In this document: positions 1 to 64,000 of the stretch, one piece after another
Layout of the letters: the number at the start of each line of letters is the position of its first letter
Numbering within the stretch: position 1 is the first letter of the stretch
Source of the DNA: Sminthopsis crassicaudata
Taxonomy: Eukaryota
Assembly (NCBI RefSeq): GCF_048593235.1
Contig: NC_133622.1
Location: 246,950,055-247,014,054 of the forward strand
Reading direction: 5' to 3'
Length of the DNA: 64,000 nucleotides
Program-made: the position numbers and the translations under genes
The notes under the pieces: generated by a model
Seen by the model: the letters and a program-made list of their open reading frames with translations, nothing else
Told to the model about the DNA's origin: nothing
Database searches by the model: none

Positions 1-1070
1 AATCAAGCCACTCTCCATTTGATAAATGGTAAAAGGATATGAACAGACAATTTTCAGATGGAGAAATTGAAACTATTTCTAGTCATATGAAAAGGTGTTC
101 CAAATCATTGTTAATCAGAGAAATGCAAATTAAAACAACTCTGAGATACCACTACACACCTGTCAGATTGGCTAAGGTGGCAGGAAAAGATAATGACAAA
201 TGTTGGAGGGGATGTGGGAAAACTGGGACACTGATGCATTGTTGGTGGAGTTGTGAATGGATCTAACCATTCTGGAGAGCAATTTGGAATTATGCCCCAA
301 AAGTTATCAAACTGTGCATATTCTTTGATTCAGCAGTGTTATTACTGGGTTTATATCCCAAAGAGATATTAAAGAAAGGAAAGGGACCCATATGTGCAAA
401 AATGTTTGTGGAAGCCCTTTCCATAGTGGCTAGAAACTAGAAATTGAAGATATGCCCAATAATTGGAGAATGGCTAAATAAATTGTGTAATATGAATGTT
501 ATGGAATATTATTGTTCTATAAAAAATGACCAGCAGGATGAATACAGAGAAGCTTGCAGAAACTTACATGAACTGATGCTGAGTTAAATGAGTAGAACCA
601 GGAGATCATTATACACTTCAACAGCAATACTATATGATGATCAGTTCTGATGGATATGGCTCTCTTCAATAATAAAGGGATCCAAATCAGTTCCAATTAA
701 TCTATAATGAACAGAACCAGATACACCCAGAGAAAGAACACTGGGAAATGAGTATGGATCACAACATAATATTTCCATTCTTTCTGTTATTGTTTGCTTG
801 CATTTTGGGTTTTTTTCTTCTTAGGTTATTTTTAATCTTCTTTCTAAATTCAATCTTTCTTATGCAACAAGATAACAACATAAATATGTATACATATATT
901 GTATTTAAGATATACTTTAATATATTTAACATGTATGAGACTACCTGCCATCTGGGGAGGGGATGGAGGGAAGGAGGGGAAAAGTTGAAACAGAAGTTTT
1001 TACAAGGGTCAATGTTGAAAAATTATCCATGCATATATTTTGTATATAAAAAGCTATAATAATAAAAAAA
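1..1070 (+). mobile_element. L1 LINE 3' portion (ORF2 C-terminus, 3' UTR, A-tail)
   Basis: Encodes KCWRGCGKTGTLMHCWWSC (L1 ORF2 C-terminal cysteine-rich motif) with stops, followed by a G-rich 3' UTR and an A-tail at ~1057-1070. Confidence 0.93.
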
Positions 1071-1759
1071 TACATAGAAAGAGAAAAGACATAAAGGTCA
1101 TTTATGGGGAAGACACCAGTAATTAGAAGTTTAAGGAAAGGCTTCTCATAAAAGGTGATACTTCAATTATATCTTAAAGGAACAGAGACAAAAGCAAGAT
1201 ATAGTAACAGGGAGATGGGGTGTGGGAAGAAGAAAGAATGGAGCAAGTTCCTGAAGGAAAACTAACAGGTAGGACTGGGTCTAAGCAGGTACAGTCTAGA
1301 ACCAGGTGTAACCTGCTTGTGAGACCTGATCACAGAATTTGCCCTGAAGAAATCAGCAATCCTACATATTGGGGTTTTGAATTACCATTTTGTTTTTTGT
1401 ACAGACTTAATAAGTTGTTCATAGATGCAGATTTAGCCTAAAAATTTATAGGCATACAATTTGTTTTTCTGGAAAGTCCAGAATTGAACATTTTACTAGC
1501 ACAATCTTACAACACTCTATAAGCATTGTTTAAACTGAAAAAGAGGAAAGTTAAAATCTCAAAGAATGAAAGCATTACCAGAATGAAGGCCTAGAGGCTA
1601 TAGGTTAGCATCATCCTCACCATAATTGTTGTTATTATTATTAGTGGCATTTGTATATTGCTTGAAGCAAGGCTTCATGAGGCTTAAATGAGAAAGTGGA
1701 AGTAAACTACAGTGTGAACATCAGAACAGGCTTCTGTATCTTACACTTATGAGATTCAT

Positions 1760-2010
1760 AATTATGAAAGTATGCACCCAAGTATATTACGTTACAGTTG
1801 TCCCTAGAGGATTTCATTTGACTAGATTCAGCCCAATGTTCTAGCCTGTCAAGCTGCTTTGGGATCCTGATACTTTCAGCTAATGTGCTTAGCAATTTCT
1901 CCCAGCTTTGTGCCATCTGAAAAATGCATAAGTGTAATACCTTTCTTTATCCAAATCATACAAAATAGCTCAGAACCAAGCACAGTTCCCTTGGAACTCC
2001 ATTGGAAACC
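1760..2010 (-). mobile_element. CR1/L3 LINE fragment
   Basis: The minus-strand peptide RIPKQLDRLEHWAESSQMKSSRDNCNVIYLG resembles the C-terminal part of CR1 reverse transcriptase (RIQ.DLDRLE.WA....MKFN..KC.VLHLG). Confidence 0.75.
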
Positions 2011-3249
2011 CCTTTATACATTGATATAAAAGATGAAGACTGAGAGAAGGCCACTAGTTCTGGGAAATAATTCAGTTTGGAGAGAACAGATTCAGTTGAA
2101 TGATGATATCAGAAGCCAATCTGTTGAGTTAAGAAGATGGTGAGAGGAAGGAAATAGAGGCCTTCTCAAGCAGTTTAACCATAAAGAGACTATAATATGG
2201 GACAATAGTTTTAAGTATAGACGATCAAAAAACACCCTTGAGTTTCCATTGATCTGACTTTATTAGTGCTTAATTCTTATCTCTCAGTCTTCCCTACAAG
2301 TATACTATGAAATACTTTAGCAAAAGCTTTGTAAAATCTAAGCTAATTATATCCACAATATTCCCTTCATTTACTAGTTAATATTACTGTCAAAAAAGGA
2401 AATAAGCAACCACGGGTGTGATTTCCTCTCCTTGGCTATCACAAATTCGATAACAACAATCTTTAACGATTATAATGTCTCTAGTTGTGTCCTTCGTCAA
2501 CTGAGAGAGGATATTATAGGCAAGACACAAGACTACATTAACTACTTTTTTCCCCAGAGATTGACAGAAAAGAGCTAAAATTTAGATTTTCTTCGTACCA
2601 AGTATATCTTATTTCTGGGTCAGCATTGTGTTGTCTCTCAAGAACCTGTCTGAATTCCTCTTGCAGTCCTGTGAGAGAAATGATTATTAATTGCCAATGA
2701 TTTGGGGAAATTCAGATTTACTCTTTTTTATTCACATTTCAAGAATTTGTATCTGAAGGCTGAGTTAAACTTCTCTTCCATCCAGACCCCACCCCCATAG
2801 TGCAGCCAATGTACTCCACTCTGGTTTGGGAGAAATTCTTGGAACCATTTGTCCAAGGCTGGGGCTAATCTCAGAAGCTAATGATATAATCAGAGCTCAG
2901 GTCCAGCCCCTCACTGTAATATTTATTCTTTCATTAAGATTAACCACTCAGTTGATTGCCACCCTCAGGAGCACTCCTCTTCCAAAAGGCATATAAACTG
3001 GGAGTCCCAAGGGCATGATTGCCTTTGTCCTAAGAGAGAGAAGGTCAAATGATCATCCTTTTATTAAAATGCTTTAAGTATTACTAAAATTATTAAATTA
3101 CCCAGAAACGATGTCTTTCAAGCCTTTTAAAATGCTTGTAAGCAAGAGAATATCCTCATGGGGCTAATCTTCTATTTCCTGTTCCACTGATCCTCACCCA
3201 AACACTCCTTATTCACTCCTGCTAGCTATTGTCCTTATTTTTCCTTTTT

Positions 3250-3500
3250 TTCTGCAGCTAAACCCCAAGAGAAGGCTACCATTCTCTTTCTTTTCACCTT
3301 CTTCATAACTCTACAGACTGGCATCTGACATCATTATTCAGCTGAAGCTGGTCTCTCCAAAGTAACCAATGCTCTTTTTTATTCTCCAATCGCAAGGCCT
3401 TTTCTCATTCTTTATTCTTCTTTACCTCCCTGTAATCTTTGATATTATTGACCAGGCTCTTTTCCTTCACACTCACTTCTCTTGGCTTTTGTGACACATT
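3250..3500. mobile_element. Old L2 fragment
   Basis: Pyrimidine-rich sequence resembling L2 ORF2 (gctggtctctccaaagtaaccaatg...ttttctcattc...tttgatattattgacc). Confidence 0.55.
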
Positions 3501-3699
3501 TCTTTCCCAGTTAACTTTAATATGCACTTTAAAAAAATATCAAACCCCAAATATCAGAAGCTCATAGATTCACATTCAATTCTCATTGGTGTTCTTTTTC
3601 TATAGAAATATTAGTGTTCTTTATAACAGTCAAATTCATAAGATAGAAAAATAATCAACTGTCAAGAGATGGAGCCTGGAGGTCTCTCCCAAGTCCATG

Positions 3700-3775
3700 G
3701 CTCTATGACTCTCGAGTTCTATGACTCGAGTTCCATGACTCTATGACTCCAGGATTCTATGATTTTAAGATTCCA
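3700..3775 (+). repeat. Degenerate (TTCTATGA)n-like short tandem repeat upstream of exon 1
   Basis: ctatgactctcgagttctatgactcgagttccatgactctatgactccaggattctatgatt; resembles a CR1/MIR-type 3' tail. Confidence 0.6.
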
Positions 3776-3877
3776 ATAGAAAACAGAGGACTAGCCGAGC
3801 AGCCCAGAGGAGAAGCAGAATGTGACGTGGATGGCGAGGCTCATCTGCTTCGATTCTGAGCAGATCTCTGCCCCAGA

Positions 3878-4036
3878 ATGAATTCCAACATCATGGAGGC
3901 AAAGCCAAGGCCCAAAGAAAAGATGAAGAGGTTTCTAAATCCTCGCCGTAAAGGGAAGCTAAAAATGATGGCAGCTCCTCACAAATGTCAAGATTTTGTG
4001 CCAAGTCTGCTTAAAGGGAAGCCAAAGATGATGGGG
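3878..4036 (+). CDS. MS4A14: MS4A14-like coding exon 1 (N-terminal cytoplasmic region, 53 aa)
   Basis: ATG at 3878. Ends ...SLLKGKPKMMG, matching the MS4A 'FLKGEPKxLG' motif before TM1. Donor GGG|gtaggt, phase 0. Confidence 0.85.
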
Positions 4037-6390
4037 GTAGGTCACATCTGTTCCTTACACAGAAGAAGCTGATCATTCCTTTTACTCTTTGCAGATTGGG
4101 GATTCAGACTGGCAGGCAACAGGATCACAGAGAAGGGACTAAGTATAACAGTTTTAAGTTTCCTTGTACACTATCCATGAGACATCTAAACCCTGATCTT
4201 CTGTTTTCTAACCTTAATTTCATTTCTACTGGACACTTAACTGACTAAAAAAAAATTAGCTTGTGTTGTTGACATACAAGATGATTAAAAACAAAAAGGT
4301 TATGGTAAAAAAAAATCCCCAAACCAAAACCTCTGCCCAGAGTTTTGAAGACCACCTCTTTCTTACATGAGGACAGATTTTATAAAAATAGGTGAGAGCT
4401 CTAACAGAAGATCATGGTTGTCTCTGTACAAGGAGGCACTGAGGTATACTAGATAGAGACCCTACCTTAAATCCTGAGCCTTTTATTGGAAGAAAGGGAA
4501 ATTATACAATCAGTTCACAGGTATTTATTAAGTACCTACTACTTACCAAAGTGCTGGGAATACAAAATCTAAAGTTTCTCCCCTGAGAAACATAAATTTT
4601 AATGAGGAAGATAGTGTATCTCTCTCTCTCTTAAGTATTTACAAAATACAAGAACTCCAGGAGAAGGAGGGCAATAGCAGCTTCAGGGAGAAGGCTGAAT
4701 TTTAGCTGAGTTTCAAAGGAAGCCAGGGATTCCATAGGATAGAGATGAAGTGGGAAAACATTTAAGAAGGAGAGAAAGCCACTGCAAATAAATATTGGAA
4801 GGTGTGTAAGGAACAATTTAAGCAGGTCATTGTGCCTGGATTATATAATATATAGAGAGAAAAACATGTATACCAAGACTGTTACGGAAGGAAGGGGCCC
4901 TGTTGAGGAGTATTTTAATTAAAAAAAAAAAAAAACCTCCTTTTTTACCCAAAATTAATGGGGGTTCATTCACATTTATTAGGCAGGGAGTGATATGATT
5001 AGACCCTCAATTTACAAAAATTACTTTGGCAACTAAATGAAAGCAGGGAAGATAGAGGGAAGTAGGGAGAAACAAGGTATGATGACTCAAAAAGAGCTCA
5101 TTGAAATGGTCCAGGTGAGAGGGCCTGAACTAGATTGGTGCTGTGTGAGAGGAGAGAAGAAAGAATGCATAAAAGATATCATGAGGATAGGAATGACAAA
5201 TTTGGCCACTGACTGGATGATATGCAGTAATAAGGATGTTCTTCAGAATTATTCGGAATTCAGAAAGGGGGAGGAGATAATCCTATTTCCCTAGTGGGAA
5301 TTGGCCAGTCCACACTGGTAAACCAACTAATTATAGGATGACAAACAAAACACTCCACTGTTTCAAAGGACTATTTGGCTTTTAGAAAAGGTATTTTAAA
5401 TGTTAAAACCAGGGAATACATGAGTTTACTCTCAGCAACATTATGCAGAAAGAAGAATCAGAGGATCCTATCTCTCTGCTCTGCTTGTTTCCTCCTCCCT
5501 CTCCCACAATCTTTGCTGTTGGAAATGGAAAATGATTCATGAACGTTTCTATAATCTTAGCTTGAGGAAAAAACTAAAATTAAGGGAAGGCTGGTCATAG
5601 TGGGGAGAGAAAGAGAGAGATAAAAGGAACTGATCATCCACCAAGTATTGTCATTTCTTAATTCATCTTATCATTTAGGTCTCTTCTACACATCCCTAAA
5701 AAAGGTCAAGTCCTCATTATTTTTTCCTAATGATTTTTTTAATTTTATTTTTGGGAGTGCTTAATATTCATTCTTTTTTACATTTTAATTATTTATTTTT
5801 AACATTTTTTTTTTAAATTCTGAATTCCAAATTCTCTCCCTCCCACTTCTCTCCCATTCTCTGAGAAGGTAAGCAATGATACCAATTACAGAATATAAAA
5901 CATATTTTTTTATTTAAAAAAAATAAGAAAAATAAAGTAAGAAAATTATACTTCCATTTGCACTCAGTATATCAATTCTGGAGATGAACAGCATTTTTAT
6001 ATCATAAGTACTTTGGAATTGTGTAGGATCATTGCATTGATAAAAGTAGTCAAATATGTCACAGTTGGTCATCATTATAACATTGCTGTGACTATCTATA
6101 CACTATTTCAGGGTTCTCACTTTGCATCAGTTTATATGGGTCCTGATATGCTTTTCTGAAACCATCTGTGATAAGCCTCCACAGCTGTGGACCATAACAT
6201 CTGAAAGAGTTGCAAGGCAGCCTTTGTTGACACAGGTATTGCTGACTAGGAATGAGATAAATTGGAGGCAGAGGGAAGAGGAGAGGTCACATAACGCAAC
6301 AGCATCTCAGTAAGAGACTGCCTCTCAGTCTCCTTGTATCATCCTCTCACAAGAGGAGATCCATTCTGCAGGTCTGGATTGGATCTCCAG

Positions 6391-6670
6391 GGGACAGCTA
6401 GGGGGGCAGCTAGGTGGCACAGTAGATAGAGTATCAGCCCTGAAGTCAGGAGGACCTGAGTTCAAATCTGATCTCAGANNNNNNNNNNNNNNNNNNNNNN
6501 NNNNNNNNNNNNNNNNNNNNNNNNNNNNNNNNNNNNNNNNNNNNNNNNNNNNNNNNNNNNNNNNNNNNNNNNNNNNNNNNNNNNNNNNNNNNNNNNNNNN
6601 NNNNNNNNNNNNNNNNNNNNNNNNNNNNNNNNNNNNNNNNNNNNNNNNNNNCCTCAGGGAAAAAAAATGG
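6391..6670 (+). mobile_element. WSINE1-type SINE spanning the assembly gap
   Basis: ggggcagctaggtggcacagtagatagag head and cctcagggaaaaaaaa tail. 12-bp TSD TTGGATCTCCAG on both sides. Confidence 0.85.
6479..6651. other. Assembly gap (173 N)
   Basis: Run of N in the sequence. Confidence 1.
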
Positions 6671-7309
6671 GTTGGATCTCCAGCAGCTATTGTCAGCTGG
6701 CTCCTGTAAACCAGACATCTGAAACTTCATCATTTCTTAAAGTACAACAGTAGTCTACCCCAATTGTACGCCATAATTTGTTCAGCTATTCCCCAATTGA
6801 TGGGCATCCCTTCAATTTCCAACTCCTTGCTACCACAAAAAGAGGAGCTATACATGGTTTTGTACCTGTAGGTCCTTTTCCTTTTTCTTTGAATTTTTTG
6901 GGATACAGACATAATACTGATAATGCTGGGTCAAAAGATAGGTACAGTTTTATAATCCTTTGGTCCTAGTTCCAAATTTTCTCCAGAATAGGTTGGACCA
7001 GTTACTAGTCCATCAAGAGTTCATTAGTGTGCCTATTTTTCTTCATCTTCTCTAGCATTAGTCATTTCTGATAATCATGAAGTGAAACCTCAGAGTTGTT
7101 TTAATTTGCATTTCTCAGTTGTAATTTAGGGCCTTTTTAATGATTATAGATAGCCTTGATTTCTTCTTTTGAAAATTGCCTTTGACTACTCATCAATTGG
7201 AGAATAGATCTCTTTTTATAAATTTGATTCAATTCTATATTCAGTATATATTTGAAAAATGAGGCCTTTATTAAAGAAATTTGCTGTGAAACTTTTCTTC
7301 TATATTACT

Positions 7310-9780
7310 TTATTGTCTATGGTACCTTTTAGCATAATGTAATTTCCCTTCTCTCTTTTAATTAATTCTAGTTTTTTTCTTTTTTTTCCTTGAAATCATG
7401 ATTGCTACCCTTGCTTTTCTTTACTCAGCTGAAGCATGTTTAGATTTTTGCTTCAGGCCTTTATTTTAACTATGTGTGTGTATGTTTCTATGTCAAGTAT
7501 GTCTCATAAATAATATATTGATGGATTCTATCCATTCTGTTATTTAATTCCATTTTATGGGTGAGCTCATCCTATTCATACTCACAAATATAATTACTGT
7601 GTATTTTCCTTCATTCCATTTTTTCTACTTGACATTCTCTCTGTCTCTGTTTCCCTCCCTATCTCTCTGTCTCTCTGTGTCTGCCTCTAGCTCTCTGTCT
7701 CTCCTCAAAAGCCTGTTTTACCTCTAACCACTGACTCCTTTAATCACTCTCCCTTTTTACATCCTTCCACCCCTTCTTTTATCACTTTCCTCTCCTATTT
7801 CTCTATTTGGTAAGTCATTTCCATACACAACTAAGAATGTATATATTTTCTTCTCTTTTTGATCCATTCCAACTAGAGTAAGCTTCAAACATTGCCCATT
7901 GTCCCATTATTTTCCTCTTCATTATAAAAGCTCTTCCTTGTGCTCTTCTTTTATGTGAGAAAATTTCCCCCATTATATCTTTCTTCCTTCCCCCTTCTCC
8001 CAGTGCATTCCTCTTTCTCACCTCTTCATTTTTTTGAGATCATTCCAATATAATCAACTCACATCCATATCCTATGTCTATGTAAACTTTTTAAGTGTTT
8101 TTTTTAATGACAGAGTTCCAAAGAATTATATGCATCATCAGTTTAATTTTATTGAGTTCCTTATGATTTCTCTTTTAAGTTTTCTATTTATGCTGTTCTT
8201 GTATTTGAAGGTCAAATTTTCTATTCAGTATTGGTGGTCTTATAGGAATGCTTGAAAATCCTCTATTTCGTTAAATATCCATTTTCCCCTTCATAAGATT
8301 ACACTCAATTTTGCTGGGAAAGTGGTTCTTGGTTTCAGTCCTAGCTCCTTTGCCTTTCAGAATATTGTATTCCAAGCCTTCTGTTCTTTTAATGTGGAAA
8401 CTGCTAAATCTTTTGTGATCCTGACTGTGACTCCATATTTGATTTCTTTCTTTCTGGCTGTGTAAAGTATTTTTTTTCTTTGACCTGGGAGCTCTGGAAT
8501 TTGGCTATGATATTCCTGGGGGGGAAGGGGTTCATTTTGAGATCTCTTTCATCTTTCCAGTTTTATCTTCTAAATCTATAATGCTTTATTGTTTTTAATG
8601 CTTATATCATAGTCATTAGTTTCTATTTGTCCAATTCTAATTTTTAATGAATTATTTTCTTCAGTGAGCTTTTGTACTTCTTTTTCCAGTTGGTCTATTC
8701 TACTTTTAAGGAGTTCTTCTCTTGGATGAATTTTTGTGCTTCTTTTACCACCTGACCCAATTCTGGTTTTAATGTATTATTTTATTTAGTATTTTGTACC
8801 TCTTTTACCAACCATTAATTCTCTTTTAATAATTTTCTTGCATCACTTCCAATTTTTTTCTATGACTCTTATTTCTTTCTTTAATGTACCAGGAATTCTT
8901 GTTATGTTTAACTCTAGTTAGCATTTTTCTTTAAGGGTTTGTTTGTAGTTGTTTTCATACTGTCCTCTTCTCCTGAGCTTCTACTTTGATTTTCCCTCCC
9001 ATCACAAGAATTTTTTATAGTTAATTTCTTTGTTCATTCATTTTTCTAGTCCATTTTTCTTTAACTTTGAACTTTATGTTAAAAGTTTTACAGCCAACCT
9101 TTTGACTTTGTACTTACTATATGTTAAAGTGGGACTCTGCAGCCCAGTGGATGGGGAGGTACTCTCCCAAGCTTCAGGTTTTTCTGTGCTATTTTCAGAG
9201 CTAATTCTAGTGATCTACAGGTTTTTGGCGCTTTCAAAGTAGGTAGATCCTGGGTGAGATATGGTCATTGTTCTCCTAGTCCCCTGAACCACAAGCGGTG
9301 GTTTCTCTTTGCTCTGGAACTATGACCAAGACCTCTGCTCCATTGTGACTGACTACTAGAACCTGTCTCCCAATCTGGAACTGCAACTTAAAACTGAGTA
9401 TTATTGGTAGAATTGCCAATTGGTGCCAGCTATACCCAGTGGCCAGCAAAGCATTTTCTGTAATCTCTTTCTGATCAGTTTTCTGTCCTCCTTACTGACT
9501 CTGGACTAAAAGTGCCTGAAGTTTCTGCTGTGGCTGCTACTCAGCCTCTGTTGCCAATACTTCATGTGTGAACTTCAGTCAGGCCACCAGCCTGATGTCA
9601 CAGACCTCACCTGCTGACCTTCTAAGTTTTCTTAGGCTGGAAATTTTTCTCACCCTGACCTTTTGTTGGCATTACTATCCCATAATTGATTTGAGGAATT
9701 ATTTTAACGTTGTTGGAGGGGAATGTTGGGTGACTGTGCCAATCTGCCATCTTAGTCCTGTATTATTTTATTTCTATCCT
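7310..9780 (-). mobile_element. Older L1/HAL1-like element (5' UTR, ORF1 region, 3' region), antisense
   Basis: T-rich reverse ORF1-like sequence. The reverse 5' UTR near 9650-9770 resembles the element head at 59445. Confidence 0.6.
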
Positions 9781-10234
9781 GAAAGCTGGCTGTCCTACTC
9801 CCTGTAAGATATCTTTCCTTAATCAAATTATATTGTTAAGTGATTATCAAATGTGATTCCATCTAGAAATGAGCCTTATTTTGATAACACATTTTTGACT
9901 GCCTTACTTTAAAAATTTTCCATTATTCCTTATTGCCTACAATAAAATACAAACTACTTGAACTGGCACTGAAAGCCTCTAATATTGCTCAGCCACACTA
10001 CTCTTGTTTTATAGTTTGTCTTCATACACAGTTCATTCTGATCAAACTACTTTTCTCTCAGTTCTCTGGATGCATCATTCCCTATCCCACTTCCATTGCT
10101 TAGAACAGGTCATCCCTGGACCCCTGCTTTTTCATGTTAGAGTAAAATCCTTAGCTTCCTTTAAAGAGCAGCTTACATGCCAATTCCTCCAAAAGGTTTT
10201 CCTTGATTCCCCTCTCCCCAACATTATTAGTGTA

Positions 10235-11078
10235 ACCTGTCAGATTGGCTAAGATGACAGGAACAAATAATGACAAATGTTGGAGGGGATGTGGGGAAAT
10301 TGGGACACTAATACATTGCTGGTGGAGTTGTGAAAGAATCCAGCCATTCTGGAGAGCAATCTGGAATTATGCCCAAAAAGTTATCAAACTGTGCATACCC
10401 TTTGACCCAGCAGCGCTACTACTGGGATTATATCCCAAAGAAATACTAAAGAGCGGAAAGAGACATATATTTGCCAAAATGTTTGTGGCAGCTCTTTTTG
10501 TTGTAGCTAGAAACTGGAAGATGAATGGATGTCCATCAGTTGGAGAATGGTTGGGTAAATTGTGGTATATGAAGGTTATGGAATATTATTGCTCGGTAAG
10601 AAATGACCAGCAGGAGGAATACAGAGAGGTTTGGAGAGACTTACATCAACTGATGCTGAGTGAAATGAGCAGAACCAGAAGATCGCTGTACACTTCAACA
10701 AGAATACTGTATGAGGATGTATTCTGATGGAAGTGGAAATCTTCAACATAAAGAAGATCCAACTCACTTCCAGTTGATCAATGATGGACAGAGGTAGCTA
10801 CACCCAGAGAAGAAACACTGGAAGGGGAATGAAAATTGTTAGCACTAATATCTGTCTGCCCAGGTTGCATGTACCTTCGGATTCTAATGTTTATTGTGCA
10901 ACAAGAAAATGATATTCGCACACATGTATTGTACCTAGACTATATTGTAACACATGTAAAATGTATGGTATTGCCTGTCATTGGGGGGAGGGAATAGAGG
11001 GAGGGGGGGTAATTTGGAAAAATGAATACAAGGGATAATATTATAAAATATATATATATATATATAAAATTAAAAAAA
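10235..11078 (+). mobile_element. Young 5'-truncated L1 inserted in an L2 fragment
   Basis: Uninterrupted 160-aa ORF2 C-terminus (10245-10727), 3' UTR and (TA)n/A tail. 15-bp TSD AACATTATTAGTGTA (10220-10234 / 11079-11093). Confidence 0.95.
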
Positions 11079-11174
11079 AACATTATTAGTGTACTCCTAA
11101 AAATTACTTTTTCATTAATTTGTATTTAATTACTTATGTTAATGTTGTATCTATTAAATATGGAGGGGAAGAGA

Positions 11175-11385
11175 AGGAACATTTATTAAGCACCTGTAAT
11201 GTAACAAAACATTGTACTTTAAAAATACTATCTTATTTGAACCTCATCACAATTCTGGGAATCCCCATTCTGCAGATGAGAAAACTGAGGCTGAGATTAA
11301 GTTATTTACCCAGGACCACAAATTAATAAATATTTGAAACTGTACTTGAACTCAGGTCTTCCTGAGTCCAGGCCCAGCACTTTAC
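11175..11385 (-). mobile_element. MAR1/MIR SINE
   Basis: Core-SINE reverse motifs cccattctgcagatgagaaaactgaggc and ttgaactcaggtcttcctga. Confidence 0.75.
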
Positions 11386-11769
11386 TTATGATATTACCAT
11401 TTATAGTAGCATGTAAACACCTTTTAGGCAGGGACAGTTTCTTTTTCCTGTTTTTGCACCTCCAGAATTGAATATGGTATCTTGCATATACTAAGTACTC
11501 AGTGTTTGTTGTCTTTCACTGAAAAGAATTGTCAATTCAAGGTGGGACTCTCTTTGCCCCATGCCCTGGCAGCTTTATCCATCTGAGATCAGGTATTATC
11601 ATTTCTAACGAGGGTAAGAACTTGATTGAAAAAAAAGGATAAAAGACTGGTGGATAATATGGTCTCGTTCATTATGGCCTCCCCACCAGTTCCACTTATG
11701 AAAGAATAATTTGTTTAAAAAGCAATCTACTCTTGCACCCATTTTCAAATTTTCTATTTTTTTACACAG

Positions 11770-11907
11770 GTTCTCCAGATCCTGATAGGTCTAATCATCA
11801 CTTCATTTGGAGCCTTTTTGTTTTCCAATACCAACAAAATTGGCCTTCCAAAGTCAAGTATCCCTCGTTTCTTTATCACCAGGTATCCATTCTGGACAGG
11901 AGCATGT
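11770..11907 (+). CDS. MS4A14: MS4A14-like exon 2 (TM1 and start of TM2, 46 aa)
   Basis: tttacacag|GTT...TGT|gtgagt. VLQILIGLIITSFGAFLF...RYPFWTGAC contains the MS4A hallmarks QIL(I)G and YPFW. Confidence 0.95.
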
Positions 11908-12910
11908 GTGAGTATAGTGAACAAAATAATTTTAGTTGAAAAAAACTATTTTGAAATTTCTAGTAGGGCCCAGGAACCTGATTCTATCCATATAAGATGC
12001 TAAGCTTGTCCAATTTTGCAAAGGATTATGAAAAGATGAAAGCCTGCCTATCTCCTGATACTGGGTACCAATAGGATAGCAATTAGGATAAGTGAGGGGT
12101 GTCTAGCTTGTATTCTTTGCCCAGTCTCCTGTCCAGTTTTCCAGCAATCTTGGAATCTGCCATAACAGCAGAAGCCTCCTCTAAATCAAGGTATAAGCTA
12201 GACTTCACAGGAGACTGTCTAAGGGATTCCCCTTAGTTTTCCTTCCCCTTCAAAAACTGGATAAAGAATGTAACCAGATGTAACCACTTGGAAGCCAACA
12301 TTGAGAAGAATGAGACTGGATGGCTGCCTTCCTTTCCCATTTCTGCTCTGTTCACATTTTCCTATGTGTTAGTGTTCTGAAGGCACCAACTTGATCTCTC
12401 CCCTACTTTACACAGAGACCTTCATGGTCTTGCCAATTCCTAGTTAAATAAGCTAACTCCTACTTCTCCTGGTATTGCAAGCCCTTCCCACTCTGATTCT
12501 CACATATCTTTTCTGCCTCAAAGCATACTACTATTCTTGACCCAACTTCTAATTCTCAGACAAGTGGACTACTACTCTCCATTATATCCCATTGTCATCA
12601 GATCCTTTCATATGATCATTGTCCCTCTCTGTACCAGGTTTGAAGTATCTTCTCCAAACTTTTCTAATTCCTTCAACTGAAAGAGATCTCTCTCATTTGA
12701 AATGAATCTGAAACTCTGGATTTCTCTTTTGCCCCTATAATATTGTGACTTACATTGTACCCTCCTCCCTTTTGATCCACTATGGCATCCCTTTGCTGCT
12801 TTGAGCTCCTCTGCTGATGTCCTGAGAGTCTGGTGAAGATATAAATCAATAGATTTGTAGCCTCTGGTGGCTACCGGCATTCACTAACAAATTTACTTTC
12901 TTCTTCACAG

Positions 12911-12964
12911 TACACCATTACAGGAGTCTTTACCATTCTTAATGTTGTGAAATATGAAAGTCAG
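12911..12964 (+). CDS. MS4A14: MS4A14-like exon 3 (rest of TM2, 18 aa)
   Basis: ttcttcacag|TAC...CAG|gtaaga. YTITGVFTILNVVKYESQ is the short MS4A 'FIISGSL' exon equivalent. Phase 0. Confidence 0.9.
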
Positions 12965-14549
12965 GTAAGAAAAGACTTGATTCAAATTATGTATATGTTT
13001 TTGTTCATATGAAATTTGTACCCAAATCGCCAGCAACAAAATTGTTTCTATAGCACATCAAATCAAAAATCATGTCTTTCTTATTTACCAATGTGACTTA
13101 TCTTCTCTACTGCCCAATAGTGTCCCATAGAACCACAGAATTTGAAAGTAGGAAGGGATTTCCTAGGTCATCTTGGCCAACCTATACCCCAGGGATTATG
13201 TAGCCATTAGTTAAAGATTTCCAAGAAGAGTGTTTAGTAAGCCCTTAACATTTGCCTTCAGGAAATCCAGTCTATGAAAAGAGATCCCAATGAAAATCTT
13301 ATAAAAGGAAAACAGTAGAGCATTGATTTCTTTGTGGCCAGATTATTTTTTAATCCCTAGGAATTTGGGCAGATGCTTGCTGACAGAGCTGTTAGAGCTC
13401 AAAGAGATGAGTCTGTAGCTGTAACATATTTAGCCTGACAATACAGTACATGCTTAATAAATATTTATTCCATTTCATTCCAGAGTAATTTTAGACTTGT
13501 CTTCAGTCTAAGACTAAATTTTCCTACAAGATACAGGTCCCACTTTGGGTATATAGGCTCATTTTATGGTGAAAAAAATTGAAGAAGAAAAATTAATCTT
13601 TCTCTGTGGCAATGAGGAAATACAGTTAACAAATTGGCCTACTGAATGCAAGCTGTTCTAATATTAGGTATAATGTATAATTGCTTGGTACTTGTCACAT
13701 TTCCCCCTCAGTTTTGTCATCATCTAAATTGAAGGCAGTGGATTAGAAATTCTCTAAGGTCCTTACTAGCTTTAAATCTTTTGTTCCTATTATTCACTTT
13801 TTTTTTTTTGCCCAGAGATCAAAGATGCACTAAATATAGTCAGAAAAATCCAAGTCAATCTACAAAAAATTATCACAATGTCTACTATTTGCAAGGCATT
13901 GTGCTCACTGAGGGGGGGATAGGAACAAAAATAAGAGTCCCTGGACCTCAAAAGTCTAATATTTTGTTACATTAGGGATTGGAGTAGGAGGTAGTAAGGG
14001 CCTTTATTTTCCCCCATGTGTCTCTTTCTATGTAGCTACATAGCCTTTCAGAAAGCTCCAAATGTCCACTATGTTCTTGAATTTTCTCCCACTCTTAAAT
14101 CCATACATGGATTTTCCATGCCTACTCTTAATATTAGGCAGAGACATTCCTCACTCTCCAAGAACTAATCAAAAAAGCCTCCATCTGAAAAATTATTATA
14201 AAAATATCTCAGGTTTTGAAATTAAGTTGATTACTGTACAAAATAAATACAAAAACCACTGGGGTACATAGGACCTATTTGGGGTCACCCATATCTAGGT
14301 AGGCACAGATATCTGTAGGCCATCTTAAAAACATATATTTGGAATAAATAAAGGATATATCTAGAAAAGCAGAGCAGACTGGAGAGAAGACATTCAATGA
14401 TAACAAAGGTTATCTGGGAGTGAGAAAAGGAGGAATTTTTCAAGATAGGATAGATATATTGTAGAGCATTAGCCTTGGTACCACTTATGCATTCTTATTT
14501 CTCTACCTCCATCCATCTTCTTCTATTCTCACCTACTCTATTTCTAGAA

Positions 14550-14770
14550 GTACTATTAGGTGGGACAATAGATAAAGAGCTGGGTCGAGAATCAAATCTG
14601 ATTTCAGACACATTAGTTATAGGACCCTAGGAAACTCACTTCACCTGTTTACCTCAGTTTCTTCAACTATAAAATGGGTATAATAATACCATCTATCTCC
14701 CAGCATTGTTGTGAGGTCAAGATGAAATAATATTTATAAAGCACTTAATATGGTATATAGCAACATATTA
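14550..14770 (+). mobile_element. MAR1/MIR SINE
   Basis: Core cctcagtttcttcaactataaaatggg followed by a MIR-like tail. Confidence 0.7.
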
Positions 14771-15440
14771 AATTATTATATTAATATTTATATTAATTAC
14801 ATTATTATATTAAATGTTTAATCCCTTGCCTCTTCCACTTTCCCCAGTAGATTTGTTTCTATCTTTGCCAAATATCTAAGGTCAGATCTGGGACCAATTC
14901 ACTGTTATTTTGTAAAGATGGGTTAATTAAGCTGTAAGACAATGAGATCAGGTTTGATTAGTTTAGCCCCCACTCCCAGAATACTATATGTGAAAGTTTA
15001 ACTACCCACAGAACTGGTATCAGCTCCATCCTAGGCATGTCTATCCTGTAGTCCAGTCAGAGTTATATGTTTCCTGCTCCCTGCCTCTAACATTATTCTG
15101 TCAAAAAAAATACTATTATTTCAGGGGTTTCTGTGAAACCCAGTGGTAAGTCCCCATTGGCTCAGCCTACTGGAGGTGGAGCAGTCTCCCATAGTACCAT
15201 TACAAGCTCTTTAATCTAAGAACTTGGCCTAAAGGCACCTGGAGTCAAGGGGGGAGAGAGGGTTGGGGGCCTGCCTTGGGCCCTTGTGCTGCCTCTCCCA
15301 GTGAGTCAGTCACCTTCCTATCACTGCCATTCTTGGGCAGCAGGACAGTGTTTTAGGAGCTCTCTCCCATCAAGCACTGTGAAAGCCCAGCTGCATGGGA
15401 AAGAACCAATAGCTAAGCATCTGTAATTATTCTCTTTCAG

Positions 15441-15593
15441 GATCACATGAGTCTTTACATGGATGTTCTCAGTGCCATGGTCTCTGCATCTGGGATTGGC
15501 GTCCTCTTCTACAGCTTATCTGTCCACCAGTTTCTCCAATGTGTTCGCCCTTCAGCAGGCAGCATATGTATCATGAGTGAAATCCTCCTTCAT
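15441..15593 (+). CDS. MS4A14: MS4A14-like exon 4 (TM3 and the two-cysteine extracellular loop, 51 aa)
   Basis: tctctttcag|GAT...CAT|gtaagt. MDVLSAMVSASGIGVLFYSL...CVRPSAGSIC follows the MS4A TM3 plus C...C loop pattern. Confidence 0.93.
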
Positions 15594-15654
15594 GTAAGTA
15601 ATTTTATTCCATATGTTGAAATCTCTTTGATTTATATTATTATTATGCCATAGG

Positions 15655-15860
15655 TTTTCGGTAGTTTTTCAATCATGTCCAACTCCATGTGACCCCTTTT
15701 AGTATGGTTTGCCATTTCCTTTTCCATTTCATTTGGCAGATAAGGAAAGTGAGGCAAACAAAGTAAAGGGACTTGCTTATACAGTAAGTATCTGAGGCTG
15801 GATTTGGACTCAGGAAGATGATTCCTGACTCAGGCCCAGGATAGATGTTCCACACCATAG
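15655..15860 (-). mobile_element. MAR1 SINE (RTE-type tail)
   Basis: Reverse RTE tail (catgtccaactccatgtgacccc...tggtttgccatttcc) joined to a core-SINE. Confidence 0.7.
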
Positions 15861-16519
15861 AATAAAATGTAACTGACCTAACACTCCAGCAATTCAGAGT
15901 GTACTCTGAGGCAGCTAGGTAATAACATGGATAGACTGTTGGATCAGGAAGACCTGCCTCAGACGTGTAAGAGAAGCATTTCACCTTAATCAGCCTTCGT
16001 TTCTTTTATCTGCCAATGAGGATAATCATAGCACCTAGCTTATAGGGTGATAATGAAGTTCAAATGGGACAATATACAATGCTGAGATCCTTAAAGAGCC
16101 ATAGAAACACTGGTGATTATTCTTGCTGTTCTTTCTTTCCAATACAATCTAACAAACACTATATATAAGGTCCTGGAAACAGAAAGACAAAAGAATCCCT
16201 GCTCTCAAGTTGCTTCTCCTCAACTGAGAGAGACGTGGCCATTTGAGGAGGGAGAGAAACAGCTATCTCTGGGAGAATCAGGAAGGACTTCCCAGAAAAG
16301 ATAGTCCCTGAAGGGAAGTGAGGGATTTTCGGGGGGGGGGGAGAGTGACAAGAAGCATCCAGGCATGGGAGGCAGCAAAGGTACGAGTTCAGAAAACAAT
16401 AGGTGGGCCATTTGGGCTGGAACACAAAAATGAGTGAAGGGAAGTACTGTGAAATTGGGCTGGCAATGTAAGGGGAGACAGGGAGGGGGAGAAGGGGTTG
16501 TTCTATCCTTGGGCCGTGA

Positions 16520-16745
16520 GGAGACTCCCTAGTGCCCAGAGTGCCAGGCCTGGAGTTAGCTAGACTGTTTCTGAGACTAAACCCAGCCTCAGACACACAC
16601 CAGCTGTGTGACTCTGGGCAGCCAGTCACCATCCTTCTTGCCTCATCTGCATCTGCAAAATGAGCTGGAGAAGGGAATGGTAAATCACTGCAGTATCCCT
16701 GCCAAGAAAGCCCTAAATAGGGTCATGGAGAGCTGGATACAACAT
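16520..16745 (+). mobile_element. MAR1 SINE inside an L2 fragment
   Basis: gctgtgtgactctgggc...catctgcaaaatgagctggagaagggaatggtaaatcactgcagtatccctgccaagaaa. Confidence 0.7.
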
Positions 16746-18799
16746 TTTATCTTGCACATAAATGGAAGCCACTGAAGGTTTTTAACAGGGAGCACAATCA
16801 TCACACTGGGGGGGTAAAGGAAGATGATGAAGGCAACTTTAGAGAAGATGAAGCAGATCCAGTGAGGGAGCCATTTTAATGATCCAGGAGAGAGTCAATA
16901 AGACAAGATACTCCATGAGGATGAGGGAAGAACAGGCAATGGATAGATTTCCAGTTGGGAAAGACTGGAGGCTAGCTCTGAAGCACCTCTACAAAATAGT
17001 GTTTTCCTAAGCAAAGTGAGGAAGTTGATGAGATGGCCTAGGTCAGCAAAAAAATTTTGAAGTTACTTCTGAGAGTAAATACTGTAAAGACTATAATGTA
17101 AATGGTACAGGTTTCAAATGAGTATTACTTAATGACTAACAAAGACCTGGATGTTTCTAGACATCGGAGGAGCCCTGGGTAGCGGCCTGCAACTTCAATT
17201 CTGGCTTCATAACTGTGGTCAGACCCCTTTTAAATCTATAAAATGAGGATAACAATATCCCCACTGTTGAAATTATGGACACATGGGAGAAACAAATAAG
17301 AGAATGGATGCAAAAGCCTAGTCTGATGATCCCTGTGTCCTGACAAGTCCCTTCCCTTGGTCTCATTTTCCATTTGTAAACTCAAGAACTTGCACTACAT
17401 TGTATTAACAACACAGCTGTGGTTTACTTACATCATTACATTGGAACCTCCTGATAATCTCACGTAAAGTAGATGCTAGTATTTACCTTTTACATATGAG
17501 AAAATGAGATATAGAGATGTTCATTGACTTGCCTGGGGTCCTAGAGCAAGGAAGTGTCTCAGAGTTGGGTGTCCCTCATTTCAAACCTCACAATGCATTG
17601 ATTATGCCATACTTCCTCTAAGATTATTTCTAGCTCCTAAATCCTTGAATCATTGTTTTTACTTACTCAGAAATGCCTCTTAACTCTCTATTCTACCTAC
17701 TCCCTAAAATTAAATAAAGCCCTCTGGAGCTCTAATTGCCACTAAACTTCATGATTCTTCCCATGGATCATAATTTCTCAGCCTTAACTTTTTGGATTGG
17801 AAGGACAGAAACTAAGGCATCTCAATATCTACTGAGAGATGCCAGTTTCCTCCATTCTCACTGACCCCCAGTGTGACTGAAAAAAGTTGTAACTTTTCTC
17901 CATTAAACAACGTAGCGATGTAGCAAAAAGCTATATGTTGTTCAGTTCAATAATTCATTTCTGTGGCTGGTCAAACAAAATTTACCAGAGAAGAACCAAA
18001 GGTCCTCAGTCTCCTGATTTAGTCTGGGAAACTACTTTAATCTCACTCATTCTGTGACTTCTATGAAAAGCCTGATTAATCCCAAATAAAGAGGACTTCT
18101 ATGAGTAAGAGACAATTTCTGAAGCAGGTCTTCCTGATTCTAAGCCTTTCATGCTAATCTCTCTACAATGACTCTTCATAAGGTAACCTTTCCCCAACAT
18201 TAATTGCTGGGATGAAGTAGGGGGAGAGGAATTATCACGGAACTATCTAAGGAAGACCAGTACTATCCACATGGCTTATGGGCTGAAGTGTTACATAGGA
18301 TTTGGGGATGAACTTAGATTGGTTTCAATTCTAAATCCATGGGTCATAGATATTAAGAGTTTGGATTGTTGCTTCAGTGACTTTATCCCAATCCTTGGGC
18401 TATGCCTGATTCATTCACTTAAACCACAGTTTCTCTGGTTCATGACCCCATACTGGTCCTTGTACCTGGATGTGGGGGTCATGAATTTATGATTTATTAT
18501 CAGTAAATTTTGTTTGATTTATATACCCATTTACATGCCCACATGCCTAGGGTCATATAAAAATTTCTTGAGCAAAAAGTGGTCATGAGTGAAAAAAGTC
18601 TTCTAAGAAGCCCTGCTCTAAACAACTCTCTAAAACTATAGGTTACAACAAAACTGCCCACCGGTATTGTTTAGAGAGAATCTCCTCACCTGGGAGAGAT
18701 CCTTATACCAATGAAATCAAAATTTTAGTCCCTATTCTGTGTTTGCGAAATTTGGGAACTAGCTGGGAGACAGGAAAGAAAGTTTAGATTAAATGGACA

Positions 18800-19800
18800 T
18801 TTCTCTGAAATGCAGGTCTCTCAGAGATTGGTCAGGGACAAATTGACTAATAATTGTATTCAAATAACCTGAAAGAGAATTTGACAAGGAAGCCAAATCA
18901 CATCATGTGAAGTTTAACAAGAATCAAAATGGAAAGTCTATATAACCTTGAATAATAATAATTGCCAAGCTTGACCCCTAAAGGAATTTCCCTTTCTCAT
19001 CTGCAAAGAGAAAAGACTATGGCATGGAACATCTCATATGTTGTCACACTTGATTAATATGCTGGTTAGTTTAGGGGAAATGTCTTTTTTTCTATGCTGT
19101 TATTTCTTTGCTTTAAGGGATGGCTCTTTGGAGAAAGGGAGAGAAGGGAAGGGACATACTTGGAAATGAAGGCAATTTAATTACAAAATCTATTGGACCA
19201 AATTTTAAGAATCTATTTAAAGTCACGTTTTAAAAAATCTACTGCACTAAGATTTTTCTGGGGATGATCTGCCTGTATTTCTTACATAACAAAGACTAAG
19301 AGATTTTGATTCTTTGTAATCTCCAAATGAGTTAGAAAAAGAAATGCTGATGTCAAAAGATCAAGCATGGTCTTAAGTGGTCATTGATAGAATTTCAGAC
19401 AGTCTAGAAAAAGGAAAGATCCTGGTCAGCATATAAATCATATCAAGAGAATGGTGTTACAGATGAACATTACATTTTAAGAGAGTCACTGACAAAGTAG
19501 AGTTAATTCAGAAACTGAAGGACCAAGACAATGAGATAACCAAAACCATCTAATATGAAAAAAAAAAAATTGTGAAAAAAATTGATGCTTATCTGTACAG
19601 GAAAAAAAACCATAAACTAGGTGAACCTATGATGGCTTTCTTCAGATTGCCTGAATGGTTCTCACCTGGAAGAGATTAGAGCCAATAGGATTCAATAAGT
19701 AGATTTTGGATTTATAAAAGAAAGAAGTCATTATTATTAGAACTGAATAATAATGAAATTCACTGCCTTGTGAGATGGGCTCCCAGAGTCTCAATTTTTT
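18800..19800 (+). mobile_element. Degraded CR1/L3 fragments
   Basis: gtgaagtttaacaag, gatggctttcttcagattgcctgaatgg and ctgccttgtgag motifs typical of the L3 3' region. Confidence 0.5.
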
Positions 19801-20389
19801 CCAGATCTATTATTCTCTGTTAGTATATGCCAAATAGGAATTTTCACTAGTACAAGGAAATGTGAAAGAAACAGGCCTTAGTTTATTGCTCTATATGGCC
19901 AGAGTTTCCAGAGAAGCTTAAACAATTATCTGCAAAGCCAAAATAGCAAGAGATCTTGTCTTCAATTCCCAAATATTTCCATTCCTTTCCTGCTCACCTT
20001 CTGACCTAGATTTCATATCAGAATTCCAGTTCAGAACAAGAATTCCCACAATTCTCATGTCTCATTCATAGCTATTCCCAGAACCAAGACAAGCTCTATA
20101 GGAATACAGTCATGAACTTCAACTTCAGAATGAGTTTGAGAACAAAGGGACCAAAGGCACTCATGGCATTTCCTTTGCAATGGTGAACATTTGAATTTTA
20201 CCTGATGGCAAAGACACTTAGAGTTCTATCAAATTTTTATAATATATACATATATTTATGTAACCATACATATTTCAAAATAATTGGTTTCCTCTTTAAA
20301 ATTATGTATTTTATTTTATGCATGTAAAAACATTATTCTGAGGAGTCTATAGGATTTCACCAAATGGGTCCATAAAATAAATTGACTTA

Positions 20390-20610
20390 GAGGCACCCAA
20401 GTGGTGGAATGTAAGGAGCTGAGCTCAAACCCTGCCTTGGACACTTCAAACTATGTCTTAATTTTTTAAAAGTCTTAAAACGAGTCACTTAACCTCTCTC
20501 ATCCTCAGTTTCTTCATTTATAAAATGGTGTCTACCCTCACAATATAGGTTGTAGATTCACTGAAATAATAAATGTTAAGAGCTCTATAAACCTTAAAAA
20601 TGCTACACGA
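20390..20610 (+). mobile_element. MAR1/MIR SINE
   Basis: gagtcacttaacctctctcatcctcagtttcttcatttataaaatgg core. Confidence 0.7.
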
Positions 20611-20819
20611 ATGCCAAGTCATTGTTTTTGCAGTGATGACGCTTTGATACTCCATCTGCAATGCGCTCATATCCCATGACTGTAGAAGCAAGTGAAAGCG
20701 AGGGGGGAGGTGACTGTCCTACTTCATGACTCTCTTGACATCATTCAGGTTCTGCCCATCATCTCAAGCCCTCTCAAATTTGGACAACTTCATTCTTTGT
20801 TCACCTCTGTCTCTTGCAG

Positions 20820-20924
20820 GGTATCCTGTCTGTCTTGCTGATCCTAATCATCATCCAATTCTCCATTGCTGCAATAGTCTTAGCCTTGAAGTGTAAAAGA
20901 ACAGGGGAAAGCTCTGCAGATGAG
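20820..20924 (+). CDS. MS4A14: MS4A14-like exon 5 (TM4, 35 aa); probable GC-AG donor
   Basis: ctcttgcag|GGT; GILSVLLILIIIQFSIAAIVLALKC is an MS4A TM4. No GT donor follows in frame. GAG|gcatgt fits a GC donor and keeps phase 0 with the acceptor at 22580. Confidence 0.85.
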
Positions 20925-22579
20925 GCATGTTCCACATCACTGAGAGAATCAAGACAGGCTGTGACATCTTGGAAGGTGACTGATTTGAGGGAATGGAATG
21001 AAGCACAGGAATCCTTTGAGGAGATAGCAGGGGGGAAGTTATATTAGTAAGGAAGTAGTAGGACATTTTCCACCTGGAAGAAATGTCCGCTATCTGGAGC
21101 TCAAAGAAGGCTGTTTCTTCCAACTTTCAGAAAGATTTCTTCTCCTTTTGTGCTTTTTTTTTTCTGGACCCAGAGCCCACATCCCTAATTGCCACTAGAC
21201 CCCTATGGTTTTAGGCCTGAGCTTGGCATTAAGAGAGTCATGGCTTAGAATCAACAACCACTGGTTTTATGACTGTGGACATTACATATTTAAATTGTCT
21301 GAGTCTGCATTCCATATGCAACTTGGGTGCATGAGAAGAGAGTGAATGTTCTTTGTAACACATACTTCAGAGAGTTTTGTCTTTTTTGTATGTGAAAACA
21401 CGCAGTATAGTCTTAGCAAAGTGCCCAAGAAAATACAAGAGAAAATATGAATATCTAATATTACTGTAACCTTGATCTTTGAGGGAAAGGAAAAATCTAG
21501 CACTCCCCTTGAAATTCTTGGATATGTTTATGAGTGCTTTTATGAAATGTTAACTGAACATTCAGAATTACTACATAAGGATTCAATTATTCTATATACA
21601 TAAGATCACCATATTTTCAAAAGATAATTAGTGGGAAAGAAGTTGAAAGGGAAATGAGAAAGTGTTCTGACATGAGCCTTGACCAAGGAATTCATCCCTC
21701 AGTGACCTTCTGTACCCTGAGCTGGACCAGTTCCAAGATGGCTCAACTTCCCAGGGGTCCTTGCTGAACCTTTTCCAGCATGGCAAAAATTGCTGTAGAT
21801 GAAATACCATTGGTACATGCTTTGAAAAGCTGGGTCATTTGTGTCTTCTGAAAAAAATTAGGGGACTGGAAGAGTTGTGCTTAATTCCAAATTAGGGCAG
21901 CTACCCATCCAATGAGTCGTTCATAAGTTCAAAATTCTATCCTTCTAAGACATTCAATAGTATGACTATAAAGTATGGAATCCCATCTAAGGTTGCCACA
22001 GGAAAAAAATATAAATAATGAATACCAGCTATTTGATTTTGGCTTATTTATTGCTTTGTTTAAAGATACATATTAAACCCAAAGAAACAGCACATTCTCC
22101 TGAAGAAATTATGTATCATTCTCTAATATAGCCTTAAGATACATTTTGGTGGGTAGAACCAAGAATTAGAAATTGTAAACAATTTTTGCCTTAGTGAAGG
22201 GAGAGGTAGTCAGTTCTTCCTTTGGATGAATCTAAAGTAAGTGTAAGCTATTTAAGAGAACAGGGTTGAACTATTCTACTTTACTATATTTAATTTTTTT
22301 TTTTTTTTGCTAATAAGAAGTACATAATTGTCACTTCCTAAATTCTCTATTGAGCACTGTACTTATCCTAGGGTGGAATATGATCAGAGTGGAAGTAAAG
22401 ATGTCCCAGTACCAAGGGGAAGAAAGGAAGATTTAATGAAGATAAGGAAGCAATTTAGAGAAGGCTGGGAATGTTTCGAAAGAGATAGATAGCTTTGAGG
22501 AGGAACTGTGGGAAGGATGATTTTTACAAGAAGTGACTATGGGGAGATTAATACCTCTCATTTCTGGTTGGCTTTATAG

Positions 22580-25500
22580 AATGTGTATTTCCGGTCTTCT
22601 GAAGTCAAGGAGCCTAAACAAACTGAGAATGTGGAAAACCAATTGCAGATCCAGATTGAGAAAAATCCTTCTGACAAAAATGAAGAAAAAAAATCAGTCT
22701 CCCTAATTAAGGGCTACACGTTCTTTAAACTAAGAGCTTTAGGAAGTCCTGTAACCCGCCCACCTCCTTGCACTACTACTCCTCCTCCCCCACCACCTCC
22801 TCCACCTCCTCCCCCACCACCTCCACCACCTTCCCCAAAAGTACCAGAAGAAAAGCTTCAAAAACAACGGTGCCCTACTCCAGCTTCTCCAAGTGAATCC
22901 TTGCAAATTTCATATTTCTCTGACCCAGGTTCATCAAGTGCATTGACACAAGGATCATCTTTCTTAGAACCATGCTCAATAGACAAATCTGTGCAAGTTT
23001 CCTCATATTCAGATCTAAGTTCAGGAGGAGAACTGACGGAATTTCCTCCTTCATCCAGCACAAGTTCAGTTAGTGAATCCACAAAATGTCTCTCTACCTC
23101 CAGCTCAGACGACGCCAATATTTGTCCCAAACAACCATCAGTGAGCATATCTGTGCAATTTCCTTCTGTCTCATGCACTACATCAAGAGAATTTGTAGGT
23201 ACCAAACGTTCAAGCATCCGTTTTGGGACCAAATCTGTGCAATGCCCTCCTATCTCGGGTACAACTTCCCCAACAGAAACAGAAAATGAAGATATCCTGA
23301 CCAAATGTTTGCAATTTCCTAATGTCTCATACACAATTTCTTCAACAGATGCTTTGGATACTTCAGACCATTTTAAACTGACCAAATCTGTACAATTTCC
23401 TTCTGTCTCATGCACAAATACAGCAATAGAATGCATAGATGCATCTGACTCTGCACTGACCAAATCTGTGCAATTCCCTTCTCTATCATGCATAGCTACA
23501 ACAACAGACGATTCAGCCTTCTTGTCACGGACAAAATCTGTGCAATGTCCTTCTGAATCAGGCATGCTTACAGCAAAAGACACCAAACTGACCAAGGCTA
23601 TGCAATTTCCTTCTAACTCGTGCATGGTTACAACAGAAGACAGCACACCTTCAGGCCTACTTGTACAAAGCAAGTCTATACAATTTCCTCCCTTCTCAAG
23701 CAGAACTACGTCACCAGATATCACAGATGCTGCACCTTCGTGCCAACTTGTACTGTCCAAATCTGTGCAATTCCCTTCTACCTCAGGCACAATTATACCA
23801 CCAGAAAGTCTTCCTCCATCCCATTTCAGTTCACTGCGTCAAACTATAGATACCACACCTTTCAGCACATGTGACCGATCTTCAACTCTGAAATCTCCAC
23901 CTCTCTCGCTCCCAGCTACACGGAGAACTACACCAGAAGCCACAGAAAGTGTTCCTCCATCCCATTTTAGTTCAATGCGTCAATCTGTACTAGATACCAC
24001 ACCTTACGGCTCACTTGACCTAACTACAAGTGTGATATCTCCACCTCCCTCAGGCCCAGCTACAAGAAGGACTACACCAGAAGTCCCAGAAAGTCTTCCA
24101 CCATCCCATTTCAGTTCAATGCGTCAAACTATGATAGATACTACACCTTATGGTTCACTTGACCTAACTACATCTGTGAAATCTCCACCTCCCTCAGAAC
24201 CAGCTACACGCAGGGCCACACCAGAAATCACAGAAAGTATTCCACCAACCCATTTTGGTTCAGTGCGTCAATCTATGATAGCTGCCACACCTTATACCTC
24301 ATTTGACCGAACTTCATCTGTGAAATCTCCACCTCCCTCGGTCCCAGCTACACGAAGGACTACACCAGAACCCATAGAAAGTCTTCCACCATCCCATTTC
24401 AGTTCAATGCGTCAATCTATGGTACCTGCCACACCTTTTGGCTCAATTGACCGAACTACATCTCTGAAATCTCCACCTCTCTCAGTCCCGGCCACACGAA
24501 GGACTACACCAGAACCCACAGAAAGTCTTCCGCCATCCCATTATGGTTCAGTACGTCAATCTATGATAGCTGCCATGCCTTTTGGCTCACTTGATGTGAC
24601 TACATCTGTGAAATCTCCACCTTCCTCGGTCCCAGGTACACGTAGGGCTACACCAGAAATTCCAGAAAATCAAGTCATGGAAGATTCCTCATTTCCAGGC
24701 CTTCTTGCACTGACTAAATCTATTCAATTTCCTTCTATCTCAGGCATGGCTATGCTAACAGAAGTCCCAGAAAATCAATCTCTGGAAGATACCACGGGCC
24801 TACTTGAGCTGAACAAGGCCATACAATTTCCTTCTCTCTCAAGCAGAGGCACATTATCAGAAGCCCCAGAAAGTCTTCCACCATCCCATTTCAGTTCAAT
24901 GCGCCCACCTATGATAGATGTCACACCTTATGGCTCACTTGACTTAACTCTGAAATCTCCACTTTCCTCTGTCCCGCCTACACGAAGAATCACACCAGAA
25001 GAAAGTCTTCCACCATCCCATTTTGGTTCTGTGCGTCAGTCTATGGTACCTGCCACACCTTTTGGCTCACTTGATCGAACTGTGAAATCTCCACCTCCCT
25101 CAGTCCCATCTACACGAAGGGCTACACCAGAAGCCACAGATTTTGGTTCAGTGCGTCAGTCTATGATAGCTGCCACGCCTTTTGGCTCACTGGACCTAAC
25201 TACATCTGTGAAATCTCCACCTTCCTCAGTCCCAGGTACACGTAGGGCTACACCAGACATTCCAGAAAATCAAGCCATGGAAGATGCCGCATATGCAGAC
25301 ATTCTAGCTCTGACTAAATCTGTTCAATTCCCTTCTATCTCAGGTATGCCAACAGAAGGGCCAGAAAATCAGCCTGTGGAAGACACCACACCTGCAGGAG
25401 TACTTGCCCTAACCAAGGGTATACAGTTTCCTTCTATATCAAGCAGAGGTGCATCAGCCGAAATCCCAGAGAGTCTTCCACCATCCCATTATAGTTCAAT

Positions 25501-28500
25501 GCGTCCACCTATGATAGATGCCACACCTTATAGCTCATTTGACCGAACTTCATCTGTGAAATCTCCACCTCCCTCAATGCCAGCTACACGAAGAACTACA
25601 CCAGAAATCCCAGAAAATTTTCCTCCATCCCATTTTGGTTCAGTGCGCCAATCTATAGTACCTGCCACACCTTTTGGCTCAGTTGATCGAACTGTGAAAT
25701 CTCCACCTCCCTCGGTCCCAGCTACACGAAGGACTACACCAGAACCCACAGAAAGTCTATCACCATCCCATTTTGGTTCAATGCGTCAATCTATGGTACC
25801 TGCCACACCTTTTGGCTCACTTGATCGAACTGTGAAATCTCCACCTCCCTCAGTCCTGGCTACACGAAGGACTACACCAGAACCCACAGAAAGTCTATTG
25901 CCATCCCATTATGGTTCAGTGCGTCAATCTATGATAGCTGCCATGCCTTTTGGTTCACTTGATGTGACTACATCTGTGAAATCTCCACCTTCCTCGATCC
26001 CAGGTACACGTAGGGCTACACCAGACATTCCAGAAAATCAAGCCATGGAAGATGCCGCATATGCAGACATTCTAGCTCTGACTAAATCTGTTCAATTTCC
26101 TTCTATCTCAGGCACGCCTATGCCAACAGAAGTCCCAGAAAATCAGCCTATGGAAGATACCATCCCTGCAAGCCTACTTGCGCTGACCAAGGGTATCCAG
26201 TTTCCTTCTATATCAAGCAGAGGTGCATCAGCCGAAATCCCAGAGAGTCTTCCACCATCCCATTATAGTTCAATGCGTCCACCTATGATAGATGCCACAC
26301 CTTATAGCTCATTTGACCGAACTTCATCTGTGAAATCTCCACCTCCCTCAGTCCCAGCTACACGAAGGGCTACACCAGAACCCACAGAAAGTCTATCGCC
26401 ATCCCATTATGGTTCAATGCGTCCACCTATGATAGATGCCACACCTTATAGCTCATTTGACCGAACTTCATCTGTGAAATCTCCACCTTCCTCAGTCCCG
26501 GCTACACGAAGGGCTACACCAGAACCCACAGAAAGTCTATCGCCATCCCATTATGGTTCAATGCGTCCACCTATGATAGATGCCACACCTTATAGCTCAT
26601 TTGACCGAACTTCATCTGTGAAATCTCCACTTTCCTCTGTCCCGGCTTCACGAAGAATCACACCAGAAGTCACAGAAAATTTTCCTCCATCCCATTTTGG
26701 TTCAGTGCGTCAATCTATGATAGCTGCCACACCTTATACCTCATTTGACCGAACTTCATCTGTGAAATCTCCACCTCCCTCACTCCCAGCTACACGAAGG
26801 ACTACACCAGAACCCACAGAAAGTCTATCACCATCCCATTATGGTTCAGTGCGTCAATCTATGATAGCTGCCACACCTTTTGGCTCACTTGACCTAACTA
26901 CATCTGTGAAATCTCCACCTTCCTCGGTCCCAGGTACACGTAGGGCTACACCAGACATTCCAGAAAATCAAGCCATGGAAGATGCTGCATATGCAGACCT
27001 TCTTGCACTGACTAAATCTGTTCAATTTCCTTCTATCTCCGGCATGGCTATGCCAACAGATATCCCAGAAAATCAGCTGATGGAAGACACCACAGGCATA
27101 CTTACCCTGAGCAAGGGTATACAATTTCCTTCTTTATCAAGCAGAGGTGCATCAGCCGAAATCCCAGAAAATCTTCCACCATCCAATTTCAGTTCAGTGC
27201 GTCAATCTATGGTAGATGCCACACCTTATGGCTTATTTAACCTGATTACATCTGTGAACCCTCCATCTCCCTCTGTCCCAGCTACACGAAGACCTACAGC
27301 AGCAGTCTCAGAAATTCCACCATCCCATTATGGTTCAGTGCGTCAAACTATGATAGATGCCACACCTTTTGGTCCAGTTGACCTATCTAGATCTGTGAAA
27401 TCTCCACTTTCCTCTGTCCCAGCTACCCGAAGGACTACACCAGAAGTTACAGAAAACCTACCATCCCATTTTAGTTCATTGCGTCAACCTATGGCAGATA
27501 CCACACATTTTGGTCCAGTTGACCTAATAATAGCAGTGCAATCTCCGTCTTCCTCTGTCCTACCTACACAAGGTATAGCAACTGAAGTCCCAGAAAATCA
27601 ATTCATGGAAGATACCATACTTTCAGGCCCCCATGCATTAACCAAATCTATTCAATTTCCTTTCATCTCAGGCCCAGCCACACCAATAGAAGTCTCAGAA
27701 AATCAATCCACTGAAGATGCCACAATTTCAGGCCCTCTTGTACGGTCCAAATCTGTGCAATTTCCTTCTATCTCAGGCACGGCTACACCTACAGAAGTCC
27801 CAGAAAATCTTCTATCCAATTTCAGTTCAATACCACAATCTATGGATGATACCACACCTTTTGACTTATTTAACGTGACTTCATCTGTGCAATCTCCACG
27901 TTCCTCTGCCCCAGTTCCACGAAGATCTACACCAACAGAATTCAGAGAAAATCGTCCTCTATCCAGTTTCGGTTTGTTGACTCATTCCACTGAAATTGCT
28001 CCACCTTTACGCTTTACCTTATCTATGCAATCTCTAATTTCCTCTGTCCCAACTACACCAAGGGTAATCACAGAAAACTCTCATCCATCCAATTTAAGTT
28101 CATTGACTCATTCCACTGAAATTGCTATACCTTTACACTTAATTGACCTGACCACACCTGTATTCATAGAAGCAGTACCTTTCACATCTACACAATCTCT
28201 ATTTACTTCTGCCCCAAGTGTTCCAAGAGAAATCTTGGAAGATCCTCATTTATCCATTTTAAACACATCATTTCAATCTACTGAAATTGCCACACCTTTT
28301 GGCTTACTTGACCTTGTCTCATTTTCACAATCTCCCCATTCTTCTGTCCTGACAACACTAACAGAGGTCTCAAAAAGTCCTCCTTTATCCAATTTAAGTC
28401 CATTGATTCAATCTACTGAAGGTACCATACATTCAAGCCCAAGTTTGCTGACCAAATCTGTGCAATTTCCTTCTCTCTCAGACACAGTTAACTCAACAGA

Positions 28501-31500
28501 AGTCCCAGGTAATCATCTTCCATCCAAATCCAATTCAATGACTCAATCTATGGAAGATGCCACATCTTTAGGCCCATTTTCACTGACCAAAGTTATACAG
28601 TTTCCTTCTATCTCAGGCTCAGTTACCTCAACAGAAGTCCCAGGAAATCCTCTTCCATCCAATTTCAGTTCAATGACTCAATCTATAGAAGACGCCACAC
28701 CTCCAAGCCCAAGTTTGCTGACCAAATTTGTGCAATTTCCTTCTATCTCAGGCCCGGCTACCTCAACAGACATCTCAGGAAACCCTCCTCCATCCAATTT
28801 CAATCCAATGACTCAATCTGTGGAAGATGCCCCACCTTCAGGTCCACGTTTGCTGACCAAATCTGTGCAATTTCCTTCTGTCTCAGGCTTGGCTGCCTCA
28901 ACAGAAGATTCAGGAAATCCTCCTCCATCCAATGTAAGTTTAATGACTCAATCTATGGAAGATGCCACACCTCCAAGCCCAAGTTTGCTGACCAAATCTG
29001 TGCAATTTCCTTCTATCTCAGGCCCGGCTATCTCAACAGAAGTCTCAGGAAATCCTCCTCCATCCAATTTAAGTTCAATGACTCAATATATGGAAGATGC
29101 CACACCTTCAAGCCCACATTTGCTGACCAAATCTGTGCAATTTCCTTCTATCTCAGGCCCAGCCATCTCAAGAGAAGTCTCAGGAAATCCTCTTCCATCC
29201 AATTTAAGTTCGATGATTAAATCCATGGAAGAAGAGAGACCTTCAGGCCTACTTGCCCTGAACGAATCTGTGCAACTTCCCTCTTTCTCAGGGCCAAGTA
29301 AATCAAATAAAATCATACAGATTCTCCCTTTCTCTTCCAAATCAAATTCACTCACAAACAAATCTGTGCATTTTCCCTCTTTTTCAGGTCCAAGTGCACC
29401 AATAGCTGAAGTTCCCTCTTTCTCTGCACTGAGCTCATCAAAGGAATCCACAAAACTTCTAATATCTGCAAGTAAATCTATACAATTCCATTCTTTCTCA
29501 GATTCTGTTCCAGCAAGTAAATTTATAAGTCCCTTTCCCCCTGACTCAAGTTCATCAAGGGAACCCATAGATGTTCCTTCTTTGGGATCTATTGCAATAA
29601 GCAAATCTTTGCAAGTATCTTTCTTGATTTCAAGTTTAGTCAAAGAATACACAGAGAGTCCATCTTTGCTAAGATTAAATTCAGGGTCAAAAATAAAAAA
29701 GGATCATCCTCCCTCTTTTCCAATTTTATCAAAAGAATCCATAGGAGCTCATTTTTCATATAACCTAATTTCAGAAAACAAAGGCATGCAGGTTCCTCGT
29801 GTTGAGATTTTTTTTTCAAATAAAGCTATCCAAATTCCCTCTATATGTGAAATACATTTAGTGAATGACTTTGCAGAAGTTCTGTGTGCATTCAGCTCAA
29901 GTCAATCAGGAAAATTTATACAATATCCCATTGCAGCTAGAATACTTTTAGAAAGCAAATCAGTGCAAGTTCCTTTTTCTGCTGCTATATTTTCTAAAAG
30001 TAAATCTATAAAATTTTCTTCTTCCTCTAGCGGAATTTCAATGACACAATCCACACAATGTCTTTCATTTTTTGACTCAACATCAAGTGAATGCATGGAA
30101 GTTCAATCTTTCTCAGTTCCACTTTCATCAAACAAATCCATACAAATTCTTTATTTCTCTGAGTCAAAATCATCAAAAGAAGACATACACTTTCTCTCAA
30201 CCTACCATACTACTGCTGTGAACAAACTGATGCAAGTATGTTTCTTTTCTGATATAGGTCCATCATCTCCACACAAAGCAGTTATAGCTTTGCCAGGTCC
30301 ACTTTTATCAAGAGAATCTAAGTTCCCCTTGGATTTTGTTGCTATTTTAAGCATAAAGCTTATTCGATTTCCTTCATTTTCTGATCAAAGTTCATCAGAC
30401 ACATATACACAGGAACTCCCATCTTTTCAAGTTGCAGTTTCATCACAAGAATATAGAAACGTTTGTACTTTCTCTGAAACTAATTCGCCAACAGAAGCTG
30501 CTACAGTTCCCTCTACTTATGGTGGCCTTATATTTGCCAAGTCTACACAAGTTTCTTTTATTTTTGTCTTAAGTTCATCAATAGTAATACCAGAAAAATT
30601 TATATCCTTCCCAGATCCACTTTTATCAAAGGAATCAATAGAACACAACTTCAATTTTATTATTAACTCACTTAGTAAACACACACATATTCCTGATATA
30701 TATTACCCAAGTTCATTAAATGTAAGCACAGAAGTTTCATCTTTCTTGCTTCCATTTTATCCAACAGAATCCAGGCAATTTTCTGATTCCTCTGACTCAA
30801 GCTGGCTGAGAAAAGTTAAAAAAATGTACTCTATCAATGGACCTATTTCAGTGAGAGAATGCACACAAATTTTTCACTCTTCTGATAAAAGTTTATCAAC
30901 AGAACCTTTACAATTACTGAGAGAAGATATAAATTTGCCTTCTAGTCATAGATCTATTTCAGTGAGACAATTCACACAAAGTTCTCATTCTTCTGATAAA
31001 TGTTTGCCAACAGAAAATTTACAGGTTCTTTCCATCGACTTTGATGTCAGAGTGAGCAACTTGACACAACTTTCTTCTCTGTTTGATGCAAATTCATCAA
31101 ATGAATGTATAAAAGAGGTTATATCTTTTCCAGTGCCACTTAAATTGAGAGAATCCAACCCAAATCTCTTGAACCTTGGTGTTAGTTCAGGCAGCAAGCT
31201 CAAACAAATTCCTTTTATCTTTGATCCAAGTTCATTACATAAGAACACATCTTTATCTTTCTTATTACCATTTTATCCAATAGAATCCAGGAAATTTTCT
31301 GATTTCTCTGTGATAAGTCTACTAAGAGAAAACATGCAAATTCCTTCTATCCTTGGAGCTATTTCAGTGAACAAATGCACAGTATTTTCTCACTCTTTTG
31401 ATAAATGTTTGCCAACAGAAACTTTACAAGTTCCCTCTACCCTCCTTGTTATCACAGTGAGCAAATCAATACTACAATCCTCCTTATCTGGAACAAGTTC

Positions 31501-32581
31501 ATCAACTGTATATCTAGAAAAAGTTGTTTGTTTGGCATGTTCTCTTTCACCAAGAGAATCCTTCCAAAATCCCTCAAATCTCGATGTGACTTCAGTCAGC
31601 AAGCTCACGAAATTTCCTCCTTTCTCTCACCCAAGTTCAATGAATGCCAAAACAGAAATTACATTTTTCTTGCTTCCATTTTGTCCAAAAGAATCCAAGC
31701 ACTTTTCTGATTTCTCTGACACAATGCTACCAAGACAAAAAGTACAAATTCCCTCTATACTTGGATCTCTTTCAATGAGTAAATGCACACAATTTTCTCA
31801 TACCTCTGATAAAAGCTTACCAACAGGAACTTTACAACTTTCCTCTACCCACCTTGCTGTCACAGTGAACAAATTAATGCAACATACTTTATTCTTTGAT
31901 GAAAGTTCATTAGCTGTAAGCATAGAAGAAGTTATACCTTTCCCATCCTTTCCAAAATCAAAGGAATCAATACAACATCCCTCAAACTTTGTTGATATTT
32001 TAGTCAGTAAGTCTGTTCAATTTTCTTCTTCCTCTGTTCTAAGTTCATTGAATATAAACATAAAAGAAGTTTCATCTTTCTTGCTTCTACTTTGTCCAAA
32101 AGAATCCAGAAAGTGTTTTGATTTCTTAAATATGAGTTTCTCTAGAGAAAATAGGCAAATTCTATCTATTCTTGGACTTATAACAGTAAGCAAAGACACA
32201 CAATTTTCTCTCTACTGTGAGAAAACTTTACCAACAGAAACTTTAAAAGGTCCCTCTATCAATCCTGCTATCACAGAAAGCAAGCCAATACAACCTACCT
32301 ACTTCTCTGATATGTCTTTCCTGGATTCACTAAAATCAAAGGAATCTATCCAACATCTCTCAAAACTCAGTAGTATTTCAGTTAACAAGTCCACCCAAAT
32401 TTCTTTTTTCTTTGTCCCAAGTTCATTGAATGTAAACACAGAAGAAGTTCCATCCTTCTTGCTTCCATTTTGTCAAACAGAATCCAAGCACTTTTCTGAT
32501 TTCTCTGACACAAGTTTACCAAAAGACGACACACAGAGGCTTTCTATCCTTGCACCTATTTCAGTGAGCAAAACCACATAA
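22580..32581 (+). CDS. MS4A14: MS4A14-like giant exon 6: 3,333-aa Ser/Thr/Pro-rich repetitive C-terminal tail
   Basis: Acceptor gctttatag|AAT in phase 0; open for 10,002 nt. The opening ENQLQIQIE...SLIKGYTFFKLRALGSP matches the start of the human MS4A14 last exon as I recall it (NDQLQFVLQE...SVIFGGYAFFKLTLSRSP). Confidence 0.9.
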   Translation, partial: NVYFRSSEVKEPKQTENVENQLQIQIEKNPSDKNEEKKSVSLIKGYTFFKLRALGSPVTRPPPCTTTPPPPPPPPPPPPPPPPPSPKVPEEKLQKQRCPTPASPSESLQISYFSDPGSSSALTQGSSFLEPCSIDKSVQVSSYSDLSSGGELTEFPPSSSTSSVSESTKCLSTSSSDDANICPKQPSVSISVQFPSVSCTTSREFVGTKRSSIRFGTKSVQCPPISGTTSPTETENEDILTKCLQFPNVSYTISSTDALDTSDHFKLTKSVQFPSVSCTNTAIECIDASDSALTKSVQFPSLSCIATTTDDSAFLSRTKSVQCPSESGMLTAKDTKLTKAMQFPSNSCMVTTEDSTPSGLLVQSKSIQFPPFSSRTTSPDITDAAPSCQLVLSKSVQFPSTSGTIIPPESLPPSHFSSLRQTIDTTPFSTCDRSSTLKSPPLSLPATRRTTPEATESVPPSHFSSMRQSVLDTTPYGSLDLTTSVISPPPSGPATRRTTPEVPESLPPSHFSSMRQTMIDTTPYGSLDLTTSVKSPPPSEPATRRATPEITESIPPTHFGSVRQSMIAATPYTSFDRTSSVKSPPPSVPATRRTTPEPIESLPPSHFSSMRQSMVPATPFGSIDRTTSLKSPPLSVPATRRTTPEPTESLPPSHYGSVRQSMIAAMPFGSLDVTTSVKSPPSSVPGTRRATPEIPENQVMEDSSFPGLLALTKSIQFPSISGMAMLTEVPENQSLEDTTGLLELNKAIQFPSLSSRGTLSEAPESLPPSHFSSMRPPMIDVTPYGSLDLTLKSPLSSVPPTRRITPEESLPPSHFGSVRQSMVPATPFGSLDRTVKSPPPSVPSTRRATPEATDFGSVRQSMIAATPFGSLDLTTSVKSPPSSVPGTRRATPDIPENQAMEDAAYADILALTKSVQFPSISGMPTEGPENQPVEDTTPAGVLALTKGIQFPSISSRGASAEIPESLPPSHYSSMRPPMIDATPYSSFDRTSSVKSPPPSMPATRRTTPEIPENFPPSHFGSVRQSIVPATPFGSVDRTVKSPPPSVPATRRTTPEPTESLSPSHFGSMRQSMVPATPFGSLDRTVKSPPPSVLATRRTTPEPTESLLPSHYGSVRQSMIAAMPFGSLDVTTSVKSPPSSIPGTRRATPDIPENQAMEDAAYADILALTKSVQFPSISGTPMPTEVPENQPMEDTIPASLLALTKGIQFPSISSRGASAEIPESLPPSHYSSMRPPMIDATPYSSFDRTSSVKSPPPSVPATRRATPEPTESLSPSHYGSMRPPMIDATPYSSFDRTSSVKSPPSSVPATRRATPEPTESLSPSHYGSMRPPMIDATPYSSFDRTSSVKSPLSSVPASRRITPEVTENFPPSHFGSVRQSMIAATPYTSFDRTSSVKSPPPSLPATRRTTPEPTESLSPSHYGSVRQSMIAATPFGSLDLTTSVKSPPSSVPGTRRATPDIPENQAMEDAAYADLLALTKSVQFPSISGMAMPTDIPENQLMEDTTGILTLSKGIQFPSLSSRGASAEIPENLPPSNFSSVRQSMVDATPYGLFNLITSVNPPSPSVPATRRPTAAVSEIPPSHYGSVRQTMIDATPFGPVDLSRSVKSPLSSVPATRRTTPEVTENLPSHFSSLRQPMADTTHFGPVDLIIAVQSPSSSVLPTQGIATEVPENQFMEDTILSGPHALTKSIQFPFISGPATPIEVSENQSTEDATISGPLVRSKSVQFPSISGTATPTEVPENLLSNFSSIPQSMDDTTPFDLFNVTSSVQSPRSSAPVPRRSTPTEFRENRPLSSFGLLTHSTEIAPPLRFTLSMQSLISSVPTTPRVITENSHPSNLSSLTHSTEIAIPLHLIDLTTPVFIEAVPFTSTQSLFTSAPSVPREILEDPHLSILNTSFQSTEIATPFGLLDLVSFSQSPHSSVLTTLTEVSKSPPLSNLSPLIQSTEGTIHSSPSLLTKSVQFPSLSDTVNSTEVPGNHLPSKSNSMTQSMEDATSLGPFSLTKVIQFPSISGSVTSTEVPGNPLPSNFSSMTQSIEDATPPSPSLLTKFVQFPSISGPATSTDISGNPPPSNFNPMTQSVEDAPPSGPRLLTKSVQFPSVSGLAASTEDSGNPPPSNVSLMTQSMEDATPPSPSLLTKSVQFPSISGPAISTEVSGNPPPSNLSSMTQYMEDATPSSPHLLTKSVQFPSISGPAISREVSGNPLPSNLSSMIKSMEEERPSGLLALNESVQLPSFSGPSKSNKIIQILPFSSKSNSLTNKSVHFPSFSGPSAPIAEVPSFSALSSSKESTKLLISASKSIQFHSFSDSVPASKFISPFPPDSSSSREPIDVPSLGSIAISKSLQVSFLISSLVKEYTESPSLLRLNSGSKIKKDHPPSFPILSKESIGAHFSYNLISENKGMQVPRVEIFFSNKAIQIPSICEIHLVNDFAEVLCAFSSSQSGKFIQYPIAARILLESKSVQVPFSAAIFSKSKSIKFSSSSSGISMTQSTQCLSFFDSTSSECMEVQSFSVPLSSNKSIQILYFSESKSSKEDIHFLSTYHTTAVNKLMQVCFFSDIGPSSPHKAVIALPGPLLSRESKFPLDFVAILSIKLIRFPSFSDQSSSDTYTQELPSFQVAVSSQEYRNVCTFSETNSPTEAATVPSTYGGLIFAKSTQVSFIFVLSSSIVIPEKFISFPDPLLSKESIEHNFNFIINSLSKHTHIPDIYYPSSLNVSTEVSSFLLPFYPTESRQFSDSSDSSWLRKVKKMYSINGPISVRECTQIFHSSDKSLSTEPLQLLREDINLPSSHRSISVRQFTQSSHSSDKCLPTENLQVLSIDFDVRVSNLTQLSSLFDANSSNECIKEVISFPVPLKLRESNPNLLNLGVSSGSKLKQIPFIFDPSSLHKNTSLSFLLPFYPIESRKFSDFSVISLLRENMQIPSILGAISVNKCTVFSHSFDKCLPTETLQVPSTLLVITVSKSILQSSLSGTSSSTVYLEKVVCLACSLSPRESFQNPSNLDVTSVSKLTKFPPFSHPSSMNAKTEITFFLLPFCPKESKHFSDFSDTMLPRQKVQIPSILGSLSMSKCTQFSHTSDKSLPTGTLQLSSTHLAVTVNKLMQHTLFFDESSLAVSIEEVIPFPSFPKSKESIQHPSNFVDILVSKSVQFSSSSVLSSLNINIKEVSSFLLLLCPKESRKCFDFLNMSFSRENRQILSILGLITVSKDTQFSLYCEKTLPTETLKGPSINPAITESKPIQPTYFSDMSFLDSLKSKESIQHLSKLSSISVNKSTQISFFFVPSSLNVNTEEVPSFLLPFCQTESKHFSDFSDTSLPKDDTQRLSILAPISVSKTT
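22781..22831 (+). repeat. Polyproline tract (17 Pro)
   Basis: Seventeen consecutive CCT/CCC/CCA codons. Confidence 0.95.
23809..27900 (+). repeat. Coding tandem array: ~21 units of 144/138 nt (48/46 aa) interleaved with pairs of ~35-aa KSVQF modules
   Basis: Unit ESLPPSHF(S/G)S(M/V)RQSM(I/V)xATP(Y/F)GSxDxTxSVKSPPxSVPATRRxTPE; e.g. starts at 23946, 24090 and 24234 (144-nt period). Confidence 0.95.
28440..29290 (+). repeat. Coding tandem array of 135-nt (45-aa) units, 6-7 copies
   Basis: ctgaccaaa recurs at 28448, 28583, 28718, 28853, 28988 and 29123. Confidence 0.95.
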
Positions 32582-32611
32582 TTTACTCACTCATCTTGTT
32601 AAACTTTTTAA

Positions 32612-35600
32612 AAGTTTAACAACGGAAATTTTACAAGTTCTTTCCACCCACCTTGCTGTCACAAAGAGCACATCTACTTTGTTGACGTAAGTTCAGCAAC
32701 TATAAATACAGAAGAAGCTATGTCTTTCTCAGGCCAACATAAATCACAGAAATCTATCCAAGATCATGCAAGCCTTGGTATTCTTTCAGTGAATAAGTCC
32801 ACCCAAGTTTCTTCTTCCTCTGTCCCAAGTTCATTGAATGAGAGCACAAAAGAAATTTTAAATTTCTTATTTCCATTTTGTCCAACAGAATCCAGGCAAT
32901 TTTCTGATAGCTCTGATACTTGCCTACCAAAAGATGACTCACAAAAACCTCCTAACTTTGGAACTCTTTCAGTGAGCAGCTGCACACAACTTTCTCACTC
33001 CTCTCACAAAAGTTTAACCACAGAAAGTTTACCAGTTTCCTCTGCTGATCTTGCTGTCATACAGAGCAAATGGACACAAACTACTTCCTCATTGGACAAA
33101 AGTCCATCAGGAGTAGACATAAAAGAAAGGATACCTTTCTCAGGTTCATTAAAATCAAGAGAATCCATCCAACATCTCTCAAACCTTGGAGATGATGTAG
33201 TTAACAAGTCCACCCAAGTTTCTTCTTCCTCTTTTCTAAGTTCAGTAAATGTGAACAGAAAAGAAGCTCCATCTGTCTTGCTTCCATTTCATCCAACAGA
33301 ATCCAAGGACCTGTCCAATTTTGACACAGATCTACCAAAAGAAGACACAGAAAGGCTTACTATCCCTGAACCTATTTCAGTGAGCAGCCAAATACAACTC
33401 TCTCAGTCCTCTCATAAGAGTTTAACAGAAATTTTAACAGTTCCCTCTACTGATATTGCTGTTAAAGAGAACAAATGGACACAAATTACTTCCTCATTAG
33501 ATGTAAGTCCATCAGGGGTAGGTATAAAAGAAGCTATGTCTATCTCAGGTTCGCTAAAATCAAAGGAATCCATCCAACATCTCTCAAACCTTAGTCTTGT
33601 TTTACCCAGCAAGTCCACCCAAGTTTCTTCTTCCTCTTTCGTAAGTTCAGTGAATGTGAACATAGAAGAAGCCCCAGAAAGGCTTACTATCCCTAAACCT
33701 AGTTCAGTGAGCAGCCAAATACAACTCTCTCAGTCCTCTCAGAAGAGTTTAACAGAAATTTTACCAGTTCCCTCTATCCATCTTGCTCTCACAGAGAACA
33801 AATGGACACAAATTACTTCCTCATTAGATGTAAGTCCATCAGGGGTAGGTATAAAAGAAACTATGTCTGTCTCAGGTTCACTAAAATCAAAGGAATCCAT
33901 CCAACATCTCTCAAACCTTAGTCTTGTTTTACCCAGCAAGTCCACCCAAGTTTCTTCTTCCTCTTTCGTAAGTTCAGTGAATGTGAACACAGAAGCAGCC
34001 CCAGAAAGGCTTACTATCCCTAAACCTATTTCAGTGAGCAGCCAAATACAACTCTCTCAGTCCTCTCACAAGAGTTTAACAGAGATTTTACCAGTCCCCT
34101 CTATCCATCTTGCTGTCAAAGAGAGCAAATGGACACAAATTACTTCCTCATTAGATGTAAGTCCATCAGGGGTAGGTATAAAAGAAACTATGTCTGTCTC
34201 AGGTTCACTAAAATCAAAGGAATCCATCCAACATCTCTCAAACCTTAGTCTTGTTTTACCCAGCAAGTCCACCCAAGTTTCTTCTTCCTCTTTCGTAAGT
34301 TCAGTGAATGTGAACACAGAAGAAGCCCAAGAAAGGCTTACTATCCCTGAACCTAGTTCAGTGAGCAGCCAAATACAACTCTCTCAGTCCTCCCATAAGA
34401 GTTTAACAGAAATTTTACCAGTTCCCTCTATCCATCTTGCTCTCACAGAGAACAAATGGACACAAACTACTTCCTTATTGGATGTAAGTCCATCAGGGGT
34501 ACATATAAAAGAAGCGCTGTCTGTCTCAGGTTCACTAAAATCTAAGGAATCCATCCAACATCTCTCAAACCTTAGTCTTGTTTTAGTCAGCAAGTCCACC
34601 CAAGTTTCTTCTTCCTCTTTCGTAAGTTCAGTGAATGTGAACACAGAAGACCAAGAAAGTCTTACTATCCCTGAACCTATTTCAGTAAGCAGCCAAATGC
34701 AACTTTCTCAGTCCCCTCATAAGAGTTTAACAGAAATTTTACCAGTTTCCTCTACTGATATTGCTGTGTCACAGAGCAAATGGACACAAACTACTTCCTT
34801 ATTAGATGTAAGTTCATCAGGGGTAGGCATAAAAGAAGCTACCTCTTTTACATCTGTTACGTCTGTCTCAGGTTCACTAAAATCAAAAGAATCCATCGAA
34901 CATCTCTCAAACCTTAGTCTTGTTTTAGTCAGCAAGTCCACCCAAGTTTCTTCTTCCTCTTTCGTAAGTTCAGTGAATGTGAGCACAGAAGAAGCCCAAG
35001 AAAGACTTACTATCTCTGAACCTATTTCAGTGAGCAGCCAAATACAACTTTCTCACTCCTCTCACAAGAGTTTAACAGAGATTTTACCAGTCAGAGAGAG
35101 CAAATGGACACAAACTACTTCCTTATTGGATGTAAGGCCATCAGAGGTAGGTATAAAAGAAGCTATGTCTGATTCAGTTTCACTAAAATCAAAGGAATCT
35201 ATCCAATCTCTCTCAAACCATAGTCTTGTTTTACTCAGCAAGTCCACCCAAGTTTCTTCTTCCTCTTTCGTAAGTTCAGTGAATGTGAACACAGAAGCAG
35301 CTCCATCTGTTTTGCTTCCATTTCATCCAAAAGAATCCAGGCAGCTGTCTGGCTTTGAAACAGGTCTACCAAAAGAAGAAATACAAAAGCCTACTATCCC
35401 TGAACCTATTTCAGTGAGTAGTCAAATACAACTTTCTCAGTCCTCTCATAAAAGTTTAACAGAAGAAATTTTACCAGTTCCCTCTACCCATCTTGCTATC
35501 ACAGAGAGGAAAATGACACAATCCACTTCCTCATTGGATATAAGTCCATCAGGGGTAGGCATAAAAGAAGCTCTATCTGTCTCAGGTTCACTAAAATCAA

Positions 35601-38600
35601 AGGAATCCATCCAACATCTCTCAAACCTTAGTCTTGTTTTACCCAGCAAGTCCACCCAAGTTTCTTCTTCATCTTTCCTGCGTTTCTTGAAAGTGAAAGA
35701 AGAAGCTCAATCTAGCTTGCTTCCATATTATCCAAGAGAATCCAGACAGCTATCTGACTTTGACAGAGGTCTACCAAAAGATGACAAAGAAAAGCCTACT
35801 ATCCCTGAACCTATTTCAGTAAGAAGTCAAAAACTTTCTCGGTCCTCTCCTAAAAGTTTAAAAGCAGAAACTGTACCAATTCCCTCTACCCATCTTGCTC
35901 TCATAGAAAGTAAATCAAAACAGTCTACTCCTTTATTTAATGCAAGTTCATCAGCTGTAGGCATAAAAGAAGTGATGTCTTTCCAGCTTTCACTAAAATC
36001 AAAGGAATCTATCCAAGATATCACAAACCTTGGTATTATTTCGATCAATAAGTCCACCCAAGTTTCTTCTTCCTCTGTCCCAAGTTCATTGAATGAGAAA
36101 ACGAAAGAAATTCTACATTTCTTGTTTCCATTTTGTCCAGTAGAATCGAGGCAATTTTCTGATATTTCTGACACTTGCCTACTAAAAGAAGAACGACAAA
36201 GGACTTCTCTCATACCTATTTCACTGAGCAAATGCACACAATTTTCTCATTCTTCTCATAAAAGTTTAACAGAAACTTTACCACTTCCCTCCACCTGTCT
36301 TGCTGTCACAGAGAGCAAATCGAAACAATCTAGTTCCTTAATTAAGTCAAGTTCATTAGTTGTAGGAATAGAAGAAGCTATGTCTTTCTCAGGGTCACTA
36401 AAATCAAAGGAATCCATCGAACATCTCTCAAACCTTAGTCTTGTTTTACTCAGCAAGTCCACCCAAGTTTCTTCTTCCTCTTTCCTAAGTTCAGTGAATG
36501 TGAAGGCAGAAGAAGCTCCATCAGTCTTGCTTTCATTTCATCCAAAAAAATCCAGGCAGCTGTCTGACTTTGACACAGGTTTACCAAAAGAAGAAACAGA
36601 AAAACCTATCATCCCTGAACCTATTTCAGTGAGCAGCCAAATAGAACTTTCCCACTCTTCTCATAAAAGTTTAACAGAAATTTTACCAGTCCCCTCTATC
36701 CATCTCCCTCTCACAGAGAGCAAATGGACACAAACTTCTTCCTTATTGGATATAAATCCATCAGGAGTAGGCATAAAAGAAGCTATATCTGTCTCAGGTT
36801 CATTAAAATCAAAGGAATCCATCCAATCTCTCTCAAACCTTAGTCTTGTTTTACTTAGCAAGTCCACCCAAGTTTCTTCTTCCTCTTTTGTAAGTTCAGT
36901 GAATGTGAACATAGAAGCCCCAGAAAGGCTTACTATCCCTGAACCTATTTCAGTGAGCAGCCAAATAGAATTTTCCCACTCCTCTCATAAAAGTTTAACA
37001 GAAATTTTACCCATTCCCTCTATCCATCTCGTTGTCACAGAGAACAAATGGACACAAACTTCTTCCTTATTGGATGTAAGGCCATCACGGATGGGTATAA
37101 AAGAAGCGATGTCTTTTACATCTGTTACGTCTGTCTCAGGTTCACTAAAATCAAAAGAATCCATCGAACATCTCTCAAACCTTAGTCTTGTTTTACTCAG
37201 CAAGTCCACCCAAGTTTCTTCTTCCTCTTTCGTAAGTTCAGTGAATGTGAACACAGAAGAAGCCCCATCTGTCTTGCTTCCACTTCATCCAAAAGAATCC
37301 AGGCAATTGTCTGATATTGACACAGGTCTATCAAAAGACGACACAGAAAAGCCTACTGTCCCTGAACCTATTTCAGTGAGCAGCCAAATACAACTCTCTC
37401 AGTCCTCTCATAAAAGTTTAACAGAGATTTTACCAGTTCCCTCTATCCATCTTGCTGTCAAGCCTACTATCTCTGAACCTATTTCAGTGAGCAGCCCAAT
37501 CCAACTATCTCAGTCCTCTCATAAAAGTTTAACGGAAGAAATTTTATCAGTTCCCTCTATCCATCTTGCTGTCAAGCCTACTATCTCTGAACCTATTTCA
37601 GTGAGCAGCCCAATCCAACTATCTCAGTCCTCTCATAAAAGTTTAACAGAAGAAATTTTACCAGTTGCCTCTATCCATCTTGCTGTCAAGCTTACTATCT
37701 CTGAACCTATTTCAGTGAGCAGCCCAATCCAACTAGCTCAGTCCTCTCATAAAAGTTTAACGGAAGAAATTTTACGAGTTCCCTCTATCCATCTTGCTGT
37801 CAAACCTACTATCTCTGAACCTATTTCAGTGAGCAGCCCAATCCAACTATCTCAGTCCTCTCATAAAAGTTTAACAGAAGAAATTTTACCAGTTCCCTCT
37901 ATCCATCTTGCTGTCAAAGAGAGCAAATGGACACAAACTACTTCCTTATTGGATGTAAGTCCATCAGGGCTAGGCACAAAAGAAGCTATATCTGTCTCAG
38001 GTTCATTAAAATCAAAGGAATCCATCCAACACATTTCAAATCTTAGTCTTGTTTTAATCAGCAAGTCCACCCAAGTTTCTTCTTCCTCTTTTGTAAGTTC
38101 AGTGAATGTGAACACAGAAGAAGCCCAAGAAAGGCTTACTATCCCTGAACCTAGTTCAGTGAGCAGCCAAATACAACTCTCTCAGTCCTCTCATAAAAGT
38201 TTAACAGAGATTTTACCAGTTCCCTCTATCCATCTTGCTGTCACACAGAGCAAATGGACACAAACTACTTCCTTATTGGATGTAAGTCCATCAGGGCTAG
38301 GCACAAAAGAAGCTATATCTGTCTCAGGTTCATTAAAATCAAAAGAATCCATCGAACATCTCTCAAACCTTAGTCTTGTTTTAGTCAGCAAGTCCACCCA
38401 AGTTTCTTCTTCCTCTTTCGTAAGTTCAGTGAATGTGAACATAGAAGAAGCCCCAGAAAGGCTTACTATCCCTGAACCTATTTCAGTGAGCAGCCAAATA
38501 CAACTCTCTCAGTCCTCTCATAAAAGTTTAACAGAGATTTTACCAGTTCCCTCTATCCATCTTGCTGTCACACAGAGCAAATGGACACAAACTACTTTCT

Positions 38601-39835
38601 TATTGGATGTAAATCCATCAGGGATAGGCATAAAAGATGTCTCAGGTTCACTAAAATCAAAGGAATCCATCCAATCTCTCTCAAACCTTAGTCTTGTTTT
38701 ACTCAGCAAGTCCACCCAAGTTTCTTCTTCCTCTTTTGTAAGTTCAGTGAATGTGAACATAGAAGAAGCACCAGAAAGGGGGTCTCATAAAAGTTTAACT
38801 GAAGAAATTTTACCAGTTCCCTCTATTCATCTTGTCACAGAGAGCAAATGGACACAAACTACTTCCTTATTGGATGTAAGTCCATCAGGGATACATATAA
38901 AAGAAGCTATATCTGTCTCAGGTTCACTAAAATCAAAAGAATCCATCGAACATCTCTCAAACCTTAGTCTTGTTTTACTCAGCAAGTCCACCCAAGTTTC
39001 TTCTTCCTCTTTCGTAAGTTCAGTGAATGTGAGCACAGAAGAACCTCTATCTGTTTTGCTTCCATTTCATCCAAAAGAATCCAGGCAGCTGTCTGATATT
39101 GACACAGGTCTACCAAAAGGAGACACAGAAGGGCTTACTATCCCTGAACCTATTTCAGTGAGCAGTCAAATACAACTTACTCATTCCTCTCATAAAAGTT
39201 TAACAGAAGAAATTTTACCAGTTCCCTCTACCCATCTTGCTGTCACAGAGAGTAAATCAAAACAATGTACTCCTTTATTTGATGCTAGCTCATCAGCTGT
39301 AGGGATAAAAGAAGTGATGTCTTTTCAACTTTCACTAAAATCAAAGGAATCTATCCAAGATATCTCAAACCTTGGTATTATTTCAATCAATAAATCCACC
39401 CAGGTTTCTTCTTCCTCTGTCCCAAGTTTATTGAATGAGAAAACGAAAGAAATTCTACATTTCTTGTTTCCATTTTGTCCAATAGAATCCAGGCAATTTT
39501 CTGATAGCTCTGACACTTGTCTACTAAAAGAAGAACGACAAAGGACTTCTCTTGTACCTATTTCACTGACTGAATGCACACAATTTTCTCACTCTGACAA
39601 AAATTCATCAATAGAAACTTTACCAGTTAGCTCCACCCACCTTGATATCACAGAGAGCAAATCAAAACAATCTACTACCTCACTTGAGGCAAGTTCTTTA
39701 GTTGTAGGAATAGAAGAAGTTAAGTCTTTTCCAGATCCACTGAAATCAAGAGAATCCACACAACTTCTCTCAAACCTTGGTATTATTTTAGTCAATAAGT
39801 CCACTCAAGTTTCTTTCTCTTCTGACTCAAATTAA
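32612..39835 (+). CDS. Second giant ORF (2,371 aa from ATG 32720), same frame and repeat family as the MS4A14 tail; probable continuation
   Basis: No stop for 7.2 kb. Same frame as 22580-32581, separated by TAA at 32579, 32600 and 32609. All unit-length differences are multiples of 3. Confidence 0.6.
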   Translation, partial: KFNNGNFTSSFHPPCCHKEHIYFVDVSSATINTEEAMSFSGQHKSQKSIQDHASLGILSVNKSTQVSSSSVPSSLNESTKEILNFLFPFCPTESRQFSDSSDTCLPKDDSQKPPNFGTLSVSSCTQLSHSSHKSLTTESLPVSSADLAVIQSKWTQTTSSLDKSPSGVDIKERIPFSGSLKSRESIQHLSNLGDDVVNKSTQVSSSSFLSSVNVNRKEAPSVLLPFHPTESKDLSNFDTDLPKEDTERLTIPEPISVSSQIQLSQSSHKSLTEILTVPSTDIAVKENKWTQITSSLDVSPSGVGIKEAMSISGSLKSKESIQHLSNLSLVLPSKSTQVSSSSFVSSVNVNIEEAPERLTIPKPSSVSSQIQLSQSSQKSLTEILPVPSIHLALTENKWTQITSSLDVSPSGVGIKETMSVSGSLKSKESIQHLSNLSLVLPSKSTQVSSSSFVSSVNVNTEAAPERLTIPKPISVSSQIQLSQSSHKSLTEILPVPSIHLAVKESKWTQITSSLDVSPSGVGIKETMSVSGSLKSKESIQHLSNLSLVLPSKSTQVSSSSFVSSVNVNTEEAQERLTIPEPSSVSSQIQLSQSSHKSLTEILPVPSIHLALTENKWTQTTSLLDVSPSGVHIKEALSVSGSLKSKESIQHLSNLSLVLVSKSTQVSSSSFVSSVNVNTEDQESLTIPEPISVSSQMQLSQSPHKSLTEILPVSSTDIAVSQSKWTQTTSLLDVSSSGVGIKEATSFTSVTSVSGSLKSKESIEHLSNLSLVLVSKSTQVSSSSFVSSVNVSTEEAQERLTISEPISVSSQIQLSHSSHKSLTEILPVRESKWTQTTSLLDVRPSEVGIKEAMSDSVSLKSKESIQSLSNHSLVLLSKSTQVSSSSFVSSVNVNTEAAPSVLLPFHPKESRQLSGFETGLPKEEIQKPTIPEPISVSSQIQLSQSSHKSLTEEILPVPSTHLAITERKMTQSTSSLDISPSGVGIKEALSVSGSLKSKESIQHLSNLSLVLPSKSTQVSSSSFLRFLKVKEEAQSSLLPYYPRESRQLSDFDRGLPKDDKEKPTIPEPISVRSQKLSRSSPKSLKAETVPIPSTHLALIESKSKQSTPLFNASSSAVGIKEVMSFQLSLKSKESIQDITNLGIISINKSTQVSSSSVPSSLNEKTKEILHFLFPFCPVESRQFSDISDTCLLKEERQRTSLIPISLSKCTQFSHSSHKSLTETLPLPSTCLAVTESKSKQSSSLIKSSSLVVGIEEAMSFSGSLKSKESIEHLSNLSLVLLSKSTQVSSSSFLSSVNVKAEEAPSVLLSFHPKKSRQLSDFDTGLPKEETEKPIIPEPISVSSQIELSHSSHKSLTEILPVPSIHLPLTESKWTQTSSLLDINPSGVGIKEAISVSGSLKSKESIQSLSNLSLVLLSKSTQVSSSSFVSSVNVNIEAPERLTIPEPISVSSQIEFSHSSHKSLTEILPIPSIHLVVTENKWTQTSSLLDVRPSRMGIKEAMSFTSVTSVSGSLKSKESIEHLSNLSLVLLSKSTQVSSSSFVSSVNVNTEEAPSVLLPLHPKESRQLSDIDTGLSKDDTEKPTVPEPISVSSQIQLSQSSHKSLTEILPVPSIHLAVKPTISEPISVSSPIQLSQSSHKSLTEEILSVPSIHLAVKPTISEPISVSSPIQLSQSSHKSLTEEILPVASIHLAVKLTISEPISVSSPIQLAQSSHKSLTEEILRVPSIHLAVKPTISEPISVSSPIQLSQSSHKSLTEEILPVPSIHLAVKESKWTQTTSLLDVSPSGLGTKEAISVSGSLKSKESIQHISNLSLVLISKSTQVSSSSFVSSVNVNTEEAQERLTIPEPSSVSSQIQLSQSSHKSLTEILPVPSIHLAVTQSKWTQTTSLLDVSPSGLGTKEAISVSGSLKSKESIEHLSNLSLVLVSKSTQVSSSSFVSSVNVNIEEAPERLTIPEPISVSSQIQLSQSSHKSLTEILPVPSIHLAVTQSKWTQTTFLLDVNPSGIGIKDVSGSLKSKESIQSLSNLSLVLLSKSTQVSSSSFVSSVNVNIEEAPERGSHKSLTEEILPVPSIHLVTESKWTQTTSLLDVSPSGIHIKEAISVSGSLKSKESIEHLSNLSLVLLSKSTQVSSSSFVSSVNVSTEEPLSVLLPFHPKESRQLSDIDTGLPKGDTEGLTIPEPISVSSQIQLTHSSHKSLTEEILPVPSTHLAVTESKSKQCTPLFDASSSAVGIKEVMSFQLSLKSKESIQDISNLGIISINKSTQVSSSSVPSLLNEKTKEILHFLFPFCPIESRQFSDSSDTCLLKEERQRTSLVPISLTECTQFSHSDKNSSIETLPVSSTHLDITESKSKQSTTSLEASSLVVGIEEVKSFPDPLKSRESTQLLSNLGIILVNKSTQVSFSSDSN
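33040..39420 (+). repeat. Coding tandem array of 327-nt (109-aa) and 405/408-nt (135/136-aa) units
   Basis: The aagtccacccaag anchor falls at 33206, 33611, 33938, 34265, 34592, 34934, 35240, 35648 ... 38063, 38390, 38708 and 38984. Confidence 0.95.
37460..37915 (+). repeat. Nested tandem of four 114-nt (38-aa) subunits
   Basis: KPTISEPISVSSPIQLSQSSHKSLTEEILxVPSIHLAV starts at 37460, 37574, 37688 and 37802. Confidence 0.95.
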
Positions 39836-39839
39836 TAAA
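39834..39839 (+). terminator. Candidate poly(A) signal overlapping the ORF2 stop
   Basis: AAT TAA TAA AG contains AATAAA, with ttgtttgt about 20 nt downstream. Confidence 0.35.
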
Positions 39840-42800
39840 GCCTTTGTGTACAAAGGCTTGTTTGTATACAGGAACTTGCATCTTTTAATGTTCTAATTTT
39901 ATCAAAAGAATCCTTATGTTTTCCTGTTTCTTCTGAAATATATTCAAGAGAAACAGGACATGTTCCGTTGTAAGTATTTTGCTACCTATAGTTACTCCAG
40001 TAACTACAGTTATCAAATCTATACAAGTTCTTTCCTTCCCTGACCTAAATTCATTAACCTTGAAGTTTTGTGTTTTTTTTTTCCAGTTCCACTTTCATCA
40101 AGGAAATCTATTCCAAATCTCTCAAACATTGATGTTCTTTCAGTCAGCAAGTCCACCCAGTTTTCTACTCTCCTCTGGGCAAAGTTCACCAGTCATATTC
40201 ACACAAGAAATTTCACCTTTCTGAGTTCCAGTGTCATTAAAAGAAACCACAGATATTGCTACTTTCTCTGAAACAAATTTAACAAGAGATGTTCCACAAA
40301 TTCTAACATGTTTTTACAATTACCAAGTCCACATAAGTTCCTTCTTTCTCTGACTCAAGATTATCAACTGTATGCAAAGAAGTCATGTCTTTCCCAGGTT
40401 CATTTTTATCAAGAGAATCTGTTCAACTTCCTTCATACTTTGTCACTATTTTAGTCAAGTCCACTCAATTCCTTTCCTTCTCTGACCTGAACTCAGGAAG
40501 CATAGACACAAGAAATTCCATCTTTCCAAGTCCCATGCTCCTGCTTTCTCTGAAACAAATTTATCCACTTTAAGTTTCCTCTCCTTACTGTGCTTTTGCA
40601 GTGACAATGTACATACAAGTTCTTTCTTTTTCTGACGCAAGATTATTAGTTGAATGCACAAAAGTTCTCTTTTTCCAGGTTCACTTTCATCAAGGGGATT
40701 CATAGAACATCCCTTTTCCTTATGTTATTTCAGTCAACAAGTCCACCCAATTTCCTACTTTCTCTGACTCAATTTTTTGAAGCACAACATATAAGAACTT
40801 ACATCTTTCCAAGTTACAGATTCTCCAAATGAATCTATGTTCCTGATTTCTCTGAAACAAATTCCTCAAGAATCACTCCCCAGATACCCCAGATATCTAT
40901 CATGCTACTAGATCGACACAAGTTTCTTCTCGTTCATCAGTAGCATGAGAAGAAGTTATGTCTTTTCCAAGACTACTTTGATCAAGGAAATCCATAAGCC
41001 ACCACAATTACCTTCTTTCTCTAATCCAAATTCATTGAATGTGAATAAGAAGAAATTACATATTTTTGCTTCCATTTTATTCAATAGAATCCAGGCAATT
41101 TTCTGATTTTCCTGGCAAAAGTTTACCAAGAGAAGACATGCAAATGCCTGAAATCCTTGGACCTATTTCAGTGAACAAATGCAGTTTCTTGATTTGACTG
41201 ATGGACATTTACCAAAAGAAACTGTACAAGCTGTATCTTCCATGCAAAATGACACAAGTTCTATCTTTCACTGATCCAAGTTTACTACCTGTATTCCTAG
41301 AAGTTGTTTTGTCTTTCTCAGGTTCATTTTTATCAAGAGAATCCATACAATATCCCTCAAACATTGATATTATTTCAGTTTCTAAGTCCACTGTTTCCTA
41401 CTTTTTCTGACCCAACTTTATCATGCATATGTATACAAAATGTTCTAACCTTCCACGTTTCAGATTTTTCAAAAGAATCCATGCATGTTTCTATTTTCTC
41501 CAAAATTCATCAGGAAAAGCTATAGAAGTTTCCTCTATCATCTCTTACAGTGACCAAATCCACACAAGTTCCTTTTTTCTCTCACACAAGTTCATCAACA
41601 GTATATGTAGAAGAAGTCATGTCTTTCCTAGATCTGCTTTCTTCAAGGGAATCCAAAAAACATCCTTCAACATCTCACATTCAAATTTTCTCTATCCTTG
41701 GACCTAAGCAAATGCACAGTTTTGTCACTATTCTGATAAAAGTTTACCAACAGAAACTTTATATATTCCTTCTACCTATCTTGCTGTTACAGTGAGCAAA
41801 TTTATACAGCCTACTTCTCTGATGCAAGTTCAAAATCTAGTTATAACTTCCAGGTCTATTTTTGTCAAATGAATCCATATGAAGTCTCTCAAACTTGGGT
41901 GGTATATCAGGAAGTTCACCCAATTTCCTCCTTTCTCTGACCCAATTTCATTGAGAGTGAATAAAGGACTTCTATGTTAGTTTCATCAAGAGGATCCGTA
42001 TAAGATTCTGTTACCTCTGATATTAATTCATCAAAAAATAAATGCAAATTTCTTCTACCAACAATAATATTATGGTGAACAAATCCTGCATAAAATTTTT
42101 CCATCACATTCATTGTAATATGCATAGAATTTCCAACTTCCCCTGGTCCTTTATCATCAAAAGAATATCTACTGGTTCCATCTGCTATGGACTCTGTTTC
42201 AATGAGTAAATATATTCTGTCTGGCCCAAATATACTAAATATATTTGCAAAAGACACTCTATCCTTTAGATCAACTTTATCAACAGAATACAAGTTACTG
42301 ATATCTGACATGTTCAAGTTATACAACTTCCTTCTACTTACCACACTATTTCTATAAGCAAATCCTATAAGTTCCTGCTTTCTCTGATCAAGGTTTATCA
42401 ACTATCTGCTCAGAAGTAATGTCTTTCCCAGATCCACTTTCATCAAAAGAATACATGCAAGGTCGTTATTTGTGCAATACAAGTTCACCAAGAGAAATTA
42501 CACAAGTTCCTTTTTCTTTGGAGATAATTTCAGTGAATAAGTGTACATGATGTTTTTTTCCTCCTCTGACCTAACACAATCAAGCATGTGCATAAAAGAA
42601 ATTCTACCTTTCCCATGTTCAGTTCCATGGAAAGATTCTATACAATCCTGTTTTCTCTGATGCCAGTTTACCCAATTTATCCAGGGGTGTTCTACTACAC
42701 ACTACTTACTCTCTGCTATTTCTGTGAACAAGTCAACATGAGAAGTTTGCTGTTTGCCTAAGAAGTTCAACTATATGCAAAAAAAAAAAAATGTTTTTCC

Positions 42801-44690
42801 TTTCTCAATTTCAAATTTATCAAGAGAATCTATACAAATTCCTGATGGCCTCTGTTACAAGTTTGCTAAGAAAACTGGTTTAAGGTCCCTCTACATCTAG
42901 CATTGTTCCAACAGGAAATTCTGTGCAAGTTACCACTTCTGCGGAACCATGTACAGTCAACAAATCTAACCAATTTTCTCCTTTCTCTGGCCTAAGTTCA
43001 GTGAGAAAATCAATGCAAGTTCCTTCTTTCTCTGACCCACATTCATCAAGCAAATGTACAGAAATTCTGCCTTTCTCAGGTCCAGTTTCATCAAAGAAAT
43101 TCAATTAACTTATTTCAGCGAAGGAAGATCACCAAAAAAAATTGAATCATACAAATTCTCTTTCTGATGAGCAGTTCCACCTCCTCGATTATATGCATCC
43201 AATGGATTTCAACAAATTTCATCTTTCTCTAGCCTTTCAGTGAGCAAATCTACAGCTGCCTTTTCCTCTGATCCAAGTTCTACAAGAAAATGCAAAAGAT
43301 GTCTATTTCATCCAATTTCATCAAAAGAAAACACAGATCAAAAGATTCCAGAATTCTGAGACAAATTTGCCAAGAGAATCTTTAAGATTTACCTTCCTGT
43401 ACTGACATTATTTTACAAGGTGGGGATCTTCAAGTTCTTCCTCCTTCTGTCTACATATGTTATATAAGCCTGCCCAATTTTAGTCTCCTCTTTCTCTAAT
43501 TTCAGCTGCCAAATTCATACAAGTTTCTTCTCTGCCTCAAGAGCATCAAGTGATCATATGTAATTTTCATCTTCCTTAGGCCAGGTTCAAGAGAATCCTT
43601 ACAAAATCCTTTTATCATAGCTCAAGTTGACCAAGATAAACCATACTAATTCTCTCTACTTTCAATCTCAATTTCAGAGAGCCAAAGTTTATCCAAATTA
43701 ACATCCAATTTTCATCTTATGGTCAGCATTAAGAAAACCCATAAAAATGATTTCTCTCTCCAACTCAAGTCTATCAAGAAAACCCTGGCCAGCTCTCTCT
43801 AACTATGGCACAATTTCATACAGCAAATCTACGAAAGTTTTTTTTTGTTGTTGTTCTCTATCCAAAGTCATTCAACATACAGAATTTCCATCTTCCTTAA
43901 TGTCAGTATCAAGAGAATCCATGCAAAGTTCTACCTGTATCTTAATTGCACAAAGAGAATCTATATCTCAAAATCTAAAACAATGAAGGGGGCAAATTTG
44001 TTCAAGTTCATCCTTCTGCTACTCCTAAGTTCAAGAAGCAAATACATCCATATTTCACCTTTTGATGGCTTAATTTTAGCAAAAATCCATATGCAAATTC
44101 CTTTGTTTGACCAAAGTCCACCTAGTTATTCCATAACAAGCAGCCATTCAGAAAGATTCCTTGTAAGTTCCTCTTCCTCAGAGTCAAGTTTACCAAGAAA
44201 ATCCATATAAAGTGTCTGCTTTCTCCAGATCAAGTTCAACAAAAGAATCCATGGAATTTATCTCTTTCTCCAGGCCATTTTTAGGAAGCACATTCCTGTC
44301 AATTCTGTCTGTCTTTAGCTCCAGTTTACCTTGTAGATGTAGAGAAGTTCTATTCTTCAAGCCTGTGTGAAGAGATTCCATGCAGGTTCTGATTTTCTCT
44401 AGATCAAGATCAATCAAAAAATTCCTTCAAGCCCTCACCTTCTCCTGCCCAAACTCAAAAAAAAATGCATTCAAGTTGTATTTTTTTCTAAAATCAGCTC
44501 AATGAAAAAAATCACTCCCCAAGAAAAGACTGCCCCACATTTCTTCCTCATGTAATCCTTTCTTCCAAGCCACCTCTCCAAGAAATCTATCCTGATCTCT
44601 CCAATTAGAAATGCTCCCTCCCTTCTCCTTAAATCTCTGATATTCTTTTGGGACATATATGAATTAGCCAAGGCCTCCTCAATATACAAT
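39836..44690 (+). pseudogene. Degenerate, stop- and frameshift-riddled remnants of the same repeat family
   Basis: Recurrent remnants such as caagtccaccc, tcaagagaatcc, gtctttccca and atttcagtgaaca. Short peptides like SFPGSFLSRESVQLPSYFVTILVKSTQF occur in shifting frames. Confidence 0.8.
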
Positions 44691-44692
44691 TA

Positions 44693-44966
44693 TTTGCAAG
44701 GGTAATATTGAATTGGCTTAAAGTAAGGTGACAAACAGCAACATAGTTGGAGATACTGACTCATGAAGACCTGAGATGTTTTTCCACCCAAGAAGTCATT
44801 CAGCTAGATTGCAAATTGGTGGGGGTGGATTTGCAAGGGTAATATTAAATTGGCTTAAAGTAAGGTGACAAACAGTAACATAGTTGGAGATACTGACTCA
44901 TGAAGACCTGAGATTTCTTTCACCCAACAAGTCATTCAGCTGGATTGTAAATTGTCGGGGATGGGG
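44693..44966 (+). repeat. Direct tandem duplication, 137-nt period, 2 copies
   Basis: tttgcaagggtaatatt...gtcattcagct starts at 44693 and 44830; the copies are near-identical. Confidence 0.92.
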
Positions 44967-45047
44967 GAAAGGAAGAGATATGTGTGAATTCTTCCTACAC
45001 CATTAATAAGATTTATGTGGTACAAAATCATCAATGGCTTATATCTC

Positions 45048-45053
45048 AATAAA
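45048..45053 (+). terminator. Candidate distal poly(A) signal
   Basis: AATAAA followed ~25-40 nt later by a T/GT-rich tract (atttttaatttgtgttattt). It lies at the end of the TE-free block. Confidence 0.45.
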
Positions 45054-45812
45054 AACTAAGGTCAATGATATAAGATTTTTAATTTGTGTTATTTATTGAA
45101 ATCAAATTTACACTAACTCTTTAGACCAAAGATATAAATACAATCAGTGTGCAATTTTACTTACTCTAGATATAGAACAGTTCTGTGAAACTCTTTATTT
45201 GAGAAACAATTACTTCATTTTCATCTCTAAAAGGTCTTTTCCTAAGTCTAATGTAAAACCATAAATTCTTGATTTCATCAGGTTACTTTATCTTTTTAGG
45301 TTAAAGTTCAGAATAGACTCCCCATATAAAGGGATTTGGAGGAGGTTCTGACAGAATGGAGAAAACCATTCTTACTAATCTATTAAGTGTCCTGGAAATG
45401 ACCTAGGATAGTACTGAATTATCTCAGATGATCACCCATCTAGAAGTGATGAGTCTAGTCCAACCACCTCATTTTCAATTTGAAGTGAGGTTCCTGGAAG
45501 TTTGATGATTTGATGTCAATGTAAACATTGACAGGATTTGGATCCAGGTCCTCTTATTCCAAAGCCAATACATTTCCCCCACTATTCCATAGCTGCCACC
45601 ACTACTGAGATGGATGTTTCCTCCCATTATACAGATTGCAATGTGTGACTTCTCCATACTCTCCCATGTGTTGTAAGGATCTATCCAATATGAGAAATCG
45701 TCGTTGCTTTCTCCATCATATGTCGATGCAACTTGGGCTGTCTCATCCCTTGCCCTATAACTTATCCTATAACATCATTGCTTGATATATCTTTTTAAGG
45801 TTCCTCATTTGT

Positions 45813-46163
45813 TGTAAAGGGATGAAACTCTTGAGTTAATGCACTGAGGTTGGAAAACCGACCACTTAAGGCTAATTACCCATTGGACAATACTCTATTA
45901 GAATATGCTTGGAAAATGGCCCTTCCCACTATCCTGTGCTGGCCCAATCATTTGGTGTATACAGAGAATTATGGGAGGGGGAGAGTGAGACTAGCCAGAG
46001 TCACTTCTGGGAGGGCCTAGAGGAAGAGATGAGGTAGCGGAGATCTTACTCGTCCATTCCCTTCACTTCTACTGCTAAAGACCAAGAACAAAGACCAAGG
46101 ACTTTTGCTTATCCTGACTCCAACTGATTTCAAGGTATCCAGGATGCTAATGCGGTCATCACA
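45813..46163. mobile_element. Solo LTR (351 bp)
   Basis: TGTAAAGG...CATCACA termini with a 6-bp TSD ATTTGT (45807-45812 / 46164-46169). Confidence 0.7.
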
Positions 46164-46331
46164 ATTTGTTATATTTAGGAGCTTGCTCCCACCTCTCCTG
46201 AAATTATTGTTCATATTTTGTATGCCATTTCAATTTGTCAACAAAAATAATGCCTGGGGATTTTTAGTGAATTTTAATGTAGAGTTAGCATGGCTTCTAG
46301 TTCAGGACATCTATCTACAAATTCAGTTACT

Positions 46332-46450
46332 TGGGGCAGTAAGGAGGCACAGTGGATAGAGAACAAGCCCTGGAATCAAGAGGACTTGAGTTTAAATACA
46401 TCCCCAGACACTTAACTAGCTGTATGACACTGGCCACGCACTTCAATTGC
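46332..46450 (+). mobile_element. tRNA-derived SINE head (MAR1/WSINE type)
   Basis: ggggcagtaaggaggcacagtggatagag...ttgagtttaaat A/B-box head. Confidence 0.7.
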
Positions 46451-46679
46451 CTTCCTCCTCCCCCAATCCAGTCACTAGATGAGTTGGGCAAGCTTCTTAA
46501 TCTCTGTATGATTTTCTAGGCATTTCTGAAGAATGTATTACATGCAGTGGCTGAGAGTATACCCTAGAAATTACAGATCCTGTTAGAGGAATTTTAATAA
46601 TGATCAAGTAGTGGTCCAGATTAGAGCACTGAAATTGAGGTTTAAAGAATTCATAGATATATAATGACAACATAGAAAT

Positions 46680-47150
46680 TGGAGAGGATTTTGGGAAGGT
46701 GGAAGAATAGGTCAGAAAATTCCAAACTCTCCAGATTTTCCCCACAAAACAAAATTGCACCTCAGGGCAAATGTAGGCCAGTGAAAAATGTAAAGCTTGG
46801 AGCAGAATAGAAAGACCCTGGACCAAGGATGCTGTAAAGTGTACATATCTCCAGGCTAGTTCTATGAAACATCAGAGAGCCATGGTGTTAAATGGGTTCA
46901 ACAAGGCCTCAGCCCCAACCACAGAAATTTGCAATGATTGGACAACATTTAAGTCTGGGAAGATTTGCTGATAAGGAACACCAGATTCACCTATGCTGCA
47001 GAGACGGTGTTCCTGCTAGAAGGAACTGGCATACTGGGAATGCAAAAGCAGATGGGATGGGAAGCTGCCGGTTGACTGCACTTACAGAAAGGGGGAGTTT
47101 CTTGGTTTGGGGCTTCAGACTAGAGAGGAAAATTGATGATTCTTGAAGCT
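46680..47150 (+). mobile_element. L1/HAL1 5' UTR fragment
   Basis: gaggattttgggaaggtggaagaataggtcagaaaattcc is paralogous to the head at 59445. Confidence 0.6.
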
Positions 47151-47299
47151 GACACACCTTCCTTCCTACTCCAAGATTAGAGGTAATTGTACTAACAAGC
47201 TTTTATTTAAAAGATTTTCTATTTAATTCGTTAGATTTGACTGAGTACAATGCTAACAATTGTTAGACTTGTGCTTTAGGAAGTCTCTTTTACAGCTGA

Positions 47300-48700
47300 A
47301 TGAATGATAGATTAGAATAAAAATGAGGCAGGGAAACCAACCAGAAACTAATTGCAATTATCCAGGGATAATCTGGGTGGCAGCTATATAAGGGAAAGGA
47401 AGAAGTCATTGGTGAGACACATTGTGAAAATAGAAATGATGAGGTTTCACAAGAAATTGGCCATATGGAGTAGGGATAACTGAGGGGTGCCCTTGATAGT
47501 ACTAGGAGAGCTCAGTTTAAAAAAAAAAAAAGATTTGAGGAGGAAAATAATGAAAAATAATTCAGGTATGTTGAGAGGCTTAGAGAATATCTCATTCAAA
47601 ATAATCAAAAGGCAGTTGGTGATGGAAGACTAGAGTCTGAGAGAAATGTGAGTTGGATTATAAATCAAGGAATAATCTGCATAAAGATGATAATTAAACC
47701 TATGGGAACTAATGAGGTTATTAGCTAGGATAGTATAGAAGAAAAGAAGAGGGCCTGAAATAACTGATCAGTCAGTCAGTAAACATTTATTATTGCTGAA
47801 AACAATAATCTCCATCCTTGGAGGTGCTCAAAACCAAACTGAGTGACAATGTGTAAATTACATGCAAAACAAATTCTATGTGAGATAAATGTAAAATAAA
47901 GGAAAGCACTAGAATTGAGAGGTTGCCTTCCTGAAGGTGGCATTGAAGCTGGGACCTAAAAGATGCCATTTTAAAAAGACAAAAGGCAGAGACTTAGGGG
48001 ATATAGCATTCCAGGGATGGTAAAATTGCCTGCATTTGGGAGATGGAATTTTCTTGGGCCGGGATCAGCAGTTGAAAGAGTGTGTAGCAAGGAGCAATGT
48101 GTAAAAAGACTGGAAAGGAAGGAGGGGGACAAGATAGTGAAGGATTTTAAACTCCAAGGAGAAGATTCTTGTATTGAATCTTAGAGAAAGCAGGGAGCTA
48201 CTGAAGTTTGAATAGGACCACTAACAGTAAACCAGGCATGAGATGACATAGCTCTGTCCCACAGTAGGGGGTAGTATTAGTGGTGGAAAGGAGGCACAGC
48301 ATGGTCAAGATTTATTGCAGATGGAGAATTAACAGGACACGGTACAAAGGTGAAACTGATAGGCCTTGATAACAGCTTGGCTTTAGTAGTGGCAGAGAGG
48401 GAGGGAAGGAGGATGGGGGAGAGTGATGAGAAAGTAAGAGTCAAGAATCCAGAGGTTGTGAGTCTGGGGGTCTGGAAGACAGTGTTGCCCTGGGCAAAAG
48501 TAGTGAAGCTTGGAAGTGGGGAAAAATAGAAGGAAAGGCAATGAATGAGTTCAGTTGTGCATGTATTAAGATCTCTACAGGTTATAAAGTTCAATATATC
48601 TAATAGTCAGGTAGTGATGGAGATCTATTGAGATGGTTAGAGCAGGATAAGTAGATGTGAGAGTCATAAGCATAATCAGGAGTTGAATTTATTGGGAAAA
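47300..48700 (-). mobile_element. L2 fragments
   Basis: Reverse L2 3' end (tcagtcagtaaacatttatt) and purine-rich reverse ORF2 sequence. Confidence 0.6.
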
Positions 48701-48879
48701 AGTATGTTTAGTAATTATAGATTTTAGACAAAGTCAAACTTAAAGATTCAAACAAGAGAGAAATCTACATTATATGTCAGCCATACTAATTTTGTTTTAG
48801 ATGCATGTTTACATATGTCTCAATGTGTGTGTGTGTGTGTATGTGTGTGTCTGGGTATATTTAGATATGTATTCAGTAT

Positions 48880-49310
48880 TTAGATAGCTCTATGTATATG
48901 TATATATAGATATATGTATGTGTGTGGATCTATGGATGAGTGTGAATGTATATGTATACATATTTGTACTGAATGGGTAGGTATATGTGTATCTATGTAT
49001 AATATCTATTAAATATATCTTATGAGGGGGGATTAAAAGAAAAAAAAGAATAAAGCTTGAAAAGTAAGCAATAGAGAACAAAAGAAAAACCAATAATAAG
49101 TAAAAAAATATGGATACATAAATATAATTTCTTCTATTGTTATGTATTCTTTCTTTAACTGGAAATTTATTGCTATATATTTTGAGTCCTCTCTGATGTT
49201 CTACTGGGTACATGACAATGTTCTGCTTTATTTTGTTTTGCTTTATTTTTCTTTTCTGTCTCTTTTTTCTATTCCTTCTTTTTAAATAAACAATTTATTT
49301 TAAAAGAGAA
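48880..49310 (+). mobile_element. 3' end of a HAL1/L1-type element
   Basis: Similar to 61380-61640 (tttattg..atatattttga.tcct..ctgatgttct..tggg.ac..gacaatgttct). Confidence 0.65.
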
Positions 49311-51444
49311 TTGTAATCATAGATATGCTTACTGAGTCCATGGAGCTGATGAGATCACCAAATAAAGGAGTACAGAGAGAGAAAAGAAAAGGATCCAGAA
49401 CAGAGAGCCTTGTGGGACACCTGGTAAACAAGCATGACTAGGATAACTATTTATTTTGTTTGATTTTTTAAATAGAAAAAGAAAGACAGAAAACAAAACA
49501 AGATAAAACATTGTCATGTGCCCAGCAGAACATTAGGAGGATTCAAAATATGTAACAATAAATTTTCAGTTCAGATATATAACAGTAGAAGAAATTATAT
49601 TCACAAGTATCCATCTTTTCTTTGTTTCCTTATAGGTTATTCTTTTATTCTCTGCAGTGTACATTTTTACTTTATTCTTTTTTTTTCCCCTTTTCATCCT
49701 CCTCCAACTCCCCCAATCAGGTTACAATTAATCAAGATATACACACACACATACAAATACATTTTACACATATATATGTATGTATTCAGACACACATACA
49801 TATATCTATATGCTCACATATACCTAATGTGCATACACACATTCACACATATATACATACATATTTACACATATGTAGACATGTACTTGAAACAATATTA
49901 AAGCCGACACATAATGTAGATTTCTCTCTTGATTGAATCTTTAAGTTTAATTTTAATATCAATGATTACTAGCCCTACTTTTTTTTTCTAATGAATTCTA
50001 CTCCTGACCCTTGTTATAGTATTTATGTATATTTTTTTATTTCTTATCCCGACTAACTCTTCTACTTTAATTCTACTCTTTAATTTGCCTTGCTGGTTAG
50101 TTAATCTCCTCCCACCCATAGATCCCTCTCTTATCTTCTTCCTCCAGCTTTTGCTCACCTCTTTATTCCATTCCCAGTAATCTTCAGATCATATCCTACT
50201 CCAATCCATCTAAACACCCATGTGACCTAGCTTATTCTATGCCACTCTTTCCCTTTTCACTTAATCTACACATCTTGTCCCATACATCAATCTACATATT
50301 CTTCTATACCCCACCTTAACCTATTCTCCCCTAAATTTTTTTATAGATTTTGGAGGGTGCTATACCTTTCATGGTATATATTGTTCCCTATTTGAATAGG
50401 TTTTCAAAACGATCAGCTGTTACAAGAGCCACCTGCTAGTTACTGAACAGATCCTTTTATGTGAGAGGATGATGATACAAAGAGACTGAGAGGCACTTGC
50501 ATTCTCTAAAACCTCTACTTTTCCCTCTTGCCTCTGATTTATATCATTCTCAATTCACAAGCAACATCTGCATCAGTAAATTTGTTAACTTAAATAAAAG
50601 CAGATTTTCAACTCCTAAACTCTGTTCTCAAGTGTATTGTGATTCACAGCTACGGGGGCTTCAGAGATCCGACCTACCCCTTGATGGCACAGTCCCCTTT
50701 GACCCTTTATAGACTTTCTGAGTTTCACACTTAGGTATTGTCCTCTGTACCTCTATATCAATTCTTTCTCTGCACCTCATTTGTGTAGCATGATTACTAT
50801 TTTTACCTTTTCTTAAGAGTTTTGATTTCTAAAGTCAGATCATATTCAGCTTTTCCCCAATCTTTCTTTTGAGCTACCCAATTACTAATGTCAATCCTAA
50901 ATATATAGTGTACATTTCCACATAAAAAAAAATAAACATTTTGTTCTTGTTGAGTTCCTTGAAATTAATTTTTGAAATTGACATATTAAATTTCTGTTTA
51001 GATTTGGTTGTGACAAAGTCCTGAAGATGTTTATTTTTTTCATTCAATATTATGATTAATTTTGCTGGATTTAATATATTTTGGCCACAGGCCTAGTTAT
51101 TTTGATTGTCAATATATATTATTCAAGAATCTGCAGTCTTAAAGCTGCTAATAAGTCCTGTACAATTCTAATTGTAGCTCCAGCATATTTGAATTTTTAT
51201 TCTTGTTTCTTGCAGAAGTTTCTCTTTGACCTGGGAGTTTTGAAATTCAGCAATAATATTCCTTTTTTATATAAGTTTTTTTTTTCAAAATACATGCAAA
51301 AAGAGTTTTCAACCATTCACTCTTTTTTTTTATTATGCATGGGTAATTTTTCAGCATTTACAGTTGCAAAACCTTTTGTTCCAGTTTTTCCCCTCCTTCG
51401 TCCCACCCCCTTCCCCAGGTACAATACTGAACATTGAACATATA

Positions 51445-51840
51445 CTTTTTTTATAACTTTTTATTGACAGAAAATATGCATGGGTAATTTTTTACAACAT
51501 TATCCCTTGCACTCACTTCTGTTCCAACTTTTCCCTTCCCTCCCTCCACCCCCTCCCCTAGATGGCAGGCAGTCTTATACATGTTAAATATGTTATAGTA
51601 TATCCTAGATACAATATATTGTGCAGAACCCAAAAGTTCTCTTGTTGCACAGGGAGAATTGGATTCAGAAGGTAAAAATAACCTGGGAAGAAAAACAAAA
51701 ATGCAAACAGTTCACACTCATTTCCCAGTGTTCCTTCTCTGGGTGTAGCTGATTCTGTCCATCATTGATCAATTGGAACTGAATTAGATCTTCTCTTTGT
51801 CAAAAATATCCACTTCCATCAGAATACATTCTCATACATC
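51445..51840 (-). mobile_element. Young L1 3' UTR, antisense
   Basis: Close reverse complement of the L1 3' UTR at 640-1060. Confidence 0.85.
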
Positions 51841-51965
51841 GTTCAACCATTCATTCTTGCAAAACCTTGTGTTCCAAATTTTTCTTCCTTCCTCCAACTC
51901 CCATTCCTTAGACAGCAAGTAATCTAATATATCTTAAACATGTGCAATTCTTCTACACATATTTC

Positions 51966-52371
51966 TGTTAGGATTACTAGGTGAGAACTCAGATTGTCTA
52001 GACAATGACAAGGTGAGAATTCAGGTTGTCTGGACAATTACAAGGTGAGAACTCAGGTTGACTTGATAAGAGGAGCAAGCTCAGTGGTTGGAGTACTTCC
52101 TCCCAGAAGCCCTTGCATTATCCCACGCCCATTCTCTGGGAGGATAAAAGAGGACACCACTCCAGAGATAAGAGAAGACTCTGCACTACATCAGGCCTGA
52201 CGGGGCTCTCTGCAGGAAGGGAAGTCACTTCTCTGGACAAGAGTTAACAGCAACTGCCTGGAGATACTGGTTCACTACAGGAAGAAGAATCTGTCCAAGA
52301 AATTTGAGTTGACACAGCAGATCTCCTCCCAGAGGGTGATCGGCAGCGTCTGGAGACAACAGCACGCTACA
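51966..52371. mobile_element. Solo LTR (406 bp) with an internal 3 x ~32-bp tandem
   Basis: TGTTAGG...GCTACA termini, 6-bp TSD TATTTC (51960-51965 / 52372-52377), and aggtgagaa(c/t)tcag repeated three times. Confidence 0.8.
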
Positions 52372-53949
52372 TATTTCTATATTTGCTGCACAAGAAAAAT
52401 CAGATCAAAGAGGAGAAAAAGTGAGAGAAAAAAAGTAAGCAAACAACAACAGAAATAGTAGAAATACTCTATGTTGATATATATTCAGTTCCCACCATCC
52501 TCTATCTGAATGTAGATTGCTCTCTCCATCACAAGTCTATTAGAATTTACCTGAATCACCTTGTTTTGAGAAGAGCTAAGTCCATCCAAATTGATTATCT
52601 TATTGTTGCTGTGCACAATGTTCTCTTATTTCTACTCACTTCACATAACTTCATGTAAGTCAGTCCGGGCCTCTGTGAAATCATCCTGCTAATTATTTCT
52701 TATGGAACAATAATATTCCATAAAGCAATAATATTCTTGTGTCTTTTCCATAAAGGATCTCTTTGAAATAGGTGAGTTTTTTCTATTTCTACTTTCCCCC
52801 CCCATATTTTATCATTCCAAGACAATTTTCTTGGATTATTTCTTGCATTATTGAGTCAAGGTTCTTTTTTTTGATCATAGCTTTCAGGTAATCCAATTAT
52901 TCTTATATTTTTCTCATCTTAATCTCCGGATCTTTTGTTTTTCTTATGTTTCACCTTCTGTTTTATTTTTTCATTCTTTATATTTTTCTTTGATATTTCT
53001 TGATCTCATAGCTTCCTCTTGTCCAATTCTATTTTTCAAAGAATTATTTTCATCTTGACTCTATCTCTTTGTGGGGGAATCTGGAGAGCTGGGAATTTTC
53101 TGACTTACTCTTCCATCTTTCTTGGATGAATATTCAGCAAAAAAAAAAAATGAGAGAAGAAACAAATCACTTGGACAGGAGGAGATCAAAGAAAGAAGAG
53201 TATCTAAAGAAAAAGGAAGAACAAGGAATGGTGAATAATCAACAGTGTCAAAGAGAAAGATATGGGTTAAGAAAAGGTGACTGGACTTGGTAATTAAGAG
53301 TTTAATTCTAATTCTGGAGAATTCAAGTCCAGTTGAATGATGATCTTAAAAGTTGGCCTATGGTTAAGACAACGGTGAGGAGAAGTAGTAGTTATGCCTG
53401 TTGTGGATGGCTTTCTCCAGAAGTTTAGCCAAGAATAGAAGAGATATGACATGGTGATGGATAGCAGACAGACCTCTGGATGGCATTCATCCTTAATAGG
53501 CATGACCTAGATCTAGCAAAGGAAACTAAAAAAATGTGCTCAGATAGGTAATATCCCAAAATAATATCCCAAAGACCTGGAGAAGAGAGAATAACTAGGA
53601 AGGTTTGACTAACAATATCATATGATGTAGATGGGTCAAGAAAGGTGAGCACAGAGAAAAGATCAGTCCATATAGCTGAAATCCATTCAAACAAACACTT
53701 GTGTTCCTACTGTTTGCCATTCAGCACGGAGTCTCCCACCACTACTATCTCATGCCTCTGTCCCAAGCTTATAATATGGTTCCCAAATTCCTCATTTTCT
53801 CTTATTCTCTAGATGATCTATGGCATATTATCGCAGGGCATTGAAGGCCAGTTCTCCATGGACAAGAAATAATGAGCACTGAGCACATAAATCTCTGAAA
53901 GCACTTAAGGCAAATGTCCACTACCCTCTGATGATAAGATGACAGTATC

Positions 53950-54660
53950 CTGTCTAATTTTTTTTTAACACACATTGTTTTATGAATCATGTTGGGAGAG
54001 AAAAATTAGAGCAAAATGGAAAAATCATGGGAAAGATTAAAAAAACAGAAAAAAAAGAAGTGAACACAAATCGTGTTGATTTGCATTGTCTTCTCAGTTC
54101 TTTTTCTGGATGAAGATAGCATTTTCTATTCAAAGTCTATCGGATTGCCTTGGATCACTGAACCACTGAGAAAAACCAAACCTTTCATAGTTGATCATTG
54201 TACATTCTTGCTGTTATTGTGTACAATGTATTCATGATTCTGCTCATTTAACTCATTAAAAGTTCACATAAATTATTCCAGGCCTTCCTTTCTAAAATCA
54301 TCTTGTTCATCAATTTTATAGAATAATATTTCATTACCTTCATGTACCACAACTTCTTCAGCCATTCCCCAAATAATGGACATCCAATCATTTTCCAATT
54401 CTTTGCTACTACAAAAAGAGCTGCTATAAATGGTTTTGTACATGTGGGTCCCTTTCCCTCCTTTATGATTTCTTTGGGATATAGACTCAGTAATGGCATT
54501 GCTAGGTCAAAGTGTATGCAGAATGACAGCCCATTGGGCATAGTTCCAGATTGCTCTCCAGAATGGTTGGATCAGTTCACAACTCTACCAACATTGCACT
54601 AGTGTCCCCAGTTTTCCCACATCCCCTCCAACACTTATCTTTTCCTATCATCTTAGAGGT
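53950..54660 (-). mobile_element. L1 3' portion, antisense
   Basis: Reverse ORF2 peptide IHFDLAMPLLSLYPKEIIKEGKGPTCTKPFIAALFVVAKNWK. Confidence 0.88.
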
Positions 54661-57399
54661 GTGAAGTGGTGCCTCAGAATTGTCTAAATCTGCATTTCTA
54701 TAATAGTGACTTAAGAGAATTTTTTCTTGTAACTGTAGCACCTACAGTGATAATTATTCAAATATGTTCATCATGTGGTCTCTTGATTTTCCCACGAGTA
54801 TATATTCTGAGGATTACAATGATACTCCCCAACCAGTCTTTGCCTATTTCAGCCTTTATGAACACCACATATTTTTCCACCTTTCTTCTGTGTGTAGGTC
54901 TTATTTTACTAATTTTCTGTAGTTTCCATGAGGCTAAGTTAGCCTTCTGGCATTTAAATCTCTGGGGTAGCTACATGGCACCATAAGGCATACAGTGTCA
55001 GACATCTTCCTGAGTTCAAATCCAGCCATGTGGCCTAGCCATGTGACCCTGTGAAAATCACTTTAACCTTTTTGCTTCAGTTTCCAGTAAAATGCCTCAT
55101 CTGTCAGCATCTCTACCAAGAAAACCCTACAATGGAGCCTCAGATATCAGAGATTAAAGAAAAACACAATTTAAATCTCTACTACCTCCTGTTTATTTCC
55201 CACTTTGTCCACTTTAAAGCAGACATTTAAAGACATAGTATTTGCTATTAGCTCCTCTATTACATTTTTGTCTCTCATGAACATCTAGATGTCTTTACTA
55301 CTATTCTTTTTATAACACTGTAGAAAGTCTTCCTTTCATCTACCTTAGTGTATTCTATATACATAAATAGCCCCTGCCCCTTACTTTTCAGCAAGACTCC
55401 ATATCCACCCCTGTTTGAGACATGCTATCTCTGGCCAGAGTACCACTACTCTCATATTTGAATCCAGGATCCAGAATTCATGACATTTTCAGAAACCACC
55501 TTCTCCACTACCCCTATCTACATCTCTCTTCTGTAATAGGCCAGTAGGCATTAGTGGTGGAGGCCTTATGACCTTGGGATGTCTTGTCTAAGATGTCAAG
55601 CAGTAGTATCTAAATTCCTTCTTAGACTTTCATTGGTGCCAATTGAAAATCATGAGAATGAGTTGGAGGTTCGACAAGCCTTGAAAAGTTCCCTATCACA
55701 TCTTGGAAATATGCCCCAGGAAGAGAGGGAACTTGGCTATAGCAGTTGTTAGGTAGGAAACAGGCAAGTGTTTATGAAGCATTCACTATGTTCCAGGCTC
55801 TCTGACAAGTGCTGGACATACAAATACAAACAAAACAAAAAGCAGCCTCTGCCCTGTAAGAGGCAAGGCAGCACACAAAGCAGAGCAGAAAAGCAGAAGC
55901 AGGGAGTTATCTCTATGGAGGAAGCCCAGATAGTCGGGAGCCCAGCCAAGAGGGGAATGTCAGATCTCTGTGGCCTAGACATGTCTGCAGGAAGGCACTG
56001 ATGGCTGCTGCTCACTTCTTCTTCCAAATGAGGCGTCCTTGCCAGCATCTCGGGATCAACAGGACTTTTTGAGGATGGAAAGCAACTGCTTCTCTTCAGA
56101 GTTTAGCCCAGACCAGACCATCTCTGATGGCCCTTTCAGCTTTAATAACAGCAATGACAGTTAACATTTGAAGATTTGCAAAGTGCCATCTCCTTTAGCC
56201 TTGAAGTAAAGTCATAGTATGACTGTCTGAGTCAGAACAGTCTGACTGTCTGAGTGTCTGAGGCAGGATTTAACTTCAGGCCTTCCAGAATCCAAGCCTA
56301 GGACTTCCCCCACTGGCCACCTAGTCTCTCTACAACTCTGACCCATTCCCCAGGAAGTCTCCCCGCCATTGCTCAGCATGGAGTGGTCACTGGTCCTCCT
56401 TCCCTTTCTCTTCCAGATGACAATCCTTCAGCCCCTAGTCTCTTGACGCCCATCAGGACTCCCTCATGTCCTTTTCGGTAATTGACATTCTTGGTTTTCA
56501 CAGTAAAGGCCTTCTTTCAGTGGCAATGTCATGGCAGTCAAAATATTAATAGCTAAAAGATGACTTAAGGGGAGGAGGCCTGAACAAGACCAGCTAAGGG
56601 AATGGAGGTAAAATCAGATAACCTAAGCAATGCCTTCAAGAAAGCTGTGAGAACTTTTCTTAGTTTCTCCCACTTGTTGTTTAACAGGAAATTTAGCTGT
56701 ATTTGTTTAAAAATCTCTGGATTTAGAGTCAGAGAATCTTGGCTCAAATCCAGCCTCTGATGGTAATATGGGCAAGTCACTTCCCTTCTGGGCCTCTGTT
56801 TTCTCTTATGGAAAATGAGACAGGTAGACTAAGTGGAATCTATATTCCCTTTCCAACTCTGGGACATAAGACCTGAATTTAAATTCTACCTAAAATTTGA
56901 ACTTCCTTCCTTTAATGTTTATTGTGTGTGTAATTATAGATAAGTTCTCCTCCCCCTCTTTGGGTCTCCGTTCTTCTTCTGTAAAATGAAAGGAATGGCC
57001 TGGATGACCACCCTAGTCCCTTCTAATGCAAAATCTACAATCCTATGGCAGTATTCTTTCCATTCTCTATTTCAATTTGTTGCTGCTCTTTTTTTCCTTT
57101 GCTAATATTCTCTTCCTATTCAATGATCTTGAAAATCATTACCTGTTACTGTTTTGTATAGGAACTGCTCCCTTCCCCCAGTAGAATGGAAGCCCACTGA
57201 AGTCAGACAATTTTTCACTTTTTATTCCTATTTCCAGATCTTGGTAGGTGCTTAATAAATAATTACCCTACAAAGATAACAAGTAAATGCCCACTGGATT
57301 TGATTGTATAATAGATGTATCAATGACAATCTCAAACTTCTAAATATAAGAGAACTTCTTCAATGAGATCAACACTCAATCAAGGAGACTAATTTTACA

Positions 57400-58380
57400 A
57401 CTTCCACACAACTCCAGGAAGAACTGAATGAAGAATCCCTAATGTCTAGACTACAATATGAAATTTGGTGAGCAGTCCAGTGAGTCAGTTTATCAGTCCA
57501 TCCATCTCAGATTAGCCCTGAAAATGAAGAATGAGCTGAGCAGACTCAAATCTGAATGAGGGAGAGGGGAGAGGGAGAAACAACAACAACTAATTATTCA
57601 ACACTTAATGAAGAAGATTTTGAAAAGAGCTTTGAACCACAATGTATACTCTTCCTCAATGGCCAAAAGAGAAAGAAGAATTACAAGAGCAGAATTTATA
57701 ACCTGCACAGTAGAAACAATTGTCAGATTAGAAAAACTTGAATCTATGATGACTAGTCCTACCAAAGAAACAAAAGAGAGGACAACTGATTGAGAATGCA
57801 AATGCAAAGAAATATACAACAATGTAGAAGAAAGGATGCAAAAGCAATAACATTAAAAGAAAGCATGCCCTCCATACAAACAAAACATAAGGATCTTGAA
57901 GGCAGGATTCACAGACACAGGATCATAGGGCTTCCAAAAGAACACAAGTTTTAAAAAAATCTGAATGCTCTCTAATGGAAGAAATAAAATAAGGGGAAAA
58001 AATCCAGAACTTTGCAATGATAAAAACAAAGTGTTAATAGAAAGAAACTACTGATTGTCTCCAGAAAAATAAAATCTCCAGACCAAGATATCTGGTGGTT
58101 AAATTTGACAATTCCATTGAGAACCAACAGATTCAGCAAGTGACCAAAAGAAAGATCTTCAAATACAAATGAAAGGAAATTAGAGTAACATAAGATTCTA
58201 AGAGAAGAAGAAATACTGGAACAATGTATTTCAAAGAGCAATGGAGCTTACAATGAAGGAGCGTGACCTAATTTGCAAATTCGATCCTAACCATGAATTT
58301 AAAAAAAAAAAAAGACTGATATTGAACAATAAAGAGGCATTTAAAACCTTCTTAGAAAACTAGACCTGATCAAAGGATAT
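57400..58380 (+). mobile_element. Degraded L1/HAL1 ORF1-like region
   Basis: LEGRIHRHRIIGLPKE resembles the ORF1 RRM motif LENRSRRNNLRIIGLPE. Confidence 0.5.
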
Positions 58381-58389
58381 GAAAACAAT

Positions 58390-59045
58390 TTTCAGATGAA
58401 GAAATTAAAACCATTTCTAGTCATATGAAAAGGTGCTCTAGGGGGCAGCTAGGTGGCGCAGTGGATAGAGCACCAGCCTTGAATTCAGGAGGACCCGAGT
58501 TCAAATCTGGTCTCAGACACTTAACACCTCCTAGCTGTGTGACCCTGGGCAAGTCACTTAACCCCAGCCTCAGGAAAAAAAAAAAAAAAAGAAAGAAAGA
58601 AAAAAGAAAAGGTGCTCTAAGTCACTATTGAGCAGAGAAATGCAAATTAAGACAATTCTGAGATACCACTACACAGCTCTCAGATTGGCTAGGATGACAG
58701 GAAAAGATAATGATAAATGTTGGAGGGGATGTGAGAAAACTTGGATGCTAAAACATTGTTGGTGGAATTGTGAATAGATCCAGGCAGTCTACCAATTTGG
58801 AACTATGCTCAAAAAATTATCAAACTATGCATACCCTTTGATCCAGCAATGTTTATACTGAACTTATATCCCAAAGAGATCTTAAAGGAGAGAAAGGGAC
58901 CCAAATGTGCAAAAATATTTGTGGCAGCCCTTTTTCTAGTGGCAAGGAACTGGAAACTGAATGGATGCCTATCAATTGGAAAATGACTAAATAAGTTATG
59001 GTATATGAATGTTATGGAATATTATTGTTCTATAAGAAACAATCA
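58390..59045 (+). mobile_element. L1 ORF2 3' fragment interrupted by WSINE1
   Basis: Close similarity to positions 55-540 of this window. Confidence 0.88.
58441..58605 (+). mobile_element. Young full-length WSINE1
   Basis: Complete head-to-A-tail element with CpGs retained. 14-bp TSD GAAAAGGTGCTCTA (58427-58440 / 58606-58619). Confidence 0.95.
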
Positions 59046-59444
59046 ACAGGATGAACTGAGAGAGCTTAAGTGACTGTCCACGGCCATATACAGTTGGGAA
59101 GGTTAGGGTCCTACCAACTCCCCACTCACAATCCTAAATGTGCTCTAGGGAGAATCTGAGACAGAACTGGAAGCCAGGAGTCATGGGTTCTTTCTTGATG
59201 GTGAGAGAAAGTGAAAAAGCCCACTGGGTAAATTCCTTGTGGTAAGCTTTTGGAAGAACATGAACAAAGGATTCACAGAACCAGCAGGCTTGGATGGGCT
59301 GAGATTTGCATCACTGGGCACAGACACGGTTGAATAAGTAAATGTATGCTAAGCACTGAACAGGGCACCAGAAATGCAAAGAAAAAAGTTAAACAGTTTT
59401 CCTCATGGAGTTTGACATTCTATTAGAGAAATGTAAAAGTAAGG

Positions 59445-61640
59445 GGAAGGATTTGGGAAAGATGGCAGAGTAGATTAGTAACTTTCAAAACCTCCCAAAT
59501 TCCCCCACAAATATAACAAATTTGTACCTTAGGGTGAACACAGACAAAGATTTGGGACAGAACAGGATCCTCCTGATTCAACCTGACAAGATCTGAAGAA
59601 AAGCCCTGGGCTGGGTACTAACCTGCAGAGGCAGGGGAGGGCAGGGATGCACCTGATGGAGCTCTTGGTGTGGGCTTCCTGGTCAGAGGGGAGAACTGAA
59701 GTGAAGCTAGAGACATCATCCCTCCCATTGCAGGATTAGGGATGCTTACAGTAATACATCTTATTTAAAAAAAAAAAAAAAAAAAAGGAGTTGGCAAAGA
59801 AGAAAGACCACCACCAATGAAACATTATGAGAACAGGGAAGACCAGGTTCATCTTCAGAAGAGGACACTTTAGTAAAAAAAAATTTTCTACCCCAAAGAA
59901 TAACATGAAATGATTCCCTGCCCAGAGAGAATCTATAGAAGAAGTCAAAAAAGAATTCAAAAATCAAATGAGAGACATTGAGGAAAAAGTAAAAATGATA
60001 ATAATAATAACCATCCAAGGGAAAAAAAAAAGTTAACCAACTAGAAAAGGAGATAGAGTCTCAAAGACAAAAATAACTCTTTGAAAATTAGAATTGGGCA
60101 AGAGTAAGCCAGTGAAGCCATGAGAGACCAAGAAATAACAAAACTGATTATAATTTAAAAAAATAAAATTATCCATGCATATATCTTGTAAAGAAAAAGC
60201 TATAACAACAAAAAAAAATTTCATAGATTTCCATGCAATGTTTTTTTTGTTGGAGCTAAATAAAAATCAAAATGGCAAAAAATAAAAATAAAAATAAAGA
60301 AAAGATCCAATATGCATGAATTAATTCAATTTACAAATAACACATGTTATATCCTATGTGAACACCATGTGAAAAATCTAGTCCCATTTACAGTAACTAT
60401 TTAAATGCAGCAGTGTACTGTGTGGGATTTATTGGACTATTAATTAAAATGATCTTTTTTACATTAAAAAAAAAAAGAATGAAAAATTAGAACAGAATGT
60501 GAAAATTTTTGTAAGAAAAAAAAAAACAGATCAAGAAGAGAAAATCAAAAGAATAATTGGACAGCTCAAAAGCTGTGACCAAAAAGCTTTGGTACAATAG
60601 TGCAAGAAATAGAAAGTAATCCAAGAAAATTCCAGGAATCCTATCTATTGATAATCAAAAGAACTAGGACTGTGTTCAAAAATATCATATCCAGAAAAAT
60701 TATCTATAATATTGAATAAGAAAAATAAGAATAAGAAAAAATGGACATTCAATGAACTTGCAGATTTTCAGGATTTTCTATCAAGCAAACCTGAACTTAA
60801 TAGAAAATTTAACATATTAGAGCCAATAACAAAGATCAATTTCAAGGAACTCAACATGGACAAAGTGTTTATGTTTTTTATGGAAATGTATAGCATGTTT
60901 TAAGATTGACATTAGCAGTTGGGTAGCCCAAAAGAAAGATTGGGACAGTGTTAAAGTAAAAATAGTAATTATGTCATACAAATGAGGTGCAGAGGAAGAA
61001 TAGACAGAGAGGCATTAGAGGGGAAGGAGGGCTTGTAGTTCTGAACACCTATTCACTTAAATAGGCAACAGTACATATATACTATGAAGAGTATAGCATC
61101 CTCCAAAATCTATAAAGAAATAAGTGGAGAAGAATAAGTGGATGGGGAAGCAAAGGGTACAAGAAGAAGACAAGGAAGGGATCCATGAGTGGGGGAGATT
61201 AAATTTAGCAAGGCAAATTAAAGAGCAGAATTAAAACAAAGAGTCAATAGGGATTGGAAAGATGTAGGTCAGGTGGGGGTGGAGGGTGTGTGTGCATGTA
61301 TGTATAAGTATATGTTTACATAAATATATCCTTTCTTAACTATAGCCTGCTTGAAGGGGAAGATGAGAGGGGAAAAATAATAAAGTAAAAAAGGTGCACA
61401 GCAGAAAACAAAAGAACACTTTACAAGGAAGTAAAGAAAAGATGAACACTAATGAATGTATATATATAAAATGAACAATTAATATACTTTCTTGAACTGG
61501 TATTTATTGTAATATATTTTGAATCCTCACTGATGTTCTGTTGGGCACAAGACAATGTTCTCTTTTGCTTGGCTTTATTTTGCTTTGTATTACTTTTCTG
61601 TTTTTCTTTTTTCTTACTTTTTAAAAAATAGATAAATTTT
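59445..61640 (+). mobile_element. HAL1-like element (5' UTR, ORF1, 3' UTR; no ORF2)
   Basis: L1-type head, ORF1-like A-rich region at ~59900-60870, then directly a 3' UTR. No reverse-transcriptase remnant is visible. Confidence 0.6.
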
Positions 61641-61859
61641 TAAAAAGAAAGTGTTATAACAATAGCTAGTAGTTACATAACACATTATAGGACAGTGCCT
61701 GATATATAATAGACAGTTAATACATGATTGATAAATGAGTGTTAATACCATTTTATAGATGAAGAAACATGAAGTTCACATGAAACCAGTTAGAAAATAT
61801 AAACTACAGAATTGTTATTCAGGATACTCAGTCCAGCAATCTCTCCACTGTACCATCAA

Positions 61860-63900
61860 TTAATCAATCAATAAATATTTATTGAGAGTTTACTACATGC
61901 CATTAGAATGCATTCTCTTTAAGGAGAGGAATTGCTTTTACTCTCACATATGCTAAATAAATGTTATATGGTCCATAGAACAAATATAGAACATATATGC
62001 TTAATAAATGTTATATGGTCTACTGTCTGCTATACACCAATCACTAGGGTCACAAAGGAAAAAAACAAACACAATTCCTGATTTCAAGGAATTTGCATTG
62101 TAATGCTGGAAGAGGTAAGAGAGAAATACACGCATATATTATTACATACAAGATAAATAAAGTAGATGGAAAATAGCTTAGAAAAGAAGGCTTATGTGTG
62201 GTGGGAAGGGGAAAGAGAAGAACAAAATAGGGGAAGAAATACTGAAGAAGGTGAGATTCAAGCTGAGTCATGAAAGAAACAAGGAGGACTAAGAAAGTGG
62301 TGAGAAGAGGAAGCATTCCAAGAATGTAGTCTAGCCAGTTCAAAGGCATGGAGACAGGAGATGGAATATGGTATGGAAGGAATCTTAGGTAGACCACTAT
62401 GATAAGACTACAGAGAATAATCAAAAGATGGATGAGGCAATGTGAGAAATGGGAACATAACAAAAGTGTTTTCAATTCCAAATGAAGAAGTTTCTACCTG
62501 ATCTTAGAAGTACTAGGGAACCATTGTTGTTTATTCAAGAAAGAGGAGACAGTAGGAATTCTACTTTAAAAAATTCACTTGATGAGGAAGGTGTGAGAGA
62601 TGTAGAGTCAAATTAAAATGGTCTTGCAATGGTTTATCTAGACAGTAGTGTGGCAATAAAGCTTTGGATTAGAGTAATGGTTATTGAGCTGAGAAAAGGG
62701 GGCATAGATGAGAAACGGTGTGGAAAAAATCATAAGATTCGGCAAATGATTGAATATGTGGTGTGGAAAAACAGAGAAATCAAGGTTGATACAGGCTGTG
62801 AACCTAGATAAATGGAATGACATACTGCCCTATGTCTGTACTGGGGAAATTCAGAAAAGGAAGATGTTTGAAAGGAAAGGGAAAGATGAGATTGAGATAG
62901 TAGATGAGATCTACTATGAAGTAGATAATTCAAAATATTCAATAAGCACTTAATGATGAAAGACTGGAGCGCAGGAGAGAAATTAAATTTGGAAAAATTA
63001 TATGGGAGTAATCTGCACTTATATGAGTCATCCTAGCACTTAGTAAGTCATCCTGGCACTTAATAAATGTTTATTGAATGAATGAATCTGCAAAAAGATG
63101 ATAATGAACCCATGGGAACATAGAGAAGAAAGTGTAGCCTTGAAGAACTTTACCATGGACAAAGATCCAGCAAAGACTGAAAGAGAGCAGAGTCACAAAA
63201 ATACAGAAAGGAGAAAGTCTCCAGAAGTTGGTCTGAAGAATCAAATACTACAAGTGGTTATGGAAGATAATGGTTTAAAAAAATGCTATTATATATGGCA
63301 AATAAGAGATCGTCAATAATTTTGAAGAAATCAGTTTTCACTGAAAGCCAGACTGCAGAGAATTTAGAGGAAAATGAGAACAAAGTGGAGATACTGGCTG
63401 TAAATGAAAAGGTGAGCAGAGGTATAGGACAATCGATAATGGGCATGGTAGGACTTACTGAGAGTTTACTATTTTTTATTATTAAGGATATGCATAGTGG
63501 TTAATATCAAGGAAGGAACCAGTATTTAAAAAGAGATTAAAACATGGAGAATGGATGAGAATGGTAGCAAAGTGGCATAAAAAAATACCAGGATGAAGTA
63601 GAATCAAAGGAATATTTGGAGGATTTGACTTTGACAAGAAAAGCAATCTTATCACTGGAGTGGACTGAAGAAGCATTTAGTGCATTATTGAGGGGATGTA
63701 AGATGGAACAAAGGAGAGGTGAGGGAACTCCTAGTGAATAGATTTCTTTTTGTGTATGAACTATGAAGCAAAGTCCTCAAAAAGAGAGTTGGGATGGTTG
63801 TTATAGAAGGCTTGAGAAGAGAACAGAAAGTTTGGAACAACTGAGATCTTGACTGAGAGTAAGAATTATTTAGAATAGAATGATAAAATTGTATTACTGT
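61860..63900 (-). mobile_element. L2 fragments
   Basis: Reverse L2 ends (caatcaataaatatttattgag) and purine-rich reverse ORF2 sequence; a forward-type tail at 63055-63085. Confidence 0.55.
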
Positions 63901-64000
63901 AGTGAAAGCCCCATTGACATTAACTACATAAATCTTATCCTGGTAACATGATTTTATAATATTCTCAAGTCATTTATCCATTTGTGAGAGATAAATGGTG

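What the first reader, a model, noticed from the sequence alone, without database searches (positions are those of the whole stretch)
22580..32581. Giant MS4A14: a four-pass membrane protein with a ≥3,300-aa repetitive tail encoded by one ≥10-kb exon
Six exons splice cleanly in phase 0 into a 3,536-aa ORF (203 + 3,333). The first ~55 aa of exon 6 match the start of the human MS4A14 terminal exon as I recall it. Beyond that the tail is a lineage-specific, array-built, probably disordered polymer. MS4A proteins are normally ~200-300 aa and human MS4A14 about 700 aa, so this is about five times longer. Human MS4A14 is testis-enriched, so a giant marsupial sperm or spermatid membrane scaffold is a plausible inference.
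Basis: partly seen in the sequence, partly recalled or inferred. Interest (0 to 1): 0.88.

Follow-up and report, generated by a model that had tools for sequence, protein, structure and literature searches.

The report
Giant-tailed MS4A membrane protein gene
A marsupial gene of the CD20/MS4A four-pass membrane family ends in one 10-kb exon that stays open for 3,333 codons of repeats, so it probably makes a protein about fifteen times the usual family size; opossum and koala carry the same oddity, and nobody has described it.

Summary
Window 22580-32581 (+) is open for 3,333 codons. The other five frames carry 84-305 stops, and shuffled sequence never stays open beyond 249 codons. All tandem-repeat periods in it are multiples of 3.

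Five upstream exons, all in phase 0, encode a CD20-like four-pass domain (Pfam PF04103). An alternative exon-5 donor gives 3,553 aa.

The exon-6 acceptor is the one used in koala and opossum RefSeq models. Opossum LOC103098466 is modelled at 5,589 aa. The koala tail is open for 1,166 codons and aligns colinearly with ours (30% identity, E 2.5e-85). So the giant tail is a marsupial trait; only the arrays are lineage-specific.

Repeat copies evolve at dN/dS near 1, yet no stops or frameshifts accumulate. The one conserved element is a short motif, [KT]-S-[VI]-Q-[FV]-P-S-x-S-G.

The tail is most likely a cytoplasmic, disordered, multivalent docking polymer. Translation, testis expression and MS4A14 orthology are plausible but were not tested here.

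The protein's end is uncertain. The same frame reopens for 2,404 codons after a small cluster of lesions.

The scan's three other notes lie on this same window; none is on other DNA.

The parts
3878..4036 (+). Exon 1 coding part: ATG plus 53 codons for a very basic N-terminus (15 K/R of 53), donor GTAGGT
   Evidence: tblastn with wallaby P0001 (74% identity) and opossum P0003 (52%); sequence
11770..11907 (+). Exon 2, 46 codons: TM1, the first outer loop and the start of TM2
   Evidence: Pfam PF04103 CD20, E 3.8e-7, 30.7 bits against a cut-off of 27.9; splice sites cacag| and |GTGAGT
12911..12964 (+). Exon 3, 18 codons: rest of TM2
   Evidence: tblastn with P0001, 83% identity; splice sites tcacag| and |GTAAGA
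15441..15593 (+). Exon 4, 51 codons: TM3 and the second outer loop, with two cysteines invariant in all four marsupials
   Evidence: tblastn; alignment A1; splice sites tttcag| and |GTAAGT
20820..20975 (+). Exon 5: TM4. It ends either at 20924 (donor GAG|GCATGT, 35 codons) or at 20975 (donor AAG|GTGACT, 52 codons). Both ends are in phase 0.
   Evidence: Koala has GAG|GTAAGC at the site homologous to 20925. The wallaby model uses the downstream donor.
22580..32581 (+). Exon 6 coding part: 3,333 codons plus TAA, the giant repetitive tail
   Evidence: the acceptor context is identical in koala
22580..22753 (+). Segment next to the membrane, the best-conserved part of the whole protein
   Evidence: 87% identity to wallaby, 68.5% to opossum, 57% to koala; invariant columns in A1
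22779..22837 (+). Proline run; the point where the wallaby model leaves this reading frame
23231..23779 (+). About seven short units (25-30 aa), each ending in the K-S-V-Q-F-P-S motif
23802..27809 (+). Higher-order arrays: 40-48-aa units (P-S-H-F ... A-T-R-R) interleaved with pairs of 33-35-aa motif units
   Evidence: TRF periods 144, 432, 132, 120, 138, 141 and 105 at 78-90% identity; motif positions
28360..29296 (+). Seven 45-aa units, each carrying the motif
   Evidence: TRF period 135, 6.9 copies, 83% identity, no indels
29297..32578 (+). Diverged units of about 135 aa, of the same type as in the second open frame and in opossum residues 985-1731
   Evidence: tblastn with P0006, 27.5% identity over 847 columns, E 2e-24
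32579..32690 (+). Lesion cluster: CAA>TAA, a 10-nt insertion that forms a palindrome, and a 13-nt deletion (net -3 nt)
32621..39835 (+). Second open stretch in the same frame: 2,404 codons without a stop
39836..45100 (+). Decayed repeats of the same family, with stops in all frames; probably 3' untranslated sequence
   Evidence: 72, 68 and 59 stops in the three frames; opossum matches jump between frames

Best explanation
This is the terminal coding exon of a marsupial MS4A (CD20-like) gene, probably the counterpart of eutherian MS4A14.

Shown by the sequence:
- Five small exons encode a four-pass membrane anchor.
- Exon 6 adds 3,333 residues rich in Ser, Pro and Thr, built from arrays of units 25-135 aa long.
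- Selection keeps the frame open but leaves most residues free to change.
- The conserved parts are a 55-aa segment next to the membrane and a short motif, [KT]-S-[VI]-Q-[FV]-P-S-x-S-G, present about 26 times.

Inferred:
- Both termini of MS4A proteins face the cytoplasm, and the residues flanking the membrane domain are basic. The tail is therefore a cytoplasmic, unfolded polymer, about 1 micrometre long if fully extended, tethered to the membrane.
- It most likely works as a multivalent docking strip that concentrates a partner at the membrane.
- The motif fits the RVxF docking consensus of protein phosphatase 1.
- 21 R-R-x-S/T sites fit kinases that prefer basic residues.
- By analogy with eutherian MS4A14, this would happen in spermatids or sperm.
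For: Frame maintenance:
- 0 stops in 3,333 codons, against 84-305 in the other frames.
- All repeat periods are multiples of 3.
- Given the substitutions seen in 2.3 kb of clean arrays, 5 stops are expected and none is seen (P = 0.0045).
- The decayed zone downstream has about 4 stops per 100 codons in every frame.

MS4A family:
- PF04103 scores above its cut-off.
- A profile of the marsupial proteins hits the IgE receptor beta chain (3e-10) and CD20 (4e-6) in the PDB.

Conservation:
- Opossum RefSeq models the gene at 5,589 and 5,422 aa.
- Koala and opossum models use the same exon-6 acceptor.
- The koala tail is open for 1,166 codons and colinear with ours.
- The I/V-S-Y-F-S landmark after the proline run is in our frame in all three species.

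Motif:
- Q-[FV]-P occurs 26, 38 and 36 times in ours, koala and opossum, against 1-2 expected.
- 13 copies fit the strict RVxF consensus and 26 the loose one.
- R-R-x-S/T occurs 21 times, against 1.2 expected.

No fold:
- The tail has no Pfam family.
- AlphaFold2 on a 137-aa unit with 21 paralogous copies gives pLDDT 52 and pTM 0.11, with almost no secondary structure.

Eutherian MS4A14:
- It has the long C-terminus (PMC2826416).
- It stains spermatids and sperm (PMC9290968).
- It carries phosphosites in the tail in sperm (PMC7894524, PMC8322956).
Against: - There is no transcript or peptide evidence for this species.
- The nearest relative's model (wallaby, 321 aa) leaves the frame in the proline run, and the koala model (244 aa) splices out early.
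- Opossum also has isoforms of 670-1,232 aa, so the giant form may be a minor product.
- dN/dS among copies is 0.8-1.5, so most of the tail has no residue-level constraint.
- MS4A14 orthology was not shown.
- The basic residue that an RVxF motif needs is present in only 50-64% of koala and opossum copies.
- The charge-hydropathy measure does not place the tail on the disordered side.
- Both structure models rest on shallow alignments.
Confidence: 0.68

Rival explanations
1. The gene is real, but the giant frame is rarely or never translated in full. The usual products would be short isoforms that splice out of, or end early in, exon 6. On this view the long open frame mostly reflects recent amplification of units that happened to be open.
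For: - Opossum isoforms X3-X6 are 670-1,232 aa.
- The koala model is 244 aa and the wallaby model 321 aa.
- Arrays are young, at 83-94% identity.
- dN/dS among copies is about 1.
Against: - Much of the ORF lies outside young arrays yet has no stop.
- Five stops are expected in the clean arrays alone.
- Open tails persist in koala and opossum despite only about 30% protein identity.
- The neighbouring decayed zone shows what neutral decay looks like.
Confidence: 0.2
2. The gene is a marsupial-specific or otherwise different MS4A paralogue whose long tail arose independently. On this view it is not the orthologue of MS4A14.
For: - No eutherian MS4A14 was recovered by any search.
- Foldseek lists MS4A15, CD20, MS4A3, MS4A7 and others at 15-21% identity, but not MS4A14.
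- A 2010 survey found no MS4A14 in opossum (PMC2826416, Table S1).
Against: - MS4A14 is the only family member described with a long C-terminal extension (PMC2826416).
- The nearest ESM Atlas cluster to the opossum isoform is a 706-aa chordate CD20-family cluster (a lead only).
- In wallaby a 243-aa CD20-family gene lies just upstream on the same strand, as MS4A7 (240 aa) does in human; the human gene order is from my own knowledge.
- The searches that failed were weak for this question.
Confidence: 0.3
3. The array is an assembly artefact: repeats were wrongly expanded, collapsed or joined, so the stated length is unreliable.
For: - The region holds more than 20 kb of related repeats.
- An odd palindromic lesion sits at 32590-32615.
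- The wallaby and koala counterparts show frame changes.
Against: - There are no N runs in the region.
- Copies differ by 6-24%, enough to place long reads.
- The order of repeat types matches koala and opossum.
- Misassembly would not preserve a 10-kb frame.
Confidence: 0.05
4. The tail is an extracellular, heavily glycosylated mucin-like domain, as the NCBI name 'mucin-2-like' for opossum isoforms suggests.
For: - 32-44% of residues are Ser, Thr or Pro.
- The NCBI name for the opossum isoforms.
Against: - There are four membrane helices with basic flanks: 15 K/R in the 53-aa N-terminus and K-C-K-R just after TM4.
- Solved MS4A structures have both ends in the cytoplasm.
- Eutherian MS4A14 tails are phosphorylated and ubiquitylated in sperm (PMC7894524).
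- There is no signal peptide.
Confidence: 0.04

Closest known systems
Opossum LOC103098466 (RefSeq XP_056657641.1, 5,589 aa; shorter isoforms are named 'mucin-2-like')
   Same: - The exon order is the same.
- The membrane domain is 40-52% identical.
- The segment next to the membrane is 68.5% identical.
- The Q-F-P-S motif arrays are shared.
- Opossum residues 985-1731 align to window 30041-32443.
   Different: - Most of the opossum tail (residues 1,731-5,589) has no counterpart here.
- Our 48-aa P-S-H-F ... A-T-R-R units are absent from opossum.
- The opossum entry is a computed model without a name or a publication.
Eutherian MS4A14 (human 679 aa; testis, spermatids and sperm)
   Same: - A four-pass MS4A anchor followed by a long repetitive C-terminal tail encoded by a large last exon.
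- The human tail contains V-Q-F-P once (PMC2826416, Fig. S1).
   Different: - Our protein is about five times longer.
- No significant sequence match was obtained here.
- Orthology and expression were not tested.
CD20 (MS4A1) and the IgE receptor beta chain (MS4A2), which have solved structures
   Same: The CD20-like four-helix membrane domain (PF04103). The marsupial profile hits them at 4e-6 and 3e-10. The second outer loop carries two cysteines.
   Different: Those proteins are 240-300 aa with short tails. Their partners and functions (B-cell antigen, receptor subunit) are not implied here.
PP1-docking proteins with an RVxF motif
   Same: K-S-V-Q-F fits both the strict and the loose RVxF consensus. 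There are 13 strict and 26 loose copies, against 0.3 and 2.7 expected.
   Different: - Known PP1 partners usually carry one RVxF motif, not dozens.
- No binding test was done.
- The basic residue is variable in koala and opossum.

Membership tests
MS4A / CD20-like family (Pfam PF04103) | Match to the family profile above its curated cut-off | tested here: met
   Exon 2 alone scores 30.7 bits against a cut-off of 27.9, E 3.8e-7. The wallaby orthologue is precomputed as PF04103.
MS4A / CD20-like family (Pfam PF04103) | Four hydrophobic membrane helices with both ends in the cytoplasm | tested here: met
   There are four hydrophobic stretches, in exons 2-5. The model has helices at 41-69, 79-103, 110-140 and 147-191. 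The flanks are basic. The orientation is inferred, not measured.
MS4A / CD20-like family (Pfam PF04103) | Sequence similarity to members with solved structures | tested here: met
   IgE receptor beta chain 3e-10; CD20 4e-6
MS4A14 orthologue | Reciprocal best match to, or tree grouping with, eutherian MS4A14 rather than another paralogue | tested here: inconclusive
   No eutherian sequence could be retrieved. Foldseek with a model of pLDDT 44 lists other paralogues at 15-21% identity.
MS4A14 orthologue | Long C-terminal cytoplasmic extension encoded by the last exon | tested here: met
   PMC2826416 describes this feature for human and bovine MS4A14.
MS4A14 orthologue | Position between MS4A7 and MS4A5 in the MS4A cluster | tested here: inconclusive
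   Wallaby has a 243-aa CD20-family gene just upstream. No MS4A exon was recognised in window 45-64 kb.
MS4A14 orthologue | Expression in testis, spermatids and sperm | not testable with these tools
   No expression data are available here. The eutherian data are in PMC9290968 and PMC11663944.
RVxF-type PP1-docking proteins | [HKR]-[ACHKMNQRSTV]-V-[CHKNQRST]-[FW] in an accessible region | tested here: met
   13 strict copies against 0.3 expected and 26 loose copies against 2.7 expected, all in low-complexity sequence
RVxF-type PP1-docking proteins | Binding to the PP1 catalytic subunit | not testable with these tools
   This needs a pull-down or a peptide-binding assay.
Mucins | Extracellular or luminal Pro/Thr/Ser-rich domain behind a signal peptide | tested here: not met
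   The composition fits. But the tail follows TM4 of a four-pass protein with a basic cytoplasmic flank, and there is no signal peptide.

The most novel reading that the evidence does not exclude
Marsupials keep a micrometre-long polymer tethered to the membrane, a giant MS4A14 tail, whose dozens of K-S-V-Q-F-P-S docking motifs and R-R-x-T-P sites would form a phosphatase/kinase signalling strip or condensate under the sperm membrane. Its repeat number would turn over quickly between lineages, perhaps under sperm competition. The true product here may be nearly 6,000 aa if the lesion at 32579-32690 is an assembly error or a variant of one haplotype.
Probability: 0.15. Interest if true: 0.8.

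Novelty: new variant of a known kind. Interest (0 to 1): 0.52.

Why it matters
MS4A proteins are small (200-300 aa) membrane adaptors. A form of 3,500-5,600 aa, kept across the roughly 80 million years separating American and Australian marsupials, is unrecognised in the literature. The 2010 family survey lists no MS4A14 in opossum, and databases call the opossum product 'uncharacterized' or 'mucin-2-like'.

It offers a clean natural case of a repeat-built tail in which selection preserves only the reading frame and one short motif. It also gives a concrete, testable handle on the unknown function of MS4A14: what binds the Q-F-P-S motif.

A practical point follows as well. Gene annotation handles this locus inconsistently between species, with models of 244, 321 and 5,589 aa.

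Tried and rejected
- The whole 3,333-aa tail against 5.8 billion proteins of 1,833-5,833 aa gave no hit. The opossum cluster is represented by its 1,232-aa isoform, which falls outside that length range.
- The opossum 670-aa isoform, residues 1-300, against proteins of 369-1,172 aa gave no hit at E <= 0.001. No eutherian MS4A14 sequence was therefore in hand, and I did not type one from memory.
- An AlphaFold2 model of the wallaby N-terminal part was poor (pLDDT 44). The Foldseek ranking of paralogues is therefore not trusted.
- ESM Atlas searches returned only generic CD20-family clusters.
- The wallaby locus came back without DNA, and the opossum X1 isoform is too long for the contig look-up. 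Cross-species codon tests were therefore limited to koala.
- I looked for a splice that would skip the lesion at 32579-32690 and found no donor matching 7 of 9 consensus positions. The counterpart of the small last exon of opossum isoform X3 (near 42821) lacks an AG acceptor here.
- I searched Figure S1 of PMC2826416 for the human and bovine segment next to the membrane. That block is not recoverable from the stored text.
- No MS4A exon of a neighbouring gene was recognised in 1-3877 or 45100-64000.
- Pfam hits in the second open frame (VPS28, LAGLIDADG and others) have no single significant stretch. I rejected them as summed noise from repeats.
Full report
OBSERVATION

Window 22580-32578 (+) is an unbroken run of 3,333 sense codons ending at TAA 32579-32581. 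That frame has no stop, while the other five frames of the same 10 kb have 197, 135, 305, 84 and 225. Shuffled sequence of the same composition gives a longest open frame of 133 codons on average and 249 at most. Tandem Repeats Finder reports arrays with periods of 12, 24, 105, 120, 132, 135, 138, 141, 144 and 432 inside the frame. All are multiples of three, and most arrays have no indels. The frame begins exactly at a splice acceptor, ctttatag|AAT, whose TAG is the upstream stop. The feature is real and far beyond chance.

GENE MODEL

A translated segment at 11719-12000 matches Pfam CD20 (PF04103) above its curated cut-off (30.7 against 27.9 bits, E 3.8e-7). A tammar wallaby protein (P0001, 321 aa, CD20 domain) matched the start of exon 6 at 87% identity. 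Aligned back to the window, it marks six exons in order.

With the splice sites read from the sequence the coding exons are 3878-4036, 11770-11907, 12911-12964, 15441-15593, 20820-20924 and 22580-32581, all in phase 0.

The 203-aa version needs a GC donor (GAG|GCATGT at 20925). Koala has GAG|GTAAGC at the homologous position, and the opossum and koala proteins join at that point. The GC site is therefore the ancestral donor position. The wallaby model instead uses the next GT, 51 nt downstream (20976), which adds 17 in-frame residues and gives 3,553 aa. Without RNA I cannot say which is used.

The encoded N-terminal part has four hydrophobic helices, a very basic N-terminus (15 K/R of 53) and K-C-K-R directly after the fourth helix. 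A profile of the marsupial proteins hits the IgE receptor beta chain (3e-10) and CD20 (4e-6) among solved structures. Membership of the MS4A family is secure.

RELATIVES

A full HMMER scan of 1.84 billion representative proteins with the first 407 residues of exon 6 found only a koala protein (P0002, 1.8e-23), an opossum protein (P0003, 4.1e-17) and one spurious proline-rich bacterial protein.

The opossum cluster is RefSeq LOC103098466. Its isoforms X1 and X2 are 5,589 and 5,422 aa ('uncharacterized protein'), and X3-X6 are 1,232, 1,227, 1,220 and 670 aa ('mucin-2-like'). The 5,589-aa protein has the same layout: a four-pass domain, the conserved segment next to the membrane, then thousands of residues of Ser/Pro-rich repeats. 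Its residues 196-249 match window 22583-22744 at 68.5% identity. Residues 323-831 match the motif arrays. Residues 985-1731 match 30041-32443 (E 2e-24), always in the frame of the ORF. Most of residues 1,731-5,589 have no counterpart here.

Koala DNA was retrievable (L001). The exon-6 acceptor context is identical to ours. The koala tail is open for 1,166 codons and is followed by further open segments of 370, 1,213 and 312 codons in shifted frames. Its first segment aligns colinearly with ours at 29.7% identity over 1,273 columns (E 2.5e-85).

The giant tail is therefore an old marsupial feature, and only the arrays are lineage-specific. After the proline run, all three species share an I/V-S-Y-F-S landmark in our frame. 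The wallaby model follows the +2 frame and stops at 321 aa, so the wallaby model is the odd one out, either through a real frameshift or through an error in a C-rich run.

IS IT TRANSLATED?

There is no direct evidence. The indirect evidence is strong for maintenance of the frame and weak for constraint on residues.

- Among copies within arrays, dN/dS is 0.83-1.46, and third codon positions show no excess of change.
- Between this species and koala, dN/dS is 0.74 for exon 4 and 0.65 for the first 58 codons of exon 6, so the whole gene evolves fast.
- I placed the observed number and kind of substitutions at random on the consensus of three clean arrays (2.3 kb). This yields about 5 stops, where none is seen (P = 0.0045).
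- Most of the frame is more diverged than those arrays.
- The adjoining zone 39836-45100, made of the same repeat family, has 72, 68 and 59 stops in its three frames. That is what neutral decay looks like here.
- Tails at about 30% protein identity still keep frames of 1,166 to 5,400 codons in three lineages.

I read this as selection for an uninterrupted translated polymer whose exact sequence matters little.

WHAT IS CONSERVED?

Two things are conserved. The first is the 55-aa segment right after the fourth helix (Y-F-x-x-S-E-[VI]-x-E-P-K-Q-T ... S-L-I-x-x-Y-T-F-F-K-L-R). It is better conserved than the membrane domain itself.

The second is a short motif, [KT]-S-[VI]-Q-[FV]-P-S-[FIL]-S-G. 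The core Q-[FV]-P occurs 26 times in our tail, 38 times in the koala segments and 36 times in opossum, against 1-2 expected. In our copies the lysine three residues before the Q is present in 96% and the serine five residues after it in 100%.

K-S-V-Q-F fits the RVxF docking consensus of protein phosphatase 1, with 13 strict and 26 loose matches against 0.3 and 2.7 expected. In koala and opossum the basic residue is present in only 50-64% of copies. Our lineage also has 21 R-R-x-S/T sites against 1.2 expected, mostly as A-T-R-R-[AT]-T-P in the 48-aa units.

No Pfam family matches any part of the tail. AlphaFold2 on a 137-aa unit, with 21 paralogous copies as the alignment, gives pLDDT 52 and pTM 0.11 with almost no secondary structure. 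Ser, Thr and Pro make up 32-44% of residues. The charge-hydropathy measure does not classify the tail as unfolded, because its net charge is near zero. 'Disordered' is therefore likely but not proven, least of all for the more hydrophobic last third.

MECHANISM (INFERRED)

MS4A proteins have both ends in the cytoplasm, and the basic flanks agree with that here. The tail would then be a cytoplasmic polymer anchored to the membrane, about 1.2 micrometres long if fully extended. It would carry a proline run and dozens of copies of one docking motif.

The most economical reading is a multivalent tether that concentrates a partner under the membrane. PP1 is the named candidate, with kinase sites in between.

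Eutherian MS4A14 is the only described MS4A with a long C-terminal extension (PMC2826416). It stains spermatids and spermatozoa (PMC9290968), is listed as testis-expressed (PMC11663944), and carries phosphorylated and ubiquitylated tail residues in buffalo and boar sperm (PMC7894524, PMC8322956). This fits a cytoplasmic sperm-membrane role. The human tail contains V-Q-F-P once (PMC2826416, Fig. S1).

Orthology itself stays unproven. No eutherian sequence could be retrieved with the capped searches. A 55-aa match would in any case be too weak for libraries of that size. Foldseek with a poor model (pLDDT 44) lists other paralogues at 15-21% identity and not MS4A14. Indirect support comes from the nearest ESM Atlas cluster, a 706-aa CD20-family cluster of chordates, and from a 243-aa CD20-family gene just upstream in wallaby.

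WHERE THE PROTEIN ENDS

Directly after the TAA the same frame has two more stops and then reopens for 2,404 codons (32621-39832). Alignment with five paralogous units shows three lesions within 110 nt:

- a CAA>TAA change;
- a 10-nt insertion that makes a perfect palindrome with the following bases;
- a 13-nt deletion that restores the frame.

I found no convincing splice that would skip this cluster. Zero lesions in the next 7.2 kb, against three in 110 nt, means one of three things. The truncation is very recent, or the lesion is an assembly or haplotype peculiarity, or the second frame is translated in some other way. If the frames were read together, the product would be about 5,950 aa, on the scale of the opossum model.

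SPECIES

The N-terminal part is 80.7% identical to wallaby, 52.2% to opossum and 48.7% to koala, while koala and opossum are 63% identical to each other. This species and wallaby therefore share derived changes. That points to a kangaroo or possum relative rather than a dasyurid, and to faster evolution of the membrane domain in that lineage.

VERDICT

The MS4A identity, the exon model and the giant repetitive tail are supported. MS4A14 orthology, testis expression and translation of the full frame are plausible but untested. The trait is not unique to this lineage, since an unnamed 5,589-aa opossum model already sits in RefSeq. I found no paper that describes it.

Noticed in passing
window 32579-32690: The frame is broken by three clustered lesions, seen by comparison with five paralogous units: CAA>TAA, a 10-nt insertion that forms a perfect palindrome with the next bases, and a 13-nt deletion that restores the frame.
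   Followed up: yes
window 32621-39835: A second stretch of 2,404 codons without a stop lies in the same frame. It is built of 109- and 135-aa units at 76-94% identity and has no Q-F-P motif at all; the motif position reads K-S-T-Q-V-S-S-S-S.
   Followed up: partly
window 39836-45100: Repeats of the same family have decayed here, with stops in all frames. They resemble the opossum K-S-T-Q-V-P-x-F-S-D units more than the open part does. The sequence near 42821 resembles the small last exon of opossum isoform X3 but has no AG acceptor.
   Followed up: partly
window 20925 and 20976: The ancestral exon-5 donor, which is GT in koala, is GC here. The next GT lies 51 nt downstream, and those 17 codons are open in both this species and wallaby. 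This is either a GC-AG intron or a young exon extension.
   Followed up: partly
L001 23908-33003 (koala): The koala tail consists of four open segments (1,166, 370, 1,213 and 312 codons) separated by frame changes. RefSeq splits the locus into a 244-aa model and a separate 411-aa model.
   Followed up: partly
wallaby locus (no DNA): The wallaby model leaves the conserved frame in the proline run and ends at 321 aa. A 663-aa gene is called on the opposite strand just downstream, probably a by-product of the C-rich array.
   Followed up: no
window 22858-23790 (-): A 310-aa open frame lies antisense to the repeat array. It is probably a by-product of the strong C-over-G skew.
   Followed up: no
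window 267-437 and 10236-10724 (+): Open segments that look like the end of a LINE-1 second reading frame. They lie upstream of the gene and in intron 1.
   Followed up: no
window 2968-3024 (+): A weak match to exon 2 (E 0.17) with an in-frame stop, about 900 nt upstream of the start codon. It is either a relic exon or chance.
   Followed up: no
window 6479-6651: The only N run of the window lies in intron 1. I left it as it is.
   Followed up: no

What the first reader, a model, noticed from the sequence alone, without database searches (positions are those of the whole stretch)
23360..32040. About 25 RVxF-type motifs: a candidate multivalent PP1 phosphatase docking array
By manual count the first ORF has about two dozen K-x-[VI]-x-F motifs (KSVQF, KSIQF, KGIQF, KAIQF, KVIQF, KFVQF, KSVHF). 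They are usually in the context LTKSVQFPS and stay conserved while flanks diverge. This matches the established PP1-binding consensus [KR]-x(0,1)-[VI]-{P}-[FW], and the Ser in KSVxF is a known phospho-off switch. Most PP1 regulators have one or a few such motifs. With four TMs the tail is cytosolic, and sperm use the testis-specific isoform PP1gamma2. Function is inference.
Basis: partly seen in the sequence, partly recalled or inferred. Interest (0 to 1): 0.78.

Follow-up and report, generated by a model that had tools for sequence, protein, structure and literature searches.

The report
Repeat-core motif array, PP1 docking unproven
The roughly 25 PP1-type motifs are real, but they are one local spelling of an older repeated 12-residue core in the giant tail of a marsupial MS4A membrane protein, and the positions kept by evolution are not those PP1 reads.

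Summary
ORF1 (22583-32581, +) has 27 K-x-[VI]-x-F and 26 strict RVxF matches, against 0.7 and 2.6 in shuffles. About 23 are copies of one tandemly amplified unit, so the count is not independent evidence.

The ORF is the start of a giant last exon of an MS4A (CD20-like) gene. An RNA contig splices the TM4 exon to it (20975|22580, GT..AG). The only relatives found are marsupial, including opossum isoforms of up to 5589 aa.

The block under purifying selection is 12 residues, L-T-K-S-[VI]-Q-F-P-S-[IL]-S-G. Across ORF1, ORF2, opossum and dunnart the shared core is phi-Q-phi-[PS]. Q defines the census, P dominates at +2, and K, V/I and F are often replaced. RVxF compliance is 22/45 in ORF1, 0/43 in ORF2, 4/49 in opossum and 3/22 in dunnart. 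Twenty 48-aa units descend from the motif unit with the motif destroyed, yet were amplified.

The core fits published LC8/DYNLL rules at every position except +1 (F), which has no precedent in that paper's lists. The claimed Ser phospho-switch is at the wrong position. PP1 docking is not excluded (inhibitor-1 uses KIQF), but it is a minority reading.

An earlier scan note proposed LC8 for ORF2; I reuse that reading.

The parts
11770..11949 (+). Exon piece encoding TM1 and the start of TM2 of an MS4A/CD20-like protein
   Evidence: Pfam CD20 PF04103 scores 30.7 bits, above its 27.9 cut-off. tblastn to the opossum protein P0002 gives 42% identity.
15438..15593 (+). Exon piece encoding TM3 and the second extracellular loop
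   Evidence: tblastn to opossum P0002 and koala P0001 gives 40-47% identity.
20820..20975 (+). TM4 exon of 52 codons, followed by a canonical GT donor at 20976
   Evidence: The contig of run X3 joins 20820-20975 to 22580 onward, skipping 1604 nt with GT..AG ends. Run X3 has no depth in the intron. Sequence read.
22580..32578 (+). First open part of the giant last exon (ORF1, about 3333 codons): an S/P/T-rich repetitive tail
   Evidence: Composition is S 18.9%, P 11.9%, T 8.9%. No Pfam family matches. An RNA contig covers 22580-23990 with no differences.
22985..23773 (+). Proximal cluster of ten diverged core copies 20-82 residues apart: KSVQV, KSVQC x2, KCLQF, KAMQF, KSVQF x3, KSIQF x1 and others. 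Four are RVxF-compliant.
   Evidence: The copies align to the opossum tail only through the motif instances. AlphaFold2 on this region gives pLDDT 35.
23802..27809 (+). Super-repeat: pairs of L-T-K-S-V-Q-F / L-T-K-G-I-Q-F 33-35 residues apart, separated by runs of a 48-aa unit carrying T-R-R-[TA]-T-P-E (20 copies)
   Evidence: TRF periods 144, 138, 132 and 105 nt. Motif list. RR.[ST]P occurs 20 times against 0.2 in shuffles. The 48-aa unit is DNA-homologous to the motif unit, with the motif replaced.
28360..29296 (+). Seven 45-aa units; six carry L-L-T-K-S-V-Q-F-P-S-I-S-G
   Evidence: TRF period 135 nt, 6.9 copies, 83% matches. Motif positions. The AlphaFold2 model places strands on L-L-T-K-S-V-Q, at pLDDT 55.
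29300..32040 (+). Degenerate repeats with mixed cores (KSIQI, KLMQV, KSTQV, KCTQF, KSVQF and others) and scattered RVxF-type hits
32579..32611 (+). Three in-frame stop codons between ORF1 and ORF2
   Evidence: Frame translation puts stops at 32579, 32600 and 32609.
32720..39835 (+). ORF2, same frame. The same repeat core is spelled S-K-S-T-Q-V-S-S (20 or more copies) and S-K-W-T-Q-T/I (13 copies). It has no RVxF match.

Best explanation
The RVxF hits are the local spelling, K-S-[VI]-Q-F-P-S-[IL]-S-G, of an old repeat core. That core recurs about 90 times along the C-terminal tail of a marsupial giant MS4A (MS4A14-like) four-pass membrane protein, and also in its opossum and dunnart relatives. 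The tail is presumably cytosolic.

Shown here:
- The gene identity, the in-frame splice into the exon, and transcription of the exon's start.
- Purifying selection on a 12-residue block.
- A family-wide core of phi-Q-phi-[PS], in which Q anchors the census and P dominates at +2, while K, [VI] and F are often replaced.

Inferred:
- The tail is disordered.
- The block works as a multivalent docking motif that binds a partner as an added beta-strand, and the partner reads the Q-centred core.
- The best-fitting known reader is an LC8/DYNLL-type dimeric hub. The fit is canonical for the TQV and TQT copies in ORF2 and the orthologues. It is non-canonical for the ORF1 copies because of F at +1.

The high RVxF density of ORF1 comes from tandem amplification of one K-S-[VI]-Q-F variant in this lineage, not from selection for PP1 sites.
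For: Gene identity and expression:
- Pfam CD20 hit on the TM1 exon.
- Relatives are opossum P0002/P0005, which carry PF04103, plus koala and dunnart proteins.
- Spliced RNA contig joining 20975 to 22580 at depth 262.

Selection:
- Low nonsynonymous diversity together with synonymous variants across L-T-K-S-[VI]-Q-F-P-S-[IL]-S-G.
- The proximal tails of the window and opossum align only through the motif copies.

Family census, with Q required by the search pattern:
- +1 is F 27/45 in ORF1, 1/43 in ORF2, 13/49 in opossum and 6/22 in dunnart.
- -3 is K or E; -1 is V, I, T, M or L.
- RVxF-compliant copies number 22, 0, 4 and 3.
- A separate scan anchored only on the downstream P-x-[FIL]-S-[GD] still finds Q at position 0 in most copies.

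Fit to published LC8 rules (PMC6607443): Q at 0, a mid-sized residue at -1, P/D/E at +2, a large or basic residue at -3, a polar residue at -4. L-T-K-S-V-Q-F-P meets all of these except +1.

Other points:
- V-Q-C, seen twice in the proximal cluster, is a known LC8 anchor (gephyrin).
- Multivalent LC8 clients are an established class.
- The 48-aa unit is a motif-less derivative that was amplified 20 times. Amplification therefore did not depend on keeping the motif.
Against: - No VQF, IQF or TQF anchor occurs in the binder, non-binder or predicted lists of the LC8 paper. The paper states that the +1 residue is buried and mid-sized.
- The K-W-T-Q-T copies of ORF2 carry a bulky aromatic at -2, which is disfavoured.
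- The equally conserved downstream S-[IFL]-S-[GD] lies outside the LC8 footprint.
- F at +1 is itself kept in a subset of copies in all three species, so it may matter to an unknown reader or to PP1.
- No binding data exist.
- Disorder rests only on composition and single-sequence AlphaFold2 runs (pLDDT 35 and 55).
- Only the first 1.4 kb of the exon is shown in RNA.
Confidence: 0.4

Rival explanations
1. The K-S-[VI]-Q-F copies of ORF1 are working RVxF sites, and each docks one PP1 catalytic subunit. The tail is then a membrane-anchored multivalent PP1 scaffold or sink, for example for PP1gamma2 in spermatids or sperm.
For: - 26-27 consensus matches, of which 13-21 pass stricter definitions.
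- K, [VI] and F are kept in all 23 strong copies, with synonymous variation.
- K-I-Q-F is the validated PP1 motif of inhibitor-1 (PMC5758809), so Q at x has a precedent.
- Cytosolic topology is expected.
- The start of the exon is highly transcribed.
- Human MS4A14 protein is found in spermatids and sperm (PMC9290968).
- F at +1 fits PP1 and does not fit LC8.
Against: - The constraint on Q, P and S at +8 is unexplained by PP1 docking.
- The same core elsewhere in the family replaces K with E, [VI] with T, M or L, and F with V, I, C or T. Compliance is 0/43, 4/49 and 3/22. Even in the window's own proximal cluster only 4 of about 10 copies comply.
- There is no basic-upstream or acidic-downstream bias.
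- The alleged Ser switch is not at the documented x position.
- No paper links MS4A14 with PP1.
- To my knowledge no PP1 partner with an array of this kind is known.
Confidence: 0.18
2. The block is not a docking motif for either known hub. It could be a structural element of a beta-rich repeat fold or a self-assembling material, such as a solenoid or cross-beta packing. Alternatively it is read by an unknown partner that recognises the whole phi-Q-phi-P-S-phi-S-[GD] block.
For: - The conserved block is 12 residues with alternating hydrophobic positions, which is longer than either known motif.
- The downstream P-S-[FIL]-S-[GD] is conserved across species.
- AlphaFold2 places periodic strands on the block in the 45-aa repeats, with pTM 0.46.
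Against: - Model confidence is low (pLDDT 55), and the proximal cluster gives pLDDT 35 with almost no structure.
- AlphaFold2 is known to over-predict solenoids for tandem repeats (my own knowledge).
- Spacing between copies ranges from 20 to more than 300 residues, which does not suit a regular fold.
- The S/P/T-rich composition suggests disorder.
Confidence: 0.27
3. The array has no function of its own. It is the by-product of unequal crossing-over in a fast-evolving, partly decaying tail, and much of it is not made into protein.
For: - Three in-frame stops follow ORF1, and stops are dense beyond 39.8 kb.
- Motif-less derivative units were amplified just as readily.
- Tail identity between marsupials is only about 26-34%.
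- The opossum has short isoforms of 597-1232 aa alongside the giant ones.
Against: - 10 kb and 7 kb stay open in one frame.
- The synonymous versus nonsynonymous pattern shows constraint on the block.
- The motif is retained between opossum and the window while flanks are scrambled.
- Organism B shows in-frame 6- and 9-nt indels.
- The RNA depth is high.
Confidence: 0.15

Closest known systems
RVxF docking motif of PP1-interacting proteins, for example inhibitor-1/DARPP-32 (R-K-I-Q-F) and Ki-67/RepoMan (RVSF/RVTF)
   Same: The ORF1 copies fit [KR]-x(0,1)-[VI]-{P}-[FW]. I-Q-F is the same as in inhibitor-1. The setting is an extended, probably disordered cytosolic segment.
   Different: - Known partners carry one or a few motifs, whereas this tail has more than 20.
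- The x residue is Q, so the documented phospho-switch at x is absent.
- Flank charge bias is absent.
- The K/V/F triad is not the conserved feature in paralogous and orthologous copies.
Multivalent LC8/DYNLL clients with TQT-type motifs (ASCIZ/ATMIN, Chica, GKAP, KANK1)
   Same: - The motif is centred on Q, with a beta-branched residue at -1, K at -3, a polar residue at -4 and P at +2.
- Many copies are separated by short disordered linkers.
- The ORF2 and opossum copies (K-S-T-Q-V) are canonical.
- V-Q-C occurs here as it does in gephyrin.
   Different: - ORF1 copies have F at +1, with no precedent in the LC8Hub-derived lists.
- The conserved downstream S-phi-S-G is not part of the LC8 motif.
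- The copy number, 45 plus 43, far exceeds the seven motifs reported for Drosophila ASCIZ (PMC10046861).
- The array sits on a membrane protein.
MS4A14, the long-tailed testis-enriched member of the MS4A/CD20 family
   Same: It has a CD20-like four-pass core followed by an exceptionally long C-terminal tail (PMC2826416). Human MS4A14 is found in spermatids and sperm.
   Different: [quoted passage not shown]
- No eutherian protein was detected at E<=0.001, so orthology is not shown.
- Database names for the marsupial relatives are 'mucin-2-like' or 'uncharacterized'.

Membership tests
PP1 RVxF docking motif (ELM DOC_PP1_RVXF_1) | Sequence fits [RK]-x(0,1)-[VI]-{P}-[FW] | tested here: met
   ORF1 has 26 strict and 27 ELM-style matches. 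Stricter definitions recalled from memory give 13 and 21.
PP1 RVxF docking motif (ELM DOC_PP1_RVXF_1) | The anchor residues (basic, V/I, F/W) are the ones conserved among related copies and orthologues | tested here: not met
   RVxF-compliant copies of the repeat core number 22/45 in ORF1, 0/43 in ORF2, 4/49 in opossum and 3/22 in dunnart. Replacements are K to E, V/I to T/M/L, and F to V/I/C/T.
PP1 RVxF docking motif (ELM DOC_PP1_RVXF_1) | Basic residues upstream raise affinity (PMC12313075); acidic residues downstream are typical (my own knowledge) | tested here: not met
   Basic residues are 7 of 138 upstream positions and acidic residues 2 of 138 downstream positions.
PP1 RVxF docking motif (ELM DOC_PP1_RVXF_1) | Accessible, disordered and on the cytosolic side | tested here: inconclusive
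   Composition is 67% disorder-promoting residues. AlphaFold2 gives pLDDT 35 and 55. Cytosolic side is inferred from MS4A topology and from K-C-K-R after TM4.
PP1 RVxF docking motif (ELM DOC_PP1_RVXF_1) | Physical binding to the PP1 catalytic subunit, lost on V/F to A mutation | not testable with these tools
LC8/DYNLL TQT-type binding motif | Gln at position 0, with mid-sized hydrogen-bonding or hydrophobic residues at -1 and +1 | tested here: inconclusive
   Q is present in every census copy because the search pattern requires it, and in most copies of a downstream-anchored scan. Position -1 is V, I or T. Position +1 is V or T in ORF2 and in most orthologue copies, but F in 27/45 ORF1 copies. 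No QF anchor appears in the published lists.
LC8/DYNLL TQT-type binding motif | P/D/E at +2, a large or basic residue at -3, a polar residue at -4, no bulky aromatic at -2 | tested here: met
   In ORF1, P is at +2 in 30/45 copies, K at -3 in 37/45, T/S/N at -4 and S at -2. Rules are from PMC6607443. Exception: the K-W-T-Q-T copies of ORF2 have W at -2.
LC8/DYNLL TQT-type binding motif | Physical binding to the LC8 dimer | not testable with these tools
   No complex modelling or binding assay was available.
MS4A / CD20-like family (MS4A14-like) | CD20-like domain with four transmembrane spans | tested here: met
   PF04103 scores 30.7 bits against a 27.9 cut-off on the TM1 exon. TM1, TM3 and TM4 exons were located by tblastn to opossum and koala. 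The second half of TM2 was not located. The opossum relative carries PF04103.
MS4A / CD20-like family (MS4A14-like) | Orthology to eutherian MS4A14 | not tested
   No eutherian hit at E<=0.001 with the first 1200 aa of the tail. No eutherian sequence was available for a core-domain tree or for synteny.
Inhibitor-1 / DARPP-32 type PP1 inhibitors | K-I-Q-F at residues 8-12 plus a PKA-site Thr at residue 35 preceded by Arg30-32, about 23 residues downstream (PMC5758809); homologous N-terminal region | tested here: not met
   K-x-I-Q-F and R-R-x-T-P both occur. The spacing is about 57 residues by my count, RRxTP units outnumber the motifs, no Pfam family matched, and the RRxTP unit is absent from opossum and dunnart.

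The most novel reading that the evidence does not exclude
The ORF1 tail is a membrane-anchored, multivalent PP1 regulator in marsupial male germ cells. It would combine more than 20 K-x-[VI]-Q-F docking sites of the inhibitor-1/DARPP-32 spelling with 20 lineage-specific R-R-x-T-P sites. Once phosphorylated by a basophilic kinase, those sites could act as pseudosubstrate or inhibitory elements, making a kinase-switchable PP1 sink of a kind not described for any PP1 partner.
Probability: 0.1. Interest if true: 0.8.

Novelty: new variant of a known kind. Interest (0 to 1): 0.45.

Why it matters
Arrays of short docking motifs are how a few hub proteins, LC8 among them, turn disordered chains into ordered assemblies. 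A four-pass membrane protein carrying about 90 copies of one conserved 12-residue core on a multi-thousand-residue tail would be an extreme case. It is annotated only as 'mucin-like' or 'uncharacterized' in marsupials.

If the partner is LC8, the tail could form very long rod-like ladders anchored in a membrane, for example in spermatids. If it is PP1, it would be the first multivalent PP1 scaffold.

The case also carries a methodological caution. A regex match multiplied by tandem duplication looks highly significant against shuffles, yet says little about which reader selected the motif. Comparing paralogous and orthologous copies shows which positions actually matter.

Tried and rejected
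- Word-index protein searches with ORF1 (residues 150-2350) and with a 700-aa piece found nothing. Low-complexity words probably swamped the candidate list.
- Pfam on ORF1 gave no family. On ORF2 it gave only sub-threshold chance hits.
- The exhaustive representative search found only a koala fragment and the opossum cluster. No eutherian MS4A14 turned up, so motif conservation in placentals could not be examined.
- Paper searches linking MS4A14 with PP1 or DYNLL found nothing.
- Single-chain AlphaFold2 models were too low in confidence for a fold search, so none was run.
- The joints inside the exon (for example 23414 to 23801, with CA..CA ends and 20 foreign letters) also occur in a DNA-like run. 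I read them as repeat mis-joins or other repeat copies, not introns.
- I considered calcineurin LxVP/PxIxIT, SxIP, gamma-ear FxxPhi and FG-repeat readings of the downstream P-S-[FI]-S-G from memory. I dropped them because the required residues are not present.
- The inhibitor-1-like module idea fails on spacing and on lineage restriction. I keep it only as the novel case.
Full report
**Observation**

The + strand has an open frame from 22583 to 32581 (3332 codons). A second open frame follows in the same frame from 32720 to 39835. Three in-frame stops at 32579, 32600 and 32609 separate them.

ORF1 contains 27 K-x-[VI]-x-F. The first K codon is at 23384 and the last at 32009. It has 26 matches to [KR]-x(0,1)-[VI]-{P}-[FW] and 27 to the ELM-style pattern. 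Residue shuffles give 0.7, 2.6 and 4.3. ORF2 has none.

The enrichment is not independent evidence, because the motifs sit in tandem repeats of 144, 135 and 105 nt. About 23 strong copies belong to three descent groups:
- a proximal diverged cluster;
- five motif pairs in a super-repeat;
- six 45-aa units.

The last seven hits, in the degenerate region, include spellings such as KSIKF, KLIRF, KFISF and KQIPF. These look like chance or decay.

**What the locus is**

- An upstream exon piece (11719-12000) hits Pfam CD20 above its curated cut-off.
- tblastn with marsupial relatives locates the N-terminal, TM1, TM3 and TM4 exons.
- The giant exon begins at an AG acceptor, at 22580.
- A 2295-nt contig of run X3, at depth 262, joins 20820-20975 directly to 22580 and continues to 23990 without a mismatch. 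It skips 1604 nt with GT..AG ends. The same run has no depth in the intron, whereas the low-depth runs X1 and X2 cover the intron like genomic DNA.
- The start of the exon is therefore transcribed, spliced in frame and abundant in that library. The library's tissue is coded and unknown to me.

The exhaustive protein search with the first 1200 residues found only two relatives. One is a koala fragment. The other is an opossum protein that carries PF04103 and is named 'mucin-2-like'. Its cluster includes opossum isoforms of 5589 and 5422 aa, and a dunnart tail protein is also related.

The window therefore comes from a marsupial, and giant tails are a marsupial feature of this gene. No eutherian protein was detected. 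'MS4A14' is a description by architecture (long-tailed MS4A; PMC2826416), not a tested orthology. Human MS4A14 is mainly testicular and stains spermatids and sperm (PMC9290968).

**What is conserved**

In 23 strong ORF1 copies the constrained block is 12 residues, L-T-K-S-[VI]-Q-F-P-S-[IL]-S-G. Nonsynonymous diversity is 0 to about 0.9 per codon inside the block and mostly above 1.2 in the flanks. Synonymous variants occur at K, Q, F and the downstream S. K, Q and P were fixed by the selecting regex. This is constraint at the protein level, and it covers more than the five RVxF positions.

The proximal tails of the window and opossum align only through the motif copies, at about 26% identity overall.

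I ran a census of the core across the family, defined as phi-Q-phi-[PS] with downstream context. Q is present in every counted copy because the pattern requires it.

| Sequence | Core copies | F at +1 | RVxF-compliant |
|---|---|---|---|
| Window ORF1 | 45 | 27 | 22 |
| Window ORF2 | 43 | 1 | 0 |
| Opossum tail | 49 | 13 | 4 |
| Dunnart | 22 | 6 | 3 |

- A separate scan, anchored only on the downstream P-x-[FIL]-S-[GD], still finds Q at position 0 in most copies.
- P dominates at +2 in ORF1, opossum and dunnart; ORF2 has S there.
- Position -3 is K or E.
- Position -1 is V, I, T, M or L.
- Position +1 is F, V, I, C or T.
- Typical opossum spellings are V-S-K-S-T-Q-V-P-I-F-S-D and [KR]-E-S-I-Q-V-P-D-F-S-D.
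- In the window's own old proximal cluster only about 4 of 10 copies comply. The others include KSVQV, KSVQC twice, KCLQF and KAMQF.

The 48-aa unit that fills much of 23.8-27.6 kb has 20 copies, each with T-R-R-[TA]-T-P-E, and it is absent from opossum and dunnart. It is homologous at the DNA level to the motif unit. In it, T-K-S-V-Q-F-P-S-I-S-G is replaced by T-S-S-V-K-S-P-P-P-S-V. A motif-less derivative was therefore amplified as readily as the motif-bearing unit.

**PP1 reading**

In favour:
- The consensus fit is good.
- K-I-Q-F is the validated motif of inhibitor-1 (PMC5758809).
- F fits the PP1 pocket, and the location is probably cytosolic and disordered.

Against:
- The residues PP1 needs are the ones that vary in the family. 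Residues it does not need (Q, P, S at +8) are among the best kept.
- Flank charge preferences are absent. The upstream-basic rule is described in PMC12313075.
- The documented phospho-off switch is the x residue between V and F (PMC5005033).
- No paper links MS4A14 to PP1.

**LC8 reading**

Published rules ask for Q at 0, mid-sized residues at -1 and +1, P/D/E at +2, a large or basic residue at -3, a polar residue at -4, and no bulky aromatic at -2 (PMC6607443).

L-T-K-S-V-Q-F-P meets every rule except +1. S-K-S-T-Q-V of ORF2 and K-S-T-Q-V-P of opossum are canonical. V-Q-C is a known anchor in gephyrin. Multivalent LC8 clients are an established class.

However, no VQF, IQF or TQF appears in that paper's binder, non-binder or predicted lists, whereas TQV, IQV and VQV are common. 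The conserved S-phi-S-[GD] lies outside the LC8 footprint. K-W-T-Q-T has a disfavoured W at -2. The LC8 idea for ORF2 was already in an earlier scan note (s1-429571). I reuse it and have only partly tested it.

**Structure**

Single-sequence AlphaFold2 on the six 45-aa repeats gives pLDDT 55 and pTM 0.46, with periodic strands on L-L-T-K-S-V-Q. On the proximal cluster it gives pLDDT 35 and pTM 0.25, with almost no secondary structure.

Composition is 67% disorder-promoting residues. This is compatible with a disordered tail whose block has beta propensity. It does not exclude a beta-rich repeat fold.

**Verdict**

The array is a real, transcribed and selectively maintained repeat-core motif array in a giant marsupial MS4A tail. 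Its RVxF density is a lineage-specific by-product of amplifying one spelling.

| Reading | My probability |
|---|---|
| Multivalent strand-addition docking array read through the Q-centred core, LC8-type hub the best known fit | about 0.4 |
| Unknown reader or structural role | about 0.27 |
| PP1 docking on the QF subset | about 0.18 |
| No function | about 0.15 |

None of these can be settled without binding experiments or complex modelling.

Noticed in passing
window 20976-22579: The intron between the TM4 exon and the giant exon has a canonical GT..AG, as shown by a spliced RNA contig (20975|22580). An earlier scan note (s1-179240) proposed a non-canonical GC donor for this exon. The window's TM4 exon is also about 17 codons longer than the opossum's after the membrane span.
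   Followed up: partly
window 23802-27600: There are twenty copies of a 48-aa unit with T-R-R-[TA]-T-P-E (RR.[ST]P 20 times against 0.2 in shuffles) and S-V-K-S-P-P. These could be basophilic or proline-directed kinase sites. The unit is absent from opossum and dunnart and derives from the motif unit with the motif destroyed.
   Followed up: partly
window 32579-32611 and 32720-39835: Three in-frame stops are followed by a 2371-codon open frame in the same phase. That frame is full of K-S-T-Q-V and K-W-T-Q-T/I cores. How, or whether, it is translated is open; it is the subject of other notes.
   Followed up: no
window 39836-46000: Beyond ORF2 the same frame breaks into dense stops, but the strong negative GC skew of the coding repeats continues to about 44-46 kb. 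There is also a 46-nt tandem repeat at 44171-44273. This looks like decayed former tail repeats or a repeat-derived 3' UTR.
   Followed up: no
window 22779-22837: A poly-proline run of about 20 P, encoded by a 12/24-nt repeat, lies near the start of the tail. It is also present in koala and shorter in opossum. Read assemblies break at it.
   Followed up: no
window 23511 and 23576: A related species (organism B, about 90-95% identical) carries a 6-nt insertion and a 9-nt deletion here. Both are in frame, which is consistent with coding constraint on the proximal tail.
   Followed up: no
window 22858-23790 and 29083-29652, minus strand: Antisense open frames of 310 and 189 codons overlap the exon. 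They are probably a side effect of the skewed, stop-poor composition. I looked for no evidence on them.
   Followed up: no
window 6479-6651: An N run of 173 bases (assembly gap or mask) lies in the intron upstream of the TM1 exon. I left it untouched.
   Followed up: no

What the first reader, a model, noticed from the sequence alone, without database searches (positions are those of the whole stretch)
32564..39835. A second 7.2-kb ORF in the same frame beyond three stop codons, apparently still under coding selection
The junction has a CAA>TAA change at 32579, stops at 32600 and 32609, and a small insertion. That shifts a recognisable repeat (KSLTTEILQVLSTHLAVTK) out of frame until a compensating deletion restores it. 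The frame then stays open for 7.2 kb although the units have clearly diverged. Every unit-length change I measured is a multiple of 3 (327, 342, 306, 408, 405, 318, 276, 114 nt), which is unlikely in neutral 3' UTR sequence. Two in-frame introns could remove the lesion: CA|GTAAGT at 32007 to TCTTTCTCAG|GC at 32732 (phase 1, giving 5,712 aa), or CA|GTGAGC at 32564 to CTGAT...ATACAG|AGC at 33064 (phase 0). An alternative is a recent truncation that halved a ~5,900-aa ancestral protein.
Basis: partly seen in the sequence, partly recalled or inferred. Interest (0 to 1): 0.87.

Follow-up and report, generated by a model that had tools for sequence, protein, structure and literature searches.

The report
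Old break in giant MS4A exon
A 17-kb repetitive tail exon of a marsupial CD20-like (MS4A) membrane-protein gene was cut in two by an old cluster of stop codons, yet the 7.2-kb half beyond the stops has been kept readable in two species, so it is almost certainly still made into protein by a route not yet seen.

Summary
The same reading frame is open at 22580-32578 and 32612-39832, separated by TAA codons at 32579, 32600 and 32609. All repeat-unit lengths in ORF2 are multiples of 3.

The gene is an MS4A/CD20-like four-helix membrane protein of a dasyurid marsupial, with a giant, repetitive, serine-rich C-terminal tail exon.

The lesion is old, not recent. The Tasmanian devil locus carries the same CAA>TAA change, the same roughly 10-nt inverted-duplication insertion and the same 13-nt deletion.

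Since the two lineages split (about 5-8% divergence), ORF2 has stayed open in both, 7.2 kb here and 6.8 kb in devil:
- 0 of 11 indels break the frame, against 33 of 39 in the flanking intron, lesion and tail.
- There are no stops, where about 13 are expected.
- The ORF2 stop sits at the same place in both, and frame-breaking indels resume 20 nt after it.

So ORF2 is under selection to stay open. Residue identity is not measurably constrained in either ORF.

How ORF2 is expressed is unresolved. The leading idea is splicing inside the exon that skips the lesion, and the rival is separate initiation at the conserved ATG at 32720. In devil ORF2 lies one base out of frame with ORF1, so the "compensating" deletion was not selected.

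The parts
3905..4048 (+). Upstream exon, N-terminal cytoplasmic part of the MS4A protein
   Evidence: tblastn of Monodelphis P0010 aa 2-49, 52% identity
11770..11949 (+). Exon encoding transmembrane helices 1-2 (CD20-like domain)
   Evidence: Pfam PF04103 CD20, 31.9 bits against a cut-off of 27.9; P0010 aa 46-105, 45% identity
15438..15593 (+). Exon encoding transmembrane helix 3 region
   Evidence: P0010 aa 109-159, 40% identity
20811..20924 (+). Exon encoding transmembrane helix 4 region
   Evidence: P0010 aa 157-194, 47% identity
22580..32581 (+). First part of the giant tail exon (ORF1, 3333 codons plus TAA). The acceptor ttatag|AAT at 22579/22580 is phase 0.
   Evidence: The start aligns to P0010 aa 196-249 at 69% identity. 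All 15 indels against devil are in frame.
32579..32581 (+). Stop 1: CAA>TAA relative to paralogous units, shared with devil
   Evidence: Alignment A1; devil sequence
32596..32622 (+). Perfect 13+13-nt palindrome with a 1-nt loop. The left arm is an inserted inverted copy of the adjacent AAAAGTTTAACAA (KSLT codons). It carries stops 2 (32600) and 3 (32609).
   Evidence: the repeat finder I1, 100% complementary. Insertion relative to paralogs. Hairpin -9.6 kcal/mol, z = -4.0. Devil has the same palindrome without the loop T.
32669..32680 (+). Site of the 13-nt deletion relative to paralogous units (placement about +/-5 nt), shared with devil. The ORF2 reading register begins here.
   Evidence: Alignment A1, columns 179-191
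32612..39835 (+). ORF2: open frame of 7221 nt plus TAA. The first ATG, at 32720, is conserved in devil. It holds 19 units of 276-411 nt, plus one of 861 nt.
   Evidence: Devil ORF2 is open from 13510, with its first ATG at 13618 and its stop at 20290-20292, the orthologous position.
37349..37917 (+). Sub-array of 114 nt x 5, in frame (38 codons each); its junction is absent from the devil locus
   Evidence: TRF, 94% matches. The junction is found 4 times in the window and 0 times in L001.
39836..43700 (+). Decayed continuation of the same repeats (former coding sequence, now non-coding tail)
   Evidence: Repeat homology in all three frames with many stops. 20 of 25 indels against devil break the frame, the first at 39855. 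30 of 38 ORF2-frame stops are shared with devil.
32007..32012 (+).
   Evidence: rank 34 of 746 GT
32564..32569 (+). Candidate donor tca|GTGAGC (GTGAGT in devil), phase 0, 15 nt before stop 1. It sits at the same unit position where koala and opossum isoform models leave the repeat.
32721..32732 (+). Candidate acceptor tgtctttctcag|G, phase 1, conserved in devil. It is the same motif type as the acceptor of the 90-nt in-frame intron annotated inside devil ORF1.
33050..33064 (+).

Best explanation
The region 22580-39835 is the giant last coding exon of an MS4A/CD20-like membrane-protein gene. It encodes a repetitive, serine-rich and presumably disordered cytoplasmic tail.

In the common ancestor of this animal and the Tasmanian devil, one repeat unit was damaged by three events: a CAA>TAA substitution, a template-switch inverted duplication of about 10 nt that brought in two more TAA codons, and a 13-nt deletion. 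Despite this, the 7.2 kb beyond the damage is still translated.

The most likely route (inferred, not shown) is splicing inside the exon, of the exitron or intronization type. It would use the donor-like (S|VSK, tca|GTGAGC or a|GTAAGT) and acceptor-like (FSG, tctttctcag|G, or cacag|AG) motifs that every unit carries. This would remove the roughly 90-150-nt damaged zone in some of the transcripts.

The gene would then make two products: a short isoform ending at 32579, and a long isoform running on to the stop at 39833. Selection acts on an uninterrupted frame, and probably on length and composition, but not on residue identity.
For: Shown:
- The lesion is shared with devil.
- ORF2 is open in both species, 7221 nt here and 6780 nt in devil.
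- Between the species, 0 of 11 ORF2 indels and 0 of 15 ORF1 indels break the frame, against 12 of 13 in the upstream intron, 1 of 1 in the lesion and 20 of 25 in the tail. Fisher's exact p = 3.3e-7 for ORF2 alone.
- 360 substitutions in aligned ORF2 blocks created no stop, where a simulation with the neutral spectrum expects 12.9; 0 of 2000 runs were stop-free.
- The two blocks anchored to unique flanks give P = 1.2e-7 on their own.
- The ORF2 stop is orthologous, and the first frame-breaking indel lies 20 nt after it.
- The tail beyond it decayed before the split, with 30 of 38 stops shared. It serves as an internal control for what an abandoned part of this exon looks like.
- The 1-nt difference inside the lesion puts devil ORF2 in another frame. 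This matches a zone that is not translated in either species.

For splicing specifically (weaker evidence):
- NCBI models place in-exon introns in this gene in three marsupials. Devil has a 90-nt in-frame intron, caa|GTAAAT...ccctctttttcag|GT, whose window ortholog is the strongest acceptor in the whole exon.
- Opossum isoforms X3-X5 and koala X2 leave the repeat at the unit position of the 32564 donor.
- Donor and acceptor candidates flanking the lesion are conserved in devil.
Against: No RNA or peptide evidence was available. No GT..AG pair across the lesion has strong sites. 641 in-frame pairs exist by chance.

The neatest minimal intron (32564-32668, 105 nt) ends in a poor aaagag|C acceptor. 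The NCBI devil annotation has no model over ORF2, and no annotated protein matching ORF2 was found.

If A or B were constitutive introns, 572 nt or about 400 nt that keep the frame in both species would be intronic (P about 0.01-0.04). Splicing would therefore have to be alternative, or use a site I did not recognise.
Confidence: 0.5

Rival explanations
1. Gene fission. The lesion split the tail into two cistrons, and ORF2 is now expressed on its own, from a transcript starting inside or near the lesion zone. Translation would start at the conserved ATG at 32720, giving a soluble repeat protein of 2371 aa with no membrane domain.
For: The ATG at 32720 has a purine at -3 and is conserved in devil (13618). 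The devil frame offset is harmless under this model. The koala model P0002 starts at the homologous unit methionine, MSFRSPLKS. All the evidence for frame selection applies equally here.
Against: Methionine at this unit position is common in the repeats, so its conservation says little. No promoter evidence was found. The start of the koala model may simply be the first ATG of a partial transcript. No annotated stand-alone ORF2 protein was found.
Confidence: 0.3
2. ORF2 is dead sequence (3' UTR) after a truncation. It is open only because the units were recently re-amplified from intact copies (concerted evolution), or by chance.
For: The arrays differ between the species: many 327-nt units and a 114-nt sub-array here, mostly 405-408-nt units in devil. 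Turnover is therefore rapid. Residue-level constraint is not detectable.
Against: The lesion predates the split. The blocks collinear with unique flanks (32720-33676 and 38783-39835) diverged by 145 substitutions and 3 indels with no disruption, where about 16 are expected, P = 1.2e-7. The tail, made of the same repeat material, did decay. Amplification without selection does not remove stops.
Confidence: 0.05
3. The stops are sequencing or assembly errors, and the exon is one continuous ORF.
For: Long repeats are hard to assemble.
Against: An independent assembly of another species (GCA_902635505.1) has the same TAA, insertion and deletion.
Confidence: 0.01
4. ORF2 is joined directly to the upstream MS4A exons by an alternative phase-0 acceptor inside ORF2. 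ORF1 would be skipped, giving two alternative tails on one membrane domain.
For: The giant exon's own acceptor is phase 0. Phase-0 acceptor-like sites recur once per unit, for example at 33065. A 205-aa CD20 gene model in Sminthopsis spans the giant exon without using it, so skipping the exon is annotated there.
Against: The phase-0 candidates near the start of ORF2 are weak (scores of 1.4 or below). The first roughly 400 nt of ORF2 also keep the frame.
Confidence: 0.1

Closest known systems
MS4A14 (the long-tailed member of the MS4A/CD20 family)
   Same: It has a CD20-like four-helix N-terminal domain followed by an exceptionally long C-terminal extension. [quoted passage not shown]
   Different: Here the tail is about 5,750 codons in one exon (over 7,200 in Sminthopsis, 5,589 aa in the opossum model), roughly ten times longer. 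It is built from fast-evolving 48-135-aa units and is interrupted by stops in the devil-like lineage. Orthology to MS4A14 was not tested.
Exitrons and intronization (introns born from exonic sequence)
   Same: Candidate internal GT..AG segments with lengths that are multiples of 3 lie inside a coding exon. A premature stop sits in the segment that would be removed, as in the intronization model (PMC2586383, PMC9612004) and in exitrons (PMC4484396).
   Different: No junction has been observed. The splice motifs are weak and repeated in every unit. The case rests on evolutionary footprints alone.
Gene fission by an internal nonsense or frameshift lesion
   Same: Two long ORFs lie head to tail and derive from one ancestral ORF. 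Both are maintained, and the second begins with a conserved ATG.
   Different: Fission of a single exon in a mammal would need a new promoter or some internal initiation route. None is shown here.
Short-range template-switch mutations
   Same: The insertion is an exact inverted copy of the adjacent 13 nt, which creates a perfect hairpin. This is the signature described in PMC5453318.
   Different: Here it falls in a coding repeat and supplies two in-frame stops. The neighbouring substitution and deletion may or may not belong to the same event.
Mucin-type giant repeat exons (orthologs are auto-named 'mucin-2-like' and 'mucin-5AC-like')
   Same: Very large single exons of Ser/Thr/Pro-rich tandem repeats, with rapid turnover of units that are multiples of 3 in length.
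   Different: No mucin domains were found by Pfam. The tail follows an MS4A membrane domain, whose C-terminus is cytoplasmic by family topology, so it would not be a secreted glycoprotein.

Membership tests
MS4A / CD20-like family (Pfam PF04103) | CD20-like domain detectable above the curated threshold | tested here: met
   Window exon 11770-11949 scores 31.9 bits against a cut-off of 27.9. Opossum ortholog P0010 aa 44-184 scores 46.7 bits.
MS4A / CD20-like family (Pfam PF04103) | Four hydrophobic transmembrane segments encoded by several small exons upstream of the tail | tested here: inconclusive
   Four exons align to P0010 aa 2-194 without stops and contain hydrophobic stretches. No transmembrane predictor was run.
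MS4A14 orthologs | Very long C-terminal extension after the MS4A domain | tested here: met
   The giant exon follows directly after the exon for helix 4. The MS4A14 description comes from PMC2826416.
MS4A14 orthologs | Orthology by phylogeny or synteny with eutherian MS4A14 | not tested
Exitron / intronized segment | Segment derived from coding exon sequence | tested here: met
   The lesion zone aligns to paralogous coding units (A1).
Exitron / intronized segment | Canonical GT..AG, with a length that keeps the frame, conserved in relatives | tested here: inconclusive
   Several such pairs are conserved in devil, but none stands out from the hundreds of GT and AG sites in the exon.
Exitron / intronized segment | Observed splice junction in RNA | not testable with these tools
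   No transcript data were available. Only NCBI models with other in-exon introns could be examined.
Unitary pseudogene or dead 3' part after truncation | Neutral pattern: frame-breaking indels and stops accumulating at the local neutral rate | tested here: not met
   0 of 11 indels break the frame, and 0 stops are seen where 12.9 are expected. The tail beyond 39835 does meet this criterion.
Gel-forming or secreted mucins | Mucin domains (VWD, CysD, SEA and the like) and a signal peptide | tested here: not met
   No Pfam family above threshold in ORF1, ORF2 or the orthologs' C-terminal parts. The N-terminus is an MS4A domain.

The most novel reading that the evidence does not exclude
This would be a new intron caught in the act of forming in a mammal. 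A premature stop cluster arose inside a 17-kb coding exon and was rescued by recruiting splice-like motifs carried by the repeats themselves. The exon now yields a short and a long tail isoform, and the arrangement has been stable through the split of two dasyurid lineages.
Probability: 0.35. Interest if true: 0.75.

Novelty: new variant of a known kind. Interest (0 to 1): 0.6.

Why it matters
It shows that a downstream ORF beyond three stop codons can stay under frame selection for millions of years. This means annotation pipelines are missing about 2,400 codons of real coding sequence in at least two marsupial genomes, where the gene is split into "uncharacterized LOC" fragments.

If the bypass is splicing, it would be a rare, datable example in a mammal of an intron born from exon sequence after a nonsense mutation. 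If it is separate initiation, it would be a fission of a single exon into two genes.

It is also a clean example of a protein region selected only for being open, and presumably for its length and composition. Ordinary dN/dS is blind to that kind of selection, while the indel and stop spectra detect it.

Tried and rejected
- My first guess, CCDC168, came from memory alone. It was dropped once the orthologs showed a CD20 domain.
- The search for homologous proteins with ORF1, ORF2 and P0001 returned nothing useful. Low-complexity words swamped the 8000 candidates.
- The exact look-up of the ORF2 product found nothing. The koala and opossum splice sites are therefore inferred from protein models only.
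- dN/dS was computed both within the window and between species. It was rejected as evidence after the pseudo-codon control in intron and tail gave the same values.
- Poly(A) signals are not depleted in the ORFs. The AATAAA overlapping the ORF2 stop is not conserved in devil.
- A-to-I editing of the stops in the hairpin, stop readthrough and reinitiation were considered and rejected. There are three stops, the first lies outside the 13-bp stem, and devil has a frame offset.
- A minimal 105-nt intron (32564-32668) keeps the frame, but its acceptor is poor.
- Sminthopsis could not be aligned base by base to the lesion. Only the first 206 nt of the exon align. It shows only that one long ORF is the likely older state.
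Full report
**Observation.** A frame scan of the window finds only two long open stretches, 22580-32578 (9999 nt) and 32612-39832 (7221 nt), and both are in the same frame. They are separated by TAA at 32579, 32600 and 32609. Anchoring on the KSTQVSSS codons gives ORF2 unit lengths of 276-411 nt plus one of 861 nt. All are multiples of 3. After the ORF2 stop the spacing becomes 352, 176, 414, 817 and 356. Tandem Repeats Finder confirms the 327-, 405- and 114-nt periods.

**What the gene is.** ORF1 and ORF2 have no Pfam domain. An exhaustive profile search with the last 1199 residues of ORF1 found only marsupial proteins. The best hit is Tasmanian devil XP_031798835.1 (P0001, 88% identity). The others are "uncharacterized" or "mucin-like" models from koala, wombat, sugar glider, dunnart and opossum.

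The opossum model P0010 (5589 aa) starts with a CD20-like MS4A domain (PF04103). Its residues 196-249 align to the first codons of the window's giant exon at 69% identity. The window carries the matching upstream exons at 3905-4048, 11770-11949 (itself above the Pfam CD20 threshold), 15438-15593 and 20811-20924. The giant exon begins at a phase-0 acceptor at 22579/22580.

So this is an MS4A-family gene with an enormous repetitive C-terminal tail. MS4A14 is the known long-tailed member (PMC2826416), but orthology to it was not tested. In the dunnart locus L002 the homologous exon is a single uninterrupted ORF of more than 21.6 kb (7218 codons, running off the fetched DNA). One long ORF is therefore the likely older state.

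**Anatomy of the lesion.** Alignment of the lesion unit with three paralogous units and with devil (A1) shows three events:
- CAA>TAA at 32579.
- An insertion of about 10 nt at 32599-32608.
- A 13-nt deletion near 32675.

The inserted bases are the exact reverse complement of the next 13 nt. They create a perfect 13+13 palindrome at 32596-32622 (hairpin -9.6 kcal/mol). This is the signature of a short template-switch mutation (PMC5453318). The insertion supplies stops 2 and 3. In this window the net length change is -3, which is why ORF1 and ORF2 share a frame.

**The lesion is old.** The devil locus L001 has the same TAA, the same palindrome and the same deletion. It has one T fewer in the palindrome. 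As a result devil ORF1 (3464-13480) and ORF2 (13618-20292) are in different frames. The "compensation" seen in the window is therefore not a selected feature. The zone between the first stop and the start of ORF2 behaves as untranslated in both species, with 8.6% substitutions and a 1-nt indel.

**Test of continued selection.** Orthologous blocks between window and devil are 91-95% identical. The indel spectrum is as follows:

| Region | Frame-breaking indels |
|---|---|
| Upstream intron | 12 of 13 |
| ORF1 | 0 of 15 |
| Lesion | 1 of 1 |
| ORF2 | 0 of 11 (one further gap is a block-edge artefact) |
| Tail beyond 39835 | 20 of 25, the first at 39855 |

- Fisher's exact test for ORF2 against non-coding sequence gives p = 3.3e-7.
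- The 360 substitutions in aligned ORF2 blocks produced no stop. Simulations with the local neutral spectrum expect 12.9, and none of 2000 runs was stop-free.
- Using only the two blocks that are collinear with unique flanks (32720-33676 and 38783-39835), the chance of no disruption is 1.2e-7.
- The ORF2 stop is at the orthologous position in devil.
- The tail after it, made of the same kind of repeats, had already decayed before the split, with 30 of 38 stops shared.
- Unit turnover after the split also stayed in frame. Devil unit lengths are all multiples of 3, and the 114-nt sub-array is specific to the window lineage.

I conclude that ORF2 has been kept open by selection in both lineages since the lesion arose. 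In practice this means it is translated.

**What is and is not constrained.** Nei-Gojobori pN/pS between the species is 0.80 for ORF1 and 0.70 for ORF2. The same calculation on pseudo-codons in the intron and the tail gives 0.54-0.88. Residue identity is therefore not measurably constrained in either ORF. Among the 18 units within the window, changes fall evenly on the three codon positions (153, 138 and 169), yet no stop arose where about 19 are expected. Selection seems to act on an uninterrupted frame, and by inference on length and composition. That would fit a disordered tail.

**How ORF2 could be expressed.** This step is inferred. I enumerated every GT..AG pair that removes the stops and keeps the frame. 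There are 641 such pairs, and many are conserved in devil. Because the 1-nt devil difference lies inside the lesion, any orthologous pair that works in one species works in the other.

Their sites are weak and not exceptional: the donors rank 34th and 104th of 746 GT, and the acceptors 124th and 181st of 1176 AG. As constitutive introns they would also contain 572 nt or about 400 nt that keep the frame in both species, which I estimate has a chance of about 0.01-0.04. A minimal 105-nt intron (32564-32668) fits the damaged zone exactly but ends in a poor acceptor.

In favour of splicing, NCBI models place introns inside this exon in three marsupials:
- A 90-nt in-frame intron in devil ORF1. Its acceptor motif (FPSFSG codons) is, at the orthologous window site 29388, the best-scoring acceptor in the whole exon.
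- Opossum isoforms X3-X5, which leave the long isoform after residue 1220.
- Koala isoform X2, which leaves after "GPVP".

The opossum and koala exits are both at the unit position of the tca|GTGAGC donor. In the window that donor sits 15 nt before the first stop, at 32564, and it reads GTGAGT in devil.

An alternative-splicing model fits all the footprints. The unspliced transcript would give a protein ending at 32579, and the spliced transcript would give a long isoform ending at 39833.

The main rival is fission, with ORF2 translated from its own transcript at the conserved ATG at 32720. A further variant joins the upstream exons directly to a phase-0 acceptor in ORF2. Sequence alone cannot decide between these.

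**Rejected readings.**
- Recent truncation: rejected, because the lesion is shared.
- Assembly error: rejected, because the lesion appears in an independent assembly.
- Chance survival or re-amplification without selection: rejected by the anchored orthologous blocks and the tail control.
- Readthrough, editing or reinitiation: rejected, because there are three stops and devil has a frame offset.

**Comparison and novelty.** The gene belongs to the MS4A family. The phenomenon resembles exitrons or intronization (PMC4484396, PMC2586383, PMC9612004) or a gene fission, but no defining RNA evidence exists. I rate it a new variant of a known kind.

**Limits.**
- There are only two lineages with the lesion.
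- The koala and opossum splice positions were read from protein models, not from DNA.
- The source species of the window is not known. It is about 5-8% diverged from devil and far from the dunnart.

Noticed in passing
window 39836-43017 (devil L001 20293-23480): The decayed repeat tail is 95.3% identical to devil. That is more conserved than ORF1 (about 94.2%), ORF2 (about 92%) or the upstream intron (92.6%), even though it is full of shared stops and frame-breaking indels. It could be a constrained 3' UTR, or the ORFs may evolve faster than neutral.
   Followed up: partly
window 29298-29387 (devil L001 10211-10300): The NCBI devil model P0001 removes a 90-nt in-frame segment inside ORF1 as an intron (caa|GTAAAT ... 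ccctctttttcag|GT). The orthologous window acceptor is the top-scoring acceptor of the whole 17-kb exon.
   Followed up: partly
L002 3116-24771 (Sminthopsis crassicaudata CM109186.1): A single ORF of more than 21.6 kb (7218 codons) runs off the fetched locus. It is annotated only as a 1551-aa fragment (LOC141546259), with a 205-aa CD20 gene model spanning it. It may be among the longest single coding exons in a mammal.
   Followed up: partly
window 22800-22870: A run of about 19 consecutive proline codons lies near the start of the giant exon. The 310-aa antisense 'ORF' at 22858-23790 looks like a by-product of the repeat composition.
   Followed up: no
window 23802-27597 and 28360-29296: ORF1 contains separate arrays of 144-nt (48-aa, proline-rich, PPSHF...TRRTTPE) and 135-nt units. 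These were not evident in the opossum or dunnart proteins on reading them, which suggests lineage-specific invention of new tail repeats.
   Followed up: no
window 39833-39839: The ORF2 double stop TAATAA overlaps an AATAAA poly(A) signal. In devil this reads AATCAA, so it is not conserved.
   Followed up: yes
window 6479-6651: A run of 173 N lies in the intron between the first two MS4A exons.
   Followed up: no
window 32702-32709: A TATAAATA motif lies 11 nt upstream of the ORF2 ATG (TATAAATG in devil). It is too close to serve that ATG as a TATA box, and is probably just the TINT codons.
   Followed up: no
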